In this document: positions 1 to 64,000 of the stretch, one piece after another
How the letters are laid out: each line of letters opens with the position of its first letter
Position numbering within the stretch: the first letter of the stretch is position 1
Source: a virus
Lineage: Duplodnaviria > Heunggongvirae > Uroviricota > Caudoviricetes
Length of the DNA stretch: 64,000 nucleotides
IMG/VR virus record: IMGVR_UViG_3300013902_000006
Direction: 5' to 3' (one strand)
Translations under genes and position numbers: made by a program
Notes under the pieces: generated by a model
Databases searched by the model: none
Seen by the model: only the letters and a program-made list of their open reading frames with translations
What the model was told of the DNA's origin: nothing

Positions 1-53
1 AATATAAAGTTTTAAATGTATTTTTCGAGTTGACTTTTTGTTAGTCTCTTTAA

Positions 54-1475
54 ATGGCAGAAATTGTAAATACTACAACATTAGGTTATTTAGGAAACGA
101 GTTTCAAATGAAACTGGTAAAGTGTTTCATAGAAGACCAAAGCTTTTTCGCTTCAATAGCAGCGATTGTAGACCAAAATATGTTCTCTGATGAGTCTCTT
201 AGGAAAATTGTGAGGTTTATGAAGGAACGTTATGAGAAAGACGAGAAAGTTGCGACCTATTTCGAGTTGGAAACTATTATCAGGAGTAAAATATCCGATG
301 TCGTCACGGTTGAAATGACTTTGGCGACACTTAACAATATAAAGACCTCCGATTTGGATGGAATGGACTTGATTGAAAATACCTGTGAGAAATTCTTTAA
401 ACAACAGAATCTTACCAAGGCGATAAACCAATCAGTCGAAATAATCAAGAAAGGAAATGCCGACAATTATTACGAGATAGAAGACATTATCAGAAAGGCG
501 TTAGATGTCAATACAAATTTCGATAAGGGCTACAATCCTATGGATGGTATCGAGGATGCCTTAAGCGAGGATTATCGAAACGCAATACCGACAGGTTTTA
601 AACGTCTTGATGATGCTTTATATGGTGGACTTGCCAAAGGTGAATTGGGAGTTATCGTCGCTCCAAGTGGTACTGGAAAAACGAGTGCAACAACAGGTTT
701 TGCGGCATATGCGGCAACATATAAATGTGAGGCTAATAATTACAAGGGTTTCAAGGTACTACACATTCATTTCGAAGATGAGGATAAAAATATCAAGCGT
801 AAGTATTATGGCTTTATGACTGATATTGACGCTTGTATGCTTTCGTTGCCGGATGTTAGACCTAATGTCATTGAGATGCTTTCCACAACCAAGGCAGAAG
901 AAGCAAGAATGATAAAGGAGAATGTCACTTGCTACCATCCTCAAAGTGGAGAAATGTCGGCGAGCGAGATAAAAGCTAAGATTAAACGTATGATAGCGCA
1001 CGGATTTAAGCCCGACTTGGTCGTTATTGACTATTTCGAATGTCTTAAATTGGAAAAACCTGAAACCGCAGCCGATAAGGAATGGACACGTGAGGGTATA
1101 ACGATGAGAAAACTTGAATCGATTGCACACGAATTCGATGTGGCATTATGGGTACCAATTCAGGGTACAAAGGATTCCTTGGGTCAAGAGTACGTAGGGC
1201 TGCAACAAGCGGGAGGTTCAGTGAAAAAAGTACAGATCGGCCACGTCATTATTACTTTCGCAAGGACACCTGATATGACAGAGAAAGGCTTGATGAATAT
1301 ATACCTTCAAAAATTCAGAGGGGGTAGAATGAATGATACAAAGATGATGAATATCAGTTTCAACAATGGTACTTGTCATTTTACCGATAATAACAGTGAT
1401 GAACTTGACGGCATTGATTACCCGACACAACAGTCTGCGGTGGCTCAACAAGTAGCAAATCGATACCGACAATAG
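54..1475 (+). CDS. DnaB/gp41-like replicative helicase (RecA-fold P-loop ATPase)
   Basis: Walker A GELGVIVAPSGTGKTSATTGF aligns with the DnaB H1 motif. DLVVIDYFECL resembles the DnaB H2/Walker B LIVIDYLQL. FRGGRMND...FNNGT resembles the DnaB arginine-finger region. Confidence 0.55.
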   Translation: MAEIVNTTTLGYLGNEFQMKLVKCFIEDQSFFASIAAIVDQNMFSDESLRKIVRFMKERYEKDEKVATYFELETIIRSKISDVVTVEMTLATLNNIKTSDLDGMDLIENTCEKFFKQQNLTKAINQSVEIIKKGNADNYYEIEDIIRKALDVNTNFDKGYNPMDGIEDALSEDYRNAIPTGFKRLDDALYGGLAKGELGVIVAPSGTGKTSATTGFAAYAATYKCEANNYKGFKVLHIHFEDEDKNIKRKYYGFMTDIDACMLSLPDVRPNVIEMLSTTKAEEARMIKENVTCYHPQSGEMSASEIKAKIKRMIAHGFKPDLVVIDYFECLKLEKPETAADKEWTREGITMRKLESIAHEFDVALWVPIQGTKDSLGQEYVGLQQAGGSVKKVQIGHVIITFARTPDMTEKGLMNIYLQKFRGGRMNDTKMMNISFNNGTCHFTDNNSDELDGIDYPTQQSAVAQQVANRYRQ

Positions 1476-1638
1476 GTGACTAAATAGTAGTTTTGACTGA
1501 ATTTCAGTGTAATTTTTCTAATAAAATTTTTCTGTCTGAAACTCAATTATTTAGACACTTTTAGTTAATTTTATAATAATTTTTTATTGATGAAACATAT
1601 AGTTATTCTATACAATTATTTAAATAATCAGTAAAATT

Positions 1639-3966
1639 ATGAAGGTTCAAAAAAGGGACAAAACTTTAGAGTTGTTTAATTTTGATAAGATTTATAATGC
1701 TGTAGATAAGGCGTTTAAGTCTTGTGGAAAGGAAACACCAGAGGGGGTGCTTGAATGTATAAAATATAAATACGATGAAGCATTAGATGTTGTCGTAAAC
1801 ATCGAGGATATACAAGATGATGTCGAGGATTGCCTTATGGAAATCGATAAAGCCGTTGCAAAGGCGTATATCATCTATCGTTACGAACACAAGATGATTA
1901 GAGATAATGACAGCAAGTTATCAAAGGAAATCAAGAAGAAATTGATGGCGACCGACGTACAAAACCAAAACGCTAATTTGGATGAACATTCCTTCGGTGG
2001 TAAGAAAGGCGAGGTTACTGAATATGTGTTTAAGGATTATGCCCTAAGAAATTGTATGTCAAGGAAATCGAGAAACAATCACAATAATAACGAGATTTAT
2101 ATTCACGACCTAGGTTCATATGCCGATGGAGAACACAATTGTCTATCATACCCTATTGATTACTCATATCGAGATGGTACAAAGACAAGACAAGTGGATA
2201 TACGTCCAGCAAACAGTATAAATACAGCATTTCAGTTGCTTGCAGTATATTTCCAGATACAAAGTTTGCAACAATTTGGTGGTGTCTCAGTGACTCATCT
2301 GGATTGGTCGATGGTGCCATATGTGAGGAAATCGTTTTTTAAGCATTTTACGTTCGAATATATTCTTGATTGTGCGAAACACGAAGGTTATGATACGACT
2401 TCAATGAGCAAAGATGAGTGGGATAAATATAAGAAGGAAAAACGTGAGGAATTTAAAAATAAGTACGATATAAAAGATGAAAAATTCACAATAGGTGATT
2501 TCTCAATAAATATTGTCGATTTTCATATTGATGATACTAAGATAAGAGAGATAAACTATGATTGGTACGTAAGGGCATATGATGAGACTAAAAGTGAATT
2601 GGAACAAGCGGTCGAAGGAATGTATCATAATCTTAATTCACTCCAAAGCAGAAGTGGATGTCAACTTCCGTTCAGTTCTATTAACTACGGAACTTGTACA
2701 TTACCTGAGGGACGAATGGTCATAAGAGCATTATTGGAGGGGTCTCTTGACGGAGTCGGTAAATTCCATAAGACACCGATATTCCCTTGTGGAATTTTCC
2801 AATTGATGAATGGTGTTAATAAACACGAAGGTGAGCCTAATTATGATTTATTCAAATTGGCGTTGAAGTCAACAAGTCAAAGGCTGTATCCGAATTATGT
2901 GAATGTAGATTGGAGTAACAATGAGGGGTATGATAAAGATAACCCTATGACATATACCAGCACGATGGGCTGTAGAACTTACAATGGTTTCGACATTAAT
3001 GGCTTCGGTCAATTGAAGGACGGTCGGGGAAATATTTGTCCTGTGACTATCATTTTACCGACATTGGCAATGGAAGCAAAGGAAATGTACAATGAAAAAG
3101 CTAACAAGAATGAATTACAAGAAAATGAAACTGTCGTAACCATCTTTATGAAGTTACTCTCCAAAAAAATAGGAGAGGCAAAGGATATGCTCCTCGAAAG
3201 GTTTGAATGGATTTGCAGTCAGTCTCCTAAATCGGCGAAATTTATGTATGAGAATAATACGATGTTCGGATATAAACCAGAGGAAGGTATAAGGTCTGCA
3301 TTGAAACATGGTACATTAGCCGTGGGTCAACTCGGATTAGCTGAATGCTTGCAAGCGTTGATTGGGACAGATCATACGACAGAAGAAGGAATGAAATTAG
3401 CGATTGAGATTGAAAGTCTGTTTGCCAAGAAGTGCAAGGAATACAAAAAGAAATATAGTTTGAACTTCGGCGTATATCTGACCCCTGCTGAGAATCTTTG
3501 TTATACTGCGATGAAGAAGTTCAAAGCGAAATACGGTGTGATACCTAATGTTTCAGATAGAGAGTATTTTACGAACTCGATGCATGTTCCTGTGTGGAAG
3601 GAGATGACACCGTTCGAAAAAATTGATATTGAGTCTAAATTGACGGGTTTTTCAAATGCGGGCTGCATTACCTATGTGGAGTTACCTTCAACGACTAAGT
3701 ATAATCTCGATGCGCTTGAGACTATTGTACTTTATGCAATGGATAAGGATATTCCTTATTTTGCGGTTAATGTACCGAATGACACGTGTCGCCAATGCGG
3801 GTATAGAGATGAGATAAATGACAAATGCCCTATGTGTGGTTGTAGTGATATAGAAAGATTGAGACGGGTGACCGGATATCTTACTGGCGACTATATGACC
3901 TCATTTAACGTAGGTAAACGATATGAAACTGAAGATAGAGTCAAACACATTAAACGTTTCAGATGA
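1639..3966 (+). CDS. nrdD: Anaerobic ribonucleoside-triphosphate reductase, class III (NrdD)
   Basis: C-terminal Zn-ribbon CRQCGY...CPMCGC followed by the glycyl-radical motif RRVTGYL. Size 775 aa. Immediately followed by the activase with a 4-bp overlap. Confidence 0.85.
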   Translation: MKVQKRDKTLELFNFDKIYNAVDKAFKSCGKETPEGVLECIKYKYDEALDVVVNIEDIQDDVEDCLMEIDKAVAKAYIIYRYEHKMIRDNDSKLSKEIKKKLMATDVQNQNANLDEHSFGGKKGEVTEYVFKDYALRNCMSRKSRNNHNNNEIYIHDLGSYADGEHNCLSYPIDYSYRDGTKTRQVDIRPANSINTAFQLLAVYFQIQSLQQFGGVSVTHLDWSMVPYVRKSFFKHFTFEYILDCAKHEGYDTTSMSKDEWDKYKKEKREEFKNKYDIKDEKFTIGDFSINIVDFHIDDTKIREINYDWYVRAYDETKSELEQAVEGMYHNLNSLQSRSGCQLPFSSINYGTCTLPEGRMVIRALLEGSLDGVGKFHKTPIFPCGIFQLMNGVNKHEGEPNYDLFKLALKSTSQRLYPNYVNVDWSNNEGYDKDNPMTYTSTMGCRTYNGFDINGFGQLKDGRGNICPVTIILPTLAMEAKEMYNEKANKNELQENETVVTIFMKLLSKKIGEAKDMLLERFEWICSQSPKSAKFMYENNTMFGYKPEEGIRSALKHGTLAVGQLGLAECLQALIGTDHTTEEGMKLAIEIESLFAKKCKEYKKKYSLNFGVYLTPAENLCYTAMKKFKAKYGVIPNVSDREYFTNSMHVPVWKEMTPFEKIDIESKLTGFSNAGCITYVELPSTTKYNLDALETIVLYAMDKDIPYFAVNVPNDTCRQCGYRDEINDKCPMCGCSDIERLRRVTGYLTGDYMTSFNVGKRYETEDRVKHIKRFR

Positions 3967-4448
3967 ATTACGAAAGCATAACATATCCTGATGTAAACAA
4001 TGGAATTGGATGTAGGGTCACTTTATGGGTAAGTGGCTGTACCCACCATTGCAATGGATGCCAAAATAGACGGACTTGGGATTTCAATAGTGGTAAACTA
4101 TTTAATAAAGAAGCCAAGGATAAATTAATTGAAATATTAAAATTACCTTACATAAAAGGTTTAACTCTTAGTGGTGGAGACCCTTTATGTTCATATAATG
4201 ACATATTAGACTTGGCTAAGGATATAAAAGATGTATTTCCTGACAAGGATATATGGTTATATACAGGCTTTACTATTGATGTGATTAAGAAAACAATGCC
4301 AGATATATTAATTTTCGTTGATGTGATTGTTGATGGCGAGTTTATTGAGAGTAAAAGGGACATTACCTTGGCTTTCAGAGGGTCGTCTAATCAGAAGATT
4401 TGGATAAAGGATAGTGAAGGTAATTTTGTTCTTTCTAATTTAAATTAA
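3963..4448 (+). CDS. nrdG: Anaerobic RNR activating protein (radical SAM, NrdG)
   Basis: Cys cluster CRVTLWVSGCTHHCNGC at the N-terminus. Small size (161 aa). Translationally coupled to nrdD. Confidence 0.8.
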   Translation: MNYESITYPDVNNGIGCRVTLWVSGCTHHCNGCQNRRTWDFNSGKLFNKEAKDKLIEILKLPYIKGLTLSGGDPLCSYNDILDLAKDIKDVFPDKDIWLYTGFTIDVIKKTMPDILIFVDVIVDGEFIESKRDITLAFRGSSNQKIWIKDSEGNFVLSNLN

Positions 4449-4522
4449 TATGTATTTAATGTGTGGTGGCTTGATTGAAAAATATCAGGTCACTATATTT
4501 ATTTTATAATAGTACATCATAA

Positions 4523-4909
4523 ATGGCTAATTTAAAACGATATGGGATTAAGTTCCCTATTACGATACAATCTGCCGATAACACTTTGATAGATTTGAAT
4601 CAAACCAAGGATGATGAGGTGTATTCCGAGTTGGTGCATCTCATTTTTACACCGAAAGGTCAGAGACTTAGAGACCCTAATTTCGGTACAAGATTGATTC
4701 AATTTATATTTAATCCGAACGACAGTGAGACTTGGGGTGATATTTTAACCGAGATTAAGGAAACAGTCAGTAAATATATACCAAGTTGTTCCATAAAGGA
4801 CTTAACGGTTAACGAAAGTGATAACGGAATAGGATTGAACGTGGAAATGAAGTACACAGTAAAACAAAATGGTACAAATACTGAGTATACAAAATCAATA
4901 AGCATTTAA
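4523..4909 (+). CDS. Baseplate wedge protein, gp25/GPW-like
   Basis: KGQRLRDPNFGTRLIQFIFNPND matches the T4 gp25 core kGsRPFdPeFGcdLsdqlFEn. 128 aa is typical of gp25/GpW. Confidence 0.65.
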   Translation: MANLKRYGIKFPITIQSADNTLIDLNQTKDDEVYSELVHLIFTPKGQRLRDPNFGTRLIQFIFNPNDSETWGDILTEIKETVSKYIPSCSIKDLTVNESDNGIGLNVEMKYTVKQNGTNTEYTKSISI

Positions 4910-4917
4910 TTTGAACA

Positions 4918-6966
4918 ATGTCGGAAAACAAGATACAATATACGAACAGAAATTATGATGATTATCGTAAGAGTCTGATAGAATTAAGTCGAAAGTATTA
5001 TGGGGATGTTTTCGATAGTTTTGGTGATGCAAGCATAGGTCAATGGTTGATAGACGTTTTGTCGGATATTGGCGATAATTTGAATTACCATATTGATAGG
5101 TCATATCAAGAGACGAATATCAATAGTGCGCAGCAAGTAAGTTCGCTACAGGACATGGCGAGGACAAATGGTCTAAGATTACCAGGCAAAAAGAGTGCCT
5201 TGTGTGAGATAGAGATTTCGTGTGTTCTACCAGTATATCAGCAAGGAAACAATGGAAATGGTAATATCGCCCAAGCTGATGAGAATTATTGTCCTTATAT
5301 CAAGAGGGGAACATTGTTCTCGAATGGTTCGACCACCTTTGAATTGATGAATGACATTGATTTCGCCAACCAATTCAACAGTGATGGTTATTCAGACCGT
5401 GAGATTATCCCTAACAAGAATTCGAATGGAGTTATTGTTGGTTATACCTATAAAAAATTGGCTGTTGTAAGTGCAGGACAAAGTAAAATCTATAAAAAGG
5501 TCATAACATCATCAGATATCAAGCCTTTTATGGAGGTGCTGTTGCAAGACAATGATATACTTGGTGTGGAAAGTATCATATTCAAGGAGGGTAGCAATCT
5601 TAATTCTGATCCTACTATTGCTGAATTCTATGTGGATGAAGAGACTTATTACGATAAGTTGAACAAACCTGTACAACGTTATTTCGAGGTTGATAACTTA
5701 TTGGAACAAGAAAGATATGGTTATGAATTGCAAAAGACGGATATAAATGCACCTTTGACGGATGGCGAGAAAACAAACAGAACTTATTATAATCCGATAT
5801 GGGATAAAGAAGGCTTTATCATAGGTGATGAGAATATCGACGTAAGGGAAGTCGTAAGAGGCAAATGGAAACCATTGAAGAACAAATTCATTACCGAGTA
5901 TCAGGATAATTGGTATCTCAAGATAATATTCGGCTCTGGTGTAAGAAACAATTATGGAGAAATACCTTCAGATGCAAAGTCATTCACACAATATATGATG
6001 TCGAGGATGGAAGCGAATGATTGTATGGGGGTATTGCCCGAGACAAATACTACGATGTATGTATTATATAGAGTAGGCGGAGGAGAAATGTCGAATATTG
6101 CAGCAGGAACGTTAAATTCTATCATCTACCTCAATATGGATATTGTTGGGAATTGTGATGACAATAATAATGCAAGGAAAATCAAGAATGTCAGAAACTC
6201 ACTGTCAGTAACAAACACGACTCCTTCATATGGAGGAAAGGATGAACCGTCAACTGCTGAGATGCGTTATATGATAAAATACAATAGTGCGGAACAGAAT
6301 CGATGTGTCACATTGAACGATTATAAATCAAGGATACAGAAAATTCCTGCGATGTATGGTTTACCTTTCAGATTTAGTGTTAATGAGGAGAATAATAAGG
6401 TAGTTATTTATACCCTTGGTCTTGATTATAATGGTAAGTTGACAAGTTTATTGGCTGAAACTGTGGCAAACAATATCAAGACATATCTTACTCATTACAA
6501 GATGCTCAATGACTTTATTGAAATTAAGAGCGGAAAAATAATCAATGTGGCGTTTCGTCTGACAATGTATGTCGATAAGTCATACAGCAAATCAGAGGTG
6601 ACTAAGAGAGTTATCGATATGGTATATGATTATATGGATATTAGAAATCACCAAATGGGTGAGGATATTTTCTTGGGCGACTTGTCAAAGGAAATAGGAA
6701 AACTTGACGGCGTACAGAATCTCGTGTCTATTAAATGTTATAATAAAGTCGGTAACGGAGGCGATGGATATTCGACCGATACAATTAATCAACCTTTGGT
6801 AAGCGTATCGGACTGTTGTAATGATGAATATGCCGAGAGTGACATAAATACTGATAATCAGATTGACTTGGATTCAAGCGATTATACGCTAATAGGGGAT
6901 TCAATGTCAATGTTCGAGATAAGGGATAAGAATCATGATATCGAGGTCATCGTAAAGACAAGATAA
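4918..6966 (+). CDS. Putative baseplate wedge protein (gp6/Baseplate J-like)
   Basis: Large ORF directly after the gp25-like gene with a 9-bp gap, the conserved order in myovirus baseplate modules. No definitive motif, so the call is by synteny and size. Confidence 0.4.
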   Translation: MSENKIQYTNRNYDDYRKSLIELSRKYYGDVFDSFGDASIGQWLIDVLSDIGDNLNYHIDRSYQETNINSAQQVSSLQDMARTNGLRLPGKKSALCEIEISCVLPVYQQGNNGNGNIAQADENYCPYIKRGTLFSNGSTTFELMNDIDFANQFNSDGYSDREIIPNKNSNGVIVGYTYKKLAVVSAGQSKIYKKVITSSDIKPFMEVLLQDNDILGVESIIFKEGSNLNSDPTIAEFYVDEETYYDKLNKPVQRYFEVDNLLEQERYGYELQKTDINAPLTDGEKTNRTYYNPIWDKEGFIIGDENIDVREVVRGKWKPLKNKFITEYQDNWYLKIIFGSGVRNNYGEIPSDAKSFTQYMMSRMEANDCMGVLPETNTTMYVLYRVGGGEMSNIAAGTLNSIIYLNMDIVGNCDDNNNARKIKNVRNSLSVTNTTPSYGGKDEPSTAEMRYMIKYNSAEQNRCVTLNDYKSRIQKIPAMYGLPFRFSVNEENNKVVIYTLGLDYNGKLTSLLAETVANNIKTYLTHYKMLNDFIEIKSGKIINVAFRLTMYVDKSYSKSEVTKRVIDMVYDYMDIRNHQMGEDIFLGDLSKEIGKLDGVQNLVSIKCYNKVGNGGDGYSTDTINQPLVSVSDCCNDEYAESDINTDNQIDLDSSDYTLIGDSMSMFEIRDKNHDIEVIVKTR

Positions 6967-6999
6967 ATTTTCATCATTCACTGATATATGTTGAAAACA

Positions 7000-7036
7000 A
7001 GGTGCTAATGTTCTATTTTTATATAGATAGACATTA
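7000..7036 (+). terminator. Intergenic hairpin (TGCTAATG...CATTAGCA)
   Basis: 8-bp perfect inverted repeat with a ~21-nt AT-rich loop, immediately downstream of the 4918..6966 stop. Confidence 0.35.
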
Positions 7037-7057
7037 GCATTTTTATTTTATAGAATA

Positions 7058-7315
7058 ATGGGATGTAATTGTGGAAAGAAGAATTTAAGCAATATATCTA
7101 AATATACCGATGATGGTAAAGATTTTAACGAGGATAATGGCATTATAGTCAAGGCAACACAATTTTTAATACAGTTGATGTTCGGCATTTTGATAGCGAT
7201 AATATTTATCGTTATGGCAGTCCCTATGATACTATATGTGGTGTTTTGTCTTATTTTTAATCTCACACCATCTCTTAGGTTAAGGGATTTTAGAAAACTA
7301 TTCAATAAAGGATAA
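7058..7315 (+). CDS. Small membrane protein (about 35 contiguous hydrophobic residues, 1-2 TM)
   Basis: QFLIQLMFGILIAIIFIVMAVPMILYVVFCLIFNL hydrophobic core with a charged C-terminus. Confidence 0.4.
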   Translation: MGCNCGKKNLSNISKYTDDGKDFNEDNGIIVKATQFLIQLMFGILIAIIFIVMAVPMILYVVFCLIFNLTPSLRLRDFRKLFNKG

Positions 7316-7322
7316 TGATATA

Positions 7323-8234
7323 TTGTTGATGAGAAGACTGACAACTGAGGAATTTATAAATAAAGCCAAAGACATACATAATGATAAGTATAATTATACT
7401 AATACTGTGTATGTAAATGCTGTGACTAAAGTTTCTATTATATGCCCTACACACGGGGTTTTTTATCAGTTACCAAGCAGTCATTTACAAGGGCATGGAT
7501 GCCCATATTGCGGAGGTTCCAGTATTAAAACTACTGAACAATTTATACAAGAGGCAACGAATAAATGGGGTGACACTTACGATTATAGTAAAACAACATA
7601 TCGTAATGCTTTGACTAAAGTATGTATTATTTGTCCCGAGCATGGAGAATTTTGGCAACCTCCAAGCAGTCATTTACAAGGGCATGGATGCCCAAAGTGT
7701 CATTTTTTAAAGAACGGATTGAGACATCGTTCGAATACAGATGAATTTATTATAAAAGCCAAGAAGGTACACGGGAATAAGTATGATTATTCTAAAGTAA
7801 ACTATGTAAAGGTGAAGGAAAAAGTATGTATTATTTGTCCTGTACATGGGGAATTTTATCAGACACCTTGTCATCATCTTATTGGTAATGGTTGTCCAAA
7901 GTGTAATTATAGTAAAATGGAAAGTATAGTTGAAAATGCATTACTCTTTAATAATGTGCAGTTTGAATCTCAAAAGAAATTCAAATGGTTGGGAAAACAG
8001 AGTTTGGATTTTTATTTACCAAAATATAATATTGCAATAGAATGTCAAGGTGAACAACATTATAAACCTATAAAATATATCGGTGGCGATAATAAATTAA
8101 GTGTGATACAGGAAAGAGATAAAAGAAAATTAAAATTATGCAATCAAAACGATATTGATATCTTTTATATTAAATATACAGACGACTGTAATGAGGCAAT
8201 TAATAGAATATTAGAAAATATTGATACATTATAA
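7323..8234 (+). CDS. Homing-endonuclease-like protein: three tandem ~65-aa Cys/His repeats plus a C-terminal DUF559/Vsr-like PD-(D/E)xK domain
   Basis: The repeat KYDYSK..Y....KV.IICP.HG.F.Q.PSSHLQGHGCP.C occurs three times. A DNA-level repeat ccaagcagtcatttacaagggcatggatgccca occurs twice. The C-terminus LDFYLPKYNIAIECQGEQHY matches the DUF559/Vsr endonuclease motif (DF..., IEvDG..H). Confidence 0.5.
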   Translation: MLMRRLTTEEFINKAKDIHNDKYNYTNTVYVNAVTKVSIICPTHGVFYQLPSSHLQGHGCPYCGGSSIKTTEQFIQEATNKWGDTYDYSKTTYRNALTKVCIICPEHGEFWQPPSSHLQGHGCPKCHFLKNGLRHRSNTDEFIIKAKKVHGNKYDYSKVNYVKVKEKVCIICPVHGEFYQTPCHHLIGNGCPKCNYSKMESIVENALLFNNVQFESQKKFKWLGKQSLDFYLPKYNIAIECQGEQHYKPIKYIGGDNKLSVIQERDKRKLKLCNQNDIDIFYIKYTDDCNEAINRILENIDTL

Positions 8235-8236
8235 GT

Positions 8237-11200
8237 ATGAACAACGATTTGAGAACATACAGGATAAGAACAAAGGTCGGTGAGGATAAACCTACTGTGT
8301 TAAAAGTACCTTTAAAACAGACATATGATACTTTTGAGATACTTTCGTTAAAATTAGACCAAAGTAACTCTTATAAGTATTATACATCTGATTACGGTGT
8401 CATTGTCGGTCGTGTCCTTGCTAATGGAGGTGTAGGTATTCCGAACGCAAAGGTATCAATATTCATCGAGAGTGACGAGACAACCGCTGATATCAAAAAA
8501 TATATTTTATATCATTATTCATCAGTACAATCTACTGATAATGATGGTGTAAGATATAATTTATTGCCAGACGAAATAGATGAAGCCTGTCATCAGAATG
8601 TTGGTACATTCCCTAACAAGAGATTAGTCCTTGATAACAAGGATGTAATGGAAATCTTCGATAAATATTGGAAGTATACCACAGTTACAAATGAGGCTGG
8701 TGATTATATGTTGTTCGGCATTCCCACAGGCTCTCAACAATTGCATGTAGATATTGACTTGAGTGATATTGGTATATGGTCACAAAGACCAAGAGACCTT
8801 ATATATAAGGGATTTAATATCAACCAGTTTGATAGTCCGAACAAATTCAAGACAGACACCAATTTAAATTCGCTGTCTCAGATTTATTCACAGGATAGAG
8901 GGTTATATGTGTATCCTTATTGGGGAGAGACAACCGAGAACGGTGATACCATTGGTATTACCCGTTGTGATATACAAATTGATTATAAATTTGAACCTAC
9001 CTGTATCTTTATGGGTTCTATCGTAACTGATAAAGGTAATAACGCAATAGGTAAGAATTGTACTGGCACTGATTTAGTGGGAAAGATGTCTGACTTGTCA
9101 ACTGGTGAGGGTTCTATTGAAATGATAAGGAAGACCCTCGACAATAAAGTCGAGCAAGTGCAGATAAAAGGTAATCGTGTAATCGATGGTGATGGAGTAT
9201 GGTGTTACCAGATACCGATGAATCTCGATTATGTGATGACCGATGAGTTTGGTAATTTAGTACCAAGTGATAATCCTGATAGGGGTATACCTACTCGTAC
9301 AAGGGTGCGTTTCAGAATTTCATTGGATGAGCAACCTAACGATGGCTCTGCGAGAAAACGTTGCAAATATCTTGTTCCTAATAACCCTCATATCAACGAC
9401 GATGGGTTTAAAGAGAATCTTGACGCTGACTATGAATTTGGTTCGGCAACAAGAGAGGAGAGTTATTGTGATATGTTTTGGAATAAAGTATATACAGTTA
9501 AAAACTATATTCCAAGACTACAAAAAAATAGTAAGGTAACAAACCGTAAACATACAGGTATAAAGTTAATAAACCATTACGGCGATAATAACCCTATGCC
9601 TTATAATGGCTTGAGCATTAAATTAACCTTCACATTCAGATTGATTTGTGTGTTAACCAAGGCGTTTATTACCTTAATCGAATTTTTGAATATCGTTATC
9701 AGTTTATTGGGTACACTACCTTGTTGGATTGGTAGTTTGAAACTGCCTCTCATCGGTCGCCCTTTTAAATTCTTATTGAAATTAATACCGAGCTGTATTA
9801 AGCTATCGTCGGAATTTTGCGATGATGGAATAAATCCTAATGTCTATTATCCAGGATGCACAGGCTGTGTATGGAATAAAAAAACAAGAAAAGATTGCCA
9901 AGATTATCAATCAAAGCAGCCAAAGGAAGAACAATTGAGATGCCTTAATTCAACCGCACAGCTATATACTTGTGTCGAGAATGAGCTGGCACAAAGCAAT
10001 GATGCGACATCGTTCAATTTTTACAATGATTGGATTAATGGTTCGCTTTATGCACCTCTGTGGTATCGTAAGATTACACCTAAAAAGTCATTCTTATTCG
10101 GTTTGTTTAAACGTAAGGCAAAGGATGAGTGGTGTTCTGCCGATAGGGAGTTCGGAAGCTTCAGATTAATGCAAGCATGTGCTGTTGCACGTCCTGCGTC
10201 AAAAATGACATATGCCAATTTCGATGGTAAAGCAACGACTATGAGAATCGTCGATGGGAACCAATGTGGTAATAAGTGCCACGAGACAGTAAAGAATCAA
10301 GATGTTACCAATGGTGTAATATCCCCTAAGTTGACAATGTTAGGACAAACTGTTTATTATTATCGTGCCGTTGAATATGATCCAACAGCAACCCAAGAGA
10401 GCAACACTGATGTCAAAGGTGCCATTAAGACGTTATTTGCGACTGATATTGTATTATTGGGCAGTTTGAACAATTGTGATTCACAAGGAATACCACAATT
10501 CTTCAAAGAATTGGATTCAAGCACCTATAACTTACCAACTGATATTCTTTTTACTGATAATGAAATCGTTAACAGTTTCGATGACAATGGAAATCTTGTC
10601 GATGTAAAATATACTTCAAACACTGAAATGACAGGATGTGACTGGGGCAATAAGAATGAGTTCGGTAAAGATGACGGAGGCTTATTTTATGGAATCGGTT
10701 GCTCGACTATTGAGATGCAAACCAAGTCTTGCGTTAATTTAAGCCGTATCTGCGAGTTTGGTGTCTCTCTCGATGAAAGTAAATATGTACCTAACTTGAA
10801 GAATCTTAGTGGCGATGAAAACGCTTACGATTTGTTAATTGCCGATGGTTTTGTGTCTCACGATGAACTATATAATTTGGATGGCCGTTCTATGTTTGCA
10901 ACAATGAATGGCAACAGACTTAAGACTAAACTTAACACAACTAATGGTCTGAGAGAATATGATTTCAGATATTTGTATCCCGAGAGTTTCGATGGCTCAC
11001 TTGAAAAGATAATGCGTGACAAAACAGGACGGTATGGAAACGATGTAAATTACAAGAACAACTATAACCTTGAATCTGCCAGTCGTGATTATTATATATT
11101 CAGAATGGGTAACAATCCTTATTATTATGACAAGGAGTATCGTTTCCCTCGTTATGAAAATTCATTCTATTTTTATTTCGGACTAAAAAACGGAAAGACC

Positions 11201-14200
11201 GCAATTGAGAAATTCAACAGTCAGTTCTTTAGTGAGTGCGAGACTGTTAATGGGCAGGAAGCATCTATTGGCATAAAGGTAAACCCTAACTCCTGGTGCT
11301 CGAATGACGATGAGAAGAATAGGGATGGTTATGTCGCTTTGGATGTAAGTGGAATCGCCACGCCTTATGACATTATCATAAATTCAACAACGAATTTGTC
11401 TTATTCTGTCTCTGCTAATGACATAACATCAGATAAGATAATAATCAAGGGTGACAAGGCTTCTGCTGAAGAGATAAAGAAACTAACCGATAAAGGTTAT
11501 GTCGTGTTTGATGATATAAAGAATCTCGAAAACAGTGAATATCAATTGACAATTACTGACGCAGATGGTGAGATTACGACATCTACATTTAGGATGATTG
11601 CTTCTTATCTAACATATAAGACTTATGTTGATAAATTCAGACAGCCTAATAATGTCTTACAGTCGGAATACGCTAATATGGCGGCTATTGCTAACGACAA
11701 GAAAGGTTTGGCGAAAGATTTTGCCCAAGTTATCGAAGGCAGTGTGGATAGTCGTGAGATAGGCGGTGTAATAGTCGTATATGATGTATATTTCAATAAT
11801 GATATATTGAAGGATTACAAAGTAGAGATTAAACCTTTGGCTTCTGATTTTACGAATGATGGAAGTTACACGCCTGTCGTTTACAGTAGTAATGGTACTG
11901 TCTCTGGTAATGGTTTCTTGGGCAAAGTCGGTGATTATTTAGTATTTGGTCTCCCTAAGGGCGATGTCAGATATTCTGTAACCGTGACACAACTATGTAA
12001 TGGTATCGACAGCAAGAATAGTGTCGAGAAAACATTATTGGTTGAACAGCCGACCCCTTATAAATTGTATATAAATGATGTCGATTATGACGTAATAAAG
12101 GACGGTTTCGATTGTGGGTGGACTATTAGCGGTAAGACAGATAATATCAAGTTAAAACGAGGTAATTCTGTAAAGGGATGGTTGACTAACTTAGACAACG
12201 TTGATGATTTCATAGTGGACGACAATGGTCTCTTTAAATGGGAGAACAACGATACATATAAGTTGGAATACTATATCGATGATATGGACGATTATAGACT
12301 TAATCCCGACAAATATGCCGATAACATTGAAGAAATGAAGGAAGCACGTCGTCAATTTATCAAGTCGTTTAAAGAAACCTTTTATCTAAGTTGTCCTTCC
12401 GATTCATTGTCGTTAAACGTTTCAGTAAAGACTGATGACTATCCTTATTCGACGGCGATAATATATCGTCCAGAAATGGTATCAGAAGAAGAGGAATATA
12501 ATACGTTTGACGGTTGTGATAGTCGATTATTAACGACGGACAATCAGATTGATGATGTGAAAATACCAACGTTAACCAACTTTGATAACACACGATATGG
12601 AGGTGGTGATAAACTGACTGATGCGAAGATTAAGGACGCTGTATTCGCAAGGGATATAAACAGTAGTTGCAATAAGGAAGCAATTTATAAGCATCCTTAT
12701 TTTGTTGCGGCGGTCAATTCAAAAGGAAAAACCCTTCCGATGACGAATGTCGGTGTAAGTAAAGAGGACAATTCATATAAATTGAATGGAAATATTGCAG
12801 GATATTTTGGTTTCCATATAATTGATAAGATGTTGGTTAATAACATTATCAGTTGGGCATACATTACAGATATACCGTATTTTAAACCTTCATGGCAAGG
12901 TTTTAATGGCAAGAGTGTTGTTGCAAAAGAAGGTCTATTTGCAGGTATCTTGTATAACGGCTCACCTACGTCTGTGGATGTGAATGGCAATACGTTGTTC
13001 GAGTCACAGACATTGGCAGGTGTCACGTTTAATATAACGACAGTCTCTGATGGAACGTCAATGGCGACTAAACGTGTTATCACAGGACCAAATTTATTAA
13101 AGACTTATAAAGGCTATAAGGTCGATGATAAGACCGATGCCTATGTTACCTTACCTCCTGTATCGACAAGAATGAACATCGAGGACAGTAACGGTTGTCA
13201 AATTGATGAGACAATTTTCGGTGGAATGAGAATAACCGCAGGAGGAAGTTCGGTTAATAATCTTATCACTGGTGAAAGGATACTGAAGATAAATTTATCG
13301 AATGCTGACAGTTCGGGCGATACATATTACTATATATATTCAACCGAAGGAGGATTGAACTATCCTATAAACTCAATTGATGGAAATAACTTCATCACAA
13401 TGTATGATGACAGTGAATGGAAAGACGACAATAACGCATATCGTTTGTTTAACTATAAGACTACCAAGACAGTTTTACAGAATCTTGTCGACGAAGGTGT
13501 GAAATCGACGGTTCCGAATACCGAAGATGCATCGCAGACGACAGAATCGCATGGTTATGGGACAACGGGTAGTTTTACCAATATAGGAAAAGGTAAATCT
13601 TATTATGTCGTTGCTGTGACAGAAAATAACTGTAGGGCAATTTCACCAGTGTTTGACTTTGTAAACTTGGAAGGTGTCGTAGAAGTATCGAAGATATATT
13701 CAAAGATAGAGGATGGTACTGAGGAAATTGAGACTGAAGTTCCTGTGGTAGATGAAGAAGGTAAACCAGTACTTAACGAGGACGGCACACAGAAGACTGA
13801 AAAAGTAAAGTCTACTGTTACCAAATACAAAGATATTGAGGATAATATGATTGGCTTCTATATAGATGGACTCAATGTAGATTCAAATAACCCATATTAT
13901 TTCAATAAGTATCGTTATTCCTTGGAGGCAACTTGTGAAATAGATAGCCTTCATAAGGTTACGGCAAGTGGTGATTTGAGTGGAGGTACAAATAGTCCAA
14001 TATATGCGATTACTGACAGTAGTACTTTTGACTTGCTTAATGAGTATACATCTTTACCCCTTAAACTTGGTAATAAATTAATAAAAAAGAAAACAACCTT
14101 CACTGCGGTCGATTATACGAATTTGACTCACATATTCTCAGCAGGAAAAATAGTGAAGAAAGACCGATACCGTATATTATTGTCATTGAACGATCAAGAA

Positions 14201-14737
14201 GGTAAAGGTACATATCATTTTAATGAACAAAATCCCGACGATAGTGACTATACTGATAGGACATTGTATCTTGAGAAAGATGATAAGTATGAATTGCCTT
14301 ATGTATATGATGATGACGGTGCGAAGATAATGTTCTGGACAACTTTAAAAGAAACCAAATGGAACAGTAAGAAGCAAGAAGGTGAAATAAGAATTACACC
14401 TATAGGTAAGGCTACTGTAACTGAAAGTATGATATGGTATGCAGTATGGCGTACGACGGAGTATGTCACATTTACCTGTGATAGTACAAACGGAGGTAAA
14501 TGGAGCGATGATACCACCGATGATTCATTGTCAGAAATTACAGCTTTAGGCAAGGTTACTTGTGAGAAAGGAAATCCTGTTAATAACGACAAGAATGTTA
14601 AGTTCGGCGGTTGGCAGTGTGATGACACGACTGTCATTATCCAAGAAGATGGAACGGTTGTGACTGATCATGCCTGCACCGTTTATCCAAAATGGACAAA
14701 GTCATATACCGTCCGATGGATGGATAAAGACATATAA
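8237..14737 (+). CDS. Giant virion structural protein (2166 aa) with an N-terminal carboxypeptidase-regulatory-like beta-sandwich; putative baseplate hub or fibre protein
   Basis: Uninterrupted 6.5-kb ORF. N-terminus GVIVGRVLANGGVGIPNAKVSIFIE is CarbopepD_reg-like. Asn/Asp/Tyr/Thr-rich. Sits inside the baseplate/tail block. Confidence 0.55.
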   Translation: MNNDLRTYRIRTKVGEDKPTVLKVPLKQTYDTFEILSLKLDQSNSYKYYTSDYGVIVGRVLANGGVGIPNAKVSIFIESDETTADIKKYILYHYSSVQSTDNDGVRYNLLPDEIDEACHQNVGTFPNKRLVLDNKDVMEIFDKYWKYTTVTNEAGDYMLFGIPTGSQQLHVDIDLSDIGIWSQRPRDLIYKGFNINQFDSPNKFKTDTNLNSLSQIYSQDRGLYVYPYWGETTENGDTIGITRCDIQIDYKFEPTCIFMGSIVTDKGNNAIGKNCTGTDLVGKMSDLSTGEGSIEMIRKTLDNKVEQVQIKGNRVIDGDGVWCYQIPMNLDYVMTDEFGNLVPSDNPDRGIPTRTRVRFRISLDEQPNDGSARKRCKYLVPNNPHINDDGFKENLDADYEFGSATREESYCDMFWNKVYTVKNYIPRLQKNSKVTNRKHTGIKLINHYGDNNPMPYNGLSIKLTFTFRLICVLTKAFITLIEFLNIVISLLGTLPCWIGSLKLPLIGRPFKFLLKLIPSCIKLSSEFCDDGINPNVYYPGCTGCVWNKKTRKDCQDYQSKQPKEEQLRCLNSTAQLYTCVENELAQSNDATSFNFYNDWINGSLYAPLWYRKITPKKSFLFGLFKRKAKDEWCSADREFGSFRLMQACAVARPASKMTYANFDGKATTMRIVDGNQCGNKCHETVKNQDVTNGVISPKLTMLGQTVYYYRAVEYDPTATQESNTDVKGAIKTLFATDIVLLGSLNNCDSQGIPQFFKELDSSTYNLPTDILFTDNEIVNSFDDNGNLVDVKYTSNTEMTGCDWGNKNEFGKDDGGLFYGIGCSTIEMQTKSCVNLSRICEFGVSLDESKYVPNLKNLSGDENAYDLLIADGFVSHDELYNLDGRSMFATMNGNRLKTKLNTTNGLREYDFRYLYPESFDGSLEKIMRDKTGRYGNDVNYKNNYNLESASRDYYIFRMGNNPYYYDKEYRFPRYENSFYFYFGLKNGKTAIEKFNSQFFSECETVNGQEASIGIKVNPNSWCSNDDEKNRDGYVALDVSGIATPYDIIINSTTNLSYSVSANDITSDKIIIKGDKASAEEIKKLTDKGYVVFDDIKNLENSEYQLTITDADGEITTSTFRMIASYLTYKTYVDKFRQPNNVLQSEYANMAAIANDKKGLAKDFAQVIEGSVDSREIGGVIVVYDVYFNNDILKDYKVEIKPLASDFTNDGSYTPVVYSSNGTVSGNGFLGKVGDYLVFGLPKGDVRYSVTVTQLCNGIDSKNSVEKTLLVEQPTPYKLYINDVDYDVIKDGFDCGWTISGKTDNIKLKRGNSVKGWLTNLDNVDDFIVDDNGLFKWENNDTYKLEYYIDDMDDYRLNPDKYADNIEEMKEARRQFIKSFKETFYLSCPSDSLSLNVSVKTDDYPYSTAIIYRPEMVSEEEEYNTFDGCDSRLLTTDNQIDDVKIPTLTNFDNTRYGGGDKLTDAKIKDAVFARDINSSCNKEAIYKHPYFVAAVNSKGKTLPMTNVGVSKEDNSYKLNGNIAGYFGFHIIDKMLVNNIISWAYITDIPYFKPSWQGFNGKSVVAKEGLFAGILYNGSPTSVDVNGNTLFESQTLAGVTFNITTVSDGTSMATKRVITGPNLLKTYKGYKVDDKTDAYVTLPPVSTRMNIEDSNGCQIDETIFGGMRITAGGSSVNNLITGERILKINLSNADSSGDTYYYIYSTEGGLNYPINSIDGNNFITMYDDSEWKDDNNAYRLFNYKTTKTVLQNLVDEGVKSTVPNTEDASQTTESHGYGTTGSFTNIGKGKSYYVVAVTENNCRAISPVFDFVNLEGVVEVSKIYSKIEDGTEEIETEVPVVDEEGKPVLNEDGTQKTEKVKSTVTKYKDIEDNMIGFYIDGLNVDSNNPYYFNKYRYSLEATCEIDSLHKVTASGDLSGGTNSPIYAITDSSTFDLLNEYTSLPLKLGNKLIKKKTTFTAVDYTNLTHIFSAGKIVKKDRYRILLSLNDQEGKGTYHFNEQNPDDSDYTDRTLYLEKDDKYELPYVYDDDGAKIMFWTTLKETKWNSKKQEGEIRITPIGKATVTESMIWYAVWRTTEYVTFTCDSTNGGKWSDDTTDDSLSEITALGKVTCEKGNPVNNDKNVKFGGWQCDDTTVIIQEDGTVVTDHACTVYPKWTKSYTVRWMDKDI

Positions 14738-14766
14738 AATTTTAGTTCTTAGATTATTTATGTAAT

Positions 14767-16263
14767 ATGGCAGAGAAAATATATAAGACTGAGACTGTTG
14801 AACAAGGCAATAAGGCAAATTGGCCTAATCAATCCGATTATGTAGAACCTACGAGAAAGGGTTATCTTTTCAATGGATGGGATTATGATTGGAAGAACAA
14901 GGTAATAACCGAGGATACTGATATACATCCAGTATGGGATAAATATACGGTTGTTGCCGATGCGAATAGGACATTAATTAGTGGAGACGGTGATAGTAGT
15001 ACCGATCCCACTAAAATGTTTTATTATCTCAAGACTGATAGCGGACGGATATTATCTGATAATGTTTCTTTTGAAAAGGTCGCATTATCATCTGATGAGT
15101 TGGAGATACAATTCACTGATAATGGCACGACAAAAGAGAGTAATAAGAACGTCAAGAAAGTAACAGTCAAAGAAAATGATGTGAACAAAGATAGATATTA
15201 TCGTTTTAAAGCGAAATACACAAAGGATGATGGAGTCTATTCAGATGTCTGTGAGATAAGACAAGTTGGAAAAGAACAAATTATTTTACCACCTTTCGAT
15301 TATCTGACATTTACTTATAGTTGGACTTCCGATGATGGTCGAGATTTGGATAGTGCAACGGTTGTGAGAAATTCCGGGATATCTATTAATGACATCGAAA
15401 CATTGGATGACTATTATGTCGGCTACGGAGGTAATGGAAACAGCAATGCCACGGTTACTAAATATTTGAAATATGGAGGTGACAATCAAGCATCTGGTGA
15501 CGAGGGTGCGTTGGTTAATTGGAAAGATATTTTGGCAACCAAGGATTATATATCTGATGGTGTCACGACTTTGTATTTAGACATATATGCCAACTGGTTT
15601 AAAATAAGGAAGAACGGAAATTTGTCCATAACGTTTAATACCTATAAAGGAGATGATGGAATGGAACAGAAAGGCTATGTATTTAAACCTACCGGCAATA
15701 CAACCTTGGTGTCAACAAAATCTTTAAAGAATCTTAATGCCTATGCCGCATATGCATATAATGCATGGAAGCCATTAGACCTTATGAAGGAATTTTATAG
15801 TAAGATTGCGACAGTCGAATATGACATAAGGAACAAATCCGCCTTGTTGATTGGTAATTATACAAAGAGTGGCAGACAATTAGAATGTTATGGTTCCTTT
15901 GATGGCGAGGAGATAAATTCGACAAATTATAGTTTATCATATTTTGATAAAAATGCTCATACAGGTCAAGTTAAGATAGGTAAGATAAGGGAAATCTATA
16001 ATGGAATAACATCATATCTAAGTTGGGATGTTAACACCTTGGATTGCATTAAAAGTTACTATAATGGTGCTGATGATGACAGTCTTAAAGTTCAAATAAA
16101 GAGTGACGGAAGTGGTGGATTAATATTGGATTATAATATGCCAACTAATACGGGAACAACAGGTTTAGTCCGTAATGTCGATGTCCGTCTCTCTATGCCA
16201 TATAATGATGAAAAGTATTATACACCTAATGTAACAATAAATTTTTATCAAACTGAAAAATGA
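14767..16263 (+). CDS. Structural protein (tail fibre/baseplate module), unknown function
   Basis: 498-aa ORF in a co-directional structural block with Asn/Tyr/Asp-rich composition. Confidence 0.45.
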   Translation: MAEKIYKTETVEQGNKANWPNQSDYVEPTRKGYLFNGWDYDWKNKVITEDTDIHPVWDKYTVVADANRTLISGDGDSSTDPTKMFYYLKTDSGRILSDNVSFEKVALSSDELEIQFTDNGTTKESNKNVKKVTVKENDVNKDRYYRFKAKYTKDDGVYSDVCEIRQVGKEQIILPPFDYLTFTYSWTSDDGRDLDSATVVRNSGISINDIETLDDYYVGYGGNGNSNATVTKYLKYGGDNQASGDEGALVNWKDILATKDYISDGVTTLYLDIYANWFKIRKNGNLSITFNTYKGDDGMEQKGYVFKPTGNTTLVSTKSLKNLNAYAAYAYNAWKPLDLMKEFYSKIATVEYDIRNKSALLIGNYTKSGRQLECYGSFDGEEINSTNYSLSYFDKNAHTGQVKIGKIREIYNGITSYLSWDVNTLDCIKSYYNGADDDSLKVQIKSDGSGGLILDYNMPTNTGTTGLVRNVDVRLSMPYNDEKYYTPNVTINFYQTEK

Positions 16264-18893
16264 AAATAAAATTAAATAGCAGCGATAGTGTGAATTCTTT
16301 GAATAAAGATACATTCTCCGATTTGGAGTTCCAACAAACTACAAAACCTTTCCACGACTTGCGAATTAAAGAAACAGTCGACCAATATGAGGTATTTAAG
16401 GAAGAGAAAGAGAATTGTAGTAAATACAGGTTAATATTAACTATTAATCCGTATTGCACTAACGTGCTATTTAATACCCTTACTGAGATTGTAAAAGATG
16501 AAGGTTCTGATAAACTGGAAGTCGTAGGTAATGAGAACAATGCAAAATCTTGCAGTAAGGCATATGGAAATGCATCCCCAAATCGTTATCAAATGATAAG
16601 GAACACTGAATACTCAAGGGATGAAATAAATTATGAATATTTACCTGGTTATGATATTTTCAACAATCATATCCTCCGTAATACTTCATTTAAATTGGTT
16701 AACTACAACAACGGTAAAGACCGTGATGTATTTAATACAATAGAAGACTATATGAGATATTCTGACAGTAGTAATGTCAAGTATAAGAAAAGAAATAATA
16801 TATCATCAATAAGCAACGAATATAATCGTCATTTATACTTGGCAGATGATATATTAAATATCACGGATAGTATAAATGCCAATTTATCAGAACAAAACGG
16901 TTGGTGGGGTTTTGTGAATGCCTCGTCATTAAAGAATAAGTACAGGACGAATACCAACAGTGATAAATGGAATAGTCTAGGGATAGAGCATACGATTTGC
17001 AACAAGAAAAACTGCGAGTTCGTTGATATGTATCCTGACCGCACCCTTTATTCGTTCAATCCTAAGTATAATTCTTATAAAAATAGATTGGAATATAATT
17101 GGGATATCTGTATTACTTATCCATCTGAAAATTACTATGAGCATCCATTGGTCAAAAATGCCGAATATGGAATTAATGCATTGAAAATATGTTCTATTGA
17201 CAAAATGGTAGGCACCAATGGTAATGACGTCATTGTGATTAAAACATATGTTAAGCATGGACTGAAGCAAGGAGATAGCATCTGCATATATTTTGATGGC
17301 ATCAGGACAAATCGTCTATTTAAGGTGTATTCATTAGGTGACATAAATGCCAATAATCAAGATTATATTTTCATTATTAATGGTACAAATATGCTCGATG
17401 AAATCGGCGAAATTGACAATAAGAAAGCGGATTACCGTCTAAATAGGGTAGTAAACGGGGTCGAAAGTAAATATTATATAAGGAAATTTTCTAAACTGCC
17501 TAATTTCAAGGCAAGAAAGGAAATATTGACCGATAAAATTGCCTCGACAAATGAAGATTTCAATACTTACGTGAAAGAAAATGCGCTAAAGGATGGAAAA
17601 ATACGTGATTTCGATAAAGAACAGTACCAATTAGCATTCGCAAGCACTGTATATAATGATAACTCGACGCAAATAACATTTACTGATGGAATTGACATAT
17701 CATATATAAGGGATAATTTGGGAAGACCTCTGAGTGAGATGTATGCGACCATTGTCAAGAACAATAAGGGTTATAAAAAATGGTATAATAACGAGAACAA
17801 GCTGCCTACTGATTATAAAAATGAGGATTACGAATATTCTCATTGTTTCGGTCGATTATGCAGTGGTTTTGAAATGATGTACGGTGGTTATCTTGATAGT
17901 GAGAAATATTCTGACGTAAGAAAGTTGAATAATATAACGTCTTATGATAAATGTCTTGAAGGTGACGGTGAGATAAACAAGGATGATGACTTTTTTTATG
18001 GTGATATTGTAGCCTTTAATCCTAATGAGTGTATCGAGACGGTATTGTCAGATGTTTGTTTCCGTTTTAATACTGCACAAAGGGAATGGAATTGTGACAA
18101 AAATAATTGGATAGGTCAATTTCAATATGACGAGATTGCATCGGACGATTATGACTACTCGAATAGTGATGTGAGTTTCAAAGTGGATAAGAAGGAATTA
18201 AACACCGAAGAAAGTTGTGATACCATTAGACCTGAGGGCTATTATTACAAGGCGCATTATAAAATCCCCTTGAAAGGTATGGGTAGTCTCAAACAATCGG
18301 CACATCATACCATTGCTGTTAACAGTTCAAATTGTATTGTCGTCAATAATAAGGTGTTGGTACAAGTAAACACTAAATTACGACATAAGTTATCATCTAA
18401 TGATACCTTGTTGTTCTTCGATTCATTGGAAGATAAGTGGTATTCTACCAAGGTGGTTTATATAGATGGTGAAACCAAGTTTTTTATTGATCCGAATGGC
18501 ATACTTGATGTCGACGGAAATTCGCCGTTAGGCAAACAGGTACCTCAGCTCGAACTTATGAGTTTGCTCAACAATATGGAGAATAACCATATGTCTTTAT
18601 TTAAGAAGAATGAGGAAATACCGTCGTATGCAACACAGATAAAGGGGGAGAATACCTTTTTATGGAGGGACGTTGTTCCTTTGGAAGATTCTGAGAATGA
18701 TGACGGTAATGAATACGTTTTTGCGAACGGATATTATTATATTACGAAGGAAATAAATTTTTATCTCAGAAGACAGGATCCAGAAGGTAAGTTAGGCTTG
18801 TATACAAAAGAAGGCTTCCCTAATGATGTTTATGGAAACATAAAGAAAGAAAGTAATTATGAATATAAGGACGAAACTCACGTGAAATGTTAA
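16260..18893 (+). CDS. Structural protein (tail fibre/baseplate module), unknown function
   Basis: 877-aa ORF with a 4-bp start/stop overlap with its neighbour. Confidence 0.45.
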   Translation: MKIKLNSSDSVNSLNKDTFSDLEFQQTTKPFHDLRIKETVDQYEVFKEEKENCSKYRLILTINPYCTNVLFNTLTEIVKDEGSDKLEVVGNENNAKSCSKAYGNASPNRYQMIRNTEYSRDEINYEYLPGYDIFNNHILRNTSFKLVNYNNGKDRDVFNTIEDYMRYSDSSNVKYKKRNNISSISNEYNRHLYLADDILNITDSINANLSEQNGWWGFVNASSLKNKYRTNTNSDKWNSLGIEHTICNKKNCEFVDMYPDRTLYSFNPKYNSYKNRLEYNWDICITYPSENYYEHPLVKNAEYGINALKICSIDKMVGTNGNDVIVIKTYVKHGLKQGDSICIYFDGIRTNRLFKVYSLGDINANNQDYIFIINGTNMLDEIGEIDNKKADYRLNRVVNGVESKYYIRKFSKLPNFKARKEILTDKIASTNEDFNTYVKENALKDGKIRDFDKEQYQLAFASTVYNDNSTQITFTDGIDISYIRDNLGRPLSEMYATIVKNNKGYKKWYNNENKLPTDYKNEDYEYSHCFGRLCSGFEMMYGGYLDSEKYSDVRKLNNITSYDKCLEGDGEINKDDDFFYGDIVAFNPNECIETVLSDVCFRFNTAQREWNCDKNNWIGQFQYDEIASDDYDYSNSDVSFKVDKKELNTEESCDTIRPEGYYYKAHYKIPLKGMGSLKQSAHHTIAVNSSNCIVVNNKVLVQVNTKLRHKLSSNDTLLFFDSLEDKWYSTKVVYIDGETKFFIDPNGILDVDGNSPLGKQVPQLELMSLLNNMENNHMSLFKKNEEIPSYATQIKGENTFLWRDVVPLEDSENDDGNEYVFANGYYYITKEINFYLRRQDPEGKLGLYTKEGFPNDVYGNIKKESNYEYKDETHVKC

Positions 18894-20785
18894 GATATAA
18901 GTTAAAACTTGATAATAAAGCTGTTGAAAAGGACATTATACCAGTTGATAAAGTTAGTGTCCTTGACCCTCATTCATATGAGGGAAGAGATACTTTATTG
19001 GTTAACTGTCATTATTCGGGTGCTAAGATAAAAAAGGATTCTAAAATATATATCAAGAATACTGTAACCTTACTTGATAATGAAGATGCGCATAATACCA
19101 ATTATGATTATATATTCGATGACGTAATAAAGGCTGCTTCATTGAATGATACAAATCAAACGTTTTCTTTCTTTATCGGACGTTATTACAAATTAGACAC
19201 CGTCACGGTATCCTTGGTACATATTGATGGTGTTGCATATGTATATTTTTATTTTAATGATAGTCATTATTTTACTAAAAATGATATGAATGGCAATATA
19301 ATGGACGAAACAAAACATCCTTACATTATATATGCATCTATTACAGACAACAATGGTGCAAGGTTAATAGTCCCATTTAGTTGTCATTATGTGACGAAAA
19401 CTGTTTTAAGGTGTCAATATGATACTGATAGTACATCATTAAACACCTTGGTTACAACGATACAAGAAAATAATGCCTTTTTTAAGAATGTTACCGTTGA
19501 TGACGTAAATCTATTTTATAGCACGTTGTTCAGTCAAACCATTAATGATGAGGTCGGCGATATAAGCAATGTGGAATTTTATAGGGATAATTTTCTTTAT
19601 CGTTCATATGGTCTTACGTCGGATGAAAGGTTTTACAATGTAACGACGGATTTTTATTATGAAAAACCATTGTTCAATATAGCATTACCTTTCTCTTCAA
19701 TGTTTCAGACTGATTTGGAAAAAGATGGAAATTTAAACGAATATTTTACCGAGACTGAAAAAAAGAAGGCAATAAATTCAATCGTTGATATGGAAAAGGA
19801 TGTATACCACCCTTGTTACATTAAAGATAAAAAATTAATTTATTTAAAATCGTTGAAATTTAATTTACATTTCCGTAATCATACAACCGACGGTAATTGG
19901 ACAACAGACAATGAAAGTTATTGGAACGGGACATACATCTCTAATGGAAAAGTCACTTTGATGGATAATGTGGGTGATAGTGTTATGAAAAATGGCTTCT
20001 TCTCATACGACGATAAATCAGAACAATCTGATCTATTGTCATATTTGGACTTTACTAACAATGATGTGAAATATCGAAAGAATAAACTAAAAAAATCGTT
20101 TCTCCGTCTGTCATTCTATGATTCGATGAATGCATCGGATCAAAACTTATTGGCATATTATACCATATTTTATAATACTGGCAATGCATTCACAAAGTTG
20201 ATGAGACATTTCGAGGAAGAAGATTATAGTTATTCGATGATCAATACGATTAATAGCGAGAACACGAATAAACTTAACGGCATTAGGGTAAATCGTGAAC
20301 CTTATTCAACAAAAGGGATACCTAATGATGAAGATTTAAGAATCAGTTCGCAATTCACGGTAAGTGATAAATATCAATCGAATAATTCAAGCGAGGGTTT
20401 TTATTTATATCTATGGAAGGATAACGACAGTGGTATCATCCCGTCTGATATTTATCTCAAGGTTGAGTTCAATCATGCAGGATATGGTCGTTCCATACCG
20501 ATGATGATGCCCTTTGTTGACCCTAAGAAACATAATGGGACTAACGGGATAAAGTCATTTCAGAATATATTGGATGATTTCAACGGAAACGGTGTCGATA
20601 AGCCTTATGGTATACGACAATATATAAAATATTCCTATATTCATCTAAAATATAAATATGATAAAGAAAATCAATGCCACGCATACTATCTTGATGATAA
20701 TGTTTATGGTAATTATGACAGTTCGGTTAAGGATAATTGCCTTGCGTTAAATCTGTATGAGGCAAAAATAAGTGATAAAGCATAA
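18887..20785 (+). CDS. Structural protein (tail fibre/baseplate module), unknown function
   Basis: 632-aa ORF overlapping both neighbours. Confidence 0.45.
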   Translation: MLRYKLKLDNKAVEKDIIPVDKVSVLDPHSYEGRDTLLVNCHYSGAKIKKDSKIYIKNTVTLLDNEDAHNTNYDYIFDDVIKAASLNDTNQTFSFFIGRYYKLDTVTVSLVHIDGVAYVYFYFNDSHYFTKNDMNGNIMDETKHPYIIYASITDNNGARLIVPFSCHYVTKTVLRCQYDTDSTSLNTLVTTIQENNAFFKNVTVDDVNLFYSTLFSQTINDEVGDISNVEFYRDNFLYRSYGLTSDERFYNVTTDFYYEKPLFNIALPFSSMFQTDLEKDGNLNEYFTETEKKKAINSIVDMEKDVYHPCYIKDKKLIYLKSLKFNLHFRNHTTDGNWTTDNESYWNGTYISNGKVTLMDNVGDSVMKNGFFSYDDKSEQSDLLSYLDFTNNDVKYRKNKLKKSFLRLSFYDSMNASDQNLLAYYTIFYNTGNAFTKLMRHFEEEDYSYSMINTINSENTNKLNGIRVNREPYSTKGIPNDEDLRISSQFTVSDKYQSNNSSEGFYLYLWKDNDSGIIPSDIYLKVEFNHAGYGRSIPMMMPFVDPKKHNGTNGIKSFQNILDDFNGNGVDKPYGIRQYIKYSYIHLKYKYDKENQCHAYYLDDNVYGNYDSSVKDNCLALNLYEAKISDKA

Positions 20786-22409
20786 TACTGGTATGAAAAA
20801 CTATAAATATTCATTGTCACAGGAAGACATATTATCATTTATACCTTCATTATTTCCATATGTCGATTGGAACGATAACAATGTGTGTGAGCTACATTAC
20901 GCAACGGATAACCACAATGGTTCATATGCTCATATCGTGCCTAATATGAAATTGGGTGATGGACGTATATTGTCGTACCGTGAGTTAATGTCAAAGTATA
21001 AAGAAGGCAGTGATGATATCGTAAATTCTTACGTGGAGAAAGCGATTGGAAAGATAACAATTGAAAAAGATGATTTCGGTAATGATTTAACTCTTTTACC
21101 TGAATATGTATATCTTTCAAATGTGGAGTTTCTGTATAATGAGTATCTAAATGTCAAATCATTGTGCGAGAACGGTCACATTGATGACAAACAACAACTT
21201 TGTTGTCTTCGTGAAAAATACCGTAATATGGGTGGCAATACCTTTTTAAACTATCTGAAGACTTTATTACCCAAAGCCAAGGAGATTGCAAATGAATATT
21301 ACACTTATGCGGTAATAGATGCAACTGACTCATTGAAATTGAGATTTAAACTACCATTATTTCAGTCAATAGATGATATCGGTTACATAGATAGTCCAAT
21401 TGAGGAATGGATAGCAGGAAAGATGTATTATAGCGGTGATTGCGTAATTTATGGTAACGACGTATATCGTTGTAAGTCGAAGACAGGGAACAAGGGAAAA
21501 TATAATGATGATACTGAGAGAATTGAATTCAACGAAACTTCTTGGGAATTGGCATCCAAGGATAATTCATCAATGAGAAATGTAACGGGTACAACAGATA
21601 GTAAACTTAAATCATTACGACGTTATACTGAATATATTAATGCTAATGATGAAACCGAAACGCCATCATTCAGTGAAGATTGGTTATTTTTCTATCGCAA
21701 AGGGTATGTGACTAATTACAGAACATTAAACGATGAATATGGAAATATTACGCACACAGGAACTGATTATAAAAATGGCAACGACCTAATGGCATATGGT
21801 GATGTATTGATAGATATTACGTATGATGATAGTAATAAATTAATCTATTTCAAATATGTCTTAGATGCCCATTTGAAAGCGACGTATCAAAAGAGTGAGA
21901 CAGATGATGACGGCAACGTGAAATATATGTTCAGTGATTTCAGTTATGATGAAAATGATAAAACACATGGTGTAGTTTATACGGACGTATATTCTTATAC
22001 TGAAGGAAGTGATATCGATAAATTAATAAAAGGCGGAGGATTTGAGAATTATATTTACGATGGTTCATTGACTGACAGTGATTTTGATATGTTCACTAAA
22101 TTTGAATTTAATACACTATATTCCTCAATGTCATATGAGGTTACCTGTGGCGATATAAAGATACCAATTACATCGACTCTGAGTACTTTTGAAAGCACTT
22201 ATTTAGGCGATACAATTTCCGTCCCTACAATTAGAAGAGATTATTTCAACGGTATTAGTTATGTCCCGTCAAAGGATATCGATGTGGGTATTAATAGGGG
22301 CAATACATCGGCAATGGAGAAACATCTAAAATTCAGTGAGGTTAAAACCCTTGAGGATATGGAATTATTTACAAACGGAGGCTTTTTCATAATGAAGGAA
22401 GATTCTTGA
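20772..22409 (+). CDS. Structural protein (tail fibre/baseplate module), unknown function
   Basis: 545-aa ORF. Confidence 0.45.
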   Translation: MIKHNTGMKNYKYSLSQEDILSFIPSLFPYVDWNDNNVCELHYATDNHNGSYAHIVPNMKLGDGRILSYRELMSKYKEGSDDIVNSYVEKAIGKITIEKDDFGNDLTLLPEYVYLSNVEFLYNEYLNVKSLCENGHIDDKQQLCCLREKYRNMGGNTFLNYLKTLLPKAKEIANEYYTYAVIDATDSLKLRFKLPLFQSIDDIGYIDSPIEEWIAGKMYYSGDCVIYGNDVYRCKSKTGNKGKYNDDTERIEFNETSWELASKDNSSMRNVTGTTDSKLKSLRRYTEYINANDETETPSFSEDWLFFYRKGYVTNYRTLNDEYGNITHTGTDYKNGNDLMAYGDVLIDITYDDSNKLIYFKYVLDAHLKATYQKSETDDDGNVKYMFSDFSYDENDKTHGVVYTDVYSYTEGSDIDKLIKGGGFENYIYDGSLTDSDFDMFTKFEFNTLYSSMSYEVTCGDIKIPITSTLSTFESTYLGDTISVPTIRRDYFNGISYVPSKDIDVGINRGNTSAMEKHLKFSEVKTLEDMELFTNGGFFIMKEDS

Positions 22410-22457
22410 AAAAGAATATATTGATTATTTATATTAAAGTAGAAACATTGGAATATA

Positions 22458-23366
22458 ATGAATAATACATACGGTATTGTCAGACCTTCGACCCTTGATG
22501 TCGATAAGGATGTAGAGATATGGTACAATTATCGTTCAGATAGAACAACAAATGATGCAGCGAATGCCACTTTCAACAAAGTGGATGATGTGGTATCGAT
22601 GCTCTCGTGCGCCGAAGCAACTATCAATGGTACAAATCAAACACTAAATGGGATGTTTAATCTTTCATTACCAGTATCTATTTTCGGTAAGGTTGGAATT
22701 TATACCATATATATAAGACCAAAGGAAATAAATGCCACGATATATGATGTCGGTGCCTTGGCTGCGAGTCCTGACATACGTGGAATAGTTCTTAATATGA
22801 ATAGTATAACAGAAGACCGTGCGTTATTCGGTAATGATAATCTGACGGGTTATAGAATCGAGTATCTGAGTACTGATGGTAACAATGAACGACAAGATTA
22901 TTATCGTCTGGTTACAAGTAGTAATCTATGCGAGCCAATCTCTCAAAACTTGACATCGGCGAACACGAACGCTAATGGTTATCGGTATAACGAAAGTGGC
23001 TCATTGTCATTTATCACCTTGACTCCTAGTACATCTCCTAGTTTTAAACCTAATGCAACGCCTTTTATAGGAAGTCCTGGACAGGATATTATTATAACCA
23101 ATACTAAATTTGATCCTGTTTGCATCGAAGTCGAGATGACTAAACATGATGTTGAAAGCTTATGGACTTCCATTAATGGAAATACAATTCGTAGTTTGGA
23201 TAACGGCTTGGTTACAGTCTACAACGATAATGGTGAGATATTCACACAACACGAGTATTATACGTTGAAAGATAACTATACACAGAATGACAAATATGAA
23301 GTGAAGAAATCTCGTGAAGGAAACATTGATTACATCGACAGCAGTGATGAAATATTAAACAATTAG
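22458..23366 (+). CDS. Structural protein, unknown function
   Basis: 302-aa ORF. Confidence 0.4.
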   Translation: MNNTYGIVRPSTLDVDKDVEIWYNYRSDRTTNDAANATFNKVDDVVSMLSCAEATINGTNQTLNGMFNLSLPVSIFGKVGIYTIYIRPKEINATIYDVGALAASPDIRGIVLNMNSITEDRALFGNDNLTGYRIEYLSTDGNNERQDYYRLVTSSNLCEPISQNLTSANTNANGYRYNESGSLSFITLTPSTSPSFKPNATPFIGSPGQDIIITNTKFDPVCIEVEMTKHDVESLWTSINGNTIRSLDNGLVTVYNDNGEIFTQHEYYTLKDNYTQNDKYEVKKSREGNIDYIDSSDEILNN

Positions 23367-23378
23367 AATTTTTGTACA

Positions 23379-25904
23379 ATGTCAAGATACACAAAATATC
23401 ATAGTAATTACATACTTAGAAAAAAACATCAGAATACCTCCAAGGGTACGATTTATGAAAGAGATTGGGTGACTACTGGTAGTCAGTATAATTTCGGCAG
23501 TGGTAAAACGCCGTATTATACTGACGGTAATTTTGTGTTTACAACAAGCAATGTAATCAGTAACCCAAAACATCATAAGATTTCGTCATCGTCGACAACA
23601 TACCATTATGATGATGTCAAGGACGCTAAGAATGATACAAGTAAGATAAAGATAGTCGAAAAGACGAATGATATACGTGATTACGTCTACTATGGTTCTT
23701 GTGTTGATTTGATAGTCACTTCCATTGAAAATATAGTTAATGAATTTCCAGGAGCAATAATTGTAACCAACGAAAAACTTACAGTACCTCCTTTATCTGA
23801 AAGCGGAAAATTCATTGAATTGAATGAATATATAATTAATAATCAATTCGATATTAACTTGTATGAAGAAGAAGTCACATTAAATGACGGTGATAATCCA
23901 TTAAGGTGGATTACGTATTCAATCAATGATTATGTCGTAAACGACGAAAAAATTACATCGTATGTAATAAATACTTACTTCGATGAAAAATGTTCCGCCC
24001 ATAATCAATGGGATTACCGTTATGCAAATAAATATGACAAAGTTAATGTTATTGAAATTATTATAAATGGTAAGTATACCATTAAGGGATATAAGGTCGA
24101 AGACGATTTGGTTTTTACTTACCCAAAATCATCTGGATTGGTAATAAAGCCATCGGAAGATAAAATTAATGAATACTTTGACAATTTGGAGGGTTTCGAA
24201 AGATTGTTGCTTAACAGGACTACAAATCCTCTGTATTCAAATGATTTAATTACTCCGATAGAAGGTAAATTGGCTTATTATTATATTAATAAGACATATA
24301 CGTGGCCTTCGACCGATTATTGTATCGATGTCAGTTCATCTCATTATGAAGAGTTCGTTGACAATATGTATGCTATGGCACAATCCTTCGATGAGTTATG
24401 GACTGATAATCTTTATCGAAAAATGACACATGAGGCAATAAGCAATTTCGATTGGACATATACGAGAGAATTTAATGAAGGAGACGATGATGCCAATATT
24501 CAAGGTGGTGAAAGAATGAAGAAAATACTTCATTTTTGCGGTCGTGTATTCGATGACATTAAGAAATATGCTGATGGTATTAAAATTTGTAATAGTGTAT
24601 CGTACAATGGTAATTCGAATATGCCGAACTCCGAGATAACCGAAAAATTGTCGGTCGGAGGATGGGAAACTTTATCTGTTATTCCTTCATTTGAAGGTGT
24701 TGATACAATTACTGTGACTAAAGACTTCCTGACGAATGGTAAATATAAATGGTTCAATCATTCAAATAGTCAAGTTTTAACGATGACGGATGTTGACACT
24801 AATTTTATGAAGAGATTGTTGCTTTCATCCAAAGCGTTATTCAAGTGTAAGGGAACTATTGAATCCTTGCGTATGATGATGGGAATGTTTGGTTTTAGTG
24901 AAAACAAAGGTGATTTTACAATAAAGGAAATGTATTATAAAGTAACTCCATTGTTAAAAACATCATCAAAAATAGCCGAGTATAATAACAAGAGAGATGT
25001 TACAGGTAATTATGAAGAGGATGATGAATATTGGGGTATAGCAGTCAAAGACTATGTGTTTTCTGATGGTAAAACTTATGTTATCCCATATGTAGATAAA
25101 GATAAGAACTTGGATAAGAAAAATTTTTATTTTCAATCAAACGGTGGATGGGGAAAATATCTTAACAATAATACAGTGATTAATACTGTATATACTGATG
25201 ATGGTATTAATTATTGTGAGACGACATCGTATCTCAGAATGTGTCAAAATGTAGGTGAATTGAAATATATTAGTCAAAACGATATTAAAGAAGGTGATGT
25301 ATGCTATGTGTTTAGCCTCGATGATTATACCGAAATTACTGGTGAAACTCCGACGGTTAACATTACACACTATTTCATTGCAAGGAAAACGGATTTCATG
25401 TATGTGTGGGACAATGTGAATCAAGATAGTAGTGAACAAATTCGTAACAAGGTTGAATATATCAAAAGCATAGTGACTAATCTTATTGGTAATAATCCCC
25501 ATTGTGGTTTCGGTAAATATGATTTAGGTAAATCTTTCATCGAAGATATTACCCATCCTTTTGCCAATATAGTACAAAATCCTTTGACTGGATTAACTGA
25601 AGATGAAGTTAAAGACAATAATGCAAATTTTAAATACACATTCATTGAAGATAGCGATAAGACCAAGGTTTTTGCAAATACTTATACATATAAGGAAAAC
25701 GAAGACGGAAGTGCCACTGTAACAAAGAATATAAACAGAGAGACAAATGATAATTACTATATAAATTCTAAGCTCGTTATTTTGACGAATACCGTTAAAG
25801 GTGATGAAAAAGGATTGTTCAAATCTTATTTCAGAGAAAAGATATTACCTTACCTAATGCAAATGACACCGTCGACTACAATATTGATACTACGTAATTT
25901 TTAA
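23379..25904 (+). CDS. Structural protein (putative tail fibre), unknown function
   Basis: 841-aa ORF. Confidence 0.45.
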   Translation: MSRYTKYHSNYILRKKHQNTSKGTIYERDWVTTGSQYNFGSGKTPYYTDGNFVFTTSNVISNPKHHKISSSSTTYHYDDVKDAKNDTSKIKIVEKTNDIRDYVYYGSCVDLIVTSIENIVNEFPGAIIVTNEKLTVPPLSESGKFIELNEYIINNQFDINLYEEEVTLNDGDNPLRWITYSINDYVVNDEKITSYVINTYFDEKCSAHNQWDYRYANKYDKVNVIEIIINGKYTIKGYKVEDDLVFTYPKSSGLVIKPSEDKINEYFDNLEGFERLLLNRTTNPLYSNDLITPIEGKLAYYYINKTYTWPSTDYCIDVSSSHYEEFVDNMYAMAQSFDELWTDNLYRKMTHEAISNFDWTYTREFNEGDDDANIQGGERMKKILHFCGRVFDDIKKYADGIKICNSVSYNGNSNMPNSEITEKLSVGGWETLSVIPSFEGVDTITVTKDFLTNGKYKWFNHSNSQVLTMTDVDTNFMKRLLLSSKALFKCKGTIESLRMMMGMFGFSENKGDFTIKEMYYKVTPLLKTSSKIAEYNNKRDVTGNYEEDDEYWGIAVKDYVFSDGKTYVIPYVDKDKNLDKKNFYFQSNGGWGKYLNNNTVINTVYTDDGINYCETTSYLRMCQNVGELKYISQNDIKEGDVCYVFSLDDYTEITGETPTVNITHYFIARKTDFMYVWDNVNQDSSEQIRNKVEYIKSIVTNLIGNNPHCGFGKYDLGKSFIEDITHPFANIVQNPLTGLTEDEVKDNNANFKYTFIEDSDKTKVFANTYTYKENEDGSATVTKNINRETNDNYYINSKLVILTNTVKGDEKGLFKSYFREKILPYLMQMTPSTTILILRNF

Positions 25905-25905
25905 T

Positions 25906-27156
25906 ATGGAAGACAATAATATAAAATTAAATGGAGAAGAATACAGTTTTAACATTGATTCTAAGACTAATAGTTTAGTAATCAATGTTACGGACTGTTC
26001 TGCTTTGGATTTAAAAGGATATGATGGTTGGTATAAATACAAAGTCATTGGTAACAAAATTTCATTCATTATCAATAATAATTTATCTGAAATTGAACGA
26101 GATGCATCATTGATGGTATCTAATTCGATGTATCCCGACAAATATGCGTACATTGCAATTAGTCAAAAAGGTGAGGTATACACATTAAGCAGTGACATTG
26201 TAGCTAAAAATAATATGTCTCCATTAATAGATGGTGAGGATTTCACGTTCAATATAAAGGTAGATGGTGGTGATAAAAAATGTATAATAAAAGAGATAAA
26301 GGAATATGTGTTATCTGATGACGAATATATTCGTATTCCTTTTGACAAATCATTGATAACGGAGTTACTTCAAATAGACGACGGCGTATATAAATTAAAT
26401 GTACATAATATGGGGCGTGTAACGGAAGACGCTTACTATTTTGAAATCGTATTAGTACACAATAACAACTCGTCGAAAATCTTGAATCTACATTTGCGGT
26501 ATCAAGATTTATCAAAGAATATTGTCGTGTCACCAAAGGCATTGGAATTTAAAAGCAATGGCTTTTCAACGAATAGAATACTTAAATTGAACGGAAATCT
26601 TATTGACAACGGCATTGAGGAAAATATTGTTAACCCGTTGGATTGGTTACATCTTATGTGTGGATATGACTGTATCTATGCATATGTTGACACTAATGAC
26701 AGCGAAAGTGTCAGAAACGGAAATATTACGATATACGGAAACAGCGTTAGCATTAAACAAGATGGAAAGATTAAAATCGAAACTCTTGAATCCTGTAATC
26801 ACGATAGTATCGCTGTAGTTTATAATGAAGTTGAGTATATTGATGGCGTTGAATTAATAAGTATTAAAGATAATGTCGTTAAACTTAGAACAAATACTTA
26901 CGAGAATGATAAATATGTACATGATTCAATGATAACGGTTAATTTATCCTGTAAATGGGCAGATTTTTCATTAGATTATGATAGCGAAAATGAAATCCAC
27001 ATAATTACCGTTATTGCTGATGATAACTGTTTCGATAACGAAAGAAAGTGTATTATGACAGTAAAAAACGCCGAAGACACAGAAGCATCTCGACGTTTTC
27101 TTTTGACACAAAAATCTTTATCAAAGAATTTAATGTTAGAAGAGATTAATGATTAA
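25906..27156 (+). CDS. Structural protein with BACON-like repeats
   Basis: Two segments, DGWYKYKVIGNKISFIINNNLSEIERDASLMV and DWLHLMCGYDCIYAYVDTNDSESVRNGNITIYG, fit the BACON pattern W...G..i.v.v..N....R.a.i.v. Confidence 0.4.
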   Translation: MEDNNIKLNGEEYSFNIDSKTNSLVINVTDCSALDLKGYDGWYKYKVIGNKISFIINNNLSEIERDASLMVSNSMYPDKYAYIAISQKGEVYTLSSDIVAKNNMSPLIDGEDFTFNIKVDGGDKKCIIKEIKEYVLSDDEYIRIPFDKSLITELLQIDDGVYKLNVHNMGRVTEDAYYFEIVLVHNNNSSKILNLHLRYQDLSKNIVVSPKALEFKSNGFSTNRILKLNGNLIDNGIEENIVNPLDWLHLMCGYDCIYAYVDTNDSESVRNGNITIYGNSVSIKQDGKIKIETLESCNHDSIAVVYNEVEYIDGVELISIKDNVVKLRTNTYENDKYVHDSMITVNLSCKWADFSLDYDSENEIHIITVIADDNCFDNERKCIMTVKNAEDTEASRRFLLTQKSLSKNLMLEEIND

Positions 27157-27976
27157 TCAGTCTTTCCACATCATTATTTACATCATCATAGGAATTTATC
27201 TTAAAATGATATATTTTATAATTGTTGGTAACATCGTGTTGTTCATAACTTAAGTTATCGACATTTAATTCGATGTAGCCGTGACCTTCGATATTCTCTC
27301 CACTGTTTTGTTGCAGCAACGAGCCACAATAGACTATCGGTATGTCATTCTTATTAAGTTCTTGATGTTTATGAATATGTCCTGCAATTACACAATTACA
27401 GCCCTCAAATTCTGTTATTGGTAAACCATTTTCTGAAACTCGCCCAAGGTCAGTCACACTTCCATTTATATCTCCGTGATAAAGTCCTATCACTCTATTC
27501 GAAGGATTATCCTTAATAATCTCATCTAAGTCTAAAGGACGTTTAAAACCATCAAATATGGAGTATAAGGCAAAGATAACGTTATCATCGACATAGCATC
27601 CACTCTTATATTCTGTCTCACGGTCTAAATAGACTACGTTAGGATATACATCCTTGATACCGAATGTCGGACTGATGGAATCCAAGCGGTCTAAGTTATT
27701 CTCAAGCATATCGTGATTACCTGCGATGATATATGTTTTTCCTATCGCATTGAGATAATTAAGCATCATATGGAATGTATCACTTGCTTCATTACTTATT
27801 CGTATTTTGTTATGGAAAATATCACCTGCAATAATAATACGAAACTCATCGTTCGGTATATCTTTGGTCGCTTTGTATAACTCAGCAATGGCTTGTTTTA
27901 ACATTTCGTGATAAGGTACTTTTTCCTCACTGTTGGGTATGTGTATATCGGCAATTGCAAAAATTTTTTTTATCAT
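27146..27976 (-). CDS. Mre11/SbcD-family metallophosphoesterase nuclease
   Basis: Calcineurin-like motifs IADIHIP (I), IIAGDIFHN (II), IIAGNHD (III) and VIAGHIHKH (V). Confidence 0.6.
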   Translation of the reverse strand: MIKKIFAIADIHIPNSEEKVPYHEMLKQAIAELYKATKDIPNDEFRIIIAGDIFHNKIRISNEASDTFHMMLNYLNAIGKTYIIAGNHDMLENNLDRLDSISPTFGIKDVYPNVVYLDRETEYKSGCYVDDNVIFALYSIFDGFKRPLDLDEIIKDNPSNRVIGLYHGDINGSVTDLGRVSENGLPITEFEGCNCVIAGHIHKHQELNKNDIPIVYCGSLLQQNSGENIEGHGYIELNVDNLSYEQHDVTNNYKIYHFKINSYDDVNNDVERLINH

Positions 27977-28008
27977 AATCCTAAATTTTAATACTTGAAA
28001 TTCGTGTG

Positions 28009-28016
28009 CAAAGATA
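28009..28016 (-). promoter_or_regulatory. Bacteroidetes-type -7 box (TATCTTTG on the minus strand) for the SbcD-like gene
   Basis: The reverse complement of caaagata gives TAnnTTTG about 33 nt upstream of the minus-strand start. Confidence 0.35.
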
Positions 28017-28046
28017 CTACTTTAATATGTAAAGTAAGAAAATATT

Positions 28047-28832
28047 ATGGAAAAAAATCTTAAAAGAGTTATTTTAGGCATTGATATTTCCACGACTTGT
28101 CTCGGTATTTCGTTGGTCGGTTATGATGGAGATAATGTTAAATTGCTATATATAAGTCACATAAAGCCAAAGGTAAATACGAGAAAAATCAAAGGCACCG
28201 AAGCTCTATTTGCAAAGAGCAGAATATTTAAAGAGAAGTTTACGGCATTATGTGATGAACTTAATATAAGGGATTCAATTACTGATATTGTGATTGAAGA
28301 ACCATTACCTAGTTCGCAGAATGTAAGCACAGTTAATACCTTGTTGAAGTTCAATGGAATGATTTCGGAATCCATGTATGAACTTACGGGCGTTGTTCCT
28401 AAATATATCTCATCTTATGATGCAAGAAAATTTGCTTTTCCTGACTTGATGGCAGTACGGAAATACAACAAGAAAGGTGAGGAATATTCATATAAGAAGA
28501 TTAAAAAGGCAATAAGCAACAATGAACTAGTATTATTTGGTAGTTATCCTTTCGACTGTGCGAAGAAAATGATATTATGGAATAAGATTTCCGAAATGTA
28601 CGACGGAATTCAATGGTTATATGATAAAAAAGGTGAGTTAAAAACTGAGAATTTTGATGCTTCGGATAGTCTAGTTTGTATATTGGGACAGATTTCGAAA
28701 GAAAAATATAAGGACGATGTCCCTGTTATAATTTTAACTGATGAAAGTAGAAATAAAGATAATATAGTTATAAACTATGATTTTAAATTTTGCGATCAAA
28801 TAATAAATAAATCTATTGAAATTACTGAATAA
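28047..28832 (+). CDS. RuvC-like Holliday junction resolvase
   Basis: N-terminus VILGIDISTTCLGISLV resembles RuvC IILGIDPGSRVTGYGV, with a later acidic motif DIVIEEP. Confidence 0.5.
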   Translation: MEKNLKRVILGIDISTTCLGISLVGYDGDNVKLLYISHIKPKVNTRKIKGTEALFAKSRIFKEKFTALCDELNIRDSITDIVIEEPLPSSQNVSTVNTLLKFNGMISESMYELTGVVPKYISSYDARKFAFPDLMAVRKYNKKGEEYSYKKIKKAISNNELVLFGSYPFDCAKKMILWNKISEMYDGIQWLYDKKGELKTENFDASDSLVCILGQISKEKYKDDVPVIILTDESRNKDNIVINYDFKFCDQIINKSIEITE

Positions 28833-28954
28833 TAATTTATTTTTTAATTTTTAATTGTTTTTTATTAATTAAATAATATATAATGGTCCGTATACATGTA
28901 TACGGATTTTTTATTTTTTAACTTTTAATATTTTGTTATTTAAGAAATAAATTG

Positions 28955-28962
28955 TATTTTTG
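28955..28962 (+). promoter_or_regulatory. Bacteroidetes-type -7 box TATTTTTG(CA) upstream of the primase gene
   Basis: Matches TAnnTTTG and lies 44 nt before the ATG. Confidence 0.4.
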
Positions 28963-29005
28963 CAATCAAAAATATTTTAAGTGAACATAATAATGATGAT
29001 TAGAT

Positions 29006-30016
29006 ATGATAGACAGTAGTATTAATGAAATAATTAATATCGTTAATGATATTTTTGGTACGCCTAGACGAGAAGCATCCATTGACGGGTGGACTGAATA
29101 TAATTGTCCCTGTTGTGCTGAAGAAAACGGAAATACTGTCGATGGTAAATATAATTTTTGTATAAACTATTCAAAAGGTGTATGCCATTGTTGGAAATGC
29201 GGTACGAGTGGCAGAATATCGAAGTATGTTCGTCGTTATGGAGGTAATGATAAATTAACTGAATATCGAAATATCGTAAATGAAATCCGTAGGAGTCAAC
29301 AATACAGTTTGGAAAAATATGGAATCGTCAATGATGCTGAAATACTTAAGATTGAAAATACAGTAACGTTACCGAAGGATTATTCCAATGATTTCACAAA
29401 GGATGATAGACAGACGATATATGCCTTGTCATACCTAAGAAAACGTGGAATCAATGACAATATCATCAAAAAATTTAATATAGGCTATGTGGGATGGACA
29501 AAAGAACCTAATATGAGTTTCCGTATCGTTATCCCTTCATATGATGAATTTGGTGATTTAAATTATTATATTGCCAGAGATTATTCAGGGAAAAACAATA
29601 AACGAAAATATAATAACCCTGAAGTCCCTAAGACATCATATATTTTTAATGAAGGCTTAGTAAATTGGTATGAGGATATTACATTGGTCGAAGGAGTTTT
29701 TGATCATATAGTAGTCCCTAATTCGATACCTCTATTGGGTAAGGTGTTGGATGAAAATAATGCATTATATTCAGCTTTGGTGAATAGGGCAATGGCAAAT
29801 GTAAACGTGATGTTGGATGGCGATGCTGTAAAGGATGCGAAGAAATTGTATTACAAACTTGAAGACAGTGCATTAAAGGATCGGGTTAGAATAATAATTT
29901 GCGATGATGGTTACGATGCCTCAACAATATATGAGAAATATGGTATCGATGGCATTAAGACGATAATGAAATCTAAGAGACGATTGGATGATTTCGACCG
30001 TATTTTCAATGTATAG
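29006..30016 (+). CDS. DnaG-type DNA primase (CHC2 zinc finger + TOPRIM)
   Basis: CPCC...H...CWKCG zinc finger, then LVEGVFD and MLDGDAVKDAKK TOPRIM acidic motifs. Confidence 0.7.
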   Translation: MIDSSINEIINIVNDIFGTPRREASIDGWTEYNCPCCAEENGNTVDGKYNFCINYSKGVCHCWKCGTSGRISKYVRRYGGNDKLTEYRNIVNEIRRSQQYSLEKYGIVNDAEILKIENTVTLPKDYSNDFTKDDRQTIYALSYLRKRGINDNIIKKFNIGYVGWTKEPNMSFRIVIPSYDEFGDLNYYIARDYSGKNNKRKYNNPEVPKTSYIFNEGLVNWYEDITLVEGVFDHIVVPNSIPLLGKVLDENNALYSALVNRAMANVNVMLDGDAVKDAKKLYYKLEDSALKDRVRIIICDDGYDASTIYEKYGIDGIKTIMKSKRRLDDFDRIFNV

Positions 30017-30034
30017 GATAAAGGCTTAGGATTT

Positions 30035-30715
30035 CTAAGCCTTTTTGTTGAATAATTGTATTAAGTCATAAATAAATGCAAGTATTTTAGAAAGGAAGTT
30101 TCCATTTGAAAGTGATGTGAATAGTACATTGATAGAAGAACTACGGCATACCTTTGTTGTATTTTTAACCCTGTTATACCATCCATTCAAGAATTTCTTT
30201 TGACTTGGTTTTTTAATAGTTACATTCTTGTAATATTGGTTGCGCTGTCTGATAAATTCAGTTTCGACAGCTTTCATCTTACTCCCATTCGCATATTTTA
30301 ATGTAGTTGTGCCGATGACACCATCAACACTTATATTTGTCTTATATACATTATTGATTGCCTTTTGTAGAAGTTTGGCAGAGGTCTTGATACCAGCATT
30401 AACACCGTGGCAAAAGAGATGCCCTGCAATTAATAAGCTCGTGAACTGTTCGCACTTTAATGGATAATAATATGTCGTGTAATAGTATTGTTTAACCGAA
30501 GCGTCCAAGGATGCATCCTTAATCTTTGCATTATATTTAATTGGCTTATGCTTGTCGATGATTTTCCATCCACTCCAATTAGGGTTGTATGCCCTTGATA
30601 TACCGCAATAGGTTTCCTTTCCTTTGTCTCCTTTGGTTTGTTTTTCGTTGCCTGAACTGTAACCACCTTCGTGAGACAATACCATATTTATTAGTTTTAT
30701 CGACCTGTCAGTCAT
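30035..30715 (-). CDS. GH108-family peptidoglycan hydrolase (endolysin candidate) with a C-terminal PG-binding region
   Basis: N-terminus LSHEGGYSSGNEKQTKGDKGKETYCGI matches the GH108 EGGYVNDP..GG.T..GI signature. Encoded on the opposite strand. Confidence 0.65.
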   Translation of the reverse strand: MTDRSIKLINMVLSHEGGYSSGNEKQTKGDKGKETYCGISRAYNPNWSGWKIIDKHKPIKYNAKIKDASLDASVKQYYYTTYYYPLKCEQFTSLLIAGHLFCHGVNAGIKTSAKLLQKAINNVYKTNISVDGVIGTTTLKYANGSKMKAVETEFIRQRNQYYKNVTIKKPSQKKFLNGWYNRVKNTTKVCRSSSINVLFTSLSNGNFLSKILAFIYDLIQLFNKKA

Positions 30716-30779
30716 ATCATTTAAGTTTATTTAATATATAAATATCAGTTGGAATATTAAATATTTTAATAAAAAACGT

Positions 30780-30787
30780 ATATTTGT
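30780..30787 (+). promoter_or_regulatory. -7 box TATATTTG upstream of the 30810 gene
   Basis: TAnnTTTG match 23 nt before the ATG. Confidence 0.3.
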
Positions 30788-30809
30788 AATCGATAAAATA
30801 TTGTTTTAA

Positions 30810-31175
30810 ATGGAGATAACATTAGTTTTGAACGATAGGTTATATGACGATATTGATAGAATGTCGAAATCGTTAAATATTTCGGTCAATGACTATTTGA
30901 TTGAAATTATAGAGGATGGTTTCTATACCGATAAATACGGTGATTTGAATAAGATATTGAATAATAAAAAAGAAGCCGCTTTCAAAGAAAAGCTTATTGA
31001 GAATACCGCAAAAGTAGATGATAAAAAACCAAAAGAGAAAAAAGAGGATAGAAGGACTAAAGAAGCCGAAGTCGTTAAGTGCGAAAAGACCAATATAGCC
31101 GATTCCACTGAAGATGAGGCAACTGAGAAGATAAAGAAACGTGTTAGTAGAACAAGAACCATAAAGAGTAAATAA
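30810..31175 (+). CDS. Putative ribbon-helix-helix DNA-binding protein with a Lys/Glu-rich tail
   Basis: ITLVLNDRLYDDIDRMSKSLNISVNDYLIEIIE fits an RHH beta-strand plus helix pattern. Confidence 0.35.
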   Translation: MEITLVLNDRLYDDIDRMSKSLNISVNDYLIEIIEDGFYTDKYGDLNKILNNKKEAAFKEKLIENTAKVDDKKPKEKKEDRRTKEAEVVKCEKTNIADSTEDEATEKIKKRVSRTRTIKSK

Positions 31176-31176
31176 A

Positions 31177-33549
31177 ATGATAGAGAATATAAATCCGACA
31201 GATAGATTGGTATTCGATTTGAACATGTATCAAATTGATTACAACGAGCAAAAGATAAAGAGTTTACGTAAGGAAATATCCGAGAAATACGGTGTCCCTA
31301 TGAAGAATGTCGAAGTGAACTTTAATCCTATAACAGTCAAAGATGATGGCACAAAGATTTCATTGGCATCGGATATTGTAAACAATATACAAGACCCAAA
31401 GTTCCAACAGAAGCTGTTCGGTGAGTATATTGAGATGAAGGATATAAAAGATGTAAATCTCGACGATATCGTTAAAATCGATAATGTAATTAATGCCCAC
31501 GTCGATTTTGATGCATATGCAAGGTATAAATCATATAAAATAAAGTATGCGAAATGGGATAATTATTTATCATATGGTAAAGGAAATTACTTTGATTTTA
31601 CGAAATTAAAGGGTTTGGTTTTACTGAACGGCGAGCCTGAGAATCAGTGTGGAAAAACTACTTTTGCAATTGATTTGTTACGCTTCGCTCTTTTTGGAAA
31701 GTCACCTAAGTGTCCCACCCTCGACAGTGTGTTCAATATTTACCTTGATAACGAGACTGAAGCTATGGTCGAGGTAGGTCTTGAAATAGAAGGTATCGAT
31801 TATGTTATTAGAAGAACAATTACAAGACCTCCTTTGAAGAAGCGAACTGCCAAGAGTAAATGTAAACAAAAGGTAGAGTATTTCAAGAAGGTGAATGGCA
31901 GTAATGAATTGATTGAAAATTGCGAGGCCGAGAGTGGAACACAGACTAATAATTTGATTCGTGAGACTATCGGTAATGTCGACGATTTCAATCTCGTAAT
32001 ATCTGCCACCCGTAAGACGTTGGACAATCTGCTTGATATGGGTCAGACCGACAAGGGCAAACTTTTCTCAAGATGGTTGGGACTATTAACCATCGAGGAA
32101 AAGGAAAAGATAGCCAAAGATGAATACAAGAAACTAAGCAAGGATTTGTTGTCTAATCGTTATAATAAGGGAGTATTGGACAATGAAATTAATGATATGA
32201 AATCCGTCATCAATAACAATAACGGAAGAATAGTAGAACTTGAGGATAAACTTAACAAATCCAATGAAAAGATAAATGAACTGAATGAGGAGAAAACCAA
32301 GATACAGTCCAATCGTAAAGAAATAAAGGAAGAATTAATTAGAATTGACATAATGACAATAGAGAACAAACTATTAAGTCTGTCCAACGAGAAACTGATA
32401 AAGAATAACGAATATTCTATTGCAAAGGACGAATATGATAAGATAAAAGATTCTATATTTGATGAGACTACTTATAAGAAGGCACTTACTGATAAGCAGC
32501 AATACGAAAATTCAAATGCCGAGATAAAGGGTCAGATCAAGATAATAAGAGCAAATAATGCCAATATTGAGGCATTGATAGCACAGAAAATTTGTCCTAC
32601 TTGTCATCAAGAGATAGATGTAACGGCTCAAACATCAGTAATTGATAACAATAAACAAGAAGAGAAAAAGTTGATAGCCCAAGGCGTTTCCAACAAAAAG
32701 ATGATAGATGAATTGTCGGTTTCGATAAATAATATGGAAATACAGAGAGCCAATGTACAAAGGAAATCAAACCTTGAGTTTAAGATGTCAGCAATAGAAG
32801 TGCAGATAAAAAATCTTGATATGAATATTTCTGAGTATAATAGGCAGAAGAATGAGATAGAGACTAACAAGGATAACATTCGTTATAACAACGAGATTGA
32901 CAATAAGATACGTATTTGTGATGATAGCATCCGTGTTGAAAATGGAGTAAAGGAGCAACTTATTAGGGAAATACAACAATACAAGACAGAAAATAATAAT
33001 TATGAGGCTGAAATTAAGAATCATCAGATAGTTATTGATAAACTCGTCGAGGAAGAAAAGGTAATCCGTAATTGGACTTTGTATCAAGAGTTGCTTGGCA
33101 AGAATGGAATCGTCAAAATAGTATTGAAGAATGCATTACCGATAATTAATAATGAGGTCAAAAGGCTTCTTGAAGGTTTGTGCGATTTCGATGTTGTTTT
33201 GTCAGTATCGGATAATAACCAGATATGTCTTGACTTACTGCGTGATGGCAAAGCAATAGACCTTGGCACAGGTGCAAGTGGTTTCGAGGGAACAATTTCT
33301 TCATTGGCGTTACGTGCTGCACTGGGAAACATCTCGATAATTTCAAAACCGAATGGATTAGTATTGGACGAGGTACTAAGCGGAATTAGTGCTGAAAACG
33401 TCGCTAATATTATGACTTTGTATCATAGGATGCTTAACAATTATGATTTCATTTTGCATATATGCCATGATACTACTTTGGTCGACTACCACGAAAGTAT
33501 CGTAACCGTGACTAAAAAAGATAATGTTTCTGTCATAGAGATGAAATAA
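31177..33549 (+). CDS. Rad50/SbcC-like ATPase (T4 gp46-like)
   Basis: N-terminal Walker A GEPENQCGKTT. Long central coiled coil with a CPTCHQ zinc hook. C-terminal LVLDEVLSG Walker B/D-loop. Confidence 0.7.
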   Translation: MIENINPTDRLVFDLNMYQIDYNEQKIKSLRKEISEKYGVPMKNVEVNFNPITVKDDGTKISLASDIVNNIQDPKFQQKLFGEYIEMKDIKDVNLDDIVKIDNVINAHVDFDAYARYKSYKIKYAKWDNYLSYGKGNYFDFTKLKGLVLLNGEPENQCGKTTFAIDLLRFALFGKSPKCPTLDSVFNIYLDNETEAMVEVGLEIEGIDYVIRRTITRPPLKKRTAKSKCKQKVEYFKKVNGSNELIENCEAESGTQTNNLIRETIGNVDDFNLVISATRKTLDNLLDMGQTDKGKLFSRWLGLLTIEEKEKIAKDEYKKLSKDLLSNRYNKGVLDNEINDMKSVINNNNGRIVELEDKLNKSNEKINELNEEKTKIQSNRKEIKEELIRIDIMTIENKLLSLSNEKLIKNNEYSIAKDEYDKIKDSIFDETTYKKALTDKQQYENSNAEIKGQIKIIRANNANIEALIAQKICPTCHQEIDVTAQTSVIDNNKQEEKKLIAQGVSNKKMIDELSVSINNMEIQRANVQRKSNLEFKMSAIEVQIKNLDMNISEYNRQKNEIETNKDNIRYNNEIDNKIRICDDSIRVENGVKEQLIREIQQYKTENNNYEAEIKNHQIVIDKLVEEEKVIRNWTLYQELLGKNGIVKIVLKNALPIINNEVKRLLEGLCDFDVVLSVSDNNQICLDLLRDGKAIDLGTGASGFEGTISSLALRAALGNISIISKPNGLVLDEVLSGISAENVANIMTLYHRMLNNYDFILHICHDTTLVDYHESIVTVTKKDNVSVIEMK

Positions 33550-33608
33550 ACCATATTATATTTCGTATACTATAACATGTTTATTTATTAAATATGATAC
33601 TATAGTAT

Positions 33609-33941
33609 ATGGAATATAATAAAATAAGATTCTTTGCGTTACAATGTAAAAATTTAGATGAATTTGAACAAAGTGTAGAATGTCAAGAAAGTCGTAAAAT
33701 GAATGTGTATGAAGAATTAACCAAACATTTTCACAGCAAAAAGAAATACTATACCAATGACGATTTATTTTTCGTTGCTTCTTTTTATAAGACAAGAAAA
33801 AAATTTATGAAAAATAGTTATAGTGCTTATGATGTTGCCCGTAGACGAAAGTTGTTAAATGATATTTGTTGCCATATGAAAAATTATTTTCATAAGGATG
33901 TAACAAAAGAGGATGCAATAGAGGTCGCAAAAAAGTATTAA
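33609..33941 (+). CDS. Hypothetical protein
   Basis: 110-aa ORF with no recognisable motif. Confidence 0.35.
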   Translation: MEYNKIRFFALQCKNLDEFEQSVECQESRKMNVYEELTKHFHSKKKYYTNDDLFFVASFYKTRKKFMKNSYSAYDVARRRKLLNDICCHMKNYFHKDVTKEDAIEVAKKY

Positions 33942-34009
33942 AGGAATAATATGCATCTGTATCAGAGGCAAGTGAGAAAACTGTCATCAGTAGATCTTCG
34001 ATATATAAT

Positions 34010-34291
34010 ATGTGCAGGCATAAGGTAAAATACAAATTTTTTAACGAGCAAGTTTTCTTATTTGAAAACGATGAATTCGATTATAATATAAAAGAGAAAA
34101 TTAAAGAGAATAAAGAAAAATGTTATGATAGAGTAGTTCGTAAATTTGCTAAAATATTAGATGGGAATATAATAGAAATATTTAAAGATGCCCATTTAGC
34201 CGCAATGGATGTCGGAAGAAGTGAAAGAAGTATTTTAACTGCTTGCCAAAAAGGGTGGAGATGTGGTGGATTTTATTGGAAAAGATTATAA
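34010..34291 (+). CDS. Stand-alone homing-endonuclease-type DNA-binding domain (NUMOD1-like HTH); probable homing-endonuclease remnant
   Basis: C-terminus AAMDVGRSERSILTACQKGWRCGGFYWKRL matches the IS.s.I..c..G.rktaGGf.WkY tail of phage HNH/GIY-YIG homing endonucleases. No nuclease domain is present. Confidence 0.4.
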   Translation: MCRHKVKYKFFNEQVFLFENDEFDYNIKEKIKENKEKCYDRVVRKFAKILDGNIIEIFKDAHLAAMDVGRSERSILTACQKGWRCGGFYWKRL

Positions 34292-34307
34292 AATATAATA
34301 TACAATA

Positions 34308-35015
34308 TTGCATATGTCAAAAACAATTAAATGGGAATATATAAAGGGACTAGATCAGTATTTTGCTGATATAAAACACTTTAAGTCTCTCTCTCGTAAA
34401 GAAGAGAGAGAACTTGGTGTGCGTATAAAACAAGGTGACAAAGATGCCTTGAATAAATTGGTTCAACATAATCTTAAGTTCGTTGTTTCAATGGCGAAAA
34501 AATATCGTGATAAGGGTGTTCCATTTGAAGACTTAATATCCGAGGGCAACTTAGGACTTTATCACGCAGCCGAGAAATATGATGGTAGTCGTGAGACACG
34601 TTTTATTACTTATGCCGTATGGTGGATTAAAAATTCATTCAATGAGTGTATCAAGAGGAATGATAGAATCAATGAGATGGATATTGATGATTTCTTATGG
34701 GGTAAAAATAAAAGTGATACTTTTAGAACTGAAATAATAAATGAAAGATTCGAGGAACAGTTAAATGACATACAGAGTCGAAATGCAAGCATCAATGAAT
34801 TGATGGAATGTCTACAAGAACGTGAACGAAAAGTAGTTGCAATGTTCTTCGGTCTCGATGGAAAAAAGGAAATGAATCTTGATGAAATTGGACAAGATAT
34901 GAATTTATCAATGGAAAGGATAAGACAAATAAAAGATGTCGCCCTTATAAAATTAAAGACCAATGTATTGTTGATGAACAGTGATGAAATCCAAGAACTG
35001 AGAGAATTGCGTTAA
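34308..35015 (+). CDS. Sigma-70 family RNA polymerase sigma factor (regions 2 and 4)
   Basis: DLISEGNLGLYHAAEKYDGSRETRFITYAVWWIKNSF is a region 2.2-2.4 match. LDEIGQDMNLSMERIRQIKDVALIKLK is a region 4.2 HTH match. Confidence 0.75.
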   Translation: MHMSKTIKWEYIKGLDQYFADIKHFKSLSRKEERELGVRIKQGDKDALNKLVQHNLKFVVSMAKKYRDKGVPFEDLISEGNLGLYHAAEKYDGSRETRFITYAVWWIKNSFNECIKRNDRINEMDIDDFLWGKNKSDTFRTEIINERFEEQLNDIQSRNASINELMECLQERERKVVAMFFGLDGKKEMNLDEIGQDMNLSMERIRQIKDVALIKLKTNVLLMNSDEIQELRELR

Positions 35016-35070
35016 TAAACCAAAATGCATTGATACTTATTATAGAATAAACAGATATAGGATATAATTT

Positions 35071-35451
35071 ATGGCAAGAACAAGCAAGAATACTTCTAAG
35101 GAAAATGAAACAAAAGAAGTCAAGCAAGAGGTAAAGAATGAAATTGTTGACAATGTTGAAATAAAGGACGATGAGAAAATCGATACTACTGAAGAGACAA
35201 TTTCGAAAGAAGAAGTTATTGCAGAAAAGGACTCTCCAAAGGAAACTCTTGACAATAAAGAAGAGGAAAACAAGGATGAAATTATTCCATCGGAAGACAG
35301 CGACGTTGAAGGTTCAGAAGAAGATGAGATGGTGGAACCCAATGATTATAATGATGAAATCATTGATAAACAAGTCAAGGAAACTGTAGCTCCTCGATGG
35401 GCAAAGGATGTATATGGTTATAATTGGATGGGACAATGCTATGATGAATAA
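35071..35451 (+). CDS. Highly acidic Glu/Asp/Lys-rich protein (possible DNA mimic)
   Basis: 126 aa with an acidic low-complexity composition. Confidence 0.4.
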   Translation: MARTSKNTSKENETKEVKQEVKNEIVDNVEIKDDEKIDTTEETISKEEVIAEKDSPKETLDNKEEENKDEIIPSEDSDVEGSEEDEMVEPNDYNDEIIDKQVKETVAPRWAKDVYGYNWMGQCYDE

Positions 35452-35471
35452 ATCTTAAATTTCTAAAGTCA

Positions 35472-35918
35472 ATGGAAAAAGATTACAATGAAATTAAAAT
35501 GATATTCAACACCTTGGATAATCTTGACAAGAAGAAAATCCAAGAAGCAATCGGTAAAGATTCACAAGCAACCGATGGCGTGTCATATACTCAGAATGAC
35601 GAGATAATGACAAACTCATTGGAAACCTGTAAGACACAGTTCGGTGCTGATTTCACCAATCATAATGACCCAAGTCCTATGATATACTACCCTTCTGACG
35701 GTGATGTCGTATTAAGCGGAACAGTACCAGGACTAAACAACGCTAAATTTCAGTTCAGATACAAAGATTCATCGTTTGGTTGCTATTTTTGGTCTGATTC
35801 TCTGGTACTTAATGATGACAATATACAGAAGTTATCAAGAATAAACGGTGTCTATAAGAATTGGGTGCAGGAATTGCAGACATCTGCCGATATTAAGCCT
35901 ATCGGTTATAAAGGCTGA
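35472..35918 (+). CDS. Hypothetical protein
   Basis: 148-aa ORF. Confidence 0.4.
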   Translation: MEKDYNEIKMIFNTLDNLDKKKIQEAIGKDSQATDGVSYTQNDEIMTNSLETCKTQFGADFTNHNDPSPMIYYPSDGDVVLSGTVPGLNNAKFQFRYKDSSFGCYFWSDSLVLNDDNIQKLSRINGVYKNWVQELQTSADIKPIGYKG

Positions 35919-35990
35919 AATAATTTTTATCTTTATTATCGAAATCCAAACCATATTCTATTTATTTAGGATATGGTTTTTCTTATGTGA

Positions 35991-36236
35991 ATGATACTTA
36001 TTATTAAAGGTATTTGCACGATGAAAAGGATAGATTCTAACGTACTTAGACAAATGGTGTCAGAAGAACTAAACCGTTCTGACATAAGATCGATGATCAA
36101 TGACCGTATACACGAACTCTTGCGAGAAAGGGAATTTGAAGATAAGATAAAGGACATAACTTCTGAGGTATTCGAGAAATTCTTTAAAATGATGTATACT
36201 AAGAGAGGTTTTTGGAAAAATGATATTAAAAGGTAG
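35991..36236 (+). CDS. Hypothetical small protein
   Basis: 81-aa ORF. Confidence 0.3.
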   Translation: MILIIKGICTMKRIDSNVLRQMVSEELNRSDIRSMINDRIHELLREREFEDKIKDITSEVFEKFFKMMYTKRGFWKNDIKR

Positions 36237-36242
36237 AACGAA

Positions 36243-37430
36243 ATGGATAATGTAATGGATAAGATAAAAGCCTACCTTTCGCAAAATAAGAAAATGGGTT
36301 TCGCCTTAAGGGATTGGCTTATAAGGAATGGATATAACTACACATTGAAGGAGGCGTTGATATGTATTTATAATGCAGCAGACGGAAAATCAAGTGTAAT
36401 GAATGACATTATAGAGCATTTGACAGAAAAAAGGAAAATTTATGGTAGGACACAGGTATATGCCGATAATAACACCCCTTTGATCGGTTTACGTAGAAAC
36501 GAGCAAGGTGAAGTTGAGTTATATGGTTATAGACCCAATATGCCCTTAAATCCTAAGGGACAACATATGTCAAGGAACAATAAGATATTCCGTAAATCAG
36601 ATGATCAAGTCAGCAAGACATATCAGAATTCAGAAGAAAAAATGTATGAGTTGGGACGACAAGTAAGAGATATGTTTCCTGATTGTAGTAATCACGACAT
36701 CACTTTCATAATGCAAGCGATAAAGAAATATGCTGAAAGTCATAAGATTCATACTGATAAGGTATTGAATATGATGAGAAAGGGAAGATTGGAATACAAT
36801 GAACCTTTAAATAGATTAGTTCCTCACGTGAGAGAAGGTAGACAAGGAAGAACCATTATGATAGACGAGGCCGTCATGATGGAAATCGCAGACGATGCGA
36901 ATATGACGGAATACAAGTTTAACTCAAACATTAAGCATTTCTTGCACGACTTATTGGTAAATCCATCTGGTGCGAAAATGCCTTTTATTTTTAAGATAAA
37001 TGGCGTCAATCGTAATAGGATGATATATTTCTTAAAGAAATTTGGCTTACTTAAGAAAATCGAAAGGATTTCTGACAAGGATAACGAAGGGAAACCTAAG
37101 AAAGCCACGATGATGGTAAAATATCAAGTTCCAAAAAAAGATTTCGATAGGAAATTAAAGAAATTATTTATACGTCTATTCGAGGACAACTGTAGTGAGG
37201 TTAATAATATCACAGAGGATGGAGAAGGTGCAACCACTTGTGATGCTTCATCGGGACAATTTTCGCAGCCATTGTTCCCATTACAGAGAGGTAAAATGTA
37301 TCATATGGACGAAGATACCACTTGTGACAGCGTAGGTGATTATCAATACGATGTACCATTTGCGGGCGATGATGAGACTTTGAAACGAAATAATGGCGTT
37401 GGAGGTTCAAATTCAATAAATTTCGCATAA
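36243..37430 (+). CDS. Hypothetical protein
   Basis: 395-aa ORF whose stop lies inside a 62-bp tandem duplication. Confidence 0.45.
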   Translation: MDNVMDKIKAYLSQNKKMGFALRDWLIRNGYNYTLKEALICIYNAADGKSSVMNDIIEHLTEKRKIYGRTQVYADNNTPLIGLRRNEQGEVELYGYRPNMPLNPKGQHMSRNNKIFRKSDDQVSKTYQNSEEKMYELGRQVRDMFPDCSNHDITFIMQAIKKYAESHKIHTDKVLNMMRKGRLEYNEPLNRLVPHVREGRQGRTIMIDEAVMMEIADDANMTEYKFNSNIKHFLHDLLVNPSGAKMPFIFKINGVNRNRMIYFLKKFGLLKKIERISDKDNEGKPKKATMMVKYQVPKKDFDRKLKKLFIRLFEDNCSEVNNITEDGEGATTCDASSGQFSQPLFPLQRGKMYHMDEDTTCDSVGDYQYDVPFAGDDETLKRNNGVGGSNSINFA

Positions 37431-37544
37431 TAAAGTAACAATTAGGACTATTTATGTATATAGAAAATGATGATAGCCGTGATTTCGCATAATAAAGTAA
37501 CAATTAGGACTATTTATGTATATAGAAAATGATGATAGCCGTGA
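37421..37544 (+). repeat. Perfect tandem duplication, 2 x 62 bp
   Basis: tttcgcataataaagtaacaattaggactatttatgtatatagaaaatgatgatagccgtga repeated head-to-tail. Copy 1 carries the stop of the upstream gene. Copy 2 carries the ATG of a 55-aa ORF (37516..37683). Confidence 0.85.
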
Positions 37545-37749
37545 TAAAGTAATCGAAAGAATGTTGCAAATCTCAGAGGAAAGGGAAGACCTATCTGAAC
37601 AAGGAAAACTTGACAAGGAGAAAGAGAGAGAACTAATCCTAAGACAATTTTATCAAGGACTAAAGTTATGTACAAGAGGGTAAATAACTGTTAAATAAAA
37701 TTTTAAGAAAATCTACGAAAAATTATTCGTTTTTATGACGAATTTTTTG

Positions 37750-37757
37750 TATTTTTG
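37750..37757 (+). promoter_or_regulatory. -7 box TATTTTTG(CA); candidate promoter of the tRNA island transcript
   Basis: TAnnTTTG match followed by a GGCAGCCGTACTGCC hairpin, with no ORF downstream before the tRNAs. Confidence 0.35.
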
Positions 37758-37880
37758 CAAAGATAAATAAGTTAAAGAAATCGTTTAATAGGCAGCCGTA
37801 CTGCCGAATTTACGCTTGTGGACTGCCAACTATGGATGACCGTTGCTAAAGCAGCCTAAAAAGTAGTGATAGGATGAAAC

Positions 37881-37934
37881 AAGAAATAAAAACTAAGTAA
37901 AATCATAATTTTTCTTAGAATTTTATATACGGTA
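37881..37934 (+). repeat. 54-bp exact direct repeat, copy 1 (copy 2 at 40458..40511)
   Basis: aagaaataaaaactaagtaaaatcataatttttcttagaattttatatacggta is identical at both positions. The repeat pair brackets the tRNA island and two ORFs. Confidence 0.9.
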
Positions 37935-38016
37935 CTCAAGTGGTTTAAGAGGACGGTCTTGAAAATCGTTAGCACTGTGATGAATGGTGGCGTGAGTCCG
38001 AATCTCACCCCCTCCG
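37935..38016 (+). pseudogene. 5'-truncated tRNA-Ser(TGA)-like pseudo-tRNA
   Basis: D-arm CTC/AAGTGGTTTAA/GAG, anticodon arm ACGGT-CTTGAAA-ATCGT, a long variable arm and T-arm GTGAG-TCCGAAT-CTCAC parallel E. coli tRNA-Ser. The 3' acceptor strand CCCCTCC has no complementary 5' strand. The body starts exactly at the end of repeat copy 1. Confidence 0.4.
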
Positions 38017-38025
38017 CAACCGAAT

Positions 38026-38113
38026 GGAAGACTAACCCTGATGGTGATGGGGGCATCCTGCTAAGATGTTTCGTTCGAGAAATTCGAATGTGGTTCGATT
38101 CCACAGTCTTCCT
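38026..38113 (+). tRNA. tRNA-Ser (anticodon GCT), type II
   Basis: Manual cloverleaf: acceptor GGAAGAC/GTCTTCC, D-stem CCC/GGG, anticodon stem GCATC/GATGT, loop CTGCTAA, variable arm TTCGA-GAAAT-TCGAA, T-arm TGTGG-TTCGATT-CCACA. No encoded CCA. Confidence 0.7.
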
Positions 38114-38398
38114 CAATTCAAAAGGTAGTATAGTTCAGTGGCAAAACACCCAAATCACAGGGATAAGAGATATGTCCAAATTGCGATTCACAATTAGATA
38201 CATATAAGTCTAAAAATAAAAATAGCAACAGAAATTATTATCGATTTCATAAATGATAATTTTTGACCTACGTCAAATAATCTATATAAAATGTGTGCGA
38301 ACACAATATTTTTAATATAATGTTTATATTTATTATTGAATAGAGAAAACCATATGATATGACTAAGCGAGATAATAAATAATATACCTATTAATTAA

Positions 38399-38548
38399 AT
38401 GAAAAAGATTATGAAAAAGACGTTATCATTAGTAAAACGAGCTGTGAAGTGGTATTTCAAAAAGACTATGCCATATAATCAATATGTATGGTGTCCAAGT
38501 GGAATGATACCTTATAATTACAACAGAAACGTAAGTAAGGAGAAATAA
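38399..38548 (+). CDS. Possible small basic protein (49 aa)
   Basis: ORF encoding MKKIMKKTLSLVKRAVKWYFKK... inside the tRNA island. Below the ORF-track length cutoff. Confidence 0.2.
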   Translation: MKKIMKKTLSLVKRAVKWYFKKTMPYNQYVWCPSGMIPYNYNRNVSKEK

Positions 38549-38781
38549 CTATGGTGAGTTTTATTAATTGTTTGAAAACCATCTTAAAAGATGGTCTTGA
38601 GATGATGGGACAAAGTGTCCTGAGTGGTAATTGGCAATAATAAAATTGTTTCAATTCCACTTTTTATAAAAAAAAAAAAATGTAATTTTTATCATTTGTT
38701 GAAAAATAAGTAGTATATTTGTAATGTCGAAAGATAGAGATGTCTAATCGTATGTTCTTTGAAATGATACAGATATAATTT

Positions 38782-38851
38782 GCGGATTTGGTGTAAAGGT
38801 TGCACATCGTCTGTCCAAGACGAGGGAGCTGTTCGATTCAGCATTCCTGCT
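38782..38851 (+). tRNA. Degenerate tRNA-Gly(TCC)-like sequence
   Basis: D-stem GTGT/GCAC, anticodon stem TCGTC/GACGA and loop TGTCCAA parallel T4 tRNA-Gly. It has G33, a 4-bp T-stem around TTCGATT, and an acceptor that pairs at only 4 of 7 positions. Confidence 0.25.
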
Positions 38852-38881
38852 CAATGCAATAGTGTAAGAAAGAGTTACTTC

Positions 38882-38954
38882 GTTTGATTCGCCCAGTTGG
38901 TAGGGCATTATTTTATGGTAATAACTGTCATCGGTTCGAGTCCGATATTAAACT
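38882..38954 (+). tRNA. tRNA with anticodon loop TTATGGT (apparent anticodon ATG, formally His)
   Basis: Acceptor GTTTGAT/ATTAAAC (one G-U), D-arm GCCC-AGTTGGTA-GGGC, anticodon stem TTATT/AATAA, T-arm ATCGG-TTCGAGT-CCGAT, 73 nt. A34 in the anticodon is unusual. Confidence 0.5.
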
Positions 38955-39088
38955 AATTTTTTTTTACTCTTTCTGATTTTCTTTGCAAACCTATAGTGTG
39001 ATAGTGGAAGTTCGGTTACTTCGAAAATGGAAATGAATGATTTATAATTGAAAAACACCGAACTTATTAAATCTTCACAATTTTATAT

Positions 39089-39161
39089 CGTGGCGTGGAG
39101 CAGTTGGTAGCTCAACAGACTCATAATCTGTAGGTCACTGGTTCGAGTCCAGTCGCCACCA
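39089..39161 (+). tRNA. tRNA-Met/Ile2 (anticodon CAT) with an unpaired C1-C72 and A11:U24
   Basis: Positions 2-7 GTGGCG pair with CGCCAC. D-arm GAGC-AGTTGGTA-GCTC, anticodon arm ACAGA-CTCATAA-TCTGT, T-arm ACTGG-TTCGAGT-CCAGT. No encoded CCA. Confidence 0.7.
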
Positions 39162-39278
39162 CATAGTCGTTGTTTCTCAATGTGTTATACAGAAAAACGC
39201 ACAGTCTTATAATGTCACAGGTTAGTTTTAATCGACTGTCTGTGACATTTTTATTATTATTTTATTTTTAAAATTAAA

Positions 39279-39608
39279 ATGGACAAATATGAAGACTTAA
39301 TTACACAAGTTAAAGTAAGAATGTTTAAAAGAGTTCCTTTCACCTTATATAATTATGTAAGCGAGGAAAGTGGTTATCTGAACTTTTTGAATAAAAAAGG
39401 TATTAGTAACGACATTGATGATTTGGAATGCCTACAGATTGAATTAACTGATGACGAGAAGAAAAACATAAAAAAAGGCGTTAATGGACGTTTTGACGAT
39501 TTCTCACGGTATATCGAAAAACATACTGATAATACAATAAATGTTTCCATTATGAAACAATATGGCTGTGTTTTCGTAGTAAAACCAAAGGGAACAATTT
39601 TAAATTAA
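39279..39608 (+). CDS. Hypothetical protein
   Basis: 109-aa ORF after the tRNAs. Confidence 0.4.
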   Translation: MDKYEDLITQVKVRMFKRVPFTLYNYVSEESGYLNFLNKKGISNDIDDLECLQIELTDDEKKNIKKGVNGRFDDFSRYIEKHTDNTINVSIMKQYGCVFVVKPKGTILN

Positions 39609-39656
39609 TAATTTTTAACTATTGTTTTTATCATAATATCATATAAAGTAGTAATT

Positions 39657-40421
39657 TTGCATTATAAAATACATATTATGAAAGAAAAAGTAGACATATC
39701 ACAGCAAGTAGGTATTACAGAGAGTGGGGAAATTGCTTTCAATCTTGAAGCTTTCGATAATTTGCGTAATGCCAATATTATTATAACGAAGAGACTAACT
39801 GACAAACTGATTGAAAAGTTAGTAGAGAATAAAGACAAGATAATTCTTCATCTTACGTGTACGGGAATGGGTGGAACGAAAATTGAACCATTCGTTCCGA
39901 CTGCGGATGCCACATATACAAAATTCAAGAAATTAATTAATGATGGATTTCCAATAAGTCACGTTGTATTACGTATAGATCCGATTGTTCCAACTGAGAA
40001 AGGTGTTAATACAGCAATTAAGGTATTGGAAACTTTTGCCCCAATGAAAATCGAACGTGTGAGGATATCAATACTCGATATGTATAAGCATGTTAAAGAA
40101 AGATTTAATGAAAAAGGAATTCCATTGCCTTTTGAGGATTTCCATTCGCCATTATCACTGAGGAAATCAATCTACGATATTTTTTATGATTATTCAGATA
40201 AATATGAGTTTTATTTGGAAGTATGTGGTGAACCTGGAATTGAGAGCGTCCCTTGTCTTTCGCAAAGGGATATAGATATTCTTGGACTAAGTGATAAAAT
40301 AAAATTAGTAGGTAGCGCAAAACAAAGGAAATCATGCGGATGCCCGGCAAATAAACATGAGATATTGAAAGATAAACCTCATCAGTGTAATAATGGTTGC
40401 CTTTATTGTTTTTGGAAATAA
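39657..40421 (+). CDS. Hypothetical protein with a C-terminal Cys cluster (CGCP...C..GC.YC)
   Basis: 254-aa ORF preceded by a TAATTTTG -7 box at 39645..39652. The conserved-looking Cys cluster suggests metal or Fe-S binding. Confidence 0.45.
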   Translation: MHYKIHIMKEKVDISQQVGITESGEIAFNLEAFDNLRNANIIITKRLTDKLIEKLVENKDKIILHLTCTGMGGTKIEPFVPTADATYTKFKKLINDGFPISHVVLRIDPIVPTEKGVNTAIKVLETFAPMKIERVRISILDMYKHVKERFNEKGIPLPFEDFHSPLSLRKSIYDIFYDYSDKYEFYLEVCGEPGIESVPCLSQRDIDILGLSDKIKLVGSAKQRKSCGCPANKHEILKDKPHQCNNGCLYCFWK

Positions 40422-40457
40422 TTTCTATGCTTCATTGTTTCTCCATGAAAATGTATT

Positions 40458-40511
40458 CCAGACGGAGAAGAAATAAAAACTAAGTAAAATCATAATTTTT
40501 CTTAGAATTTT
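40458..40511 (+). repeat. 54-bp exact direct repeat, copy 2
   Basis: Identical to 37881..37934 and lies 78 nt upstream of the FtsH-like gene. Confidence 0.9.
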
Positions 40512-40588
40512 ATATACGGTAAGAAGTACAAATAGTAAAGTATTAAAGAAGTAGAATAAAGTATAACAATTTTAATATTTTTAATAAC

Positions 40589-42697
40589 GTGGTGAATATT
40601 GATATTGATGATATACGTAAGAAGAATAAAATAATAGATAATGCGATTATCGCATTAAAAAAGAAATATATCGGTGTTGATGAACAAATCGACGAGATTA
40701 TGAATAATGTAAGGACGTGGTACTGTTATCCACAATTACAGTCTCGCCCTTGTGTCGTGAATTTATGGGGAATGAGTGGATGTTCTAAGACAGATTCTGT
40801 TCGTACAATTGCTAAGTTACTTAATCTTGAGGAAGATTTGATTTATTTTAATTTCGCAGACATTAATGAAAAAAATGCGTGGGAAATTGAGACCGACATT
40901 GAAGAAAACATAGGTAACAACAAGAGCAATCGCATTATTGTGTATGACGAATTTCAATATGCTGCAACTCTTGACAAGAAAAAGGAGGAGAAGGACAACA
41001 AGGGTGCTTTGAAACCATTTTGGGAATTGTTGGATACTGGTATTCTTCATAAGAAGACTGAGGTAAGCACTTTATTCGATGTTTATAAGATATATCTTGT
41101 ATTGAAGCGAATAATGGACAGTAATTATCCTATTAAGTTAGTCGACGGAAAGTGGCTTAACAGTAAGGGTTATATTGATAACACCAATGCCTATGAGAAA
41201 CGTGCAATAATGGATGTATTTGCACAGAATGATCAGCCTTGTTTTAAAAAGTATGATATGAATGGAGGAGATAGCATATCTTCAGAAGAAATATATTATA
41301 GTAATGACAAAACTGATTATGTTGAATTTAACCCTTGGTTGATAGATCGGGTAATTAGCATATACAATAATATTAATGGAAGTAAATATAAGTCTGACAA
41401 CGTTGAGATAAAGGAGAAGTTATATTCAATGTCCATTGATGAAATGATAAAGTTCTTTTTTGACCTTTATCATTCCGCATGTAAAGGTTATGACCTTAAT
41501 TTCAAGAATAGTCTTGTTTTTGTTATAGGTAATCTTGATGAGGCTTATGACGTAAGTTTCAATGTTAATCCCGATATGTCGCCTGATCAATTCCATAAGA
41601 TGACGAAGAAAATCAGTGTCGTTGATATTAAGGAAGCATTGAAGGAGAGATTCCGTAATGAACAAATCGCAAGGCTTGGCAACATTCATGTAATTTATCC
41701 GTCGTTCTCAAGCAAGACATTCAAGGGAATAATTCAAATGCAATTGGATAATTATTCCAAGGAGGTCAAAGAGAAAATCGGATGTGATATACGGTATGAT
41801 TCCTCAATTAACAAGATTATATATAAGGAAGGTGTATTCCCGACACATGGTACAAGACCTGTATTCTCAAGCATTCAAGAAATCGTCAAGTCAAGACTGC
41901 CTGAAGTAATAAAGCATCTTACCGAGATGAAACTGATACAAAGTTTAGACAGTTTGGAGTATTCGTATTCAAATGGCTATGTTAAGATGAAAGCGTATAA
42001 TATTGATGGTAATCTATTGTCTTCAATTAAGACAAAACTCAAATTGAGAATTGATAATCTTAGGAAATCAAGTCTAGATGATAAACAGGCATTATGTGCC
42101 GTACATGAAAGCGGGCATTTTGTCGTGTATACAAAAGTATACGGGAATGTACCTGCCAAGTTAATCTCAATGGCAACTGAGAGTGGAACAGGTGGTTTCT
42201 TGCAGCAAGACGATGATGAAGACGATAAGGCGATGAAGACATATGATTATTATTTTAATAACATCAAGATAGCTCTTGGAGGGTACGTCGCTGAGGAGGT
42301 AGTCTTTGGAAACAGTAAACGTACAAGTGGTGCGATATCAGATTTGAGGAAAGCGACTGCTATTGCGAGTAGAATGATGTTGGAAATGGGAATGGACAAG
42401 CCTATTGTTAAGAGTAACATGTTAGACCTTGAATCGCAGTATTTAATTGTCGACGATAAAAGGAAAGATATAAACGACAAGGTATCAGCAATAATTGGCA
42501 AGGCGTTGGATGAAGTTAAGGAATTGCTTAATGATGCTGATTATAGGGTAATGTTAAAAAAATCATCTGATTACTTGGCTACTCATTCTGAAATGCCGAG
42601 AAACAAGATGAAAGAATTTTTTTCGGTAATACCAAATTGTAAGAGAACTGTCATTAATGACAGATTTTACAGGAATGCCTTGAAAAATTTTAAATAA
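40589..42697 (+). CDS. P-loop ATPase fused to an FtsH-type (M41) zinc metallopeptidase domain; soluble, with no TM segments
   Basis: N-terminal deviant Walker A GMSGCSKT and Walker B IIVYDEF. The C-terminus aligns with the E. coli FtsH protease domain: HESGHF versus HEAGHA; KLISMATESGTGGFL versus KVTIIPRGRALGVTFF; LGGYVAEEVVFG..TSGAISDLRKATAIASRMMLEMGM versus [37 protein letters not shown]. Confidence 0.65.
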   Translation: MVNIDIDDIRKKNKIIDNAIIALKKKYIGVDEQIDEIMNNVRTWYCYPQLQSRPCVVNLWGMSGCSKTDSVRTIAKLLNLEEDLIYFNFADINEKNAWEIETDIEENIGNNKSNRIIVYDEFQYAATLDKKKEEKDNKGALKPFWELLDTGILHKKTEVSTLFDVYKIYLVLKRIMDSNYPIKLVDGKWLNSKGYIDNTNAYEKRAIMDVFAQNDQPCFKKYDMNGGDSISSEEIYYSNDKTDYVEFNPWLIDRVISIYNNINGSKYKSDNVEIKEKLYSMSIDEMIKFFFDLYHSACKGYDLNFKNSLVFVIGNLDEAYDVSFNVNPDMSPDQFHKMTKKISVVDIKEALKERFRNEQIARLGNIHVIYPSFSSKTFKGIIQMQLDNYSKEVKEKIGCDIRYDSSINKIIYKEGVFPTHGTRPVFSSIQEIVKSRLPEVIKHLTEMKLIQSLDSLEYSYSNGYVKMKAYNIDGNLLSSIKTKLKLRIDNLRKSSLDDKQALCAVHESGHFVVYTKVYGNVPAKLISMATESGTGGFLQQDDDEDDKAMKTYDYYFNNIKIALGGYVAEEVVFGNSKRTSGAISDLRKATAIASRMMLEMGMDKPIVKSNMLDLESQYLIVDDKRKDINDKVSAIIGKALDEVKELLNDADYRVMLKKSSDYLATHSEMPRNKMKEFFSVIPNCKRTVINDRFYRNALKNFK

Positions 42698-42701
42698 TGA
42701 C

Positions 42702-42716
42702 TGACAATTAGTCAGA
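42702..42716 (+). terminator. Short hairpin CTGAC-AATTA-GTCAG after the FtsH-like gene
   Basis: 5-bp inverted repeat immediately after the stop. Confidence 0.25.
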
Positions 42717-42773
42717 TAATGTTTATAGGCATAAAAATTGTGTTAAGAATAAATTAGATAAAAAGTTTTAATT

Positions 42774-43247
42774 ATGGCAATTGATTTTATTGACAAAATG
42801 GTTAGTGACAGTGTCCTTGGAGATGAATTTTTCAAGGCTTTGGACGAAGTGACAAAAAACATCCAGACAAACGTTCATACCGTTTGTGAGAAATGGAAGA
42901 ATGGCGAGTTGATATCCAAGGATGAGGAGAAGTATGAGAATGGTAAGAAAACATTGGATGTTCATCAGTCAAAGAACATCGAGGTAGAAGATAAAGATGA
43001 AGATAAAGGTTGCGTTTCTTCTAATTCTTGTAACTGTAACGGTACTTGCAATAAATGTAAGTGTGCTAATGCAGATGAAGAAATCAATTCTTTGATAGAG
43101 AAAAACAAGTCATTGACAAACGCATATGAAGAAATGCAGCGAGCAAATAGCGACTTGTATCATCAAAAGGCAGCACTTGAAAATGAAAATGCGGCATTAA
43201 AAGAAAAGTTGAATAGATTTAAGAAATTATTTGAAAACGAATTCTAA
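42774..43247 (+). CDS. Cys-rich/coiled-coil protein
   Basis: CVSSNSCNCNGTCNKCKC cluster followed by a heptad-like C-terminus (LENENAALKEKLNRFKKL). Confidence 0.4.
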   Translation: MAIDFIDKMVSDSVLGDEFFKALDEVTKNIQTNVHTVCEKWKNGELISKDEEKYENGKKTLDVHQSKNIEVEDKDEDKGCVSSNSCNCNGTCNKCKCANADEEINSLIEKNKSLTNAYEEMQRANSDLYHQKAALENENAALKEKLNRFKKLFENEF

Positions 43248-43373
43248 TTTATTTAACGTATAAATTTTATTTCCTGTTATAGGTAAAGACAAATATAAAT
43301 CAATAATTAAGTCTTTACCTATTTTTTTTATTATTTTTAACAATTAAAATTTGCTTCTGACGATTTAATTTTG

Positions 43374-43381
43374 TACCTTTG
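43374..43381 (+). promoter_or_regulatory. -7 box TACCTTTG(CA) upstream of dnaJ
   Basis: TAnnTTTG match 21 nt before the ATG. The same TACCTTTGCA decamer recurs at 49156, 56101 and 62524. Confidence 0.45.
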
Positions 43382-43401
43382 CAACAATAAATGGTAGAAC
43401 G

Positions 43402-44529
43402 ATGAAGAAAGATTATTATAAAATATTAGGATTGTCAGATTCTGATAAAAAACTTGATAATGACAGTTTTTCTAAGGCATTGAAAAAGGCATACCGTAAA
43501 TTATGTCTTAAATATCATCCTGATAAGTTTGCTTCCAAGTCTGACGAGGAAAAGAAACAAGCTGAGGATAAATTCAAGGAAATTACTGAAGCATATTCGG
43601 TGTTGAATGATACTGAGAAACGTAAAAGATATGATATGTATGGCTCTGTCGATGGTAACGGTTATGACAGTTATGAGGGAGACAGTGACATTGATGAGAT
43701 ATTACGTCGTTACGCAAACGCAGCGAATCCTTTCAATGATCCTTTTGGCGAAAGCGGAGGTTTTCGACAAGGTAGCACGAAACAACGAGGAAGCGATAAA
43801 AGGCTTAAAATAAACATCACTTTAAAGGAACTTTATGAGGGAGGAACTAAGAAGATTAATTTTAAATTGAAACAAGCTTGTCCTCAATGTGGTGGAAGTG
43901 GTCTTGGAAAGTATGGCAAATACAATGATTGCCCCTTCTGTAATGGAACAGGTGTCGAAGTTGAGAGACGTGTGATGCCAGGTGGATACTTTGAAACTCG
44001 TCACGAATGTTCTCATTGTGGAGGAACAGGTAAGACTGTCGTAAACGGCTGTTCTCATTGTGGAGGAACAGGTGTCGTAGAAAATACCATTACAATGAAC
44101 ATTGACATACCGTTTGTTACTGATTGCAACAAGGAATACGTAAAACGAGGCAGTGGTAATATGGGGCAGCATAACGGTATCAGTGGTGATCTATATCTTA
44201 CTTATAATATTACGAATGATGTCGATAATTTCTATCTTAGTAGTGATTCTCCTTTCGACATTATTAAACACGAAGATGTTAAATTAATCGATTGTTTGTT
44301 AGGATGTGACATCGACATCGTTCACATCAATGGTAAGAAGGTCAAATGCCACGTGAACAAATGTACGCCTAATAACAACTTTATCACTATAAAAGGCGAA
44401 GGTTTGCCTAAGCCTAACGGTAACAGGGGCGACCTTAAGGTTGTCATAAGACAGCAATTTCCATCAGAATTAAATAATGATGAGATAAAACTATTGACCA
44501 AATTAAAGAAATCAAATAATTTTAAGTAA
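43402..44529 (+). CDS. dnaJ: DnaJ-like co-chaperone (J domain + four CxxCxGxG zinc-finger repeats)
   Basis: DYYKILGL...YRKLCLKYHPDK J-domain with HPD. CPQCGGSG, CPFCNGTG, CSHCGGTG and CSHCGGTG repeats. Confidence 0.8.
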   Translation: MKKDYYKILGLSDSDKKLDNDSFSKALKKAYRKLCLKYHPDKFASKSDEEKKQAEDKFKEITEAYSVLNDTEKRKRYDMYGSVDGNGYDSYEGDSDIDEILRRYANAANPFNDPFGESGGFRQGSTKQRGSDKRLKINITLKELYEGGTKKINFKLKQACPQCGGSGLGKYGKYNDCPFCNGTGVEVERRVMPGGYFETRHECSHCGGTGKTVVNGCSHCGGTGVVENTITMNIDIPFVTDCNKEYVKRGSGNMGQHNGISGDLYLTYNITNDVDNFYLSSDSPFDIIKHEDVKLIDCLLGCDIDIVHINGKKVKCHVNKCTPNNNFITIKGEGLPKPNGNRGDLKVVIRQQFPSELNNDEIKLLTKLKKSNNFK

Positions 44530-44978
44530 TGAATTATAGTGCAGGAATTATACCATATCGAGTAAATGATGATGGTGAAATGGAATTTTTCGTAGGACAT
44601 CCTGGTGGTAATCATTGGAATAGTCGCTATTTGTGGATGTTCTTGAAGGGTGGTGTCGAAGGCAATGAGAATTGGTCTCAAACTGCGGTGCGAGAATTTG
44701 AGGAAGAGACAGGTTTGACCCTTACCGATGAAATGGTCAAGAGTTTGATACCATTGGGTAGCGTATTACAAAATAGTCATAAGACTACGATTGCATTCGG
44801 ATTACATTATCCTGATATTGATCCGAATACTTGCCATTCGAATTTGACAGACGACGGCAGTTGTTATGAGATTGATAGTTATCGTTGGATGACGTATGAT
44901 AAACTTAAGGAAGTCACACACAAGACACATCTCGGCTTCTATGACCAATTAATTACTTTGAATAATGCAACTTATTAA
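44529..44978 (+). CDS. Nudix hydrolase
   Basis: Nudix box GGVEGNENWSQTAVREFEEETGL (GX5EX7REUXEEXGU). Confidence 0.7.
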   Translation: MNYSAGIIPYRVNDDGEMEFFVGHPGGNHWNSRYLWMFLKGGVEGNENWSQTAVREFEEETGLTLTDEMVKSLIPLGSVLQNSHKTTIAFGLHYPDIDPNTCHSNLTDDGSCYEIDSYRWMTYDKLKEVTHKTHLGFYDQLITLNNATY

Positions 44979-45573
44979 GGATAAAGACCCTATTTTCTTT
45001 ACGGATGAATATGATGTTGTCTTGTTGGGAACATCTACAGCTTGTTCGCTCGCAAGTGGTTTTCAAGGAAAAATGGCAAGAAAATACCCATATGTCGATG
45101 AAGCGAATGACAAACAACCGTATCGTGATAATCGAAGACTTGGTAAACGTTTGACGTTGAAACAAGAAGGCAAGCCGACAATATCATTGATGTATATTAG
45201 TAAGTATAATGATAGTCGTAACGTGACTATCGACTATGAGGCGTTGACAAATTGTTTGACTACAGCAAATGCCGAATTCAAGGGAAAGAAAGTTATTACA
45301 ACAATTGTTGGGGCTACAAAAGTTGACGGCAATGGCGAACGTGACAAATGTCTTAAAATCTTGGAGGAATGTACGAAAGATCTTGATATTGACGTTTACG
45401 ATTATGAGCAACTTACATATTCGGAAGAATGTGCAAAAGTACTTAGACCGTTGACTGACAAATGGATAAAGGAGAACGTGAAAACGACAAAACAGCAAAG
45501 AATCGAGGAGAGAAAAAAAATATTGGAAAAGAATTATCTTAATAAAGTTTATTATGGCGGTGAAACCTACTAA
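44965..45573 (+). CDS. Hypothetical protein
   Basis: 202-aa ORF. Confidence 0.4.
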   Translation: MQLIKDKDPIFFTDEYDVVLLGTSTACSLASGFQGKMARKYPYVDEANDKQPYRDNRRLGKRLTLKQEGKPTISLMYISKYNDSRNVTIDYEALTNCLTTANAEFKGKKVITTIVGATKVDGNGERDKCLKILEECTKDLDIDVYDYEQLTYSEECAKVLRPLTDKWIKENVKTTKQQRIEERKKILEKNYLNKVYYGGETY

Positions 45574-46111
45574 TACAAGAAGCAATAAAAAATTAGACTA
45601 TAAGATTAACGAGGACATTCGTAATTATGATACTGTACGTGTAATCTATAAAGAACACAGTTCAGAGACGAGCGAGAATGATTTTAACCAAGTAATGTCC
45701 TTGTCCGAGGCAAAAAAGATATCAAGAGAAATGTCCCTTGACCTTATTGAAATCAATTCATCTGCGAATCCTCCTATTCTCAGATTGTGCGATTATTCCA
45801 AGTTCATATGGGAGCAGAAGAAAAGAGAGAAATCTCGTAACAAAAACACCACGACATTGAAGGAAATTCAATTGAAGGCAAATATCGCTGATAATGATTT
45901 GGAGACCAAGGCTCGGGCTGCATTGAAGTTTCTTGAAAATGGTTTTAAAGTAAAGGTCGTATTGACATTGCGAGGCCGTGAGAATGCAAGAAAAGAGTAT
46001 TCAAAGGGGGTATTTTATCGTTTTCTTGAACTTGTCGGTGATAATGCCGTATTTGAATTGAAACCTAAGGATGAAGGCAATAAGACCATTACGATAATTA
46101 GGAAAAAATAA
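45554..46111 (+). CDS. infC: Translation initiation factor IF-3 homolog
   Basis: N-domain VRVIYKEH...MSLSEAKKISREMSLDLIEINSSANPPILRLCDYSKFIWEQKK aligns with bacterial IF3 (VRLI...EAL.LA...[26 protein letters not shown]). C-domain KVKVVLTLRGRENARKEYS aligns with KAKITLRFRGREMAHQQ. Confidence 0.8.
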   Translation: MAVKPTNTRSNKKLDYKINEDIRNYDTVRVIYKEHSSETSENDFNQVMSLSEAKKISREMSLDLIEINSSANPPILRLCDYSKFIWEQKKREKSRNKNTTTLKEIQLKANIADNDLETKARAALKFLENGFKVKVVLTLRGRENARKEYSKGVFYRFLELVGDNAVFELKPKDEGNKTITIIRKK

Positions 46112-46128
46112 TTAAACACTTATGATAC

Positions 46129-46992
46129 ATGATTGTTGACTGTAAAACTCATAGTGGAAGATACATTAACTATACGGGGATAACTGAGGCATACATCAGA
46201 GATATAAGAAACTATGATGTAATAAGTCCTCAGGAACAGAAGAAACTTTTAAGATTAGCCCATAGTACCGACAATCAGGTTAAGCAGGAGGCAATAAATA
46301 AATTAATTCAATGTAATCAACGTTTTATTATATCATTTGCGAAGAAGTGGTCTCAAGGGAGTAATTTACTCGATATAGTAAACGAGGCAAATTTAGGCTT
46401 GTTGGAAGCAATCGAGAAATTTGATATTAATAGTAATAACAATTTTCTTACATATGCAGTATGGTGGATAAGGAAATACGTCAAGGATTATCATAATAGC
46501 TATGATAATATCGTAAAACGTCCCAATGCCAATAAACATAATTTGTATGTACCTAAAGCTAGGAGGTGGTTTGAAAACAAATATGATAGAGAACCCACCA
46601 ATGATGAATTGTTAGAAATCTTACGTAAGAAGTATAATTACCAAATTAGTGACCCAAGCGACCTTGATGAATTAAGACCTTATTCAATAGAAAATGATAA
46701 TGATGACAATGAATTAAATCTCTGTGAGACCGATAGACTTTTTAATGAAAAGACGGCTACTGATAATGTTAGTGATGGTATAAACAATGAATACACCAAA
46801 AGTTTTGTCGATTTTCTTTTAAGTAAGTTAGACGAAACAGAAAGAAATGTCATTACCAAGAATTATGGGATAGGTTGTCTCCCAAAGACAGTTGAGTCCA
46901 TTGCAGATGAAATGAACGTACCATCGTATAAGGTGAGAAGTATCTTAAAAAAAACACATAATAAATTAAAAAATTATGAAAATTTCAATTAA
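46129..46992 (+). CDS. Second sigma-70 family sigma factor (regions 2 and 4)
   Basis: DIVNEANLGLLEAIEKFDINSNNNFLTYAVWWIRKYV is a region 2 match. TVESIADEMNVPSYKVRSILKKTHNKLK is a region 4.2 match. Confidence 0.7.
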   Translation: MIVDCKTHSGRYINYTGITEAYIRDIRNYDVISPQEQKKLLRLAHSTDNQVKQEAINKLIQCNQRFIISFAKKWSQGSNLLDIVNEANLGLLEAIEKFDINSNNNFLTYAVWWIRKYVKDYHNSYDNIVKRPNANKHNLYVPKARRWFENKYDREPTNDELLEILRKKYNYQISDPSDLDELRPYSIENDNDDNELNLCETDRLFNEKTATDNVSDGINNEYTKSFVDFLLSKLDETERNVITKNYGIGCLPKTVESIADEMNVPSYKVRSILKKTHNKLKNYENFN

Positions 46993-47350
46993 ATTAACAG
47001 ACGAACACATCAAGCTTCTAAAGACATTGAGGTTTGAGAAAATAGATGAAAGACACTACGGTGTCGACAATTACGTATTGTGGGCTTGCGGACTGTCTTC
47101 CATATGGGAAGATATGGCAGCAATATTGGGTTATCAGGATAAAGTAATCGCTGAGACAAGGGAAGACCCTATGGGTGCAATCTGCGAAAAGGAAATACAG
47201 GAACACTTGGAAGAACTTGATGCCTTCTTTGTTGAACATATAACCGATATGGAGGAAATTTTACATCAGTTTTGTATGGTAGGAATTAAACCAGGGAAAT
47301 ATACTTGTCTTGACAACGTACATATATGGAAGTACGAGGGAGATAAGTAG
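46976..47350 (+). CDS. Hypothetical protein immediately downstream of sigma factor 2
   Basis: 124-aa ORF overlapping the sigma gene stop. Confidence 0.4.
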   Translation: MKISIKLTDEHIKLLKTLRFEKIDERHYGVDNYVLWACGLSSIWEDMAAILGYQDKVIAETREDPMGAICEKEIQEHLEELDAFFVEHITDMEEILHQFCMVGIKPGKYTCLDNVHIWKYEGDK

Positions 47351-47390
47351 ACGAAATAAGGTGTAGCATTTAAAATACTACACCTTAAAA

Positions 47391-47762
47391 TTATTTTTCA
47401 CGTAATAATTCATACAGTTTTGTTATTTCTTGGTCTGTGAAATGACGAACAACGCCGTCGGCATCTGGTTTACCTGTTGCCTTCTTTGAGAACAACGAAC
47501 GATAGGTGTCCTCTTCGCCCTTGTCACGTGGATGGTAAATATGCCTCATTAATTCGGCGTGGTTGAACTTGTCATCTTTAAGCATATTCATTACGGCTTT
47601 GCGTTTCATATCCACGTCATCATTCGCCTCAGAGATTATTTTATTCGTGTATTTATATACTTCTTCTTTCACGACATTTCGTACCTTGTTACGAATTATA
47701 GCTTCATTCATTTGTGAACGTAGCATATCATCTATTTGTCTTTTGATTGTCTCGTTTAACAT
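47391..47762 (-). CDS. Hypothetical protein (lone opposite-strand gene)
   Basis: 123-aa ORF with convergent/divergent neighbours and clean intergenic gaps. Confidence 0.4.
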   Translation of the reverse strand: MLNETIKRQIDDMLRSQMNEAIIRNKVRNVVKEEVYKYTNKIISEANDDVDMKRKAVMNMLKDDKFNHAELMRHIYHPRDKGEEDTYRSLFSKKATGKPDADGVVRHFTDQEITKLYELLREK

Positions 47763-47815
47763 GTGAAAATATCTTTTTTAATAAATAGTGATAAGTTCAA
47801 TTAAAATTTAAAAAT

Positions 47816-48289
47816 ATGACAGAAAAGGAACAACATTCTTATAGAATGTACTGCTTTGTGGAAAGACATCTATCACCTTTGGATAAAGGTATACAATCTG
47901 CTCATTCTATCGTGGAATATGGGAATTCTTATAGCGATACTGAAGAGTATTCCATATGGGCGAATAGGGATAAAACCATAATACTACTTAATGGCGGAAC
48001 TGTCAACGAATTAAAAGCTCTCGAATCTGATCTGGCAAGAAATGGCATTCATCGTTCTCTTTTTCTTGAAGAGGATTTGAATAACGCAATGACTTGCATC
48101 TCCGTATTGGTAGATGATAGAGTATTCGATAAAGTCAAATATCCTGATTTTCTCAGCGGGCATAGTGACGTAATGGCATTTATGTTCACGATGTCTAATG
48201 AAAAGTATGACGAGTGGTTGGAGAAAATAGGAGGTGAGAAAAATCGTTATCTCCGTGAATTATTAGGTAAATATCATTTGGCAAGATAA
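47816..48289 (+). CDS. Hypothetical protein
   Basis: 157-aa ORF. Confidence 0.4.
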   Translation: MTEKEQHSYRMYCFVERHLSPLDKGIQSAHSIVEYGNSYSDTEEYSIWANRDKTIILLNGGTVNELKALESDLARNGIHRSLFLEEDLNNAMTCISVLVDDRVFDKVKYPDFLSGHSDVMAFMFTMSNEKYDEWLEKIGGEKNRYLRELLGKYHLAR

Positions 48290-48295
48290 ATAAAT

Positions 48296-49111
48296 ATGGC
48301 AAATAACAGAGTATTTAAGCCAATTCGTTATTTTGGCTCGAAAGGCACATTTTATAATAAACTTCTCGAATATTTTCCACCGAAGGATAGCTATAATATG
48401 TATATTGAACCCTTCGGTGGCTCATACACAATGGGTTTGTCTGCGGATTTACCTGATAAGGTATGCGAGATTTATAATGATAAAGAACATAATGTGTATT
48501 CTTTGTATAAAGTATTATCAGATAAGGTACTTTTTAACGAATTCGAACGATTATGTAATTTAGCGACATATAACGAATATATGCGACAGAAATGCCGAGA
48601 GGAATTAAAGAAAGATGAACTTGACATTGTTTTAAGAGCATTTTATTTCTTCTATGTAAACCACACAAGCCATAACGGTGTGGGAGGATTTAGTATTAAT
48701 CCCATTATAAGAAGAGGAATGGCAAAGAGCGTGTCTGATATGCTGTCTTGTATTGATAGGTTACCCGAGTTACATCAAAGGCTAAGTCGAGTAATAGTTA
48801 CCAATAAGGACGGTATCGAATTAGTTAAGAAATATAATACGGAGAACGTTTTTCTGTATTTAGATCCTCCATATGTCCAATCTACGAGAACATCGGCAAG
48901 ATATGCTGAGGATATGGACGATGAGACTCACAAAAAACTTATTGATGCTTGTATTGCCTCTAAAGCAAAGATATTAATTAGTGGCTATGACAATCCATTG
49001 TATGATAAGTTACTTTCCAATGGATTTACAAAAAGTCAATTCGAGGTAAATACTATCAGTGGAGACAAAAGGCCAAAAGTAAAGGTCGAGACAATATGGA
49101 AAAATTATTAA
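48296..49111 (+). CDS. DNA N6-adenine methyltransferase, Dam/D12 class
   Basis: RYFGSKGTFYNKLLEYFP (motif X/I region), IEPFGGS (FxGxG) and LYLDPPY (motif IV DPPY). Confidence 0.75.
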   Translation: MANNRVFKPIRYFGSKGTFYNKLLEYFPPKDSYNMYIEPFGGSYTMGLSADLPDKVCEIYNDKEHNVYSLYKVLSDKVLFNEFERLCNLATYNEYMRQKCREELKKDELDIVLRAFYFFYVNHTSHNGVGGFSINPIIRRGMAKSVSDMLSCIDRLPELHQRLSRVIVTNKDGIELVKKYNTENVFLYLDPPYVQSTRTSARYAEDMDDETHKKLIDACIASKAKILISGYDNPLYDKLLSNGFTKSQFEVNTISGDKRPKVKVETIWKNY

Positions 49112-49155
49112 CATCTTTTAAGGAAAAATAATTTTGTTTATTGGAAATAATGTAG

Positions 49156-49163
49156 TACCTTTG
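49156..49163 (+). promoter_or_regulatory. -7 box TACCTTTG(CA) upstream of the lipoprotein gene
   Basis: TAnnTTTG match 30 nt before the ATG. Confidence 0.45.
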
Positions 49164-49192
49164 CACTCGTTAAACAAATAATAAATATTTCT

Positions 49193-50017
49193 ATGAGAAA
49201 AATTCTAATGTTTATGACACTATTGTTGGTGTCAATTTTAGGTTTCACCTCTTGTCATAGTGTATCACCAGATGCTGATGAGGAAGCCGTAATGGTGAAG
49301 AAACCTTGGTTCTTCGGTCACGGTGGTGTAGAGAAGGATGCTGTTCAGACAGGACTTACTTGGTGTTGGTGGTCAACAAGTGGCTATTATTTCAAAATTG
49401 TCCCAGTTCGTCATGAAATTGCCTTGGATGATTTGTTCAGTGACGATAATACACCTCTTGATTTCCACACGGTAATTATTACACAGATTGAGCAAGGTAA
49501 GTCACCAATTCTTTTGCAAAACTATGGCGAGAATTGGTTCGATACGAATCTCAACAATTATTTCTGTAACCTTGTTCGAGACCATATTTCACAACATAGT
49601 CCATTCGATTTGATGTCAAATCGTGCAGTACTTAATGATATTGACAATAAGATACGTCAGCAGATGCAGAATTATGTCGCAGCCTTGTCTAAAAAGAAGG
49701 AAATGCCTGTTATTATCAAGGAGGTTATCATTGGTAAGGCAACACCGAATAAAGAGCAGCTTAACGAAATGAATCGCACCGCAAAGGTGGTACAAGCAAA
49801 ACAGACACAAGAGCGTGAATATGAGGTACAGATCGCTCGTGAGAAAGCTGAGAGACAGAAGGCGAAGGCTGATAAGGCGTATATGGAGGAAATGAATCTT
49901 TCTGCTGGACAATTCATTAATTTGAAATGGATTGAGACCGTTGCCAATAAGCAAGGCGCAAACATCGATGTTCTTGTAGGAGGAGGAAGTGACCCGATTT
50001 GGAATATTAAACGATAA
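49193..50017 (+). CDS. Lipoprotein (lipobox LGFTSC) with an SPFH/band-7-like C-terminal region
   Basis: Signal peptide MRKILMFMTLLLVSILGFTSC. Charged helical C-terminus QAKQTQEREYEVQIAREKAERQKAKADKA resembles HflK/C-type SPFH proteins. Local GC content is noticeably higher than in flanking phage genes. Confidence 0.5.
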   Translation: MRKILMFMTLLLVSILGFTSCHSVSPDADEEAVMVKKPWFFGHGGVEKDAVQTGLTWCWWSTSGYYFKIVPVRHEIALDDLFSDDNTPLDFHTVIITQIEQGKSPILLQNYGENWFDTNLNNYFCNLVRDHISQHSPFDLMSNRAVLNDIDNKIRQQMQNYVAALSKKKEMPVIIKEVIIGKATPNKEQLNEMNRTAKVVQAKQTQEREYEVQIAREKAERQKAKADKAYMEEMNLSAGQFINLKWIETVANKQGANIDVLVGGGSDPIWNIKR

Positions 50018-50052
50018 ATTATTTTAAACTTAAATAAATTAAATTTTAAAAA

Positions 50053-51153
50053 ATGAAAAAGTTTATTTTTATGATTATGGCTGCCTTGTGCAGCATCGTG
50101 ACGGCCTCAGCACAGTCACAGAGTAATTACAGTGGAAGTTCAAAGTTTTTTGATAACACATCAGTAGGTGTTGTCGGTGGCGTAGAAACCAACCTTCACG
50201 ATTGGAATGCCCCACAGGGTGCTGTCGCAGGAATCCTTTTGAATAAGGAGATTACCCCTATTTTTGGTGTAACACTTGAGGGTAATACAAACATCAACGG
50301 TCTCCGAAATTGGGAGAGTAAGGCATCCCATTCTTGTGGCGCAAAGGTATTTGATGCCTTTAGTGTTTATCTTACACCACGAGTAAATTTGTCGAATGCA
50401 TTGTTCGGTTATAAGGTCAATTCTCGAAAGTTTGAAGTTGAAGCTCTCGCAGGTCTTGGTTACGGAGCTTTCCTATACGACAATACTCATAATGCATTGC
50501 TTGCCAAAGCGGGACTCAATTTCAATTATAATCTGAGTAAGGCATTTACTGTAATGCTTCGTCCTGCGGTTATTTATGATTTGTCGGCAACTAATGTGAA
50601 GTTTGACTCACGTAGTGCTGTCGCACAACTGACAGTAGGTGTCACATATCATTTTAAGACCTCAAATGGCACACGTTCATTTAATAAGGCAAAGCTTTAT
50701 AATCAGTCTGAAATTGACGCTCTTAATGCAAAGATTGCTGACTTGCAGTCAAGCCTCGAAGCAGCAAATAAGGTGGCTAAGACAAATGCAATCAATACAG
50801 TAGATACTGTCTATGTAGAGAGTTCATCTTCATTGGGCAATGTTGTATCATTCAAACTTAATAGTTCAAAGGTCGATGAAACACAGATGGCAAATCTTGA
50901 CAATGCAGTACGTATGTTGAAGGAGAATACTGACTTGAAAGTTACTTTGAAGGGCTATGCTGATAAGAATACTGGTAGCGCATCCTATAACAAGAGATTG
51001 TCAGTTCGCCGTGCTGAGGCTGTGAAGAAGGTTATTGTTAATAAGTATGGCATCGATCCTGACCGTATCGATGTGCTTGGTGTTGGTGATACTGAGCAGC
51101 TTTATTCAGATAACAATTGGAATCGTGTTGTAATTTTTGTTGAGAACAAGTAA
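50053..51153 (+). CDS. OmpA-family outer-membrane protein (signal peptide + C-terminal OmpA peptidoglycan-binding domain)
   Basis: Signal MKKFIFMIMAALCSIVTASAQ. C-terminus VTLKGYADKNTGSASYNKRLSVRRAEAVKKVIV...DRIDVLGVGDTEQ matches the OmpA_C motif. Higher GC than the surroundings. Confidence 0.75.
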   Translation: MKKFIFMIMAALCSIVTASAQSQSNYSGSSKFFDNTSVGVVGGVETNLHDWNAPQGAVAGILLNKEITPIFGVTLEGNTNINGLRNWESKASHSCGAKVFDAFSVYLTPRVNLSNALFGYKVNSRKFEVEALAGLGYGAFLYDNTHNALLAKAGLNFNYNLSKAFTVMLRPAVIYDLSATNVKFDSRSAVAQLTVGVTYHFKTSNGTRSFNKAKLYNQSEIDALNAKIADLQSSLEAANKVAKTNAINTVDTVYVESSSSLGNVVSFKLNSSKVDETQMANLDNAVRMLKENTDLKVTLKGYADKNTGSASYNKRLSVRRAEAVKKVIVNKYGIDPDRIDVLGVGDTEQLYSDNNWNRVVIFVENK

Positions 51154-51179
51154 ATGAACGTATCTAATTAAATTTAATT

Positions 51180-51225
51180 CTTACCATAATGTTGTTACAT
51201 TACAATATTTTGGTAAGAATTTTCT
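51180..51225 (+). terminator. Compound hairpin TTCTTACCA...TGGTAAGAA after the ompA-like gene
   Basis: 9-bp inverted repeat enclosing a second small palindrome. T-rich downstream. Confidence 0.4.
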
Positions 51226-51242
51226 TTTTAAAATAATGTATA

Positions 51243-51626
51243 ATGGCTGAAATAATAAGATATTGTTTAACAAGTGAGGAGCATGATGGTGAAAATGTTT
51301 TTAAAGTTTGCCGTCCTAATATAATGGGGAATCCATTCACATTTCTTCCTAAAAGTAAATCTAAGTTTAAAAATTTAATAAAGGTAAAAACAAGGGATGA
51401 AGCAATTGATCTGTATGAACCTTATTTCGATGTGATGATAAAGAAAGACAAGAGATTTAAGGAAGAATGGGATAAAATGTTCAATGCGTATCTTAAATAT
51501 GACACCGTATATATTGGATGTTTTTGCGGGAAGGGAGAAAGATGCCACGGTGACATAATAGCCAAGAAGTTAAAACAAAGGGCAATCAAGCAAATGCTCA
51601 AGAATTTGGATATCATGAAAGATTAA
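51243..51626 (+). CDS. DUF4326-like protein (CxC...CHGD motif)
   Basis: CFCGKGERCHGDIIAKKL resembles the conserved C..C..CHgDvL core of DUF4326 phage proteins. Confidence 0.35.
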   Translation: MAEIIRYCLTSEEHDGENVFKVCRPNIMGNPFTFLPKSKSKFKNLIKVKTRDEAIDLYEPYFDVMIKKDKRFKEEWDKMFNAYLKYDTVYIGCFCGKGERCHGDIIAKKLKQRAIKQMLKNLDIMKD

Positions 51627-51946
51627 CGTAAATTTTTACAAAAGAAAGGATTATCTTTTAAAGAATATATCATATTTTCGTAATATTTGCAGGTAGTCGA
51701 AAAGTTATCGACATCAGTTTGCGACAATTCAAACCATTCGTTCATTATTCTGCAATGTCTGAAATGATTATGAATCAATGTTTCCATTCGATACATATAA
51801 TCTGTTGTGTATGTTCCTTTGACAGTCAAAATAGAGGAATTACCTGTCTGTAAATTTTTCAGCCTTTTATCGACGCTATTCTTAGTAATCCCGATTTTAT
51901 ACCTTTCGTTTTCCTCGTCAAATATCAAGTAAATATTCCCTCTCAT
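51623..51946 (-). CDS. GIY-YIG superfamily (T5orf172/MUG113-type) small nuclease-like protein
   Basis: NIYLIFDEENERYKIGITKNSVDKRLKNLQTGN matches the T5orf172 pattern (IY.I.....YKIG.T....RL..L.TGN). Lone minus-strand gene. Confidence 0.5.
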   Translation of the reverse strand: MRGNIYLIFDEENERYKIGITKNSVDKRLKNLQTGNSSILTVKGTYTTDYMYRMETLIHNHFRHCRIMNEWFELSQTDVDNFSTTCKYYENMIYSLKDNPFFCKNLR

Positions 51947-52045
51947 AAGTTAAATTATCTTCTTACCTTAATATAGGTCTTAATATTATACATTTCAATT
52001 AAGAACCTTTAACTATTAATATTTGGTAATAATAAAATATATTAG

Positions 52046-52053
52046 TATCTTTG
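52046..52053 (+). promoter_or_regulatory. -7 box TATCTTTG(CA)
   Basis: TAnnTTTG match 31 nt upstream of a 57-aa ORF. Confidence 0.4.
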
Positions 52054-52084
52054 CATACATAAAGGAATAATTTATTAAATATTA

Positions 52085-52258
52085 ATTAAAACTATGGATA
52101 GTAAAGATTTACAAAAACTAACCGATGCCATCAAGGGGAATACCAAGGCATTGGAGAAATACACTTCGTTAGTCGATAAGCAGAATCAAAAGATAGATGC
52201 TTTGACTATTGCCATCAGTGAGTTGAAGACAACAATTAAAGGTAATCCAAACGATTAA
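52085..52258 (+). CDS. Small coiled-coil protein (57 aa, below the ORF-track cutoff)
   Basis: ORF encoding MDSKDLQKLTDAIKGNTKALEKYTSLVDKQNQKIDALTIAISELKTTIKGNPND with a canonical promoter upstream. Confidence 0.3.
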   Translation: MKTMDSKDLQKLTDAIKGNTKALEKYTSLVDKQNQKIDALTIAISELKTTIKGNPND

Positions 52259-52270
52259 TAAAATAAAATA

Positions 52271-52477
52271 ATGGACAAGAAATTTTGTGCTATACACCGT
52301 CTTTATTATCAAGGTCATGAGTGTCCTTTGTGTCTTAGTGAACGAGTAAGTTATTATGACCGTAAGTATAACGGTAAAACCGAGGATGTCAAAGAGAAGA
52401 AGTCATCCAAGAAAGTAGACAGAGAGATTAATAAAGACGATATTTCTAAATTAATGGAAAAATTCAATAAAAAGTAA
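52271..52477 (+). CDS. Small zinc-ribbon protein (C..H....C..C)
   Basis: CAIHRLYYQGHECPLC motif. 68 aa, translationally coupled to the next gene. Confidence 0.35.
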   Translation: MDKKFCAIHRLYYQGHECPLCLSERVSYYDRKYNGKTEDVKEKKSSKKVDREINKDDISKLMEKFNKK

Positions 52478-53796
52478 TGAAAAAATATACATTTGAAGAT
52501 ATCAGAAAGAAGGGACTCCTTCTTTATGAGTTCGTGAGGGGTTCTGTTAGTCAGGGAATAAACACCCTTTCCTCAGATGAAGATCACGGTGGCGTATATA
52601 TGGCACCAGCGGAACAATTGTTAGGTCTTGGGTTTGACTATCAAGATGAAATAAAGGATGCCAAGGGTGATGACGACTGGATGGAACTCAATAAGTTTAT
52701 GCGACTATTGTTGAAGTCAAATCCGACTGTCTTGGAAAGTTTGTTTGTTGATGACAAGTATGTCCTATATGAGCATCCTATTATGACAGAAATTAAGAAA
52801 CATCGTAATGAATTTGTTACAAAGGAATGTTTTGATGCTTTTTTCGGCTACGCAAAATCACAGGTACACAAGGCACGAGGACTTAATAAAAAGATTGTTC
52901 AACCTATTGTAGAACGTAAGACAGTTCTTGATTTCTGTTATACATTTTATAAGCAAGGTAGCACAAAGATTGAAAATTGGCTTGACTATCGTGGTTTGAA
53001 ACAGAAATATTGTGGTCTTGTAAATATTCCTAATATGATAGAGACAATAGGAGTATATTATGATTGGGGTAATCATTTTCTTAATGAGAACATTCATATC
53101 GAGGAATTATACCGGGCATACGACAATATTGGTATATATTCAACGACCGATATCATAACAAAGATGAAAAAGACTACTGATGATGGTGAAAAATTAAAGT
53201 TAGAAGAAGACTTGAAAAAATGCCATATGTGTAATATGGTTGAATTCATAATGGATTTTTATCATCTTGACGATATGTTTGCTTTACGTGATTGGTATCA
53301 TGAACAAAGACCGATCGGTTATAAGGGTATTGTGAACGAAAAAGGTACATCTAATGAATTACGTCTATCATCGGTGGCAAAGGATGAGAAACCAGTGTGT
53401 TATATGACGTACAATAAGAATGCTTTTAGTAGCCATTGTAAAGATTACAAGGAATATAAAGATTGGGAGAAGAATCGTAATCCCGTCCGTTATGAAAGTA
53501 ATTTAAATAAGAACTATGACGCAAAGAATATGGCCCATAGTTTTCGTTTAGTTAATATGGGTATCGAAATTGCAAAGGGTGAAGGTGTTAAAGTCGATAG
53601 GATGAATATTGACCGTGATTTTCTTTTGGCAATCCGTAAACATCAATATGAATATGATGAATTAATTAACAAATTAGAGGAAAAGGTAAAGGAAATGGAT
53701 GAAGCTGTTAAGCGAACATCTCTTCCTGATAAAATTGATATAAATAGAGTCAATGACTTACTTCTTCAGATACGTAAAAAGCAATTACATTTATGA
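52477..53796 (+). CDS. Pol-beta superfamily nucleotidyltransferase of unknown specificity
   Basis: RGSVSQGINTLSSDEDHGGVY fits the minimal NTase motif GS-x(9-13)-DhDh. Translationally coupled to the CCA-adding enzyme. Confidence 0.45.
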   Translation: MKKYTFEDIRKKGLLLYEFVRGSVSQGINTLSSDEDHGGVYMAPAEQLLGLGFDYQDEIKDAKGDDDWMELNKFMRLLLKSNPTVLESLFVDDKYVLYEHPIMTEIKKHRNEFVTKECFDAFFGYAKSQVHKARGLNKKIVQPIVERKTVLDFCYTFYKQGSTKIENWLDYRGLKQKYCGLVNIPNMIETIGVYYDWGNHFLNENIHIEELYRAYDNIGIYSTTDIITKMKKTTDDGEKLKLEEDLKKCHMCNMVEFIMDFYHLDDMFALRDWYHEQRPIGYKGIVNEKGTSNELRLSSVAKDEKPVCYMTYNKNAFSSHCKDYKEYKDWEKNRNPVRYESNLNKNYDAKNMAHSFRLVNMGIEIAKGEGVKVDRMNIDRDFLLAIRKHQYEYDELINKLEEKVKEMDEAVKRTSLPDKIDINRVNDLLLQIRKKQLHL

Positions 53797-55181
53797 CAAA
53801 AGATAAATTTTTAGAAATCTGCTATTACCTAAAACATATCCTCAATGGTAGTGACTTCGTTAGTCACACGTATGTTGTCGGTGGTGCCGTCCGTGATTTC
53901 GTAATGGGTAATGAGATAAAGGATATTGACCTTGTAGTTTCATTACCTTCCGGAGGTATTAATTTGGCAAATTGGTTATATAATAATGATTTCCTGATTT
54001 ATAAACCGGTACTGTATCCTACATATGGCACTTCAATGTTTCAATTGAAGGAATTTCCTAATATTGAATTGGAAGCTGTTCAGACAAGAAAAGAACAGTA
54101 TAAGGATAAGAATAGCCGTAATCCTGAAACAGCTTATGGTACTATACAAGAGGACGCAATGCGTCGTGATTTAACGATTAATGCCCTCTATTATAGTCTG
54201 AACAATGGAAAAATAGTGGATGTTACCGGCAAAGGTCTTAATGACATCGAGAAACATATCATTAGAGTCACATCTGATCCTGATACGGTCTATCAAGATG
54301 ATGCTCTTCGAATCCTTCGTTGTATACGCTTCAGTTCAAGGTTTGGATGGAAAATCAGTGAAAGTACTTTTACGGGAATGGTTAAAAATGTCGATAGATT
54401 GGAGATTATAACAAAGGAACGTGTGCAGGATGAATTGAATAAAATGCTTTTGACAAAACAGCCATCGATGGCATTAAATTTAATTAAATCTATTGGTGCA
54501 ATGAAATATGTTATACCAGAATTGGAAATGACATATAATATTCGTCAAAATAAATACCACGATTATAATACGGTATGGGAACATACGATGATGGTATTGG
54601 ACAATTCGAGACCTAAACTTGAGCTTAGGGTCGCAGCATTGCTACATGACATTGGTAAATGTAAGACAGAAACCCATGATGAAGATGATACAGTGCATTT
54701 TTATCGTCACGAATTAGTTTCATCTGATATGTGCGATACCGTTTTAAGGAGACTGAAGTATTCAAATGATTTCATCCGTAAGGTTCAATTTATGATTAAG
54801 AATCATATGAGGACAAAGCAATTCGGTGACGATTTGGGGTTGATGAAGACAAAATCTTTACTTAAGCTTGAATATGAACTTGGTGATAATTTTGATGACT
54901 GTCTCGATTTGATAGATGCGGATAATCTATCACATGGTAAGGAGTATTGTATGCCTAATCAGGTTAAAAACATTCGTCAAAAAGTAAAGGAGCTTGAAAT
55001 ACAAGGCATTTCAATGTTCGGTTATCGTCTGCCTATTGATGGCAATGATGTAATGGAGACTTTGGATATTCCCCCATCATCAAAAGTAAAGGACTGTCTT
55101 AAATGGGCAATGAAATTCGTTTACAACAAGCCAAAAATTACAAGGGACGAACTTTTAAAACAGATTAAACAATTTCGATAA
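53793..55181 (+). CDS. cca: tRNA nucleotidyltransferase (CCA-adding enzyme) with an HD domain
   Basis: VVGGAVRDFVMGNEIKDIDLVV head motif, LRILRCIRFSSRFG neck and LLHDIGK HD motif. Confidence 0.8.
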   Translation: MTKDKFLEICYYLKHILNGSDFVSHTYVVGGAVRDFVMGNEIKDIDLVVSLPSGGINLANWLYNNDFLIYKPVLYPTYGTSMFQLKEFPNIELEAVQTRKEQYKDKNSRNPETAYGTIQEDAMRRDLTINALYYSLNNGKIVDVTGKGLNDIEKHIIRVTSDPDTVYQDDALRILRCIRFSSRFGWKISESTFTGMVKNVDRLEIITKERVQDELNKMLLTKQPSMALNLIKSIGAMKYVIPELEMTYNIRQNKYHDYNTVWEHTMMVLDNSRPKLELRVAALLHDIGKCKTETHDEDDTVHFYRHELVSSDMCDTVLRRLKYSNDFIRKVQFMIKNHMRTKQFGDDLGLMKTKSLLKLEYELGDNFDDCLDLIDADNLSHGKEYCMPNQVKNIRQKVKELEIQGISMFGYRLPIDGNDVMETLDIPPSSKVKDCLKWAMKFVYNKPKITRDELLKQIKQFR

Positions 55182-55378
55182 TTGGAAAAGAAAAAATAAA
55201 AGGATTACATTATATATTGGAAAAATTTCGGCTGATGAAATGTAAGGGGATTCGCCCTTTGAGTACAGCTCTTCATGAAGATGTAAGTTATGGCAATAAG
55301 GAAGAAGATTGAAAAGCCGACAGGAAATGACAAAGAAATGCAATATTCAAATAATCGATAATTTTTAATAAAACGGAT

Positions 55379-55840
55379 ATGATAAATAACAAGATTGATG
55401 AAATGATTGCGTCAGCACTCAAAAATAGAGAGACTGACTTGTTAAATGTCTTGAAATTAATCAAGACCGAATTCGTTAATGCAATACATAATAAAGTCGA
55501 ATTGGATGAAGCAAATGAAGTAAAGATACTTCTTAAGATGGCTTCACAGAGAGAAGATTCCATTCAACAGTACATTAAGGGAGGAAGAAACGACTTGGCA
55601 GAGTTGGAGAAGAAAGAACTTGAGATAATAAAATCATATACCCCTAAGCAAGCATCCGATGAGGAGATAGCTGAGTATACAAGTGGCGTTATAACTGCGT
55701 ACATTGTTTCAAAAGGAGAAGGTTATATTCTTTCAATGAAAGATATGAAACCTATTATGGCATCCGTTAAGGAAAAGTACCCTAATGCGAACGGAAAGGT
55801 TGTTTCTATGACTTTGAATAAAGTAATCAATAATAAGTAA
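55379..55840 (+). CDS. YqeY/GatB-domain protein
   Basis: Aligns along its length with E. coli YqeY (ALKNRETDLLNVLKLIKTEFVN..QREDSIQQYIKGGRNDLAELEKKELEIIKSYTP versus [55 protein letters not shown]). Confidence 0.6.
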   Translation: MINNKIDEMIASALKNRETDLLNVLKLIKTEFVNAIHNKVELDEANEVKILLKMASQREDSIQQYIKGGRNDLAELEKKELEIIKSYTPKQASDEEIAEYTSGVITAYIVSKGEGYILSMKDMKPIMASVKEKYPNANGKVVSMTLNKVINNK

Positions 55841-55847
55841 GAGTAAT

Positions 55848-56057
55848 ATGGAAGACAGAGTATATCCTTATTTAGGAAGGAACAAGATAGATGGTAAAGA
55901 CATCGTTGTATTGTTCACTGATGAAGACTGCGGTGTCGTCGTAATGAGTGAGTTCGACAAGGGAAGTAAGTTCGCCTTTGGAAAGTATCTTGAAAATTTT
56001 GCTGAGGAGCAGTTTGAGGTTTTACCTCCTGATTTGCAAGTAAGCCTCAGCAATTAA
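55848..56057 (+). CDS. Hypothetical small protein
   Basis: 69-aa ORF. Confidence 0.3.
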   Translation: MEDRVYPYLGRNKIDGKDIVVLFTDEDCGVVVMSEFDKGSKFAFGKYLENFAEEQFEVLPPDLQVSLSN

Positions 56058-56065
56058 TGATTTTT

Positions 56066-56095
56066 AACGGAGGATTTTATAATTCTCCGTTTTTT
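56066..56095 (+). terminator. Rho-independent terminator (ACGGAGGA..TTCTCCGT + T6)
   Basis: Hairpin followed by TTTTTT and immediately followed by a -7 box. Confidence 0.55.
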
Positions 56096-56100
56096 ATTCG

Positions 56101-56108
56101 TACCTTTG
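56101..56108 (+). promoter_or_regulatory. -7 box TACCTTTG(CA)
   Basis: TAnnTTTG match. The ORF-track start at 56106 lies inside this box, so the real start is probably ATG 56136 (MKEWKYKP). Confidence 0.45.
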
Positions 56109-56135
56109 CATAGAAATAAAATAAATAAAAACCTT

Positions 56136-57107
56136 ATGAAAGAATGGAAATATAAGCCTTTGGCACAACGTTTCGTCAGCGACTATAAGTTACCGATACC
56201 GATAATTACTGAGAAGATATTTAATTTTCATCTAAAAAAATATGAAGAGAAGTATAAGTCGTTGACTAAATGGAACGAACTCTTGAAATTGATAACAGAC
56301 AAATTTGACAGCAACTTTAATAAGTTCCTTGATGATTATTATCAAATTAGGGATAATATTATAATGACTGTCTTGAACAGCGAGGCGTTTAAGAAGTTTA
56401 ACACAATGCCAATAGATTGTTACAATTTCAAGAATGAGGAATCGATAACTTCGAATAATATTTACAACCAATCAAACGTAAGCAAGAAGTTTGTATCAAT
56501 TGATTTGAAAAAAGCGAATTTCCAAATATTGCGCAAAGTAGATAAGGATATTGTATTAGGTGCTGATACTTATGAGGATTTCATAGGTAATTTCACTAAT
56601 CTTGACTATATTAAGGAAAGTAAGTATACAAGACAAGTACTCTTTGGTAAAATGAATCCAAAGCGTCACATTAAAGTCGAAAAGTATTATACTTATCTGA
56701 TGTATAAGTTGCTTGAAATATATGCCAAATCACACGATTGGAAGATAGTTTCATTAAATAGTGATGAAATTGTTTATGAGACACCTAATTCCTATTGCGA
56801 GATTGATTACATCGCTGAAACAATAAAGGAAAAACTGGATTTGATAGTACACGTAGAACTGTTTATACTCAACGGATATACGTTTTCGACAAAAGATAGT
56901 GAACATCACAAGGTGGATTTTTATGTGAAGAAGAATTTAATAAACGGTGAAGAGAAAATGGTATCGGTTCCATTGCCTTATCATTCGTTGATATATTCTT
57001 TGTATAATAAAGAAAAACCTTCCGAAATGGATTACCACTTTAATTATGAGGGTTATGACTGTATTTTTAATGAAGAATTTGAAATAAAGGGGATTGAAAA
57101 TGGATAA
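56136..57107 (+). CDS. Hypothetical protein (start re-assigned from 56106)
   Basis: 323-aa ORF with its start moved downstream of the promoter box. Confidence 0.45.
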   Translation: MKEWKYKPLAQRFVSDYKLPIPIITEKIFNFHLKKYEEKYKSLTKWNELLKLITDKFDSNFNKFLDDYYQIRDNIIMTVLNSEAFKKFNTMPIDCYNFKNEESITSNNIYNQSNVSKKFVSIDLKKANFQILRKVDKDIVLGADTYEDFIGNFTNLDYIKESKYTRQVLFGKMNPKRHIKVEKYYTYLMYKLLEIYAKSHDWKIVSLNSDEIVYETPNSYCEIDYIAETIKEKLDLIVHVELFILNGYTFSTKDSEHHKVDFYVKKNLINGEEKMVSVPLPYHSLIYSLYNKEKPSEMDYHFNYEGYDCIFNEEFEIKGIENG

Positions 57108-58176
57108 TTTTGATAACGAGATGTTTGGCTTTGATGATATAACTAATGTCGTGTTCTTTTCGTCGGGTGATTTCGGAATACCTACCCTTAAAGCGTTAAT
57201 CGAGAACGAAAAGTACAATGTGAAAGGTGTTGTTACTTCGAATGATAAGGCGGTTTACAATGACAAGAGAATTGCTGATATAGCAGATGCAAATGGTATC
57301 CCTTGTTGCATTCCTTCCAACGATGACGAATTGTATTATTTTTTGGAAAATATAAAAGATGATAAGTCTGATTTCGGTAATAACTTGTATTATTGTGTTA
57401 TTTCATATAAGAAATTAAGCGATAGGATACTGTCATTAGTTGACGGTAGGGCAATGAATGTACATGCTTCGATTTTGCCTTTCCTTCGTGGTGCGGCACC
57501 TATCAATTGGGCAATTAGATTAGGTTTTAAAGAGACAGGTTTAACAGCGTTTAAATTATCCGATAAAATTGATCGTGGAGATATAATTAACAGTATGTTT
57601 GTTAATATAAACGATGATGAAACTTATGACAGTCTCTTCAAGAAGTTGTCTGATAAATGCGTAGATTTTACGATGGGTTCACTTAATATATTCCGTCTTG
57701 TGTCCATAACAAGTCAACGTATAGGCCGACAACCGAATATAGGTGTTAAACGTGATATATTGGTTGCCCCTAAAATCACAAAGAAATATTGGGATGGGTG
57801 GCTTAGGCTGTCGATGGAAGAGATAGATAGATTGTTCAAATCGACTTCTAATGGATTGCCTTGCAAAATATATGTGATTGATGACAGCAAGAATACCCAA
57901 TGTGATGTACTTAATGCAAAGATATGGGATTATGAATTTATCTCTAATTTTGAAGATGGAAGTGAAGGGGTAAATTGGTATCCAACTGAATGCGATGGAA
58001 AAACCTACATAAGGGTTGCCTTTGGAGACCAAGTAGAAAAAGTATTGTTAATCAAGGAAATCCAATTGGAAGGCAGGAAACGAATGTATATTGAGGATTT
58101 TTTGCGTGGTTTTAAGTATACTCGTAATAATAAGGACAATTACCGATTGGTAATTTCATCTGATATAAGTGAATAA
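57094..58176 (+). CDS. Formyltransferase, closest to methionyl-tRNA formyltransferase (Fmt)
   Basis: N-terminus VVFFSSGDFGIPTLKALIENEKYNVKGVVTSNDK resembles Fmt [32 protein letters not shown]. Catalytic HASILPFLRGAAPINWAIRLGFKETGLTAFKLSDKIDRGDII versus Fmt [42 protein letters not shown]. Confidence 0.55.
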   Translation: MKMDNFDNEMFGFDDITNVVFFSSGDFGIPTLKALIENEKYNVKGVVTSNDKAVYNDKRIADIADANGIPCCIPSNDDELYYFLENIKDDKSDFGNNLYYCVISYKKLSDRILSLVDGRAMNVHASILPFLRGAAPINWAIRLGFKETGLTAFKLSDKIDRGDIINSMFVNINDDETYDSLFKKLSDKCVDFTMGSLNIFRLVSITSQRIGRQPNIGVKRDILVAPKITKKYWDGWLRLSMEEIDRLFKSTSNGLPCKIYVIDDSKNTQCDVLNAKIWDYEFISNFEDGSEGVNWYPTECDGKTYIRVAFGDQVEKVLLIKEIQLEGRKRMYIEDFLRGFKYTRNNKDNYRLVISSDISE

Positions 58177-58208
58177 TTAACTTTGTAAATATAATATATC
58201 TTAATAAA

Positions 58209-58988
58209 ATGGCAACAAGCAAAGGAGTAATTAAAAATATTAATACTGATCAGCATAGAATTTTAGCTGATATAATGAAATTATATAATGATAATAAAGG
58301 ATTTGAATTAGATCCTACATATTCAAAAGGTAATTTCTACGGTGACTTTAAATGGATTAACGATTATGGGGAGAGAGAAACATATACGATACCACAGCCT
58401 AAATATAAAATGGATGTATTCCCGATAAGGGATGATGTTCAGAAACTTGAATTAATGGGGGATTTTCCTTTTGATGATAAGTCTATCAACAGTTGTAACG
58501 TAGATTTACCATTTGTTATCAGCATAGGTCCTTCTATGGGTAATGGTAATAAAAATTCAAATATTACATCAAATCGATTTTCATCTTTTTATCCTTTGAG
58601 TAATCTTATAGAAACTTATTATCATTTTTTAAAGGAAACTTATCGGGTACTAAAGGATAATGGAATCCTTGTATGGAAATGTCAACGAACAATTACCGGA
58701 GGTAAGACTTTAAATTCACCGGAAATATCTTGGTTGTTTGCTGAAAGTATAGGCTTTGACTGTGTTGATGCATTTTATCTTGAAGGAAAATCGAGACTCA
58801 TCAGCGGTAAAATAAAGAAACAAGAACACAGTCGTTCATATGTTTCAATATTTTATGTGTTTAAAAAGTCCACGAGAAAAAAAATTGATTATTTAACAAC
58901 CTTTAGTGAGACAGTAAGGGATGACATTTTAAGAGGTATAAGGGAAAATAATATAAAAAAAGGTAGAAAATTTTTAAGCGAATTTTAA
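58209..58988 (+). CDS. Hypothetical protein
   Basis: 259-aa ORF. A weak DLPF motif near residue 100 is not a convincing MTase motif IV. Confidence 0.4.
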   Translation: MATSKGVIKNINTDQHRILADIMKLYNDNKGFELDPTYSKGNFYGDFKWINDYGERETYTIPQPKYKMDVFPIRDDVQKLELMGDFPFDDKSINSCNVDLPFVISIGPSMGNGNKNSNITSNRFSSFYPLSNLIETYYHFLKETYRVLKDNGILVWKCQRTITGGKTLNSPEISWLFAESIGFDCVDAFYLEGKSRLISGKIKKQEHSRSYVSIFYVFKKSTRKKIDYLTTFSETVRDDILRGIRENNIKKGRKFLSEF

Positions 58989-59012
58989 TTTGTTAAAAAT
59001 AATTAGAGAATA

Positions 59013-59523
59013 TTGTTTTACAATGTGACGAAAGAAAAATTTATTGAAAAAAGCAACAAGATACATAATAATAAATATGACTATTCAAAAGTAGACTATA
59101 TAAATGCCAATACAAAAGTCTGTATTATTTGTCCGGAGCATGGTGAATTTTGGATGACTCCTACCGCACATATGTATCAAAGACAAAATTGTCCTGATTG
59201 TGCTAAAAAAGAAACCGCCATAAAACGCACTAAGAATACTGATTGGTTTATACGAACAAGCATTTAAAGTACATGGTAATAAGTACGATTACTCGAAAGC
59301 TGTATATCAGAATACAGAAGCCAAGGTTTGCATCATTTGTCCTGAGCACGGCGAATTTTGGCAAACCCCTCATAATCATCTATGTACTACGAAACCACAA
59401 GGTTGTCCTAAATGTGGAAAGGAACAGTATATTATTAAAAATACTAAAATTGAAAATGATTTTATAAATGAATGCATTAAAAGGATAAACATCATGTTAA
59501 TTTTAATTAAACCATTACATTAG
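59013..59523 (+). pseudogene. Frameshifted, truncated paralog of the 7323..8234 repeat endonuclease-like gene
   Basis: Repeat 1 (KYDYSKVDYINANTKVCIICPEHGEFWMTP..CPDC) is in frame 2 and ends at 59267. Repeat 2 (KVHGNKYDYSKAVYQNTEAKVCIICPEHGEFWQTP..GCPKCG) continues in frame 0 up to the TAG at 59521. A single extra C in tttata-c-gaacaagca near 59256 restores FIEQAFKVHGNKYDY. No C-terminal nuclease domain. Confidence 0.6.
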
Positions 59524-59591
59524 TACTGGTTTTTTACTTTTATATTAGAAAAAAGTAGTACATTTGTAACAAGAATACAAATGGACACAAC

Positions 59592-60353
59592 GTGAGTTTA
59601 TTCATTACAAATGAAGAGTTTGTCAAAAGTAAGATAAAACTTAAAAAATACAATCAAGAATGGAAAAAATATTCGGCAAGGAAATATGTCGGTGATTGTT
59701 CTTATTTATTCGAGAAACTGAAACCATCATCATATAAGGATTTCTACGAAAAATACATTAATGATGGAAAGAAAACAAGTGGAAGTATCAATATTGATGA
59801 TTACCATCGTGGACGAACGGAATGGGAAATAATAGATAATGCGAAATATTTGTATGATACTATCTGTAAGAGATATCCCGACGATAATGTAAATTTCGTT
59901 GACTGTCTGAATGTCACAGTAGGTCATACAATACACGAAACATATGATGGACACATTGTCGAAAACATCGTGGATGAAATGTTTAATAAAAAAGGTCTTA
60001 AAACAATTAAACCTTGTGGCGATGCTGATACGTTGTATGGTATTGACCGTTTTTGTTACATAGACGGCAAGTTGCAATTTACATTACAGATAAAACCCAT
60101 ATCATTTTTCTTGGGAAATTCAAATAGAAGTCTGATAGAAGATAGAATATCAGCTTTCAACAAAGGTAGGAAGGCTCAAGAGGTTTTTAATGTTAAGATG
60201 TATTACATAATATACGACGGTTCTGTAAGTAGCGAGAACAATGTTGGTTTTGTTTGCAAGCCTAATAACAAGATGGCATTTGAGCTATCTGAGTTATGCA
60301 ATTGTGATGGAACTGTTAAGATATTACCGAAAAATCGTTGTTTTAACAATTAA
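59592..60353 (+). CDS. Hypothetical protein
   Basis: 253-aa ORF. Confidence 0.45.
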   Translation: MSLFITNEEFVKSKIKLKKYNQEWKKYSARKYVGDCSYLFEKLKPSSYKDFYEKYINDGKKTSGSINIDDYHRGRTEWEIIDNAKYLYDTICKRYPDDNVNFVDCLNVTVGHTIHETYDGHIVENIVDEMFNKKGLKTIKPCGDADTLYGIDRFCYIDGKLQFTLQIKPISFFLGNSNRSLIEDRISAFNKGRKAQEVFNVKMYYIIYDGSVSSENNVGFVCKPNNKMAFELSELCNCDGTVKILPKNRCFNN

Positions 60354-60389
60354 TAACTTATTTTTCTTTGTTGTTACGTATATTTTCAG

Positions 60390-60397
60390 TATCTTTG
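60390..60397 (+). promoter_or_regulatory. -7 box TATCTTTG(CA)
   Basis: TAnnTTTG match 30 nt before ATG 60428. Confidence 0.4.
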
Positions 60398-60427
60398 CAC
60401 TCGTAATCGAAATTAATTAATAAACAT

Positions 60428-60652
60428 ATGCAAGAAATCTATATTCTTATAAAAAGTGAAGGAATCTATGATTCACAGACGAGTTTTCCTGTTGCTGCAT
60501 TTATGAACCGAGAAGCTGCCGAGAAGGAGTGCAAACGTTTGAATGACGAAATGGATGATTTGCAAAGTCTATTTCCGATGCAAGCTGGGGCGCGTTCGTC
60601 ACAATGTTGGAATACAAAGCTAAGTGGTATGGAAAGACCCTATCCAAGATAG
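60428..60652 (+). CDS. Small hypothetical ORF whose 3' end runs into the TnpB remnant
   Basis: 74-aa ORF with a canonical promoter. Possibly a chimeric reading frame created by the IS insertion or deletion. Confidence 0.3.
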   Translation: MQEIYILIKSEGIYDSQTSFPVAAFMNREAAEKECKRLNDEMDDLQSLFPMQAGARSSQCWNTKLSGMERPYPR

Positions 60653-60915
60653 GAAGGTTCTATCCATCCTCAAAAACTTGCCATTATTGCGGCTATGTCA
60701 AGGAAGACTTGACTTTGTCTGACCGTTACTACACTTGCCCTAATTGTGGCAAGCTGATAGACAGAGACTTGAATGCAGCAAAGAACATCCTTGAGGAAGG
60801 AATAAGAAACATATCGGCAGGAACTGTCGATTACACCGATGGAGGGGGCGTAAGACTTGCTCGCAAGCATTCCCCGATGAAGTCGGAATCCCACAAGTCT
60901 TTAGCTTGTGGGTAG
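60559..60915 (+). mobile_element. tnpB: IS200/IS605-family TnpB (OrfB) C-terminal fragment with the element right-end hairpin; decayed IS
   Basis: In-frame translation ISDASWGAFVTMLEYKAKWYGKTLSKIGRFYPSSKTCHYCG...YTCPNCGKLIDRDLNAAKNILEEG matches the TnpB RuvC-II/Zn-finger/RuvC-III end (DASWGEF..LEYKA.W.G, SSKTCS.CG, DRDVNAAINI). The hairpin CCCACAAG-TCTTTAG-CTTGTGGG at 60890..60912 overlaps the stop, as expected for IS605 right-end/omega-RNA scaffolds. About 280 N-terminal aa are missing. Confidence 0.6.
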
Positions 60916-60985
60916 TTCAAGAAGGCTTGCCATCATACTATGTAACGAATGAGAGCATTCCTTTGTATAATTAAAGATTAATTTT

Positions 60986-61756
60986 ATGAGATACTGTGGT
61001 AGTAAAAGAAAATTCATGAAGGAACTTCTTCCTATTCTAATGGAAGGGACGAATGAAAATACTTTGTTTGTGGACGTTTTCGGTGGAGGAATGAACGTAG
61101 TGTCCGAAATTCCTCTTGAGAAGAAAATTGCGAATGATAACAATCTGTATGTAGTAAGTCTTTGGAAATCTTTACAAAGTCATAAATTAAAAGGGACATT
61201 GCTTCCTCGACTGATAAATGACCATGTTACAGAAGAGGAGTATAGTGATGTAAAACGTAGTTTTCTCGATAAATCGGCCAAGTATTCATATGCCGAGATT
61301 GGTTATGTCGGTGCTGCTTTGTCATACGGAGGTGCATTTTTCAATGGTTATGCAAAGTTCAATCCAAAGAAAAATGAAGACCACGTAAAAGAGGCGTACA
61401 ACGGACTGATGAAACAATTGGAAGGGTTCAAAAACCTTGACACGACTGAATTTGTCTGCGAAGACTATCGTAATTTGAAGTTTAATAATGAGGGCGACGC
61501 ATTTAATGTAGTTCTATTTTGTGATCCTCCGTATTTTGCCACCCGTAAGTATTTGAGTGACTTTGATACTGAATTATTTTGGGGTTGGGTGAGAGAACAA
61601 TCGATTAGAGGCTATAAGGTATATGTCTGTGAATATGATGCACCATCCGATTTCAAATGCGTATGGAGCAAAAAGAAGAAAGATGGAATGGGCACGACAA
61701 AAACCGGACGTAAGCAGAGTACTAAAGTCGAGAAAATGTTTGTATACAATGGTTAA
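60986..61756 (+). CDS. Second Dam/D12-class DNA N6-adenine methyltransferase
   Basis: MRYCGSKRKFMKELLPIL, FVDVFGGGMNV (FxGxG) and LFCDPPYFATRKY (DPPY). Confidence 0.75.
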   Translation: MRYCGSKRKFMKELLPILMEGTNENTLFVDVFGGGMNVVSEIPLEKKIANDNNLYVVSLWKSLQSHKLKGTLLPRLINDHVTEEEYSDVKRSFLDKSAKYSYAEIGYVGAALSYGGAFFNGYAKFNPKKNEDHVKEAYNGLMKQLEGFKNLDTTEFVCEDYRNLKFNNEGDAFNVVLFCDPPYFATRKYLSDFDTELFWGWVREQSIRGYKVYVCEYDAPSDFKCVWSKKKKDGMGTTKTGRKQSTKVEKMFVYNG

Positions 61757-61783
61757 TTGAAAGAGTAATAAGATAAATAAATA

Positions 61784-62239
61784 ATGACAAATAAAATAGG
61801 AGATGCAAGGCATCTTAAAGATGAAATAAAAGATTTAGTTGGCAAGAAACTGCCTATTTGTATTGATGTTGATGGTACAGTGGTGTTCCATCATTATCCA
61901 AAGTTGGGCAAGGATGCACCGCACTGTGTCGAGACGCTTAAGAAATGGACTGACAATGGAGTAGGCTTGATTATTGATACAATGCGCAGTGGCAAGGAAC
62001 TTGATGCTGCAATCAAGTGGTTCAAAGACAGAGATATTCCAATTTACGGTGTAGGTAAGGAACCAGGACAAAGTAAATGGACAGACAGCCCAAAGGCATA
62101 CGGTGTGTTATCCATTGACGATAGGAATGTTGGTGTGCCTCTTATATATGAGGACGGTGAGCGACCTTGTGTCGATTGGAAGAAAATAGACAAAGAATAT
62201 TCTGAAAGTATTCTTAAACTTGCAGAGAATTATAAATAA
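61784..62239 (+). CDS. HAD-superfamily hydrolase-like protein (DxDGT motif)
   Basis: LPICIDVDGTVV motif I. Small size (151 aa), comparable to phage deoxynucleotidases/3'-phosphatases. Confidence 0.4.
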   Translation: MTNKIGDARHLKDEIKDLVGKKLPICIDVDGTVVFHHYPKLGKDAPHCVETLKKWTDNGVGLIIDTMRSGKELDAAIKWFKDRDIPIYGVGKEPGQSKWTDSPKAYGVLSIDDRNVGVPLIYEDGERPCVDWKKIDKEYSESILKLAENYK

Positions 62240-62253
62240 ATTAATTTTTTAAT

Positions 62254-62475
62254 ATGTACAAACGTTTTATAGTCGTAAAGGATGTCGGTGTCGAAGGTTT
62301 TGACAAACAGATTAAGAAGGGTTCTGAAATAACCATAATGAACGACACAATATATTTCAACGGAGGTATGGTAGACAGTATGTTTTATGATATTTTCAGA
62401 GATTTGATAGACCAAGAGACGAAAAATGGTTTTCATTTCTTAAAAGAAGTCACTATTCCTTATAATAAGATATAA
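62254..62475 (+). CDS. Hypothetical small protein
   Basis: 73-aa ORF. Confidence 0.3.
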   Translation: MYKRFIVVKDVGVEGFDKQIKKGSEITIMNDTIYFNGGMVDSMFYDIFRDLIDQETKNGFHFLKEVTIPYNKI

Positions 62476-62523
62476 CTTAATATTTTTTAACTAAAAATAT
62501 TTGGTCTTAATATAAAATTGTTG

Positions 62524-62531
62524 TACCTTTG
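62524..62531 (+). promoter_or_regulatory. -7 box TACCTTTG(CA)
   Basis: TAnnTTTG match 28 nt before ATG 62559. Confidence 0.45.
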
Positions 62532-62558
62532 CACCATCAAAATTAAACAATAGTAAGA

Positions 62559-63209
62559 ATGAATAATATATGGTTTACGTCTGATACACATTTTTCACAC
62601 AAGAATATATTGAAACATTGTGGTGGAAGATTAAAGGCCTTTGGTATAGATGAAAATCTTGATGATGAGGAAAAGGTCATTCTCAATGACGAAGCAATTA
62701 TTAAGAGGTGGAATGACAAGGTTAAGAAAAAAGACACTGTCTATATTATAGGTGATTTTTCTTTCGCCAATCCTGAACAAACAAAAAAGATAATAGGAAA
62801 ACTAAATGGTACTAAATTCTTGATTTTAGGAAATCATGATAAAAGTTCAGAACGTTTATTAGGATACTTTACACAGATAACGCAGATAAAGGAAGTTACG
62901 TTCAAACAAAAAATGTTTGATTTCCTTGATGAGGATTTTTCAATCGTTTGTTGTCATTATCCTATGGTGACTTGGAATCGGAAACATTATGGTAGTGTAA
63001 ATGCCCACGGTCATTGTCACGGGAATATAGACAATTTTAATGATGAATCAGATGATCTAAGAGTCGATGTTGGTCTTGACGGAAAGTTGGCAAACTATGA
63101 TTTAATCAATTTGAAGACCCTATATCAGTATTTTAAGGAGAAGACTAAAGGAAAACTTTTTAGTGAATACGTCTTTGAAAAAAGACAAGAGAAAACAATA
63201 GTAATTTAA
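62559..63209 (+). CDS. Calcineurin-like metallophosphoesterase (Ser/Thr phosphatase / YfcE-like)
   Basis: WFTSDTHFSH (motif I), YIIGDFSF (II), ILGNHD (III) and HGHCHGN (V). Confidence 0.6.
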   Translation: MNNIWFTSDTHFSHKNILKHCGGRLKAFGIDENLDDEEKVILNDEAIIKRWNDKVKKKDTVYIIGDFSFANPEQTKKIIGKLNGTKFLILGNHDKSSERLLGYFTQITQIKEVTFKQKMFDFLDEDFSIVCCHYPMVTWNRKHYGSVNAHGHCHGNIDNFNDESDDLRVDVGLDGKLANYDLINLKTLYQYFKEKTKGKLFSEYVFEKRQEKTIVI

Positions 63210-63235
63210 AGTTTAACAATTAAAATATTTTAATT

Positions 63236-63784
63236 ATGTCAAAATTTAAGGTAAATGAGGAAGTCATCATCAAAGCGACTGGTGAGACTGGTGTAGTTAA
63301 GGCTCGTGAGGTACTTGGTACTGATGTAGAGACTAAGCATACGACAATTCAGTATGTAGTAAAGGTCGGTGACGGCTTCGACAATTGGAAGGCTTTTAGC
63401 AAGAAGGAACTTCTAAAGACACCGAAGGATGTGGCCGATCCTGATGCCAAGTATATCAAGAAGGTATATGATTTGCCTGAAGGATATAAGTTGACTCTTG
63501 TAGGTCTTGCTGAGGCAGTTAAAGAATATTCCTTTAACGAAAATGACGAATTGATTCCTACAAAGGCGAAGATTTGCAATATTGGTCACGCAATCTATAA
63601 TCCTGCTGATAAGTATGATGAGAAGTTTGGTTTCCGTATCGCTAAGAATAGGGTTAAAACACGTCCATTCGCACATCTTTACAGTGAGTTCAGTGGCGAG
63701 TTTAATTACGATACTGTAGTTGCGATTATGGATGCGAAGGCAAAGTATATCACTGAGAATTACGAGCGTTTTATTACAAAGTAA
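63236..63784 (+). CDS. Hypothetical protein with host-like, higher-GC codon usage
   Basis: 182-aa ORF. Confidence 0.4.
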   Translation: MSKFKVNEEVIIKATGETGVVKAREVLGTDVETKHTTIQYVVKVGDGFDNWKAFSKKELLKTPKDVADPDAKYIKKVYDLPEGYKLTLVGLAEAVKEYSFNENDELIPTKAKICNIGHAIYNPADKYDEKFGFRIAKNRVKTRPFAHLYSEFSGEFNYDTVVAIMDAKAKYITENYERFITK

Positions 63785-64000
63785 TTTTATCAGCACAGAA
63801 AAAAATAATAATACAACCTATATACCACAAGTAACAATGGCTTGGTAATCCATTGGCTCGTAAGTAGTAATATCGAATAGTCTCGGTAATAGTTGAAAAA
63901 CCTTCATCGGTTATGTATTTGTGAATGCTCACCGATTATTTTGAAATAAAATGCAAATGTTAATGGCAGCTATAACATATTGAGGAAATGTAAGCCAAAT

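Follow-up and report, generated by a model that had tools for sequence, protein, structure and literature searches.

What is the gene that sits directly in front of a very large gene in this phage genome, and how did it come to be there? The window, i.e. the entire stretch of 64,000 nt that was analyzed, contains at this place an open reading frame (ORF) on the + strand that begins at 7323 (TTG) or 7329 (ATG), ends at 8234, and encodes 303 or 301 aa; the ATG at 7329, which gives a 301-aa product, is the more likely start. Three tandem Cys/His units of ~60 aa are followed in this ORF by a C-terminal nuclease domain of ~109 aa, and the ORF is matched by PHROG 559, 681, and 9084 (E = 3e-74 to 1e-22), whose labels read endonuclease or homing endonuclease. 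As we argue below, it is very probably a free-standing homing endonuclease gene (HEG), combining a CapR-like zinc-finger array with an EDxHD/Vsr-like nuclease, that forms a selfish insert of ~908 bp (7329-8236) between a leader and the start of the large gene. The features on which this reading is built are the following, with residues given in the 303-aa numbering.

7058..7315, + strand: resident gene of 85 aa upstream of the insert
7316..7332, + strand: left junction; the leader GATATATTGTTG precedes the ATG of the HEG; phages without the HEG have the large gene's ATG immediately after this leader
7329..8234, + strand: very probable HEG, intact, mobile insert (ORF, PHROG matches, absence from the related contigs L003, L004, and L005)
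7335..7514, + strand: predicted zinc-finger unit 1, CHCC (C41, H44, C60, C63); unit HMM, E = 7e-29
7473..7505, + strand: 33-nt tract in unit 1, encoding PSSHLQGHGCP; exact match to 7662-7694
7527..7703, + strand: predicted zinc-finger unit 2, CHCC (C104, H107, C123, C126); unit HMM, E = 4e-31
7662..7694, + strand: 33-nt tract in unit 2; exact match to 7473-7505
7728..7907, + strand: predicted zinc-finger unit 3, CHCC (C172, H175, C191, C194); unit HMM, E = 3e-29; the unit that was modelled
7905..8231, + strand: C-terminal Vsr-like/EDxHD-type nuclease domain with predicted active site E200, D229, E240, Q242, H246, D266, and K269 (alignment, AF2, Foldseek, profile)
8232..8240, + strand: right junction; stop codon TAA of the HEG, 2 nt, ATG of the 2166-aa gene
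8237..14737, + strand: resident gene of 2166 aa directly downstream (ORF)
59013..59523, + strand: decayed family member with two units and the stub of a third, no nuclease domain

A preliminary description of this DNA had reported a triplicated Cys/His unit, and three copies are indeed recovered both with the unit HMM and at the DNA level, where a 129-nt repeat occurs three times with spacings of 189 and 204 nt. In the six-frame translation of the window, the unit HMM has a single match outside these units, at 59007-59520. The pattern C-x2-H-G ... G-C-x2-C is present in all three units, and C-x2-H...C-x2-C is also found in the aligned homologous units, which had been chosen for carrying it. 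Pfam DUF4379 ("probable treble clef zinc finger") matches three stretches of the protein (E = 1e-7, 32.4 bits vs. a cut-off of 24.5), DUF723 falls just below its threshold (E = 6e-4, 20.1 bits vs. 20.9), and the Pfam CapR model has no match in the protein at E ≤ 1. Judging by these motifs and family matches, the units belong to the CHCC zinc fingers of the DUF4379, DUF723, and CapR type. An AF2 model of unit 3, built on an alignment of 61 units and not including zinc, has a pLDDT of 90 and displays, in order, an N-terminal helix, a β-hairpin with C-x2-H at its turn, a short helix, and a last helix that begins with C-x2-C. With one hairpin knuckle and one helix N terminus, the modelled unit looks treble-clef-like, not like the zinc ribbon originally proposed, and this agrees with the Pfam DUF4379 match. 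No match was returned when the unit model was compared with solved structures. A structural Ig-like repeat was ruled out by the Cys/His zinc modules and by the catalytic residues present in the remainder of the protein.

These catalytic residues lie in the C-terminal 109 aa, which contain the motif LDFYLPKYNIAIECQGEQHY. As assessed in an alignment of 26 sequences (the window domain and 25 homologues), domain residues D35, E46, G49, Q51, H52, and D72 are invariant, and E6 and K75 nearly so. In order along the domain, E6, D35, E46, G49, Q51, H52, D72, and K75 correspond to E200, D229, E240, G243, Q245, H246, D266, and K269 in the 303-aa numbering. The E-D-x-H-D set is complete (E200, D229, Q242 at the "x" position, H246, and D266), and the alignment of the C-terminal domain shows the PD-(D/E)xK-type catalytic residues that the preliminary description had anticipated. 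An AF2 model of the domain (pLDDT 91.4) was compared with the PDB using Foldseek. The top matches were 1vsr and 1cw0, which are Vsr without and with DNA, respectively (E = 6e-4, TM 0.71-0.76, probability 1.00), followed by 3r3p, the catalytic domain of I-Bth0305I (E = 1.4e-3, TM 0.66 by query and 0.73 by target, probability 1.00), after which the matches dropped sharply. A search of PDB sequences with the domain profile gave weak but coherent matches to the Vsr-like cleavage domain of AbaSI (E = 0.006), the DUF559 protein 3HRL, and T7 endonuclease I, and retrieved neither Vsr nor I-Bth0305I at E ≤ 10. The D, E, G, and Q-H residues are aligned in the AbaSI and 3HRL matches; in the latter, lDFY...IEcqGeQH is paired with VDFM...VEADGGQH. 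When the domain was aligned to Vsr with hhalign, the residues fell in the expected register at a score that was not significant (E = 0.04, probability 1%). The putative kinship to Vsr and I-Bth0305I thus rests on predicted structure and motif register. Both the Foldseek matches (1vsr, 1cw0, and 3r3p) and the profile matches (AbaSI and 3hrl) bear out the earlier view of an endonuclease-like gene with a Vsr/DUF559-type domain of the PD-(D/E)xK superfamily, and the modelling predicts a Vsr-fold nuclease domain with intact catalytic residues. Because sequence homology to Vsr and I-Bth0305I is not detectable, the domain is best placed in the Vsr-like clade as an outgroup or a sister family, with a motif nearer to DUF559, and not as core EDxHD.

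Other labels that might be attached to the protein were considered. The designation HNH endonuclease, carried by PHROG 559 and by some GenBank homologues, is treated as a misannotation: the predicted fold is that of Vsr, and the search for an HNH/His-Me finger motif found no HNH family in a Pfam scan of the protein at E ≤ 1. A Pfam Thioredoxin_3 match (residues 186-218, 26.9 bits vs. a cut-off of 24.8) was regarded as spurious because it runs across the CPKC knuckle into the nuclease domain. An NCBIfam scan returned a single thioredoxin-like match, which was below threshold, and a direct search of PDB sequences with the whole protein yielded nothing beyond chance matches to haemoglobin.

The architecture has close counterparts in the literature. 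A 2025 study (PMC12350094) describes it as a large "distantly related outgroup" of EDxHD/Vsr homing endonucleases, with thousands of mostly unannotated relatives. The four proteins reported there, which we liken to ours by their description, carry three to five ~60-aa domains related to CapR/DUF4379/DUF723 and a C-terminal EDxHD/Vsr-related nuclease of ~100 aa; they are intron-encoded, whereas the gene in the window is free-standing and intergenic. In 2023, Barth et al. (PMC10448857) described phage homing endonucleases that bind DNA through repeated CapR/DUF723 fingers, in which recombination between finger repeats generates duplications and deletions. The homing endonucleases of that study share with the window protein repeated zinc-finger modules in variable number, as does CapR, but their catalytic domain is T5orf172 (GIY-YIG-related), and here it is Vsr-like. 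I-Bth0305I (3R3P), the prototype of the EDxHD homing endonucleases, also appears similar, being phage-borne and combining an N-terminal DNA-binding region with a C-terminal catalytic domain of the Vsr fold. Taylor et al. (PMC3239194) defined its EDxHD residues as E170, D196, N208, H213, and D222, equivalent to E25, D51, H64, H69, and D97 of Vsr, and E200, D229, Q242, H246, and D266 are their counterparts in the window protein, with similar spacing. Unlike the window protein, I-Bth0305I binds DNA through two NUMOD/helix-turn-helix motifs and not through zinc fingers, its gene lies within a group I intron of recA, and HMMER finds no sequence similarity between the two. The histidine motif of the window protein, E-x-Q-G-x-Q-H, is nearer to the DUF559 form E-x-D-G-x-Q-H than to that of I-Bth0305I. 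E. coli Vsr, DUF559 proteins (3HRL), and AbaSI/PvuRts1I have this fold and its central acidic and histidine residues in common with the window protein. Vsr, however, consists of one domain, acts as a mismatch nickase, and possesses a zinc site of its own as well as intercalating tryptophans (PMC3239194); in AbaSI the domain is coupled to an SRA-like module that reads modified cytosine; and an array of CHCC fingers is found in none of these proteins.

The family is very large. A word-index search with the protein found at least 8000 homologues at E ≤ 0.001, and five to seven units dominate among the best 120 of these. The nuclease-domain profile matched 51,034 cluster representatives (clustering at 50% identity) with E ≤ 0.001, of which 25,756 reach E ≤ 1e-10. 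In nearly all of them the domain is C-terminal, behind zero to nine zinc units of several subtypes, and lengths of 300-330 aa, like that of the window protein, are frequent. Using tblastn, matches were found at 2448 places in 1072 deposited phage genomes, with up to 18 per genome; the hosts of these phages include Vibrio, Staphylococcus, Klebsiella, and Salmonella, and Lak megaphages are also represented. Homologues are annotated as "hypothetical protein", "HNH endonuclease", "nuclease", or "homing endonuclease", and one source names a homologue "very-short-patch-repair endonuclease". The suggestion of an under-described family has to be withdrawn, given the 2025 description of the architecture, the 2023 description of the fingers, and the GenBank homologues already named homing endonuclease: the gene belongs to a very large family that is already described. 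Its members occur in more than a thousand sequenced phages and often bear the wrong label "HNH endonuclease" or "hypothetical", and we found no biochemical study of any of them in the literature.

Evidence that the gene is mobile comes from its surroundings. Upstream are genes for DnaB, NrdD, and NrdG, a gp25-like gene (4523..4909), and a Baseplate_J-like/wedge gene (4918..6966). Of the position between baseplate genes that was proposed at the outset, one half is borne out: the gp25-like and Baseplate_J-like genes lie upstream, and the 2166-aa gene downstream has no Pfam or PHROG match. The carrier appears as a large gut-type phage, with the insert preceding the large gene after the baseplate wedge genes. 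Relatives were found by searching IMG/VR with the baseplate protein. Two of them, L003 and L004, are near-identical contigs of 277-279 kb in which this protein is 96% identical and the DNA about 82%; L005 is more distant (60%). Window positions 4500-7332 and 8237-10500 align to positions 5582-8406 and 8403-10681 of the L003/L004 locus at 81-83% identity, with ~904 nt missing, and the BLAST breakpoints fall at window positions 7332 and 8237. As seen in the junction alignment, what directly follows the leader (...AAAGGATAAGATATATTGTTG) is the endonuclease gene's ATG in the window, and the large gene's ATG in L003 and in L005, which is empty too. The sequence ATGA is common to both junctions, which makes the boundary of the insert ambiguous by 4 nt. 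The endonuclease-less alleles of the flanking genes that the preliminary description had suggested looking for thus exist in L003, L004, and L005, as a precise absence, in keeping with a homing-endonuclease-like position. Because related phages with ~82% identical flanks lack exactly this segment, the gene is an insertion with presence/absence polymorphism, and it explains a difference in gene content between related large phages. The 85-aa gene lies outside the mobile unit, since the HEG-less relatives have it.

The intron search detected neither a group I nor a group II element, tRNAs being the only Rfam matches in the window, and the ORF sits between complete genes; the gene is therefore free-standing. 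The 5′ end of the 2166-aa gene is 86-90% identical to the HEG-less allele, and this region is the likeliest candidate for the homing site. Occupied and empty alleles were compared by sliding identity, in search of co-conversion or of a target site that had diverged; the profile was flat at 80-90%, revealed no co-conversion tract, and was uninformative. Exact-pattern scans of IMG/VR recovered the empty junction in the two contigs already known and nowhere else, and did not recover the occupied junction. A megablast search with a 4-kb stretch around the gene against deposited phages gave no match, and these phages thus include no close isolate. The gene is somewhat AT-richer than its neighbours (GC 31% vs. 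36-37%), and scans for promoters, terminators, and composition gave nothing decisive.

These observations suggest the following sequence of events. The protein would be made during infection, as the gene is co-oriented with the structural genes, presumably from the leader that first served the downstream gene, 2 nt before whose ATG the HEG ends. The three CHCC modules may bind an extended DNA site, by analogy with CapR and the T5orf172 homing endonucleases, and the C-terminal Vsr-fold domain would cut DNA with Mg2+ through E200, D229, Q242, H246, and D266. The nuclease probably acts as a dimer, producing a double-strand break as I-Bth0305I does. During a mixed infection with a relative lacking the gene, a cut would be made near the empty site, which is consistent with the clean presence/absence pattern, and recombinational repair from the occupied genome would copy the gene and neighbouring markers across. 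The pair of occupied and empty alleles offers a concrete substrate for a first cleavage or homing assay in this large family. For the window itself little is at stake, as a typical selfish endonuclease gene is accompanied by a decayed relative.

In the lineage to which the window belongs, the gene is fixed: a full-length 301-aa gene was found in 24/24 of the contigs read that carry an identical 85-aa neighbour. A near-identical empty allele was not found in this lineage, and this counts against the homing reading inasmuch as no recent movement is evident. Variants of the gene in this near-clonal population comprise five non-synonymous changes (A13V, V162A, C189R, V210M, and I291V) vs. one synonymous; C189R, which alters a zinc ligand, occurs in one low-coverage contig. 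The flanks (2 kb) show zero to four differences per contig. This pattern hints at relaxed constraint after fixation, with numbers too small for a test.

The second locus, at 59013..59523, had been regarded as a frameshifted paralog with two repeats. Unit A lies in an 84-aa ORF (59013..59267) that is interrupted by a 1-nt frameshift near 59253, and unit B lies in the +1 frame (~59242..59523) and has no start codon of its own; after it come the first part of a third unit and a stop at 59523. The frameshift is real and not an assembly error, because an identical truncated ORF with the same 84-aa product is present on at least 24 contigs from independent samples. A recent duplication is contradicted by the divergence of the locus: its units are 50 and 59% identical to unit 3 of the window gene, and the best database relatives of the conceptually repaired protein are at most 61% identical, with no close intact relative. 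The earlier description was thus right about a real and frameshifted copy, which is an old family member that was acquired separately and has since decayed. A search for empty or intact alleles using the neighbouring genes turned up one distant, non-syntenic phage and nothing else. On the homing reading, this copy is the older of the two and has reached the stage of the cycle at which such elements decay.

Could the fixed and intact gene serve the phage instead of itself? Homing-endonuclease-derived proteins are used for competition in the ICP1/PLE system, where Odn targets the replication origin of the satellite (PMC10448857), and a domesticated nuclease of this sort would cut co-infecting phages, satellites, or host DNA, its own spread being a side effect. 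The full-length state of the gene in all the lineage contigs read and its intact catalytic residues would fit such a role. However, the gene has been inserted cleanly where two genes meet in an arrangement that is otherwise conserved, the mostly non-synonymous variants in the lineage give no sign of strong selection for function, and there is no known satellite or target. We consider this role unlikely as the main explanation, although competition and homing are not mutually exclusive.

The same study shows that zinc fingers of this kind can be turned to repression, CapR being a satellite repressor derived from homing endonucleases. A sequence-specific DNA-binding regulator, with an inactive or incidental nuclease domain and with the 84-aa ORF as a second regulator, is for the window gene very improbable, even though this truncated ORF is conserved exactly. 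Such conservation is expected in a near-clonal population in which the flanks show zero to three differences per kb, and the gene at 7329..8234 keeps all the EDxHD-equivalent residues and is missing in close relatives, which speaks against a regulator with a core function. A mismatch-repair nickase of the Vsr type, or a housekeeping nuclease of the DUF559 type, would accord with Vsr as the best structural match and with the name "very-short-patch-repair endonuclease" given to one homologue. The sequence similarity to Vsr is not significant, though, and a finger array, a variable number of units, many copies per genome, and presence/absence polymorphism are traits of mobile endonucleases; this explanation can be set aside with near certainty. 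A free-standing HEG, with its insert placed between leader and large gene, accordingly remains the reading that we favor by far.

The finger array of this putative HEG has a history of its own. The preliminary description had inferred a recent expansion from a 33-nt stretch identical between units. This identity is confirmed for units 1 and 2, and 0/100 shuffles gave such a match. The age drawn from it is not tenable, because the identity is a local patch in units that are otherwise diverged: pairwise, the three units are 57-62% identical in protein and 63-69% in DNA. Units from other proteins reach 67-76% identity to those of the window, and for unit 3, 70% of the foreign units show a higher identity than its own sister units do. 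Outside the tract, units 1 and 2 are 61% identical and use the same codon for 11/23 identical amino acids, vs. 11/11 inside; a run of 33 matches at the background identity has a chance of ~5e-6. The tract stems from local gene conversion or recombination between repeats that are themselves old, and the recombination between repeats reported for the T5orf172 enzymes (PMC10448857) fits it. Positional orthology was sought between the three units of the window and those of longer homologues, and no consistent mapping was obtained.

One tentative and rather doubtful idea is that the CHCC modules read DNA modularly, with one short subsite per unit, that hypervariable positions set the specificity, and that segment swaps or conversions re-target the enzyme. 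If so, the 33-nt patch would be a captured re-targeting event, or the sign of a repeated subsite in the target, and the family would offer a natural, compact, and programmable DNA-recognition scaffold joined to a nuclease. As assessed in 560 units, the hypervariable positions are 30-31, 47, 49-50, 53, and 55, interleaved with invariant residues. The 33-nt patch encodes unit positions 48-58, so that units 1 and 2 are equal at four hypervariable positions (S49, S50, Q53, and H55).

Both PHROG 559, the best-matching PHROG family for the endonuclease gene, and some GenBank homologues (e.g. NC_019401.1 207161..208048) carry the label "HNH endonuclease". This label is a propagating misannotation, as the product of the endonuclease gene has a Vsr-like catalytic domain and lacks any detectable HNH motif. 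Within the near-clonal population to which the window belongs, variants of the endonuclease gene are mostly non-synonymous (five, with one synonymous), and the 2-kb flanks are almost invariant. In one population variant (L020, an ENA contig locus, 4272..5177), which comes from a contig of ENA ERZ808254 with a coverage of about 4.6x, one of the zinc ligands of unit 3 is altered (C189R in the numbering of the 301-aa protein).

The gene that follows (window 8237..14737, + strand), directly downstream of the baseplate wedge genes, encodes a 2166-aa protein with zero matches in Pfam and PHROG. It is kept in the related 277-kb phages lacking the endonuclease gene, with ∼81% DNA identity. The final bases of the endonuclease gene before the downstream ATG, TGATACATTATAAGT (window 8213..8236), are similar to the original leader, TGATATATTGTTG (7310..7328), which directly precedes the ATG of the 2166-aa gene in phages without the insert. 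As judged from this likeness, the insert may contain a second copy of the leader, which would maintain translation of the downstream gene, or the resemblance may have arisen by chance, the DNA being AT-rich. No obvious Shine-Dalgarno sequence is present at the junction examined.

The genes directly upstream of the baseplate genes are as follows.

54..4448, + strand: genes for a DnaB-like helicase and the anaerobic ribonucleotide reductase (NrdD, NrdG)

Taken together, these genes, a GC content of 34%, and the lack of an obvious Shine-Dalgarno sequence at that junction suggest that the host may be anaerobic, possibly of Bacteroidota type.

The decayed endonuclease gene (59013..59523), a frameshifted second locus, is adjoined by an MjaI-like restriction endonuclease homologue, with two further features nearby.

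59592..60353, + strand: restriction endonuclease homologue, MjaI-like (match to Pfam RE_MjaI at E = 1e-5)
60604..60915, + strand: 103-aa ORF, TnpB/Cas12f-like C-terminal part (Pfam Cas12f1-like TNB domain, E = 9e-23)
60986..61756, + strand: gene annotated in related contigs as a D12-class N6-adenine methyltransferase

On the basis of these assignments, the MjaI-like homologue and the putative methyltransferase may form a phage-borne restriction-modification-like pair. With the N-terminal RuvC parts missing, the 103-aa ORF appears to be what is left of an IS200/IS605-type element within the phage genome.

The window also contains a small tRNA cluster, in which tRNA-His(ATG) lies alongside tRNA-Ser(GCT) and tRNA-Met(CAT). 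The coordinates of the third tRNA disagree between Rfam (37931-38010) and ARAGORN (38026-38114).

38882..38954, + strand: tRNA-His, anticodon ATG (ARAGORN)

The A at position 34 of this tRNA is unusual for tRNA-His.

Follow-up and report, generated by a model that had tools for sequence, protein, structure and literature searches.

The 54-bp direct repeat beside a phage tRNA cluster as the right end of an IS607-family transposon and its gene-less derivative

Introduction

Transposons of the IS607 family are described as having neither terminal inverted repeats nor target-site duplications, as ending in GG and as inserting after G-rich motifs, with TAMs that include GAGGG. For CboIStron, a TAM of TGGG and an omega-RNA scaffold ending in UCGG are described. 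Gene-less derivatives of the IS200/IS605 type (PATE/MITE-like) in Geobacillus stearothermophilus encode omega RNAs that are used in trans (PMC10055086). In phage T4, as cited in PMC13565253, SegB is a free-standing, protein-guided homing endonuclease in the tRNA gene region, and its activity has been demonstrated.

Here, we analysed a 64,000-nt stretch of phage DNA (hereafter, the window), in which a first-pass annotation had reported an exact 54-bp direct repeat around a block of tRNAs and genes and had interpreted it as either a duplicated promoter or processing signal or the scar of a recombination event. Taken together, our results make it very probable that the 54-mer is the terminus of the right end of an IS607-family transposon, with copy 1 as the tail of a gene-less miniature element (MITE) and copy 2 as a relic, in a phage of approximately 360 kb that this element has colonised. 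On this reading, the repeat belongs to an already known kind of mobile element and is not a promoter.

The locus resembles the IS607 family in the lack of terminal inverted repeats and of target duplication, in its GG end and in its insertion 3' of a G-rich motif. Like IS607, IS1535 and the IS607 part of CboIStron, the parent transposon encodes a serine-recombinase TnpA with an N-terminal MerR-type HTH together with TnpB, and its GGG/ACGG pair parallels the TGGG/UCGG of CboIStron. Different from the described members, the window copy is gene-less, GGG is followed by T in all targets observed, the omega RNA matches no Rfam model and the host replicon is a phage genome of this size. By analogy with PATEs, the MITE can be described as a short non-autonomous element that keeps both ends and a guide-RNA scaffold and is presumably served in trans by the TnpA and TnpB of an autonomous copy in its genome; unlike PATEs, its parent is of the IS607 type (serine recombinase, double-stranded DNA intermediate) rather than a Y1/HUH 'peel and paste' element, and it has no defining subterminal palindromes. 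Like SegB, the locus is a selfish nuclease system in a phage tRNA cluster that could bias the inheritance of the region during co-infection, but cleavage here would be guided by RNA through TnpB, which we only infer.

Results and Discussion

The 54-mer within a 252-nt gene-less element

The 54-mer occurs exactly twice in the window with zero mismatches (0 expected, 100 shuffles). Copy 1 lies at 37881..37934 on the + strand, as first annotated, while copy 2 is located at 40468-40521 instead of 40458-40511, a shift of 10 nt, and is separated from the start of the FtsH-like gene (40589) by 67 nt, not 78 nt. The repeat unit is not confined to 54 nt, as copy 1 sits in a 252-nt unit (37682..37933, + strand; AAATAACTG...TATATACGGT), a complete non-autonomous IS607-family MITE with full copies in sister contigs and with ends matching those of a full-length element; its boundaries are uncertain by the 3-nt GGT common to target and element. 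Copy 1 is made up of 3 nt from the 3' strand of helix 2, the two terminal stem-loops (H5 and H6), the ATACGG(T) terminus and a single tRNA nucleotide (A9). The final one or two bases of the 54-mer (T, A) reflect identity of target site or flank and lie outside the transposon, which ends at ...ATACGG(T), and the last bases (GGT, then A) mimic tRNA positions 6-9 by chance.

Three full copies of the MITE in sister contigs are 99.6-100% identical to the window copy; one sister contig holds three full 252-nt copies plus the copy-2 relic, and the three copies on NODE_7 of assembly ERZ26858499 are identical. The left-end part (37682..37785, + strand) matches the left end of the full-length elements at loci L014 and L118-L121 and of L015, an independent deletion derivative, and contains a hairpin, a T-run and a TAnnTTTG box at 37750-37757. 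The right-end part (37786..37933, + strand) consists of the last 22 tnpB codons and the omega-RNA scaffold and is 97% identical to L002 and L014, the same value being obtained when 37786-37934 is compared with the 3' end of the tnpB ORF and its downstream sequence in these two loci. Identity to the two ends of the full-length element amounts to 83% for the left part and 97% for the right. The tnpB remnant was detected by tblastn at 37782-37846 and is frameshifted by a 1-nt deletion. The MITE would have originated by an internal deletion of about 2.05 kb that joined approximately 104 nt of the left end to the last 22 tnpB codons and the omega-RNA scaffold. As expected of a MITE or PATE, it is free of ORFs, retains both parental ends, occurs in several near-identical copies and shares a genome with its parent.

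The parent transposon and its family

The parent element is 2.3 kb long and encodes a serine-recombinase TnpA and a TnpB. At L014, the order is left end, small ORF, TnpA (MerR HTH plus Resolvase), TnpB and right end, the last terminating in ...TATATACGGT. TnpA of L014 contains a MerR/HTH_17 domain (residues 4-51) and a Resolvase domain (residues 66-204), and its 396-aa TnpB matches HTH_OrfB_IS605, OrfB_IS605 and the Cas12f1-like TNB domain. The same TnpA gene adjoins that of the 396-aa TnpB (P0149) in L118-L121. Furthermore, the parent's TnpA and 396-aa TnpB are both carried by JGI contig Ga0116653_1000004 (242,497 nt), which stems from another assembly and the other end of which carries ORF395, ORF55 and the MITE.

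The shared sequence halts at ...ACGG(T) before at least eight unrelated right flanks, and among 65 distinct homologues the right-end terminus is TACGGT in 41 and TACGAT in 13. Comparison of the left end (AAATAACTGTTAAAT...) with the reverse complement of the right end (ACCGTATATAAAATTC...) gave no inverted match. As in IS607, tnpB lies upstream of the right end in the parent, of which the window retains only the last 22 codons, and the GG terminus and the insertion 3' of a G-rich motif were both found. In IMG/VR, 79 TnpB relatives were detected, often several on one contig. Megablast of 36500-42000 against GenBank phages returned no match, nor did exact-pattern scans for the left end in viral contigs, for the ORF55-MITE junction in metagenome contigs or for the omega core in genome contigs, and no copy of the element from a bacterial host was identified in the searches made.

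Target sites and interrupted tRNA genes

Directly 5' of the MITE, at the end of ORF55, lies the motif GGGT (37678..37681, + strand), which is common to the full copies; the ORF55 stop codon TAA (37681-37683) consists of the target T and the first two As of the element. The motif stands ahead of all full copies, and also of most family members with a locatable left end. The element inserts at GGG^T, with neither inverted terminal repeats nor target duplication. The empty tRNA-Gly site of L111 is exact (GAGGGT/TCGACT) and, compared with the occupied site of L003 (GAGGGT-252 nt-TCGACT), reveals no target duplication, only the shared GGT being ambiguous. In this AT-rich DNA, tRNA genes contain GGGT at about 4.6 times the density found elsewhere, and the presence of two MITE copies inside tRNA genes fits this density.

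MITE copies in near-identical contigs interrupt two tRNA genes, tRNA-Ser(TGA) between bases 8 and 9 and tRNA-Gly(TCC) within the T-loop, the junctions in L003 being GGAGGGGT/MITE/ACTCAAG... and GAGGGT/MITE/TCGACT.... In-silico excision of the MITE from L003 restores both tRNAs, which ARAGORN otherwise misses; joining the 5' 8 nt from L003 to the 3' part yields a 92-nt tRNA-Ser(TGA) that ARAGORN calls. L114 and L111 carry an uninterrupted, diverged tRNA-Ser(TGA) allele at the same position. In the window, only the 3' 84 nt of this gene, from position 9 to the end, are present (37934..38017, + strand), and its first 8 nt (GGAGGGGT) are absent. There is no ARAGORN call, and Rfam gives a partial tRNA match (37931-38010, model positions 6-65, 31.7 bits), in agreement with the earlier observation of a tRNA-Ser(TGA) body lacking its 5' acceptor strand directly after copy 1. 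The accompanying proposal that the repeat had overwritten the first 9 nt of the tRNA does not hold: the 252-nt MITE inserted after base 8, the displaced part is 8 nt by origin, and these 8 nt are intact upstream of the MITE in near-identical contigs.

An exact-pattern scan of viral contigs for the predicted empty tRNA-Ser site found none. In metagenome contigs, a 24-nt empty-site pattern matched only in unrelated high-GC tRNA-Ser genes, and by comparison with these the rebuilt 5' end is a canonical tRNA-Ser start. A strict specificity of the wider family for tRNA genes was considered and rejected, since a T-arm motif is found in only 4 of 67 distinct right flanks. In-silico excision at 12 other family loci restored no split tRNA.

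A structured RNA at the right end

Across the 65 distinct homologues, the right-end scaffold contains six covarying helices. In the covariation test, 95.7% of cells were paired, compared to 37-64% when the partners were slid, compensatory changes were found in 19 of 30 pairs, and the observed values were reached in 0 of 500 shuffles. Helix 5, which lies within the 54-mer, is 97.6% paired, with five of its seven pairs covarying. Folding of the single 54-mer sequence gives stems H5 and H6, with an energy that is not significant (z = -1.5). Because the conserved segment lies 3' of the stop codon in L013, it is conserved as nucleic acid and not as protein. As expected of an omega RNA (reRNA), this is a conserved structured RNA that overlaps the 3' end of tnpB and stops at the right end. 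The MITE scaffold carries a 1-nt deletion through which one pair of helix 3 is lost, and its omega RNA may therefore be impaired. A search of Rfam, including RAGATH-18 (the model reported for IS607 TnpB), gave no match for the window element at E<=10 or for the full-length element of L029 at E<=1.

The left junction of the window

The window is 99.99% identical to ERZ26858499 NODE_7 up to the MITE and 99.97% identical after it, and 19,639 nt that lie between MITE copies C and B of NODE_7 are missing from the window. The first 8 nt of tRNA-Ser are missing from the window because the sequence to the left of the MITE there is the flank of another MITE copy, that after ORF55. The ORF55 copy and the tRNA-Ser copy would thus have merged into one, with the intervening 19.6 kb skipped. 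The earlier idea of a recombination scar stands in part: the truncation of the tRNA is accounted for by a mobile element together with recombination among copies of it, and the overwriting and the installation of a tRNA cassette fall away.

The join of ORF55, MITE and tRNA-Ser may be either a real deletion or an assembly join. The latter is considered because this junction turned up in no further contig. If so, the assembly would have bridged a 252-nt repeat wrongly at the window's left junction, and the actual genome would retain both the 5' end of the tRNA and the 19.6 kb; this possibility, which is a substantial one although we lean against it, concerns the junction only and not the identity of the repeat. 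Consistent with a false join, copies A, B and C are identical within one contig, six contigs end inside the element, the join itself crosses this 252-nt multi-copy repeat, at which many contigs break off, and the flanks are joined differently between assemblies (C to S1, C to S2, and full-length element to S1), with the C-to-B join of the window shown in no other contig. On the other hand, the right end on the 242-kb JGI contig is a hybrid that changes from the full-length type to the MITE type over about 65 nt, for which real recombination is the easier explanation. Moreover, the C-to-A join recurs among the places grouped with L021 (up to 12, not individually shown), and at least five independent assemblies contain the two 54-mer copies together with the flanks to their right. 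Since copies A, B and C are identical within the contig, there is no SNP marker by which a crossover could be placed.

Mobilisation in trans and possible guide function

TnpA from a full-length copy in the same genome would mobilise the MITEs in trans; this activity is inferred, because the window contains neither tnpA nor a full-length tnpB. The circle junction between right and left ends would then read ...ATACGG/TAAATAAC, and precise excision would leave GGAGGGGTACTCAAG and GAGGGTTCGACT. In addition, MITE transcripts could provide omega RNAs with the flanking tRNA sequence as guides, and TnpB would then cut MITE-free alleles (TAM GGG), driving an RNA-guided homing of the MITEs. A more far-reaching version, which we regard as unlikely and offer as speculation, is that the MITEs form a portable guide library whose omega RNAs direct the phage TnpB to cut the intact tRNA-Ser and tRNA-Gly alleles of co-infecting MITE-free relatives, resulting in homing and co-conversion of the tRNA region, with 18-20-kb deletion variants arising by recombination between copies. 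Each MITE would possibly be transcribed from the TAnnTTTG box in its left end, and most of the tRNA array would be missing from the deletion variants, together with Ro60/TROVE, DHFR and Clp. If true, this would make the system an RNA-guided counterpart of T4 SegB.

In a family of large gut-type phages, an IS607-type element appears to be active together with its gene-less derivatives. Repeats of this sort lead to breaks or false joins when giant phages are assembled from metagenomes, and tRNA counts become unreliable, as two tRNAs were missed until the element was removed in silico. The MITE copies are plausible drivers of 18-20-kb gains and losses between strains, and, if the guide-RNA scaffold is functional, the system would be a natural setting in which to test for RNA-guided homing among competing phages.

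The tRNA/gene block and copy 2

As reported initially, tRNAs and two ORFs (39279-39608 and 39657/39678-40421, the latter DUF1848) lie between the 54-mer copies. Besides the tRNA-Ser(TGA) remnant, the array (38026..39162) comprises tRNA-Ser(GCT) at 38026-38114, a Gly(TCC)-like sequence that was not called (38784-38855), a 'His(ATG)' tRNA (38882-38954) and tRNA-Met (39089-39162), followed by ORF109 (39279-39608) and the DUF1848 gene (39678-40421; Pfam PF08902), all on the + strand. ORF109 and the DUF1848 gene occur in the same order in relatives L001, L108, L111 and L114, all of which lack the repeats, and are ancestral phage genes rather than cargo of the repeat. L114 has the same tRNAs, ORF109, DUF1848 gene and FtsH-like gene in the same order with neither 54-mer copy, which contradicts the suggestion that the repeats installed the tRNA cassette. 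The island of tRNAs and genes is ancestral.

A 2.5-kb block of tRNAs and two ORFs flanked by direct repeats might be taken for an acquired island bounded by attL/attR-like scars, but the block is in place with neither repeat in L114 (95-97% nucleotide identity), L111, L108 and L001, and the 252-nt unit of copy 1 occurs at two further sites, leaving this interpretation scarcely credible. It is likewise very unlikely that the 54-mer is a duplicated promoter or RNA-processing signal for the tRNA array and the FtsH-like operon. Both copies do lie upstream of transcription units on the + strand, and a weak sigma-70-type match (9/12; 37874-37903) overlaps the start of copy 1; however, this match uses flank bases outside the 54-mer and none was reported at copy 2, the scan finding nothing common to both copies and no sigma-70-type site wholly within the 54-mer. 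The 54-mer also lacks the TAnnTTTG box (Bacteroidota-type), its RNA stems covary, and it forms the end of transposon copies in unrelated surroundings; relatives keep the same gene order without it. Neither the short motif TTTTATATNCG nor the TAnnTTTG box is enriched in the window, and the motif TTTTATAT(A)CG noted earlier before tRNA-Met is present there, although such motifs as a class are not enriched (12 matches vs 13.9 expected).

The undamaged halves of the split tRNAs raise the question of an IStron-type, intron-like insert that is spliced from the tRNA precursor and leaves the tRNAs functional, and IS607-family IStrons with a 3' splice site at the right end do exist. Against this, neither the MITE nor the full-length element has a match to Intron_gpI, a ribozyme or any other Rfam model, and the left part, at 104 nt, seems too short to hold a group I core, making splicing highly improbable. 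Neither tRNA positions 8/9 nor the T-loop is known as an intron site in bacterial tRNAs.

With the 54-mer read as a transposon right end, copy 2 (40468..40521, + strand) is a 5'-truncated relic that keeps only stem-loops H5/H6 and the terminus. Alignment with L114, L111, L108 and L001 places it in a lineage-specific 167-nt spacer (40422..40588, + strand; 46 nt, 54-mer, 67 nt), where all relatives have a spacer of 20-30 nt (24 nt in a P0002-type relative). Among 122 fetched loci, none provides another source for its 46-nt and 67-nt flanks, and copy 2 is not accounted for by simple insertion. The neighbouring gene 3' of copy 2, which lies outside the element and encodes an FtsH-like AAA/M41 protease (40589..42697, + strand), starts with GTG in the window and with ATG in relatives.

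Identification of the 54-mer as an IS607-type right end

The window contains two exact copies of the 54-mer AAGAAATAAAAACTAAGTAAAATCATAATTTTTCTTAGAATTTTATATACGGTA, copy 1 at 37881-37934 and copy 2 at 40468-40521, against a chance expectation of 0. The first-pass annotation had reported the repeat and its first copy correctly; its position for copy 2 (40458..40511) was 10 nt too low, and the FtsH-like gene, said to lie 78 nt downstream, starts 67 nt after copy 2, at 40589. As it also described, copy 1 is directly followed by a tRNA-Ser(TGA) body without the 5' acceptor strand, which Rfam matched as a partial tRNA (37931-38010, model positions 6-65, 31.7 bits) and for which ARAGORN gave no call in the window. 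Likewise, tRNAs and two ORFs do lie between the copies, namely tRNA-Ser(GCT), a tRNA-Gly(TCC)-like sequence, an anticodon-ATG tRNA, tRNA-Met, ORF109 and the DUF1848 gene. The short motif noted before tRNA-Met has no statistical significance.

A scan of IMG/VR with the 54-mer gave one match, on contig IMGVR_UViG_3300013383_000042 (L002), where it comes after an ORF that terminates in ...CGEHHDRDLNAAMNILLEGERIIGSRTAEFTLVDYPTMDDRC, a TnpB C-terminus; window 37786-37934 shares 97% identity with the matching stretch. Further loci were found with a conserved 29-mer from the right-end region, and the complete element (~2.3 kb, locus L014) comprises a left end, a small ORF, TnpA (209 aa; MerR-type HTH and Resolvase), TnpB (396 aa; HTH_OrfB_IS605, OrfB_IS605 and Cas12f1-like TNB) and a right end that terminates in ...TATATACGGT, which is the IS607-family architecture. 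The 54-mer belongs to the right end of a transposon of this kind, and the autonomous parent is on the same phage contig as a MITE copy. In the window, where neither tnpA nor full-length tnpB is present, an internal-deletion derivative of 252 nt (37682-37933) joins a ~104-nt left end to the last 22 tnpB codons and the downstream right end. In another locus (L015), a deletion derivative of independent origin has its internal breakpoint elsewhere. What the giant phage carries in the window is an IS607-family MITE or a relic of such a right end, a kind already known.

Near a full-length IS607 element, contig L118 carries an IS200/IS605-type pair at 11078-12873 (422-aa TnpB and 136-aa Y1 transposase), so that this genome hosts at least two transposon families.

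Insertion of the MITE into tRNA genes

Two sister contigs (L003 and L004), which match the window at 99.97% identity from 37678 on, each contain the 252-nt unit twice. Copy B has GGAGGGGT at its immediate left and ACTCAAGTGG... at its right, the two halves of tRNA-Ser(TGA), indicating that this tRNA was split between bases 8 and 9 and not, as had been proposed, overwritten at its 5' end. Copy A interrupts tRNA-Gly(TCC) in the T-loop, between GAGGGT and TCGACT. When the 252 nt were removed in silico, ARAGORN called a 92-nt tRNA-Ser(TGA) and a 72-nt tRNA-Gly(TCC), both otherwise missed, and the 5' 24 nt of the rebuilt tRNA-Ser occur unchanged in bona fide tRNA-Ser genes of other origin. A 362-kb contig (L111) has the tRNA-Gly site exactly empty between identical flanks, and both L111 and the related locus L114 have an uninterrupted tRNA-Ser(TGA) at the same position as a diverged allele. 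These comparisons establish the MITE insertion sites. ORF109 is identical in sequence across many contigs.

Several other tRNA differences were observed. In relative L001, the orthologue of the 'His(ATG)' gene at 38882-38954 is tRNA-Gln(TTG), anticodon position 34 having changed from T to A in the ATG form, which L003 and L114 also have. The tRNA-Gly(TCC)-like sequence at 38784-38855 was called by neither ARAGORN nor Rfam; its L001 counterpart is present twice and called tRNA-Gly. A tRNA-like 5' fragment lies at ~38125-38170. Compared with L114 2394-2871, window 38170-38262 lacks tRNA-Leu(TAG), tRNA-Tyr and tRNA-Arg(TCT), as does L003; in L114 and L111 these follow tRNA-Ser(GCT).

Element termini and target motif

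The common sequence ends at ...ACGG(T) ahead of at least eight unrelated right flanks, the terminal hexamer being TACGGT in 41 of 65 distinct homologues and TACGAT in 13. GGGT, the target motif, stands 5' of every full copy in the window lineage and, across the family, of most left ends whose position could be determined. The empty and filled tRNA-Gly sites differ by no duplication apart from a shared GGT, and the element ends have no terminal inverted repeats. These ends and this target agree with published IS607 rules: no TIR, no TSD, ends in GG, insertion after G-rich motifs, and TAMs including GAGGG (PMC13565253). For CboIStron, target and TAM are TGGG and the omega-RNA scaffold ends UCGG (bioRxiv 10.1101/2023.11.20.567912); the corresponding pair in the phage element is GGG/ACGG. 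In L111, GGGT occurs at 11.3 per kb in tRNA genes versus 2.5 per kb elsewhere, which provides a simple explanation for insertion into tRNA genes. Strict tRNA specificity was considered and rejected, the T-arm motif being found in 4 of 67 distinct flanks of the wider family.

The right end as a conserved structured RNA

TnpB relatives were retrieved from IMG/VR at 79 loci (65-100% identity). Many of the loci lie on contigs of 100-400 kb, and one contig often has several. An alignment of 65 distinct right-end regions supported six helices, with 95.7% of cells paired versus 37-64% when partners were slid, compensatory changes in 19 of 30 pairs, and none of 500 shuffles reaching the observed values. 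In locus L013 the conserved core lies 3' of the tnpB stop, indicating conservation as nucleic acid. The right end is structurally conserved as RNA. The 54-mer contributes the last 3 nt of helix 2, helix 5 (AUAAAA/UUUUAU; 97.6% paired, 5/7 pairs covarying), helix 6 (CUAAG/CUUAG) and the terminus, and its single-sequence fold gave the same two stems. In the MITE scaffold, a 1-nt deletion abolishes one helix 3 pair.

Other readings of the repeat are improbable. A promoter or processing signal, as earlier suggested, is highly improbable, since the 54-mer contains no shared motif and relatives without it keep the operon order. IStron-like splicing out of the element is harder still to credit, as there is no ribozyme signal; no Rfam model, RAGATH-18 and group I introns included, matches the element. 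Least probable are att-like borders of an acquired island, a reading contradicted by L114, where the whole block is present with neither copy.

Origin of copy 2

The spacer before the FtsH-like gene is 20-30 nt in relatives whose DUF1848 protein is 99, 89, 84 or 81% identical and in L001 (78% nt identity), and by gene calls the two genes overlap in L114. In the window lineage alone the spacer measures 167 nt (46 nt, the 54-mer and 67 nt), with the same sequence in five assemblies, which indicates that copy 2 is a derived relic of the right end, truncated at its 5' end. No fetched locus provided a source for the 46-nt and 67-nt flanks. Aberrant mobilisation carrying flanking DNA is one possibility, and insertion followed by deletion another. 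The FtsH-like gene starts GTG-GTG in the window and ATG-GTG in relatives L114, L001, L111 and L108, a change that coincides with the replaced upstream spacer.

The junction after ORF55

A third MITE, copy C, follows ORF55 on ERZ26858499 NODE_7, the same contig as L003. Identity between the window and NODE_7 is 99.99% before the element and 99.97% beyond it, and the 19,639 nt separating copies C and B are missing from the window. This segment contains genes for Ro60/TROVE, methyltransferases, DHFR and Clp protease, twelve called tRNAs in addition to the split Gly, and the 5' 8 nt of tRNA-Ser. That the ORF55-MITE-tRNA-Ser junction is an artefactual assembly join is somewhat unlikely, yet a serious possibility: six contigs end within the element, its flanks are connected differently in different assemblies, copies A, B and C have no distinguishing SNPs, and no second contig among the matches listed has the C-to-B join. 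Against this, a C-to-A join recurs among places grouped with locus L021, and on a 242,497-nt JGI contig (Ga0116653_1000004) a right end of full-length type 5' and MITE type 3', switching within ~65 nt, precedes the copy C right flank. The identity of the 54-mer is unaffected by this question.

The hybrid right end (L119 9127-9290; JGI 3300013947 Ga0116653_1000004) is followed by the genes that come after copy C in NODE_7, an arrangement suggesting that the genome is reshuffled by recombination between copies of the element. An exact 62-nt tandem duplication at 37420-37543 spans the ORF395 end and ORF55 start; it is missing from L020 and L022 (gap between the two ORFs of 23 nt versus 85 nt, by gene calls) and is thus polymorphic between strains.

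Possible mobilisation and further repeats

Once recognised as a transposon end, the repeat is ordinary; of interest are the tRNA-gene insertions, the possible repeat-mediated 19.6-kb loss and putative RNA-guided homing between phages. By analogy with the IS607/OMEGA literature, TnpA would move MITEs in trans, MITE transcripts would serve as omega RNAs with flanking tRNA sequence as guide, and TnpB would cut GGG-flanked empty alleles, favouring retention or homing.

A second, distinct 5'-truncated TnpB remnant lies at 60547-60921, its ~100 C-terminal residues matching Cas12f1-like TNB and ~50% identical to the first TnpB family. The final 78 nt of IMG/VR contig 3300013383_000042 (L015) match window bases 60844-60921 at 100% identity, so the remnant is likewise a repeated element where contigs break. 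In addition, a 130-nt unit occurs in five diverged copies (62-75% identity) at 7346-7868 and 59033-59370; the copies at 59013-59467 fall within short ORFs that have CxxC...CxxC motifs and may represent repeated zinc-finger modules.

Follow-up and report, generated by a model that had tools for sequence, protein, structure and literature searches.

A predicted soluble AAA+ zinc metalloprotease pairing an Hsp100/Clp NBD2-type motor with an FtsH-type peptidase in Bacteroidota and huge phages

The AAA+ proteases of bacteria are generally assigned to a few well-studied families, namely ClpXP, ClpAP/CP, HslUV, Lon and FtsH. FtsH and its i-AAA and m-AAA relatives (MEROPS M41; NCBIfam TIGR01241) combine a motor of the classic AAA clade with transmembrane helices and a periplasmic domain, whereas the NBD2 motors of the Hsp100/Clp proteins (ClpB, Hsp104, the D2 domains of ClpC, ClpE and ClpA, and human CLPB/Skd3) belong to the HCLR clade, and Lon (LonA/LonB) carries an S16 peptidase domain with a Ser-Lys dyad. 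Among RNA-repair systems, the RtcB2-PrfH module mends ribosomes damaged by colicin E3 (PMC9223846, PMC13166195) and RlaP has been linked to RNA repair (PMC12776372). Here we describe a gene whose product appears to join parts of the first two protease systems and whose bacterial homologs often lie in operons of the latter kind. It is located in a window (the whole stretch of DNA analysed, 64,000 nucleotides) of the Caudoviricetes virus record IMGVR_UViG_3300013902_000006, a huge gut phage.

The open reading frame begins with a GTG codon, which is ATG in a 96%-identical relative, and encodes 702 amino acids, for which the AF2 monomer model has a pLDDT of 92.6 and a pTM of 0.89. The gene is under strong purifying selection, with a dN/dS of 0.079 over its whole length in comparison with that relative (0.078 for the ATPase part and 0.064 for the M41 part, both in the lineage carrying the P-loop substitution discussed below). 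The preliminary description of this DNA had held that the transmembrane segments of FtsH are missing, and a hydropathy scan upheld this: the highest Kyte-Doolittle mean over 19 residues is 0.84, and no transmembrane segment was detected in the protein or across the family. The hydrophobic segments of some relatives were considered as transmembrane helices and rejected, because the hydrophobic maxima across the family fall only in the M41 core helices bearing HExxH and LGG-AEE. The gene and the parts of its product are as follows:

40589-42697, plus strand: whole gene, encoding the 702-aa soluble fusion of an AAA+ domain (Hsp100-NBD2 type) and an M41 peptidase (open reading frame, AF2 model)
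40589-40993, plus strand: N-terminal NBD2 signature helix (aa ~10-46) and start of the large AAA+ subdomain (from a profile alignment with NBD2 of ClpE/Hsp104/ClpB)
40769-40792, plus strand: Walker A GMSGCSKT, aa 61-68 (motif search, family alignment)
40931-40951, plus strand: Walker B RIIVYDE, aa 115-121 (IIVYDE being aa 116-121), with D120 invariant and E121 in 136/137
40994-41488, plus strand: family-specific insertion, mainly helical (aa ~136-300), following the post-Walker-B helix (WELLDTG) and preceding the strand that runs into sensor-1
41513-41542, plus strand: sensor-1 strand LVFVIGNLDE, with N315 invariant
41648-41683, plus strand: putative Arg-finger segment RFRNEQIARLGN, with R356 and R362 conserved
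41714-41926, plus strand: AAA+ lid ClpB_D2-small (Pfam PF10431), including sensor-2 GTRP (aa 421-424)
41927-42073, plus strand: three-stranded beta linker from motor to peptidase, aa ~447-495 (AF2 secondary structure)
42083-42541, plus strand: Peptidase_M41 core, aa 499-651 (Pfam PF01434)
42104-42118, plus strand: zinc-binding/catalytic motif HESGH, aa 506-510, with H506, E507 and H510 invariant
42341-42343, plus strand: D585 in SGAISDL, invariant

The C-terminal part of the protein matches Pfam PF01434 (Peptidase_M41) with an E-value of 5.7e-21 and 75.7 bits against a cutoff of 29.9, and reaches FtsH structures in a phmmer search with an E-value of 3e-10. It shows the FtsH protease-domain fold and, together with its C-terminal helices, closely resembles the ring-forming protease domain of FtsH. 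HExxH occurs only once in the 702 residues, and the segments LGGYVAEEVVFG and SGAISDLRKAT follow at aa 563-590, where D585 aligns with the Asp of the FtsH 'SGAANDI' motif, which we take to be the third zinc ligand. All four of H506, E507, H510 and D585 are invariant in 137 relatives. These results confirm the earlier assignment of an FtsH-type M41 C-terminus with a HESGH site and, more generally, of a soluble protein in which a genuine, apparently active (as predicted) M41 domain is combined with an ATPase. Against the FtsH equivalog model TIGR01241 the protein reaches 68.6 bits where 600 are required, and the match is limited to aa 497-654.

The ATPase half is an ordinary AAA+ domain of Hsp100/Clp NBD2 type (HCLR clade), similar to those of ClpB, ClpC and Hsp104. 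Its profile matched exclusively Hsp100/Clp NBD2 domains in the PDB (ClpE, 1.7e-15), with no FtsH AAA domain among the matches, while the classic AAA model PF00004 reached 19 bits, under its cutoff of 21.2. The profile alignment to ClpE, Hsp104 and ClpB NBD2 covers profile positions 10-97 and includes the NBD2-specific helix preceding Walker A, whose signature 'LKKKYIGVDEQIDEI' corresponds to 'VVGQDEAV' of ClpB. Also shared with these domains are Walker A, Walker B, sensor-1, an 'FRxE...R' Arg-finger segment (RFRNEQIARLGN, which we read as the counterpart of 'FRPEFLNRID' in ClpB), the 'G(A/T)RP' sensor-2 and the D2-small lid (PF10431, E-value 2.8e-6, 27.7 bits against a cutoff of 21.9). The preliminary description had spoken of a non-canonical P-loop ATPase; the GMSGCSKT loop and the DE of Walker B are indeed present, but the P-loop of the family is canonical, with a consensus of G[LM]TG[VC]GK[TS] and GxxGxGK[ST] in 135 of 137 aligned relatives. 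The change of Gly66 to Ser is lineage-specific, being confined to the window protein and its closest relatives, and since the residue normally preceding the Walker A Lys is a conserved Gly, the Ser could weaken ATP binding. An ATPase inactivated by this substitution was considered and rejected, since the other catalytic residues are all kept and dN/dS is as low as given above in that very lineage. In the 137-relative alignment K67, D120, N315, R362, G421 and R423 are invariant, and at least 90% of the sequences keep E121 and R356; the motor retains a complete set of ATP-hydrolysis residues, and not binding residues alone.

This motor departs from the Hsp100/Clp NBD2 in lacking a GYVG pore loop 1 and in carrying a large insertion before sensor-1. 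No canonical aromatic pore loop (GYVG) was found between Walker A and Walker B of the window protein, the HMM alignment to ClpE and Hsp104 ends before this element, and an aromatic residue (W, Y or F) occupies the equivalent position 98 in just 65 of 137 members, so that processive threading is not assured. The insertion, of ~165 aa with a low-confidence loop at aa ~214-244, occupies the position of the pre-sensor-1 hairpin, and no similarity to the ClpB M-domain was found in it. Behind the lid, the strands of the beta linker are modeled at aa 455-461, 464-470 and 476-483. Both the helical insertion and the linker are additions with respect to FtsH. In comparison with complete Hsp100/Clp proteins, NBD1, the N-domain and the M-domain are missing, and the predicted single NBD2-type ring is reminiscent of Skd3. 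There is likewise no IGF/LGF element for docking of ClpP, nor any [ILMV]G[FL] tripeptide in the whole protein, which is consistent with it carrying its own peptidase. Lon differs in the nature of its peptidase and in its N-terminal and inserted domains, and the motor described here resembles the Clp NBD2 more than it does that of Lon.

The proposal that this is a new domain architecture holds in that the ATPase differs from the AAA module of FtsH, but it is not phage-specific. Searches among 50%-identity representatives recovered 3570 matches, 825 of them at E<=1e-30. The architecture typifies a large and apparently unnamed and uncharacterized family of no fewer than 825 clusters at this identity, which come mostly from Bacteroidota/FCB chromosomes and several clades of huge phages. 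At least 487 genome loci and 199 viral loci were found. Members are ~670-720 aa throughout and match over their full length. Database names are generic ('ClpA/ClpB-like protein', 'AAA family ATPase'), and JGI calls some of them 'cell division protease FtsH'. In the literature searched we found no account of a Clp-type/M41 fusion free of transmembrane helices, nor of a protease component in RtcB operons or other RNA-repair systems, although an earlier comparative-genomics survey of RNA repair may mention the family. Among GenBank phages, a megablast search with 20 kb of the window gave no match and a tblastn search with the protein gave a single weak partial match, indicating a phage with no close sequenced and annotated relative.

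Bacterial members of the family share operons with components of the RtcB2-PrfH module and of RNA-repair operons (Tpt1/KptA, RNA ligase, RlaP). In 19 of 79 bacterial loci RtcB is encoded immediately upstream of the gene and in the same orientation. Also present are an RF-1/PrfH-like protein in 10 loci, Tpt1 in 6, and an RNA_ligase with an HD-kinase in 4; in Dysgonomonas alginatilytica these associations take the form of a tight operon of RtcB, RF-1, a 196-aa protein, the protease and Tpt1. RNA-repair genes nevertheless adjoin it in only about a quarter of the bacterial loci, and some loci are stand-alone genes. A regulator with WYL and WCX domains adjoins the gene in 40 of the 79. WYL regulators are also typical of defense islands, which leaves room for a defense role of the bacterial copies. 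Neither dnaK nor dnaJ was found beside the bacterial homologs.

The phage neighborhoods are of a different composition, as seen from the surroundings of the gene in the window:

39657-40421, plus strand: DUF1848 protein, the upstream neighbor, kept beside the protease gene by some members of the phage clade
40468-40521, plus strand: copy of a 54-bp exact repeat in the upstream spacer (exact repeat search)
42774-43247, plus strand: small Cys-rich coiled-coil protein (157 aa), encoded after the protease gene and ahead of dnaJ, kept in close phage relatives
43402-44529, plus strand: full-length type-I DnaJ with J domain, CXXCXGXG zinc fingers and C-terminal domain, found downstream in 9 phage groups
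44529-46992, plus strand: NUDIX, 202-aa 'phosphatase' PHROG, IF3 and sigma-70-like factor, a conserved downstream block
49193-50017, plus strand: Band-7/SPFH, nearby
52477-53796, plus strand: RlaP nucleotidyltransferase, nearby
53793-55181, plus strand: CCA-adding enzyme, nearby

The window further contains Fmt, and tRNAs upstream of the gene. In related phages the gene is followed by DnaK-DnaJ-NUDIX-IF3-sigma, and in the nearest phage groups DnaK (Hsp70, E-value 1.5e-199) and DnaJ come directly after it, while DnaK is missing from the locus in the window's own lineage. The presence of DnaJ near the gene had been noted before and proved correct, as did that of the repeat preceding it, which recurs exactly at 37881-37934, against a chance expectation of 0. 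The copy by the gene sits in a ~140-nt segment missing from the 96%-identical relative, and the repeat core is absent from all 164 loci searched. The DUF1848 neighbor, separated from the protease gene by a spacer of 167 nt, matches the PADLOC accessory model RTasDUF1848. In contrast to the bacterial RtcB2-PrfH loci, neither RtcB nor PrfH adjoins the phage copy, and within 8 kb of the gene RtcB and Tpt1 were each found in 1 of 83 phage loci.

Based on these observations we consider it probable that the gene product is a self-contained zinc metalloprotease, soluble and ATP-dependent, for proteostasis under translation stress, belonging to a family shared by Bacteroidota/FCB and the huge phages that infect them. 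A role alongside chaperones, translation and RNA repair is suggested by the bacterial operons with RtcB, PrfH, Tpt1 and RNA ligase under WYL regulators, taken together with the DnaK-DnaJ-NUDIX-IF3-sigma block of the phages. The protein would assemble into a ring like FtsH and Lon, probably a hexamer joined by its M41 domains, in which ATP binding and hydrolysis by the NBD2-type ring would feed substrate polypeptides to the M41 sites; recognition of substrates or adaptors might be provided by the inserted helical domain rather than by a canonical GYVG pore loop. Such a protease could clear proteins under translation or RNA-damage stress. As the phage block lies near tRNAs, RlaP, the CCA-adding enzyme, Band-7 and Fmt, the phage seems to bring its own protease, and this chaperone-linked enzyme may sustain translation and proteostasis in the infected cell. 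More tentatively, and as one possibility that we hold with considerable doubt, the family might be an unrecognized class of AAA+ protease (Clp-NBD2 motor with M41) acting as the proteolytic arm of WYL-controlled RtcB-PrfH-Tpt1 systems for RNA damage and ribosome rescue, where it could free damaged ribosomes of nascent chains or of proteins bound to them, or else break down the attacking ribotoxin; its capture by the huge phages of Bacteroidota, along with DnaK/DnaJ, IF3, tRNAs, RlaP and the CCA-adding enzyme, would then serve to keep translation going in the face of RNA-targeting host defenses.

Several other readings were weighed against this proposal. A protease for counter-defense or host takeover, selectively degrading host regulators or defense proteins such as anticodon nucleases and having no part in quality control, is the role that the preliminary description had suggested. 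It would account for the retention of the gene under strong purifying selection in three or more clades made up of huge phages alone, and for neighbors (tRNAs, CCA-adding enzyme, RlaP) that could buffer RNA-targeting defenses; the bacterial copies, too, lie beside RtcB-PrfH, which has been shown to act against a ribotoxin (PMC9223846). Yet the protein matches no known defense or anti-defense model in PADLOC-DB v2, and the family consists mostly of genes on bacterial chromosomes, which speaks for a cellular role borrowed by phages, so that we think this reading improbable. It is also rather unlikely that the protein is a general disaggregase-protease coupled to DnaK/DnaJ, with a ClpB-like motor feeding M41 for quality control while virion proteins are made in large amounts, and with no tie to RNA damage. 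The ClpB/Skd3 type of the motor and the DnaK and DnaJ genes of the phage loci fit such a role, and the insertion could serve as a docking site in the manner of the ClpB M-domain; however, the insertion is unlike that domain, the bacterial homologs keep company with RtcB, PrfH, Tpt1 or WYL regulators instead of dnaK/dnaJ, and the window's lineage maintains the protease under selection after losing DnaK from the locus.

The missing pore loop and the insertion at the pre-sensor-1 hairpin could also speak for a signal-activated, non-processive protease or defense effector, in which the AAA+ domain is an ATP switch or sensor over site-specific M41 cleavage, the bacterial copies are WYL-regulated single-gene effectors of stress or defense, as the frequent WYL+WCX neighbor and the stand-alone loci might suggest, and the phage copies are decoys or hijacked versions. 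We regard this as very unlikely, given that the Walker B Glu, sensor-1, Arg finger and sensor-2 are all kept, that the M41 fold and its C-terminal helices are so close to the ring-forming domain of FtsH, and that PADLOC models again gave no match. Finally, the JGI naming of some homologs would accord with an annotation artifact, either an ordinary FtsH with a truncated or mis-started transmembrane N-terminus or a decaying, inactive pseudo-protease of the FtsHi kind. Against it stand the separate DUF1848 gene and spacer upstream, the consistent length and full-length matches of the family, the NBD2-type motor, the FtsH equivalog score far below its cutoff, the invariant catalytic residues and a dN/dS of 0.08; we therefore treat the artifact as refuted.

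The proposed ATP-dependent protease would represent a natural motor swap, in which an FtsH-type peptidase is served by a Clp/Hsp100-type motor and both the membrane anchor and the canonical pore loop are dispensed with. It thereby bears on the modularity of motor-peptidase coupling and gives mechanistic studies access to an M41 system that is soluble. Its operon linkage with RtcB, PrfH and Tpt1 suggests a dedicated proteolytic partner of RNA-repair and ribosome-rescue modules, and its occurrence in the phages is further evidence that huge gut phages are equipped with toolkits of their own for proteostasis and the maintenance of translation.

By sequence analysis, the gene in question encodes a soluble protein in which an Hsp100-NBD2-type motor, competent for hydrolysis, and an FtsH-type zinc peptidase are fused in one chain. 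The P-loop, Walker B, HESGH and the LGG-AEE-type and SGA-type helix segments listed in the preliminary description are all present:

40589-42697, + strand: protease gene (ORF call), 702 aa, GTG start
aa 61-68: P-loop GMSGCSKT
aa 115-121: Walker B segment RIIVYDE
aa 506-510: zinc-site motif HESGH
aa 563-574: LGGYVAEEVVFG
aa 580-590: SGAISDLRKAT

In a homologue of 96% identity, the codon matching the GTG start is ATG. Kyte-Doolittle means over 19 residues peak at 0.84, so the protein has no transmembrane helix, as had been proposed, and an N-terminal hydrophobic anchor is present in no member of the family.

The proposed FtsH-type assignment of the C-terminal half was borne out by the Pfam Peptidase_M41 profile (aa 499-651, E 5.7e-21, well over the gathering score), and phmmer searches against structures recovered FtsH and YME1 (best E 3e-10). 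An AlphaFold2 model built on the alignment of 137 relatives is confident (pLDDT 92.6, pTM 0.89). H506, E507, H510 and D585 are invariant in 137/137 aligned relatives; D585 is the aligned counterpart of the Asp in FtsH 'GAANDI', the third zinc ligand. Profile, motifs and fold thus each place the protein in peptidase family M41, and the profile match, the model and the invariant residues make its M41 domain look catalytically competent, unlike those of the FtsHi pseudo-proteases.

In contrast to the earlier reading of a non-canonical P-loop ATPase, Pfam, phmmer and profile searches all identify the N-terminal half as an AAA+ module of the Hsp100/Clp NBD2 type. ClpB_D2-small scores above the Pfam threshold over aa 376-440, phmmer pairs aa 285-441 with NBD2 of ClpC and ClpB, and a profile of aa 1-490 matches only Hsp100/Clp NBD2 modules (best ClpE, 1.7e-15, followed by Hsp104, ClpB, ClpC, Skd3 and ClpA), covering the NBD2-specific helix that precedes Walker A; this profile gave no match to the FtsH AAA module.

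Comparison values for the ATPase half
Human CLPB/Skd3: 23.9
ClpA: 22.8
ClpB NBD2: 21.6
ClpX: 20.7
HslU: 18.4
i-AAA ATPase domain (classic clade): 13.1

Across the 137 relatives there is no variation at Walker A K67, Walker B D120, sensor-1 N315, R362 and sensor-2 R423, and at least 90% keep E121 and the Arg finger R356. Nor is the deviant P-loop a hallmark: the family motif is the canonical G[LM]TG[VC]GK[TS], and a Ser in place of the Gly before the Walker A lysine is confined to the window protein and relatives 72-96% identical to it. Comparison with the 96% relative gives a dN/dS of 0.078 over the ATPase and 0.064 over the peptidase; the gene is conserved under purifying selection, and the motor is therefore under selection despite the Gly to Ser change.

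Although the motor groups with Hsp100/Clp NBD2 modules, it has neither the pore loop nor the ClpP-docking loop of these. Canonical pore loop 1 is absent in the family, the segment from strand 2 to Walker B being short and acidic; only 65/137 members have an aromatic residue at the equivalent position 98, and no ClpP-docking IGF/LGF tripeptide was found in the protein. In the AlphaFold2 model and the sequence, a mostly helical insertion of ~165 aa follows helix WELLDTG and precedes 'GYDLNFKNSLVFVIGN'. We read these, by eye rather than by tool alignment, as counterparts of ClpB 'LLQVLDDG' and 'GRTVDFRNTVVIMTSN', respectively, so that the insertion would occupy the place where HCLR-clade motors have their pre-sensor-1 hairpin. 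The model shows a three-stranded beta linker (aa ~447-495) at the lid-peptidase junction. The protein is not FtsH, since it scores 68.6 against the 600-bit threshold of the FtsH equivalog model, has no transmembrane helices and draws its motor from a different clade. Its closest functional analogue is Lon, likewise a soluble single chain combining an HCLR motor and a peptidase.

The claim of a new architecture holds insofar as the motor differs from that of FtsH; the architecture is, however, not peculiar to this phage. An exhaustive HMMER search over 1.84 billion 50%-identity representatives gave 3570 matches (825 at E<=1e-30), the best 150 of which are almost all 650-720 aa long and aligned end to end. 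Annotation artefact was considered and refuted. GTDB contigs (one genome per species) hold at least 487 loci, nearly all in Bacteroidota, Ignavibacteria or Kapabacteria, with cultured carriers in Dysgonomonas, Bizionia, Ohtaekwangia, Mongoliitalea and Brumimicrobium. IMG/VR holds 199, mostly on contigs of 100-520 kb. Among close relatives of the window protein, those at 72% identity come from contigs 180-365 kb long. The source databases use generic names ('ClpA/ClpB-like protein', 'AAA family ATPase', 'hypothetical protein'; JGI 'cell division protease FtsH'). In the full-text literature covered, neither the architecture nor any protease partner of RtcB-PrfH is described; the main comparative-genomics survey of RNA repair lies outside that coverage and may hold an earlier mention. 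Clustering at ~34% identity yields two bacterial groups and three large phage-only groups, one including the window protein, so that the phage copies are old lineages and not recent captures.

The window itself is phage DNA and the host probably belongs to the Bacteroidota, as judged from its genes for a baseplate J-like protein, DnaB-like helicase, NrdD, GH108 lysin, sigma factors and a BACON-domain protein; its GC is low (~34%) and nearly all genes lie on the + strand. A very large ORF (8237-14737, 2166 aa) may encode a tail fibre or virion protein, as it lies downstream of the baseplate-J-like gene (4918-6966). Five ~130-nt direct repeats of one family (62-75% identity to the reference copy) form clusters 51 kb apart, at 7346-7868, overlapping a 303-aa zinc-finger-like ORF (7323-8234), and at 59033-59370. 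Just after a 395-aa ORF (36243-37430), a 62-nt unit occurs twice in perfect tandem (37420-37543, 100% identity).

The 54-bp repeat reported ahead of the protease gene was recovered as an exact copy at 40468-40521 with a twin at 37881-37934, the only two in the window. Its core is absent from all 164 loci searched, and the upstream copy lies inside a ~140-nt segment missing from the 96%-identical relative L165, where ~30 nt separate the DUF1848 and protease genes (L165 1180-1320); this points to recent duplication or insertion of an intergenic element, which might be a promoter or a small mobile element. ARAGORN makes three tRNA calls upstream of the protease gene. The callers disagree at 37931-38114: Rfam reports a partial tRNA (37931-38010, model positions 6-65, 31.7 bits) abutting repeat copy 1, and ARAGORN a tRNA-Ser(GCT) at 38026-38114 for which Rfam has no match at gathering score; these may be a degenerate or unusual pair. 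The ARAGORN tRNA-His at 38882-38954, confirmed as a tRNA by Rfam (52 bits), is unusual in its ATG anticodon, as tRNA-His normally has GTG.

In bacteria the family's genes often lie within RNA-repair and ribosome-rescue operons. Among 79 sampled loci, 19 have the RtcB RNA ligase (PF01139) directly upstream in the same orientation, an RF-1-domain, PrfH-like protein intervenes in 10, Tpt1/KptA 2'-phosphotransferase follows directly in six, RNA_ligase (PF09414) with an HD/AAA_33 kinase-like gene occurs in four and DUF2779 in nine; some members are stand-alone genes. RtcB2-PrfH repairs ribosomes cleaved by colicin E3 (PMC9223846, PMC13166195). Dysgonomonas alginatilytica has the order RtcB, RF-1, a 196-aa HExxH protein, protease gene and Tpt1, with gaps of 2-42 bp. 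In such operons the 196-aa protein, between the PrfH-like and AAA+-M41 genes (L163 6395-6985; also L015, L035, L042), carries an HExxH-like 'LHELGHHHD' without a Pfam match and may be a second small metallopeptidase-like component. A WYL+WCX transcription regulator adjoins the protease gene in 40/79 loci, and a rival explanation holds that, controlled by WYL, the protein acts as a switch-like protease without processivity or as a defence effector.

Phage members have chaperone and translation genes as neighbours; in the window, the surroundings of the protease gene are:

39657-40421: DUF1848 protein, Cys-rich C-terminus, upstream neighbour
43402-44529: DnaJ, downstream, as earlier noted
45554-46111: IF3
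within 49193-58176: RlaP, an 'RNA repair pathway' Pol-beta NTase (PMC12776372), downstream
within 49193-58176: CCA-adding enzyme with HD domain, downstream
within 49193-58176: Fmt-like formyltransferase, downstream
within 49193-58176: Band-7/SPFH and OmpA-like, downstream
within 49193-58176: DUF4326

The region 49193-58176 is an RNA-repair/translation gene cluster in a phage, to which IF3 and the three upstream ARAGORN tRNA calls can be added. Two distinct sigma-70-family genes less than 12 kb apart (34308-35015, 46129-46992) flank the tRNA/protease/DnaJ block, one per side. The 72% relative L001 has genes for Ro60/TROVE and ClpP a few kb upstream. The nearest phage clade has the order [DUF1848], protease gene, small coiled-coil protein, DnaK (Hsp70, E 1.5e-199), DnaJ, NUDIX, 202-aa protein, IF3 and sigma factor, and a full-length Hsp70/DnaK lies between the protease gene and dnaJ in most related phages (L084-L098, L003; L090 10714-12645). 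A purely DnaK/J-coupled disaggregase-protease is another rival. DnaK is absent at 42697-43402, as it is at this position in the 72% relatives and in L001, L002 and L083, and from the whole 64-kb window, having been lost from the protease-dnaJ interval in these lineages. A counter-defence protease is a further rival. The DUF1848 protein, which matches the PADLOC accessory model 'RTasDUF1848' (E 2.4e-22), adjoins the protease gene in five phage groups and not in bacteria.

For the motor-peptidase fusion we propose that, by analogy with FtsH and Lon, the protein would form a ring and couple ATP hydrolysis to proteolysis, with the inserted domain replacing or adding to pore-loop-based substrate handling. 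Its physiological substrates may be proteins that pile up during damage to, or stalling of, translation; another possibility is the nucleases that inflict the damage. The family is of moderate to high interest, chiefly for its natural motor swap and its linkage to RNA repair.

Follow-up and report, generated by a model that had tools for sequence, protein, structure and literature searches.

Predicted Fmt-family formyltransferase, IF3, and tRNA-maintenance genes conserved in a clade of gut jumbo phages

Translation genes of large phages and of the analyzed window

Among the genes known from huge phages are those for IF1, IF3, CCA-adding enzymes, and PDF (Al-Shayeb et al. 2020, PMC7162821), and for jumbo phages RlaP, CCA-adding enzymes, Pth2, and IF3 were described (Iyer et al. 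2021, PMC7824862). Their authors read these genes as redirecting or maintaining host translation and as RNA repair (PMC7162821, PMC7824862). The word “formyl” is absent from both publications, and the PHROGs contain an IF3 family and no full-length Fmt family. The original prediction for the locus studied here had called both IF3 and Fmt rarely phage-encoded; no conserved phage family of Fmt was found reported in the literature, and the statement fails for IF3 among large phages, with 102 matching phage records and a PHROG family of its own. The fMet cycle is also represented in cyanophages, by a peptide deformylase (Frank et al. 2013), which, to go by its citation in PMC7162821, is likewise thought to sustain translation in infection, although it acts at the opposite step by removing the formyl group.

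The window, i.e., the whole stretch of 64,000 nucleotides that was analyzed, originates from a jumbo myophage (genome G+C 34%) belonging to a large clade from gut metagenomes whose contigs measure ~280-390 kb; its host is probably Prevotella/Bacteroidales. In common with the published huge and jumbo phages, with genomes >200 kb, are IF3, a CCA-adding enzyme, RlaP, a possible Pth2, tRNA arrays, chaperones, and sigma factors. The difference is that Fmt here belongs to the conserved core of one clade and that one clade member adds an initiator-type tRNA to it. IF3, CCA-adding enzymes, and RlaP are already published for jumbo phages, and the only parts that look unreported are the phage Fmt and the combination of it with an initiator tRNA.

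As far as can be judged from sequence, we favor, at a probability of roughly 0.6, the explanation that these genes let the phage provide for initiation and tRNA maintenance itself when the infection of a Bacteroidales host lasts long. With host gene expression shut down in a long infection, the phage IF3 would keep 30S subunits available and proofread initiation, while the phage Fmt would formylate the Met-tRNAfMet of the host as well as the phage's own copy. If this is true, the genes sustain ordinary, Shine-Dalgarno-independent initiation of the Bacteroidota style and no new kind of initiation. None of the 49 gene starts in the window is preceded by GGAG, and their leaders are A/T-rich. A deformylase motif was not found in any frame of the window.

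The Fmt-family formyltransferase

The gene at 57094..58176 (+) had been predicted to encode a formyltransferase nearest to Fmt, and both the best sequence matches and the best fold matches of the protein agree with this, though the score remains below the curated cut-off. The best NCBIfam model was TIGR00460 (fmt), matched over 2-307 of its 315 positions with 112.3 bits (cut-off 201.5), and Pfam searches revealed Formyl_trans_N (65.2 bits) followed by Formyl_trans_C (25.1 bits), the latter representing the Fmt-type C-terminal domain. TIGR00460 was also the best match for all 18 members of the phage family (top 9.5e-45). A profile built from this family matched Fmt crystal structures over their entire length (4iqf, 1.3e-42; 1fmt/2fmt, 3.2e-34) and ArnA over the N domain only (4e-25); Fmt structures were the only ones aligned over both domains in this search. 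Little or no variation is found across the 18 sequences at N122, H124, and D160 and in the HASLLPFLRGAAPI motif, and the C-terminal motif IQLxGKKxMxxxEFLRGF is Fmt-like. The two-domain build, the catalytic N/H/D triad, SLLP-RGAAPI, and the C-terminal GKK are thereby shared with bacterial Fmt (E. coli, PDB 1FMT/2FMT; TIGR00460), RGAAPI and the C-terminal GKK...F..G motif being what we take to be typical of Fmt. The protein is predicted to be a full-length, divergent member of the methionyl-tRNA formyltransferase family, probably starting with the ATG at 57100 as in its 94%-identical homologue P0001.

The divergence from bacterial Fmt is considerable, with an identity of ~22-28%, an extra N-terminus of ~15 residues, insertions in the C-domain, and translational coupling of the phage gene to that of a polymerase-fold protein. 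Furthermore, loop 1 is 5 residues shorter throughout the phage family, reaching an ArnA-like length, and neither GRG nor SPVK is present in it; E. coli Fmt uses the corresponding loop (residues 34-49, Arg42 included) to recognize the acceptor end. Shortening of this loop and loss of both motifs mean that the substrate specificity of the phage enzyme could differ. In combination with the score under the fmt equivalog cut-off, this would suit an enzyme formylating another amine, be it a non-Met aminoacyl-tRNA, a nucleotide-sugar, or a modified nucleic-acid base, perhaps together with the coupled protein. The latter (323 aa; 56136..57107, +) shows a polymerase-like palm/fingers fold and belongs to no known family; the end of its gene overlaps the Fmt start, and it also lies directly 5' of Fmt in the related loci L002/L003, L005, and L010. 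In Foldseek, ArnA and FDH hydrolase domains, which have the two-domain fold in common with Fmt, follow close (1.7e-18) behind the best matches to Fmt (8e-24, TM 0.75). We nevertheless consider another amine as substrate highly improbable, given the uniform best match of the family to TIGR00460, the alignment over both domains with Fmt structures only, the presumably Fmt-typical motifs, and the tRNA enzymes encoded in the neighborhood.

Two gene arrays and tRNA maintenance

All features named in the original prediction were found in their places, including two genuine sigma-70 family genes (34308..35015 and 46129..46992; Pfam). Its summary as one 13-kb initiation toolkit is supported in terms of gene identities, whereas the genes form two separate conserved arrays with unrelated genes between them (DNA methyltransferase, Band_7, OmpA, DUF4326, and GIY-YIG). 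The first array is tightly packed and consists of DnaJ (43402-44529, +), NUDIX (44529-44978, +; Pfam NUDIX), a 202-aa phosphatase-like protein (44965-45573, +; phrog_335), IF3 (45554..46111, +), and, directly 3' of it, the second of the sigma factors (+; Sigma70_r2 and r4). The ends of its first three genes overlap one another, and the third extends 20 nt past the start of IF3. The second array, ~6 kb past the first, has the order RlaP-CCA-YqeY-small ORF-polymerase-fold protein-Fmt.

Both arrays are kept in relatives. The order RlaP-CCA-YqeY-x-Fmt persists at 51% and 39% Fmt identity, DnaJ-x-IF3-sigma is retained at 47-82% IF3 identity, with IF3 and sigma factor adjacent down to the 47% (L010-L012, L133-L135), and L010 hosts IF3 and Fmt on one locus. 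The core genes kept in synteny across the ~280-390 kb gut jumbo-phage clade include IF3 and Fmt.

The CCA-adding enzyme had been described as coupled to a second nucleotidyltransferase, which we could assign to the RNA-repair family RlaP (52477..53796, +; PF10127, 68.2 bits; phrog_388). Its stop overlaps the start of the CCA gene by 4 nt, and the two are translationally coupled. The CCA enzyme itself (53793..55181, +) is a class II CCA-adding-type tRNA nucleotidyltransferase with HD domain (Pfam PolyA_pol, PolyA_pol_RNAbd, and HD), its best NCBIfam model being the CCA tRNA nucleotidyltransferase TIGR02692 with 231 bits, below the cut-off of 438.8. The predicted GatB/YqeY-type protein was likewise recovered (55379..55840, +; PF09424, 99.5 bits; phrog_1460). 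A possible, weakly matching Pth2-like peptidyl-tRNA hydrolase is encoded at 47816..48289 (+), with phrog_3668 “hydrolase” at 8.5e-24 and Pfam PTH2 at an E-value of 0.028 (0.0015 for the L001 orthologue), both below the cut-off. For a phage supplying its own tRNA maintenance, the CCA enzyme would add the 3' end that the phage tRNA genes do not encode and, together with RlaP, would mend damaged tRNA ends.

Initiator tRNA is a target of toxins. The RlaP-CCA-YqeY-...-Fmt block, the possible Pth2, and the HD/AAA_33, exoribonuclease, and phosphoesterase genes downstream in relatives could also be regarded as a counter-defence that mends or protects toxin-attacked tRNAs, Fmt and a spare initiator tRNA guarding the initiator pool against VapC-type cleavage of tRNAfMet or acetylation of Met-tRNAfMet by GNAT toxins. 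Fmt, RlaP, and the CCA-adding enzyme do form one conserved block; in L002/L003, it is followed within 10 kb by genes for HD+AAA_33, an Rv2179c-like exoribonuclease, and Metallophos, and L135 has RtcB near IF3. In the interpretation of Iyer et al., who also point to the cleavage of initiator tRNA by VapC, the RlaP, CCA-adding enzymes, and Pth2 of jumbo phages serve RNA repair in response to nucleases of the host (PMC7824862). However, co-location with repair genes is equally expected if the phage merely supplies its own functions, the window shows no toxin, ligase, or kinase, and the literature retrieved contains no defence system of Bacteroidales targeting initiator tRNA, leaving a dedicated counter-defence quite unlikely.

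The initiator-type tRNA and IF3

The small tRNA island begins with a tRNA-like gene of the Ser-UGA type (37931..38010, +; Rfam 31.7 bits, E 5e-4), which has a long variable arm and the anticodon loop CUUGAAA and for which ARAGORN made no call. ARAGORN identified tRNA-Ser (GCU) (38026..38114, +), a tRNA with the unusual anticodon AUG (“His”; 38882..38954, +; Rfam 52.2 bits), and an initiator-type tRNA-CAU (39089..39161, +; Rfam 65.4 bits). None of the island genes encodes CCA as read from the sequence. Remnants of tRNAs are located at 38118-38160 and 38783-38855.

Inspection of tRNA-CAU agreed with the originally described features, namely an unpaired C1xC72, A11:U24, and an incomplete set of the three G:C pairs in the anticodon stem (ACAGA/UCUGU: A29:U41, G30:C40, and A31:U39), G30:C40 being the only one left. 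The unpaired 1:72 and A11:U24 are determinants of formylation; the additional claim that IF3 recognizes them had to be abandoned, as the parts of the tRNA that IF3 examines are its elbow and its anticodon stem. The 19-nt D-arm is present in 122 bacterial tRNA genes, every one of them with the anticodon CAU; position 1:72 is unpaired in all but two of these (U1:A72), and five share CxC. In comparison to the Segatella copri initiator (81% identity), 20 of 21 stem pairs are intact, including 5 compensatory double substitutions, and the loops are the same except for nt 26. Support for the initiator nature is thus better than originally claimed, and tRNA-CAU is predicted to be a well-folded derivative of a Bacteroidales-type initiator tRNA. 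As an extra copy it would enlarge the initiator supply.

In E. coli, G30:C40, or G30 alone in context, is enough for initiation, and au/gu/au sustained growth (PMC5389676). By analogy, the au/GC/au stem of the phage would be close to the minimum reported for E. coli, au/GC/au itself being absent from the list in PMC5389676. Unconventional initiators of mycoplasma and rhizobia (au/GC/GC, GC/GC/gu, au/GC/gu; Shetty et al. 2017, PMC5389676) likewise have fewer than three G:C pairs and retain G30:C40 with purine:pyrimidine pairs on both sides, whereas the phage-borne gene differs in its au/GC/au stem and in CxC rather than CxA at 1:72. The au/GC/GC type already occurs in the probable host group, since 20 bacterial genes carry the stem CCAGG/CCTGG with A29:U41, almost all from Prevotella, Segatella, and Bacteroidaceae; the phage tRNA is therefore only one pair further off.

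The CAU tRNA might instead be a leftover, either a captured host initiator drifting to A/T and decaying, or an elongator Met or lysidine-modified, AUA-reading Ile tRNA. The island is in flux as seen from its remnants, A:U has replaced two G:C pairs, and the CAU tRNA at the same site varies among relatives, with C1xU72 and a D-arm of the elongator type in L001, U1.G72 in L010, G1:C72 in L011, and a degenerate copy in L133. Decay or an elongator role would nonetheless not be expected to preserve the stems by compensatory changes, the loops, and a D-arm exclusive to initiators, nor the 1:72 mismatch, which disfavors EF-Tu binding, and we give this explanation a small chance. The initiator-type tRNA is not conserved across the clade. 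Considering the clade-wide synteny of IF3 and Fmt alongside the changing CAU tRNA type, IF3 and Fmt cannot depend on the phage tRNA, and its contribution to the phage's own initiation supply may be marginal or transient.

IF3, originally predicted as a full-length homolog, matched Pfam IF3_N (8.5e-18) and IF3_C (4.5e-23), TIGR00168 infC well above the cut-off (121.8 versus 60 bits), and IF3 chains in the PDB (2.8e-24), identifying it by homology as a bona fide IF3 and a predicted true orthologue. Like bacterial IF3, it has N and C domains, a Lys-rich linker, R29 (the R25 equivalent), and the GRE motif, with linker, R29, and GRE conserved in the family alignment, as well as R/K at the R66 position. 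Unlike it, the gene starts with ATG, sits in a phage array beside a sigma factor, and contains an insertion of ~8 residues in the N-domain hairpin that is common to the phage IF3 subclade. According to our own mapping, the insertion falls between the positions corresponding to R25 and Q33 of E. coli. These two residues contact the elbow of the initiator tRNA, and their mutation allows more initiation at AUU/AUA codons and with 3GC-mutant tRNA (PMC9723500). The insertion could mean altered instead of standard proofreading.

Extended to the whole gene set, this would lead to a re-tuned or semi-orthogonal initiation, a sharper form of the re-tuning suggested in the original prediction, in which the IF3 insertion, the Fmt loop shortened in the entire family, and a co-adapted au/GC/au tRNA missing two of the three G:C pairs inspected by IF3 and 16S rRNA relax or redirect proofreading, favoring phage mRNAs or unusual starts over host mRNAs. 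The adjacency of IF3 to a phage sigma factor at every locus (L010-L012, L133-L135) would fit. We regard such a re-tuning as unlikely, as the same IF3 insertion occurs in relatives whose CAU tRNA is of another type or decayed, A29:U41 is already found in initiators of the probable host group, R29, the GRE motif, and the linker of IF3 are conserved, and 42 of the 49 predicted starts in the window are ATG.

IF3 and a divergent Fmt-family protein

The gene at 45554..46111 encodes an IF3 of 185 aa, in which Pfam found both IF3 domains (IF3_N PF05198, residues 18-94, 8.5e-18; IF3_C PF00707, residues 101-185, 4.5e-23), connected by a basic, Lys-rich linker that reads QKKREKSRNKN in the sequence. A score of 121.8 bits against the NCBI equivalog model TIGR00168 (cut-off 60) and matches to the IF3 chains of ribosome structures (E 2.8e-24) sustain the full-length homolog proposed in the original prediction. 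The same applies to its C-domain residues, as the GRE motif is invariant or nearly so across an alignment of 17 family members: R29 (corresponding to E. coli R25), G141, and R142 do not vary, E143 varies hardly at all, and the position of E. coli R66 is occupied by R or K, with all E. coli numbering being taken from our own alignment mapping. The Lys-rich linker recurs in this alignment. Family members 46-100% identical to the window protein carry an insertion of approximately eight residues in the first N-domain hairpin, which this mapping places between the positions corresponding to R25 and Q33; more distant members are devoid of it. In E. coli, R25 and Q33 of IF3 touch the elbow of the initiator tRNA and influence fidelity (PMC9723500).

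The formyltransferase gene spans 57094..58176 with a probable ATG start at 57100. Its N domain was recognized by Pfam (PF00551, 65.2 bits), and an alignment of 18 family sequences revealed an invariant catalytic Asn-His-Asp set (N122, H124, D160), a HASILPFLRGAAPI motif of the SLLP type, and conserved HAS(L/I)LP-RGAAPI and C-terminal Q-x-GKK-x-M...F-x-G-F motifs. The Fmt-type C-terminal, tRNA-binding beta-barrel domain was found as well (PF02911, 25.1 bits, cut-off 21.1). In a profile comparison covering Fmt, PurN, ArnA, FDH, and sugar formyltransferases, only Fmt crystal structures were matched over both domains (1.3e-42 to 3.2e-34, aligning through residue ~306), the other enzymes being matched in the N domain only, at 4e-25 and weaker. 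TIGR00460 (fmt) is the best curated model, aligning end to end with the window protein at 112.3 bits, below its cut-off of 201.5; it ranks first for all 18 family members, of which the strongest reaches an E value of only 9.5e-45. A Foldseek search with the AlphaFold (AF2) model (pLDDT 84) returned Fmt chains first (8e-24) and ArnA and FDH close after; since these two have a similar C-terminal subdomain, the fold alone is not decisive. A non-tRNA substrate of the phage formyltransferase would be compatible with this closeness of ArnA and FDH, and we regard it as very improbable in view of the two-domain matches to Fmt. We place the protein, as a divergent member, in the Fmt family; it is a predicted formyltransferase with Met-tRNAfMet as candidate substrate.

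Judged from the alignment, loop 1 appears to be the one clear departure of the window protein from Fmt. It is five residues shorter and lacks GRG and SPVK, with the conserved K52 and a second Lys being retained. In E. coli Fmt, loop 1 (residues 34-49, including Arg42) is an insert in the Rossmann fold by which the enzyme senses the acceptor end and the mismatch at 1:72, as seen in the 2FMT complex. Side by side with the IF3 hairpin insertion, the shortened loop would suit a co-adapted, re-tuned initiation, which we consider unlikely; the IF3 keeps R29, the GRE motif, and the linker.

Both IF1 and IF3, together with CCA-adding enzymes and deformylase, have been published from huge phages (PMC7162821), as have RlaP, CCA-adding enzymes, Pth2, and IF3 from jumbo phages (PMC7824862). 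In our data, 102 phage records match IF3 and PHROGs includes an IF3 family, which contradicts the assumption that IF3 is rarely phage-encoded. The word "formyl" is absent from both comparative papers, no report of a phage Fmt was found in the literature searched, and PHROGs holds a PurN-like family only. A tblastn search with Fmt in INPHARED gave 17 full-length matches, all at ≤32% identity, none of which could be confirmed as Fmt of a cultured phage; the records are unannotated metagenomic "Bacteriophage sp." contigs, multi-contig "phage" assemblies, and Salmonella WGS annotated fmt. A conserved Fmt family alongside IF3 throughout a clade of abundant gut phages would extend phage translation control to fMet-tRNA synthesis.

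Gene neighborhood and conservation among relatives

With a G+C content of 34%, the 64-kb window encodes a DnaB-like helicase, NrdD, baseplate-wedge proteins, an SbcC-like nuclease, an FtsH-like protease, and DnaJ, a gene content identifying it as a piece of a large tailed phage; two sigma-70 family factors and several DNA methyltransferases are also present. A Megablast comparison of 45000-58500 with 50,697 phage records returned no near relative, indicating that the clade is absent from deposited phages. Homologues of the window proteins are held by metagenomic contigs of 180-392 kb. L001, a 279-kb IMG/VR contig syntenic with the window, was the single relative retrieved from IMG/VR with a back-translated IF3 pattern; the back-translated Fmt pattern gave zero matches there.

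Upstream of the formyltransferase gene, RlaP (52477..53796) overlaps the gene of a CCA-type nucleotidyltransferase (53793..55181) by 4 nt, followed downstream by YqeY. The prediction of a CCA-adding enzyme coupled to a second nucleotidyltransferase stood with respect to this arrangement and to the Pol-beta head, neck/RNA-binding, and HD domains of a class II CCA-adding enzyme, whereas the score of the best model, TIGR02692 (CCA tRNA nucleotidyltransferase), fell below the cut-off (231 versus 438.8 bits), with PcnB models scoring lower. None of the tRNA genes of the island has an encoded CCA, which leaves an obvious task for an enzyme of the predicted specificity. The YqeY/GatB-domain protein was confirmed by Pfam (PF09424, residues 4-145, 99.5 bits, cut-off 27). 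Peptide deformylase motifs were found in none of the six frames of the window.

Further genes of this region were recorded in passing. A 157-aa protein (47816-48289) falls into phrog_3668 ("hydrolase") and has a sub-threshold Pfam match to PTH2 (E 0.028), as does its L001 orthologue (E 0.0015, also sub-threshold); phmmer gave zero matches in the PDB. These sequence matches make it a possible archaeo-eukaryotic-type peptidyl-tRNA hydrolase like those reported from other jumbo phages; it is confined to the closer relatives. A 202-aa protein (44965-45573; phrog_335 "phosphatase", without a Pfam match) shares 20 nt with the start of the IF3 gene, and most relatives retain it immediately in front of IF3. 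On the minus strand, 51623-51946 holds a T5orf172/GIY-YIG-type gene, likely a homing-endonuclease-like element, which in relatives is conserved beside a DUF4326 gene.

Two gene arrays are preserved across the clade. The (DnaK)-DnaJ-NUDIX-~200 aa-IF3-sigma array persists down to 47% IF3 identity, and the block of RlaP, CCA enzyme, YqeY, small ORF(s), a ~320-aa protein, and Fmt down to 39% Fmt identity. The latter is looser in the relative L004 and is interrupted in L012 by an IS605 OrfB/TnpB (Cas12f-like) gene at 16370-17704, which directly follows RlaP in the opposite orientation; no CCA-YqeY-Fmt block was seen within the L012 locus examined. Most relatives (L010, L011, L012, L133, and L135 compared) carry DnaK (HSP70, ~645 aa), flanked by the FtsH-like protease and DnaJ; the place of DnaK is taken in the window (42774-43402) and in L001 by an ORF of 157-174 aa only.

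The CAU tRNA and its anticodon stem

Re-reading of the sequence verified both predicted features of the CAT-anticodon tRNA (39089..39161), the unpaired first pair (C1xC72) and A11:U24, as well as the lack of three consecutive G:C pairs in its anticodon stem (A27:U43, C28:G42, A29:U41, G30:C40, A31:U39), where positions 29:41, 30:40, and 31:39 are A:U, G:C, and A:U. The 19-nt D-arm, GTGGAGCAGTTGGTAGCTC, was scanned against one genome per bacterial species, giving at least 120 loci and at least 122 tRNA genes. Among the matches listed, this D-arm occurs only in CAU tRNAs (122/122), the 1:72 position is unpaired in all but two genes (CxA 49, UxU 39, CxU 25, CxC 5, U:A 2, others 2), and the anticodon stem has three G:C pairs in 97 and two in 25. 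As all 122 listed genes are CAU tRNAs and nearly all are unpaired at 1:72, the D-arm of the window tRNA is diagnostic of initiators, and CxC lies, on these counts, inside the natural range of Bacteroidota and neighboring groups. The bacterial reference initiators were themselves chosen by sharing the window D-arm, so a covariance model built from such a set is circular.

Among the same matches, 20 bacterial initiator genes have the stem CCAGG/CCTGG (A29:U41, G30:C40, G31:C39), almost all from genomes of Prevotella, Segatella copri, Bacteroidaceae, and Dysgonomonadaceae. The S. copri initiator gene is 81% identical to the window tRNA. Thirteen of the 14 differences are in stems, and five pairs are changed on both sides; the window tRNA retains 20 of its 21 stem pairs, and the loops are identical except for nt 26. 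Such stem-confined, pair-preserving changes argue for selection for a working tRNA and against decay. The element essential in E. coli is G30:C40, or G30 by itself in context, and growth is sustained even by au/gu/au at the three positions (PMC5389676). Because E. coli needs only G30:C40 and tolerates au/gu/au, the au/GC/au stem of the window tRNA is plausibly functional. Evidently, as far as sequence comparison tells, this is a natural initiator-type tRNA under selection with the middle G:C pair only. The window tRNA provides a ready test for the long-standing question of what the proofreading by IF3 and the three G:C pairs require, with the likely hosts already lacking the first pair. It might also yield building blocks for orthogonal initiation in synthetic biology.

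The counterpart in the relatives, at the end of the island, varies in type. L001 combines the shared acceptor stem (C1xU72) with a D-arm of elongator type, L010 shows U1.G72, L011 has G1:C72 and C11:G24, and L133 contains a degenerate copy only. Drift would be in line with this variation, as would service as an elongator or an Ile2 tRNA, and either would concern the tRNA-CAU alone; we deem both improbable for the window, given the D-arm and the intact stems. The preservation of IF3 and Fmt synteny while the type of CAU tRNA varies indicates that IF3 and Fmt are a clade-level core, the initiator-type tRNA being a lineage-specific addition.

Proposed self-supply, probable host, and tRNA island

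Considering this conserved core, the best supported reading is that the phage supplies itself with initiation and tRNA-maintenance functions, with a rough probability of 0.6. Should the genes merely top up host functions, they would still be a useful annotation of a widespread, undescribed clade of gut jumbo phages. An alternative, which is quite unlikely, would be an initiator pool shielded against host tRNA toxins. Similarly doubtful is a clade with a partly private initiation channel, in which the hairpin-inserted IF3, the short-loop Fmt, and, in some members, a G30:C40-only initiator tRNA would be co-adapted. If true, phage mRNAs could initiate during a shutdown of initiation in the host or an attack on its initiator tRNA, and the phage would carry a natural minimal "1GC" initiator tRNA with a matched pair of IF3 and Fmt.

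GGAG is found within 20 nt upstream of none of the 49 window gene starts, and the leaders are A/T-rich, which we take to fit Bacteroidota-style, Shine-Dalgarno-independent initiation. A Bacteroidales host is suggested by this lack of a Shine-Dalgarno-like motif in combination with the initiator tRNA of Prevotella type.

Initiator-type tRNAs are by no means rare among viral contigs: they were also detected on at least 120 IMG/VR contigs, part of which may be prophage ends. Many have weakened G:C runs: 74 of the 119 tRNAs parsed on the contigs listed have fewer than three G:C pairs, and the au/GC/au stem recurs on the unrelated viral contigs L181 (6901-6974) and L220 (3329-3402). L149, a 356-kb IMG/VR contig, bears a Prevotella-type initiator tRNA; in the piece examined, a D12 methyltransferase is the sole gene common with the window clade. 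A scan of IMG/VR with an acceptor-stem and anticodon pattern gave four loci, of which only L009, on the same contig as L001, is relevant; the other three (L006-L008) are without a tRNA call.

The tRNA island of the window looks to be undergoing erosion, L001 having 10 intact tRNAs at this position. In the window, the tRNA at 38882-38954 (Rfam, 52 bits) has an anticodon stem entirely of A/U and the anticodon AUG, nominally His, which is not normally used. A Ser(UGA)-like tRNA at 37931-38010 was detected by Rfam only (31.7 bits), and tRNA-like remnants are located at 38118-38160 and 38783-38855, one being Gly-UCC-like with a broken acceptor stem. In the relative L010, the CAU tRNA is adjoined by a tRNA with the anticodon CUA (607-680; amber suppressor, Pyl according to ARAGORN), which hints that some clade members read TAG as sense.
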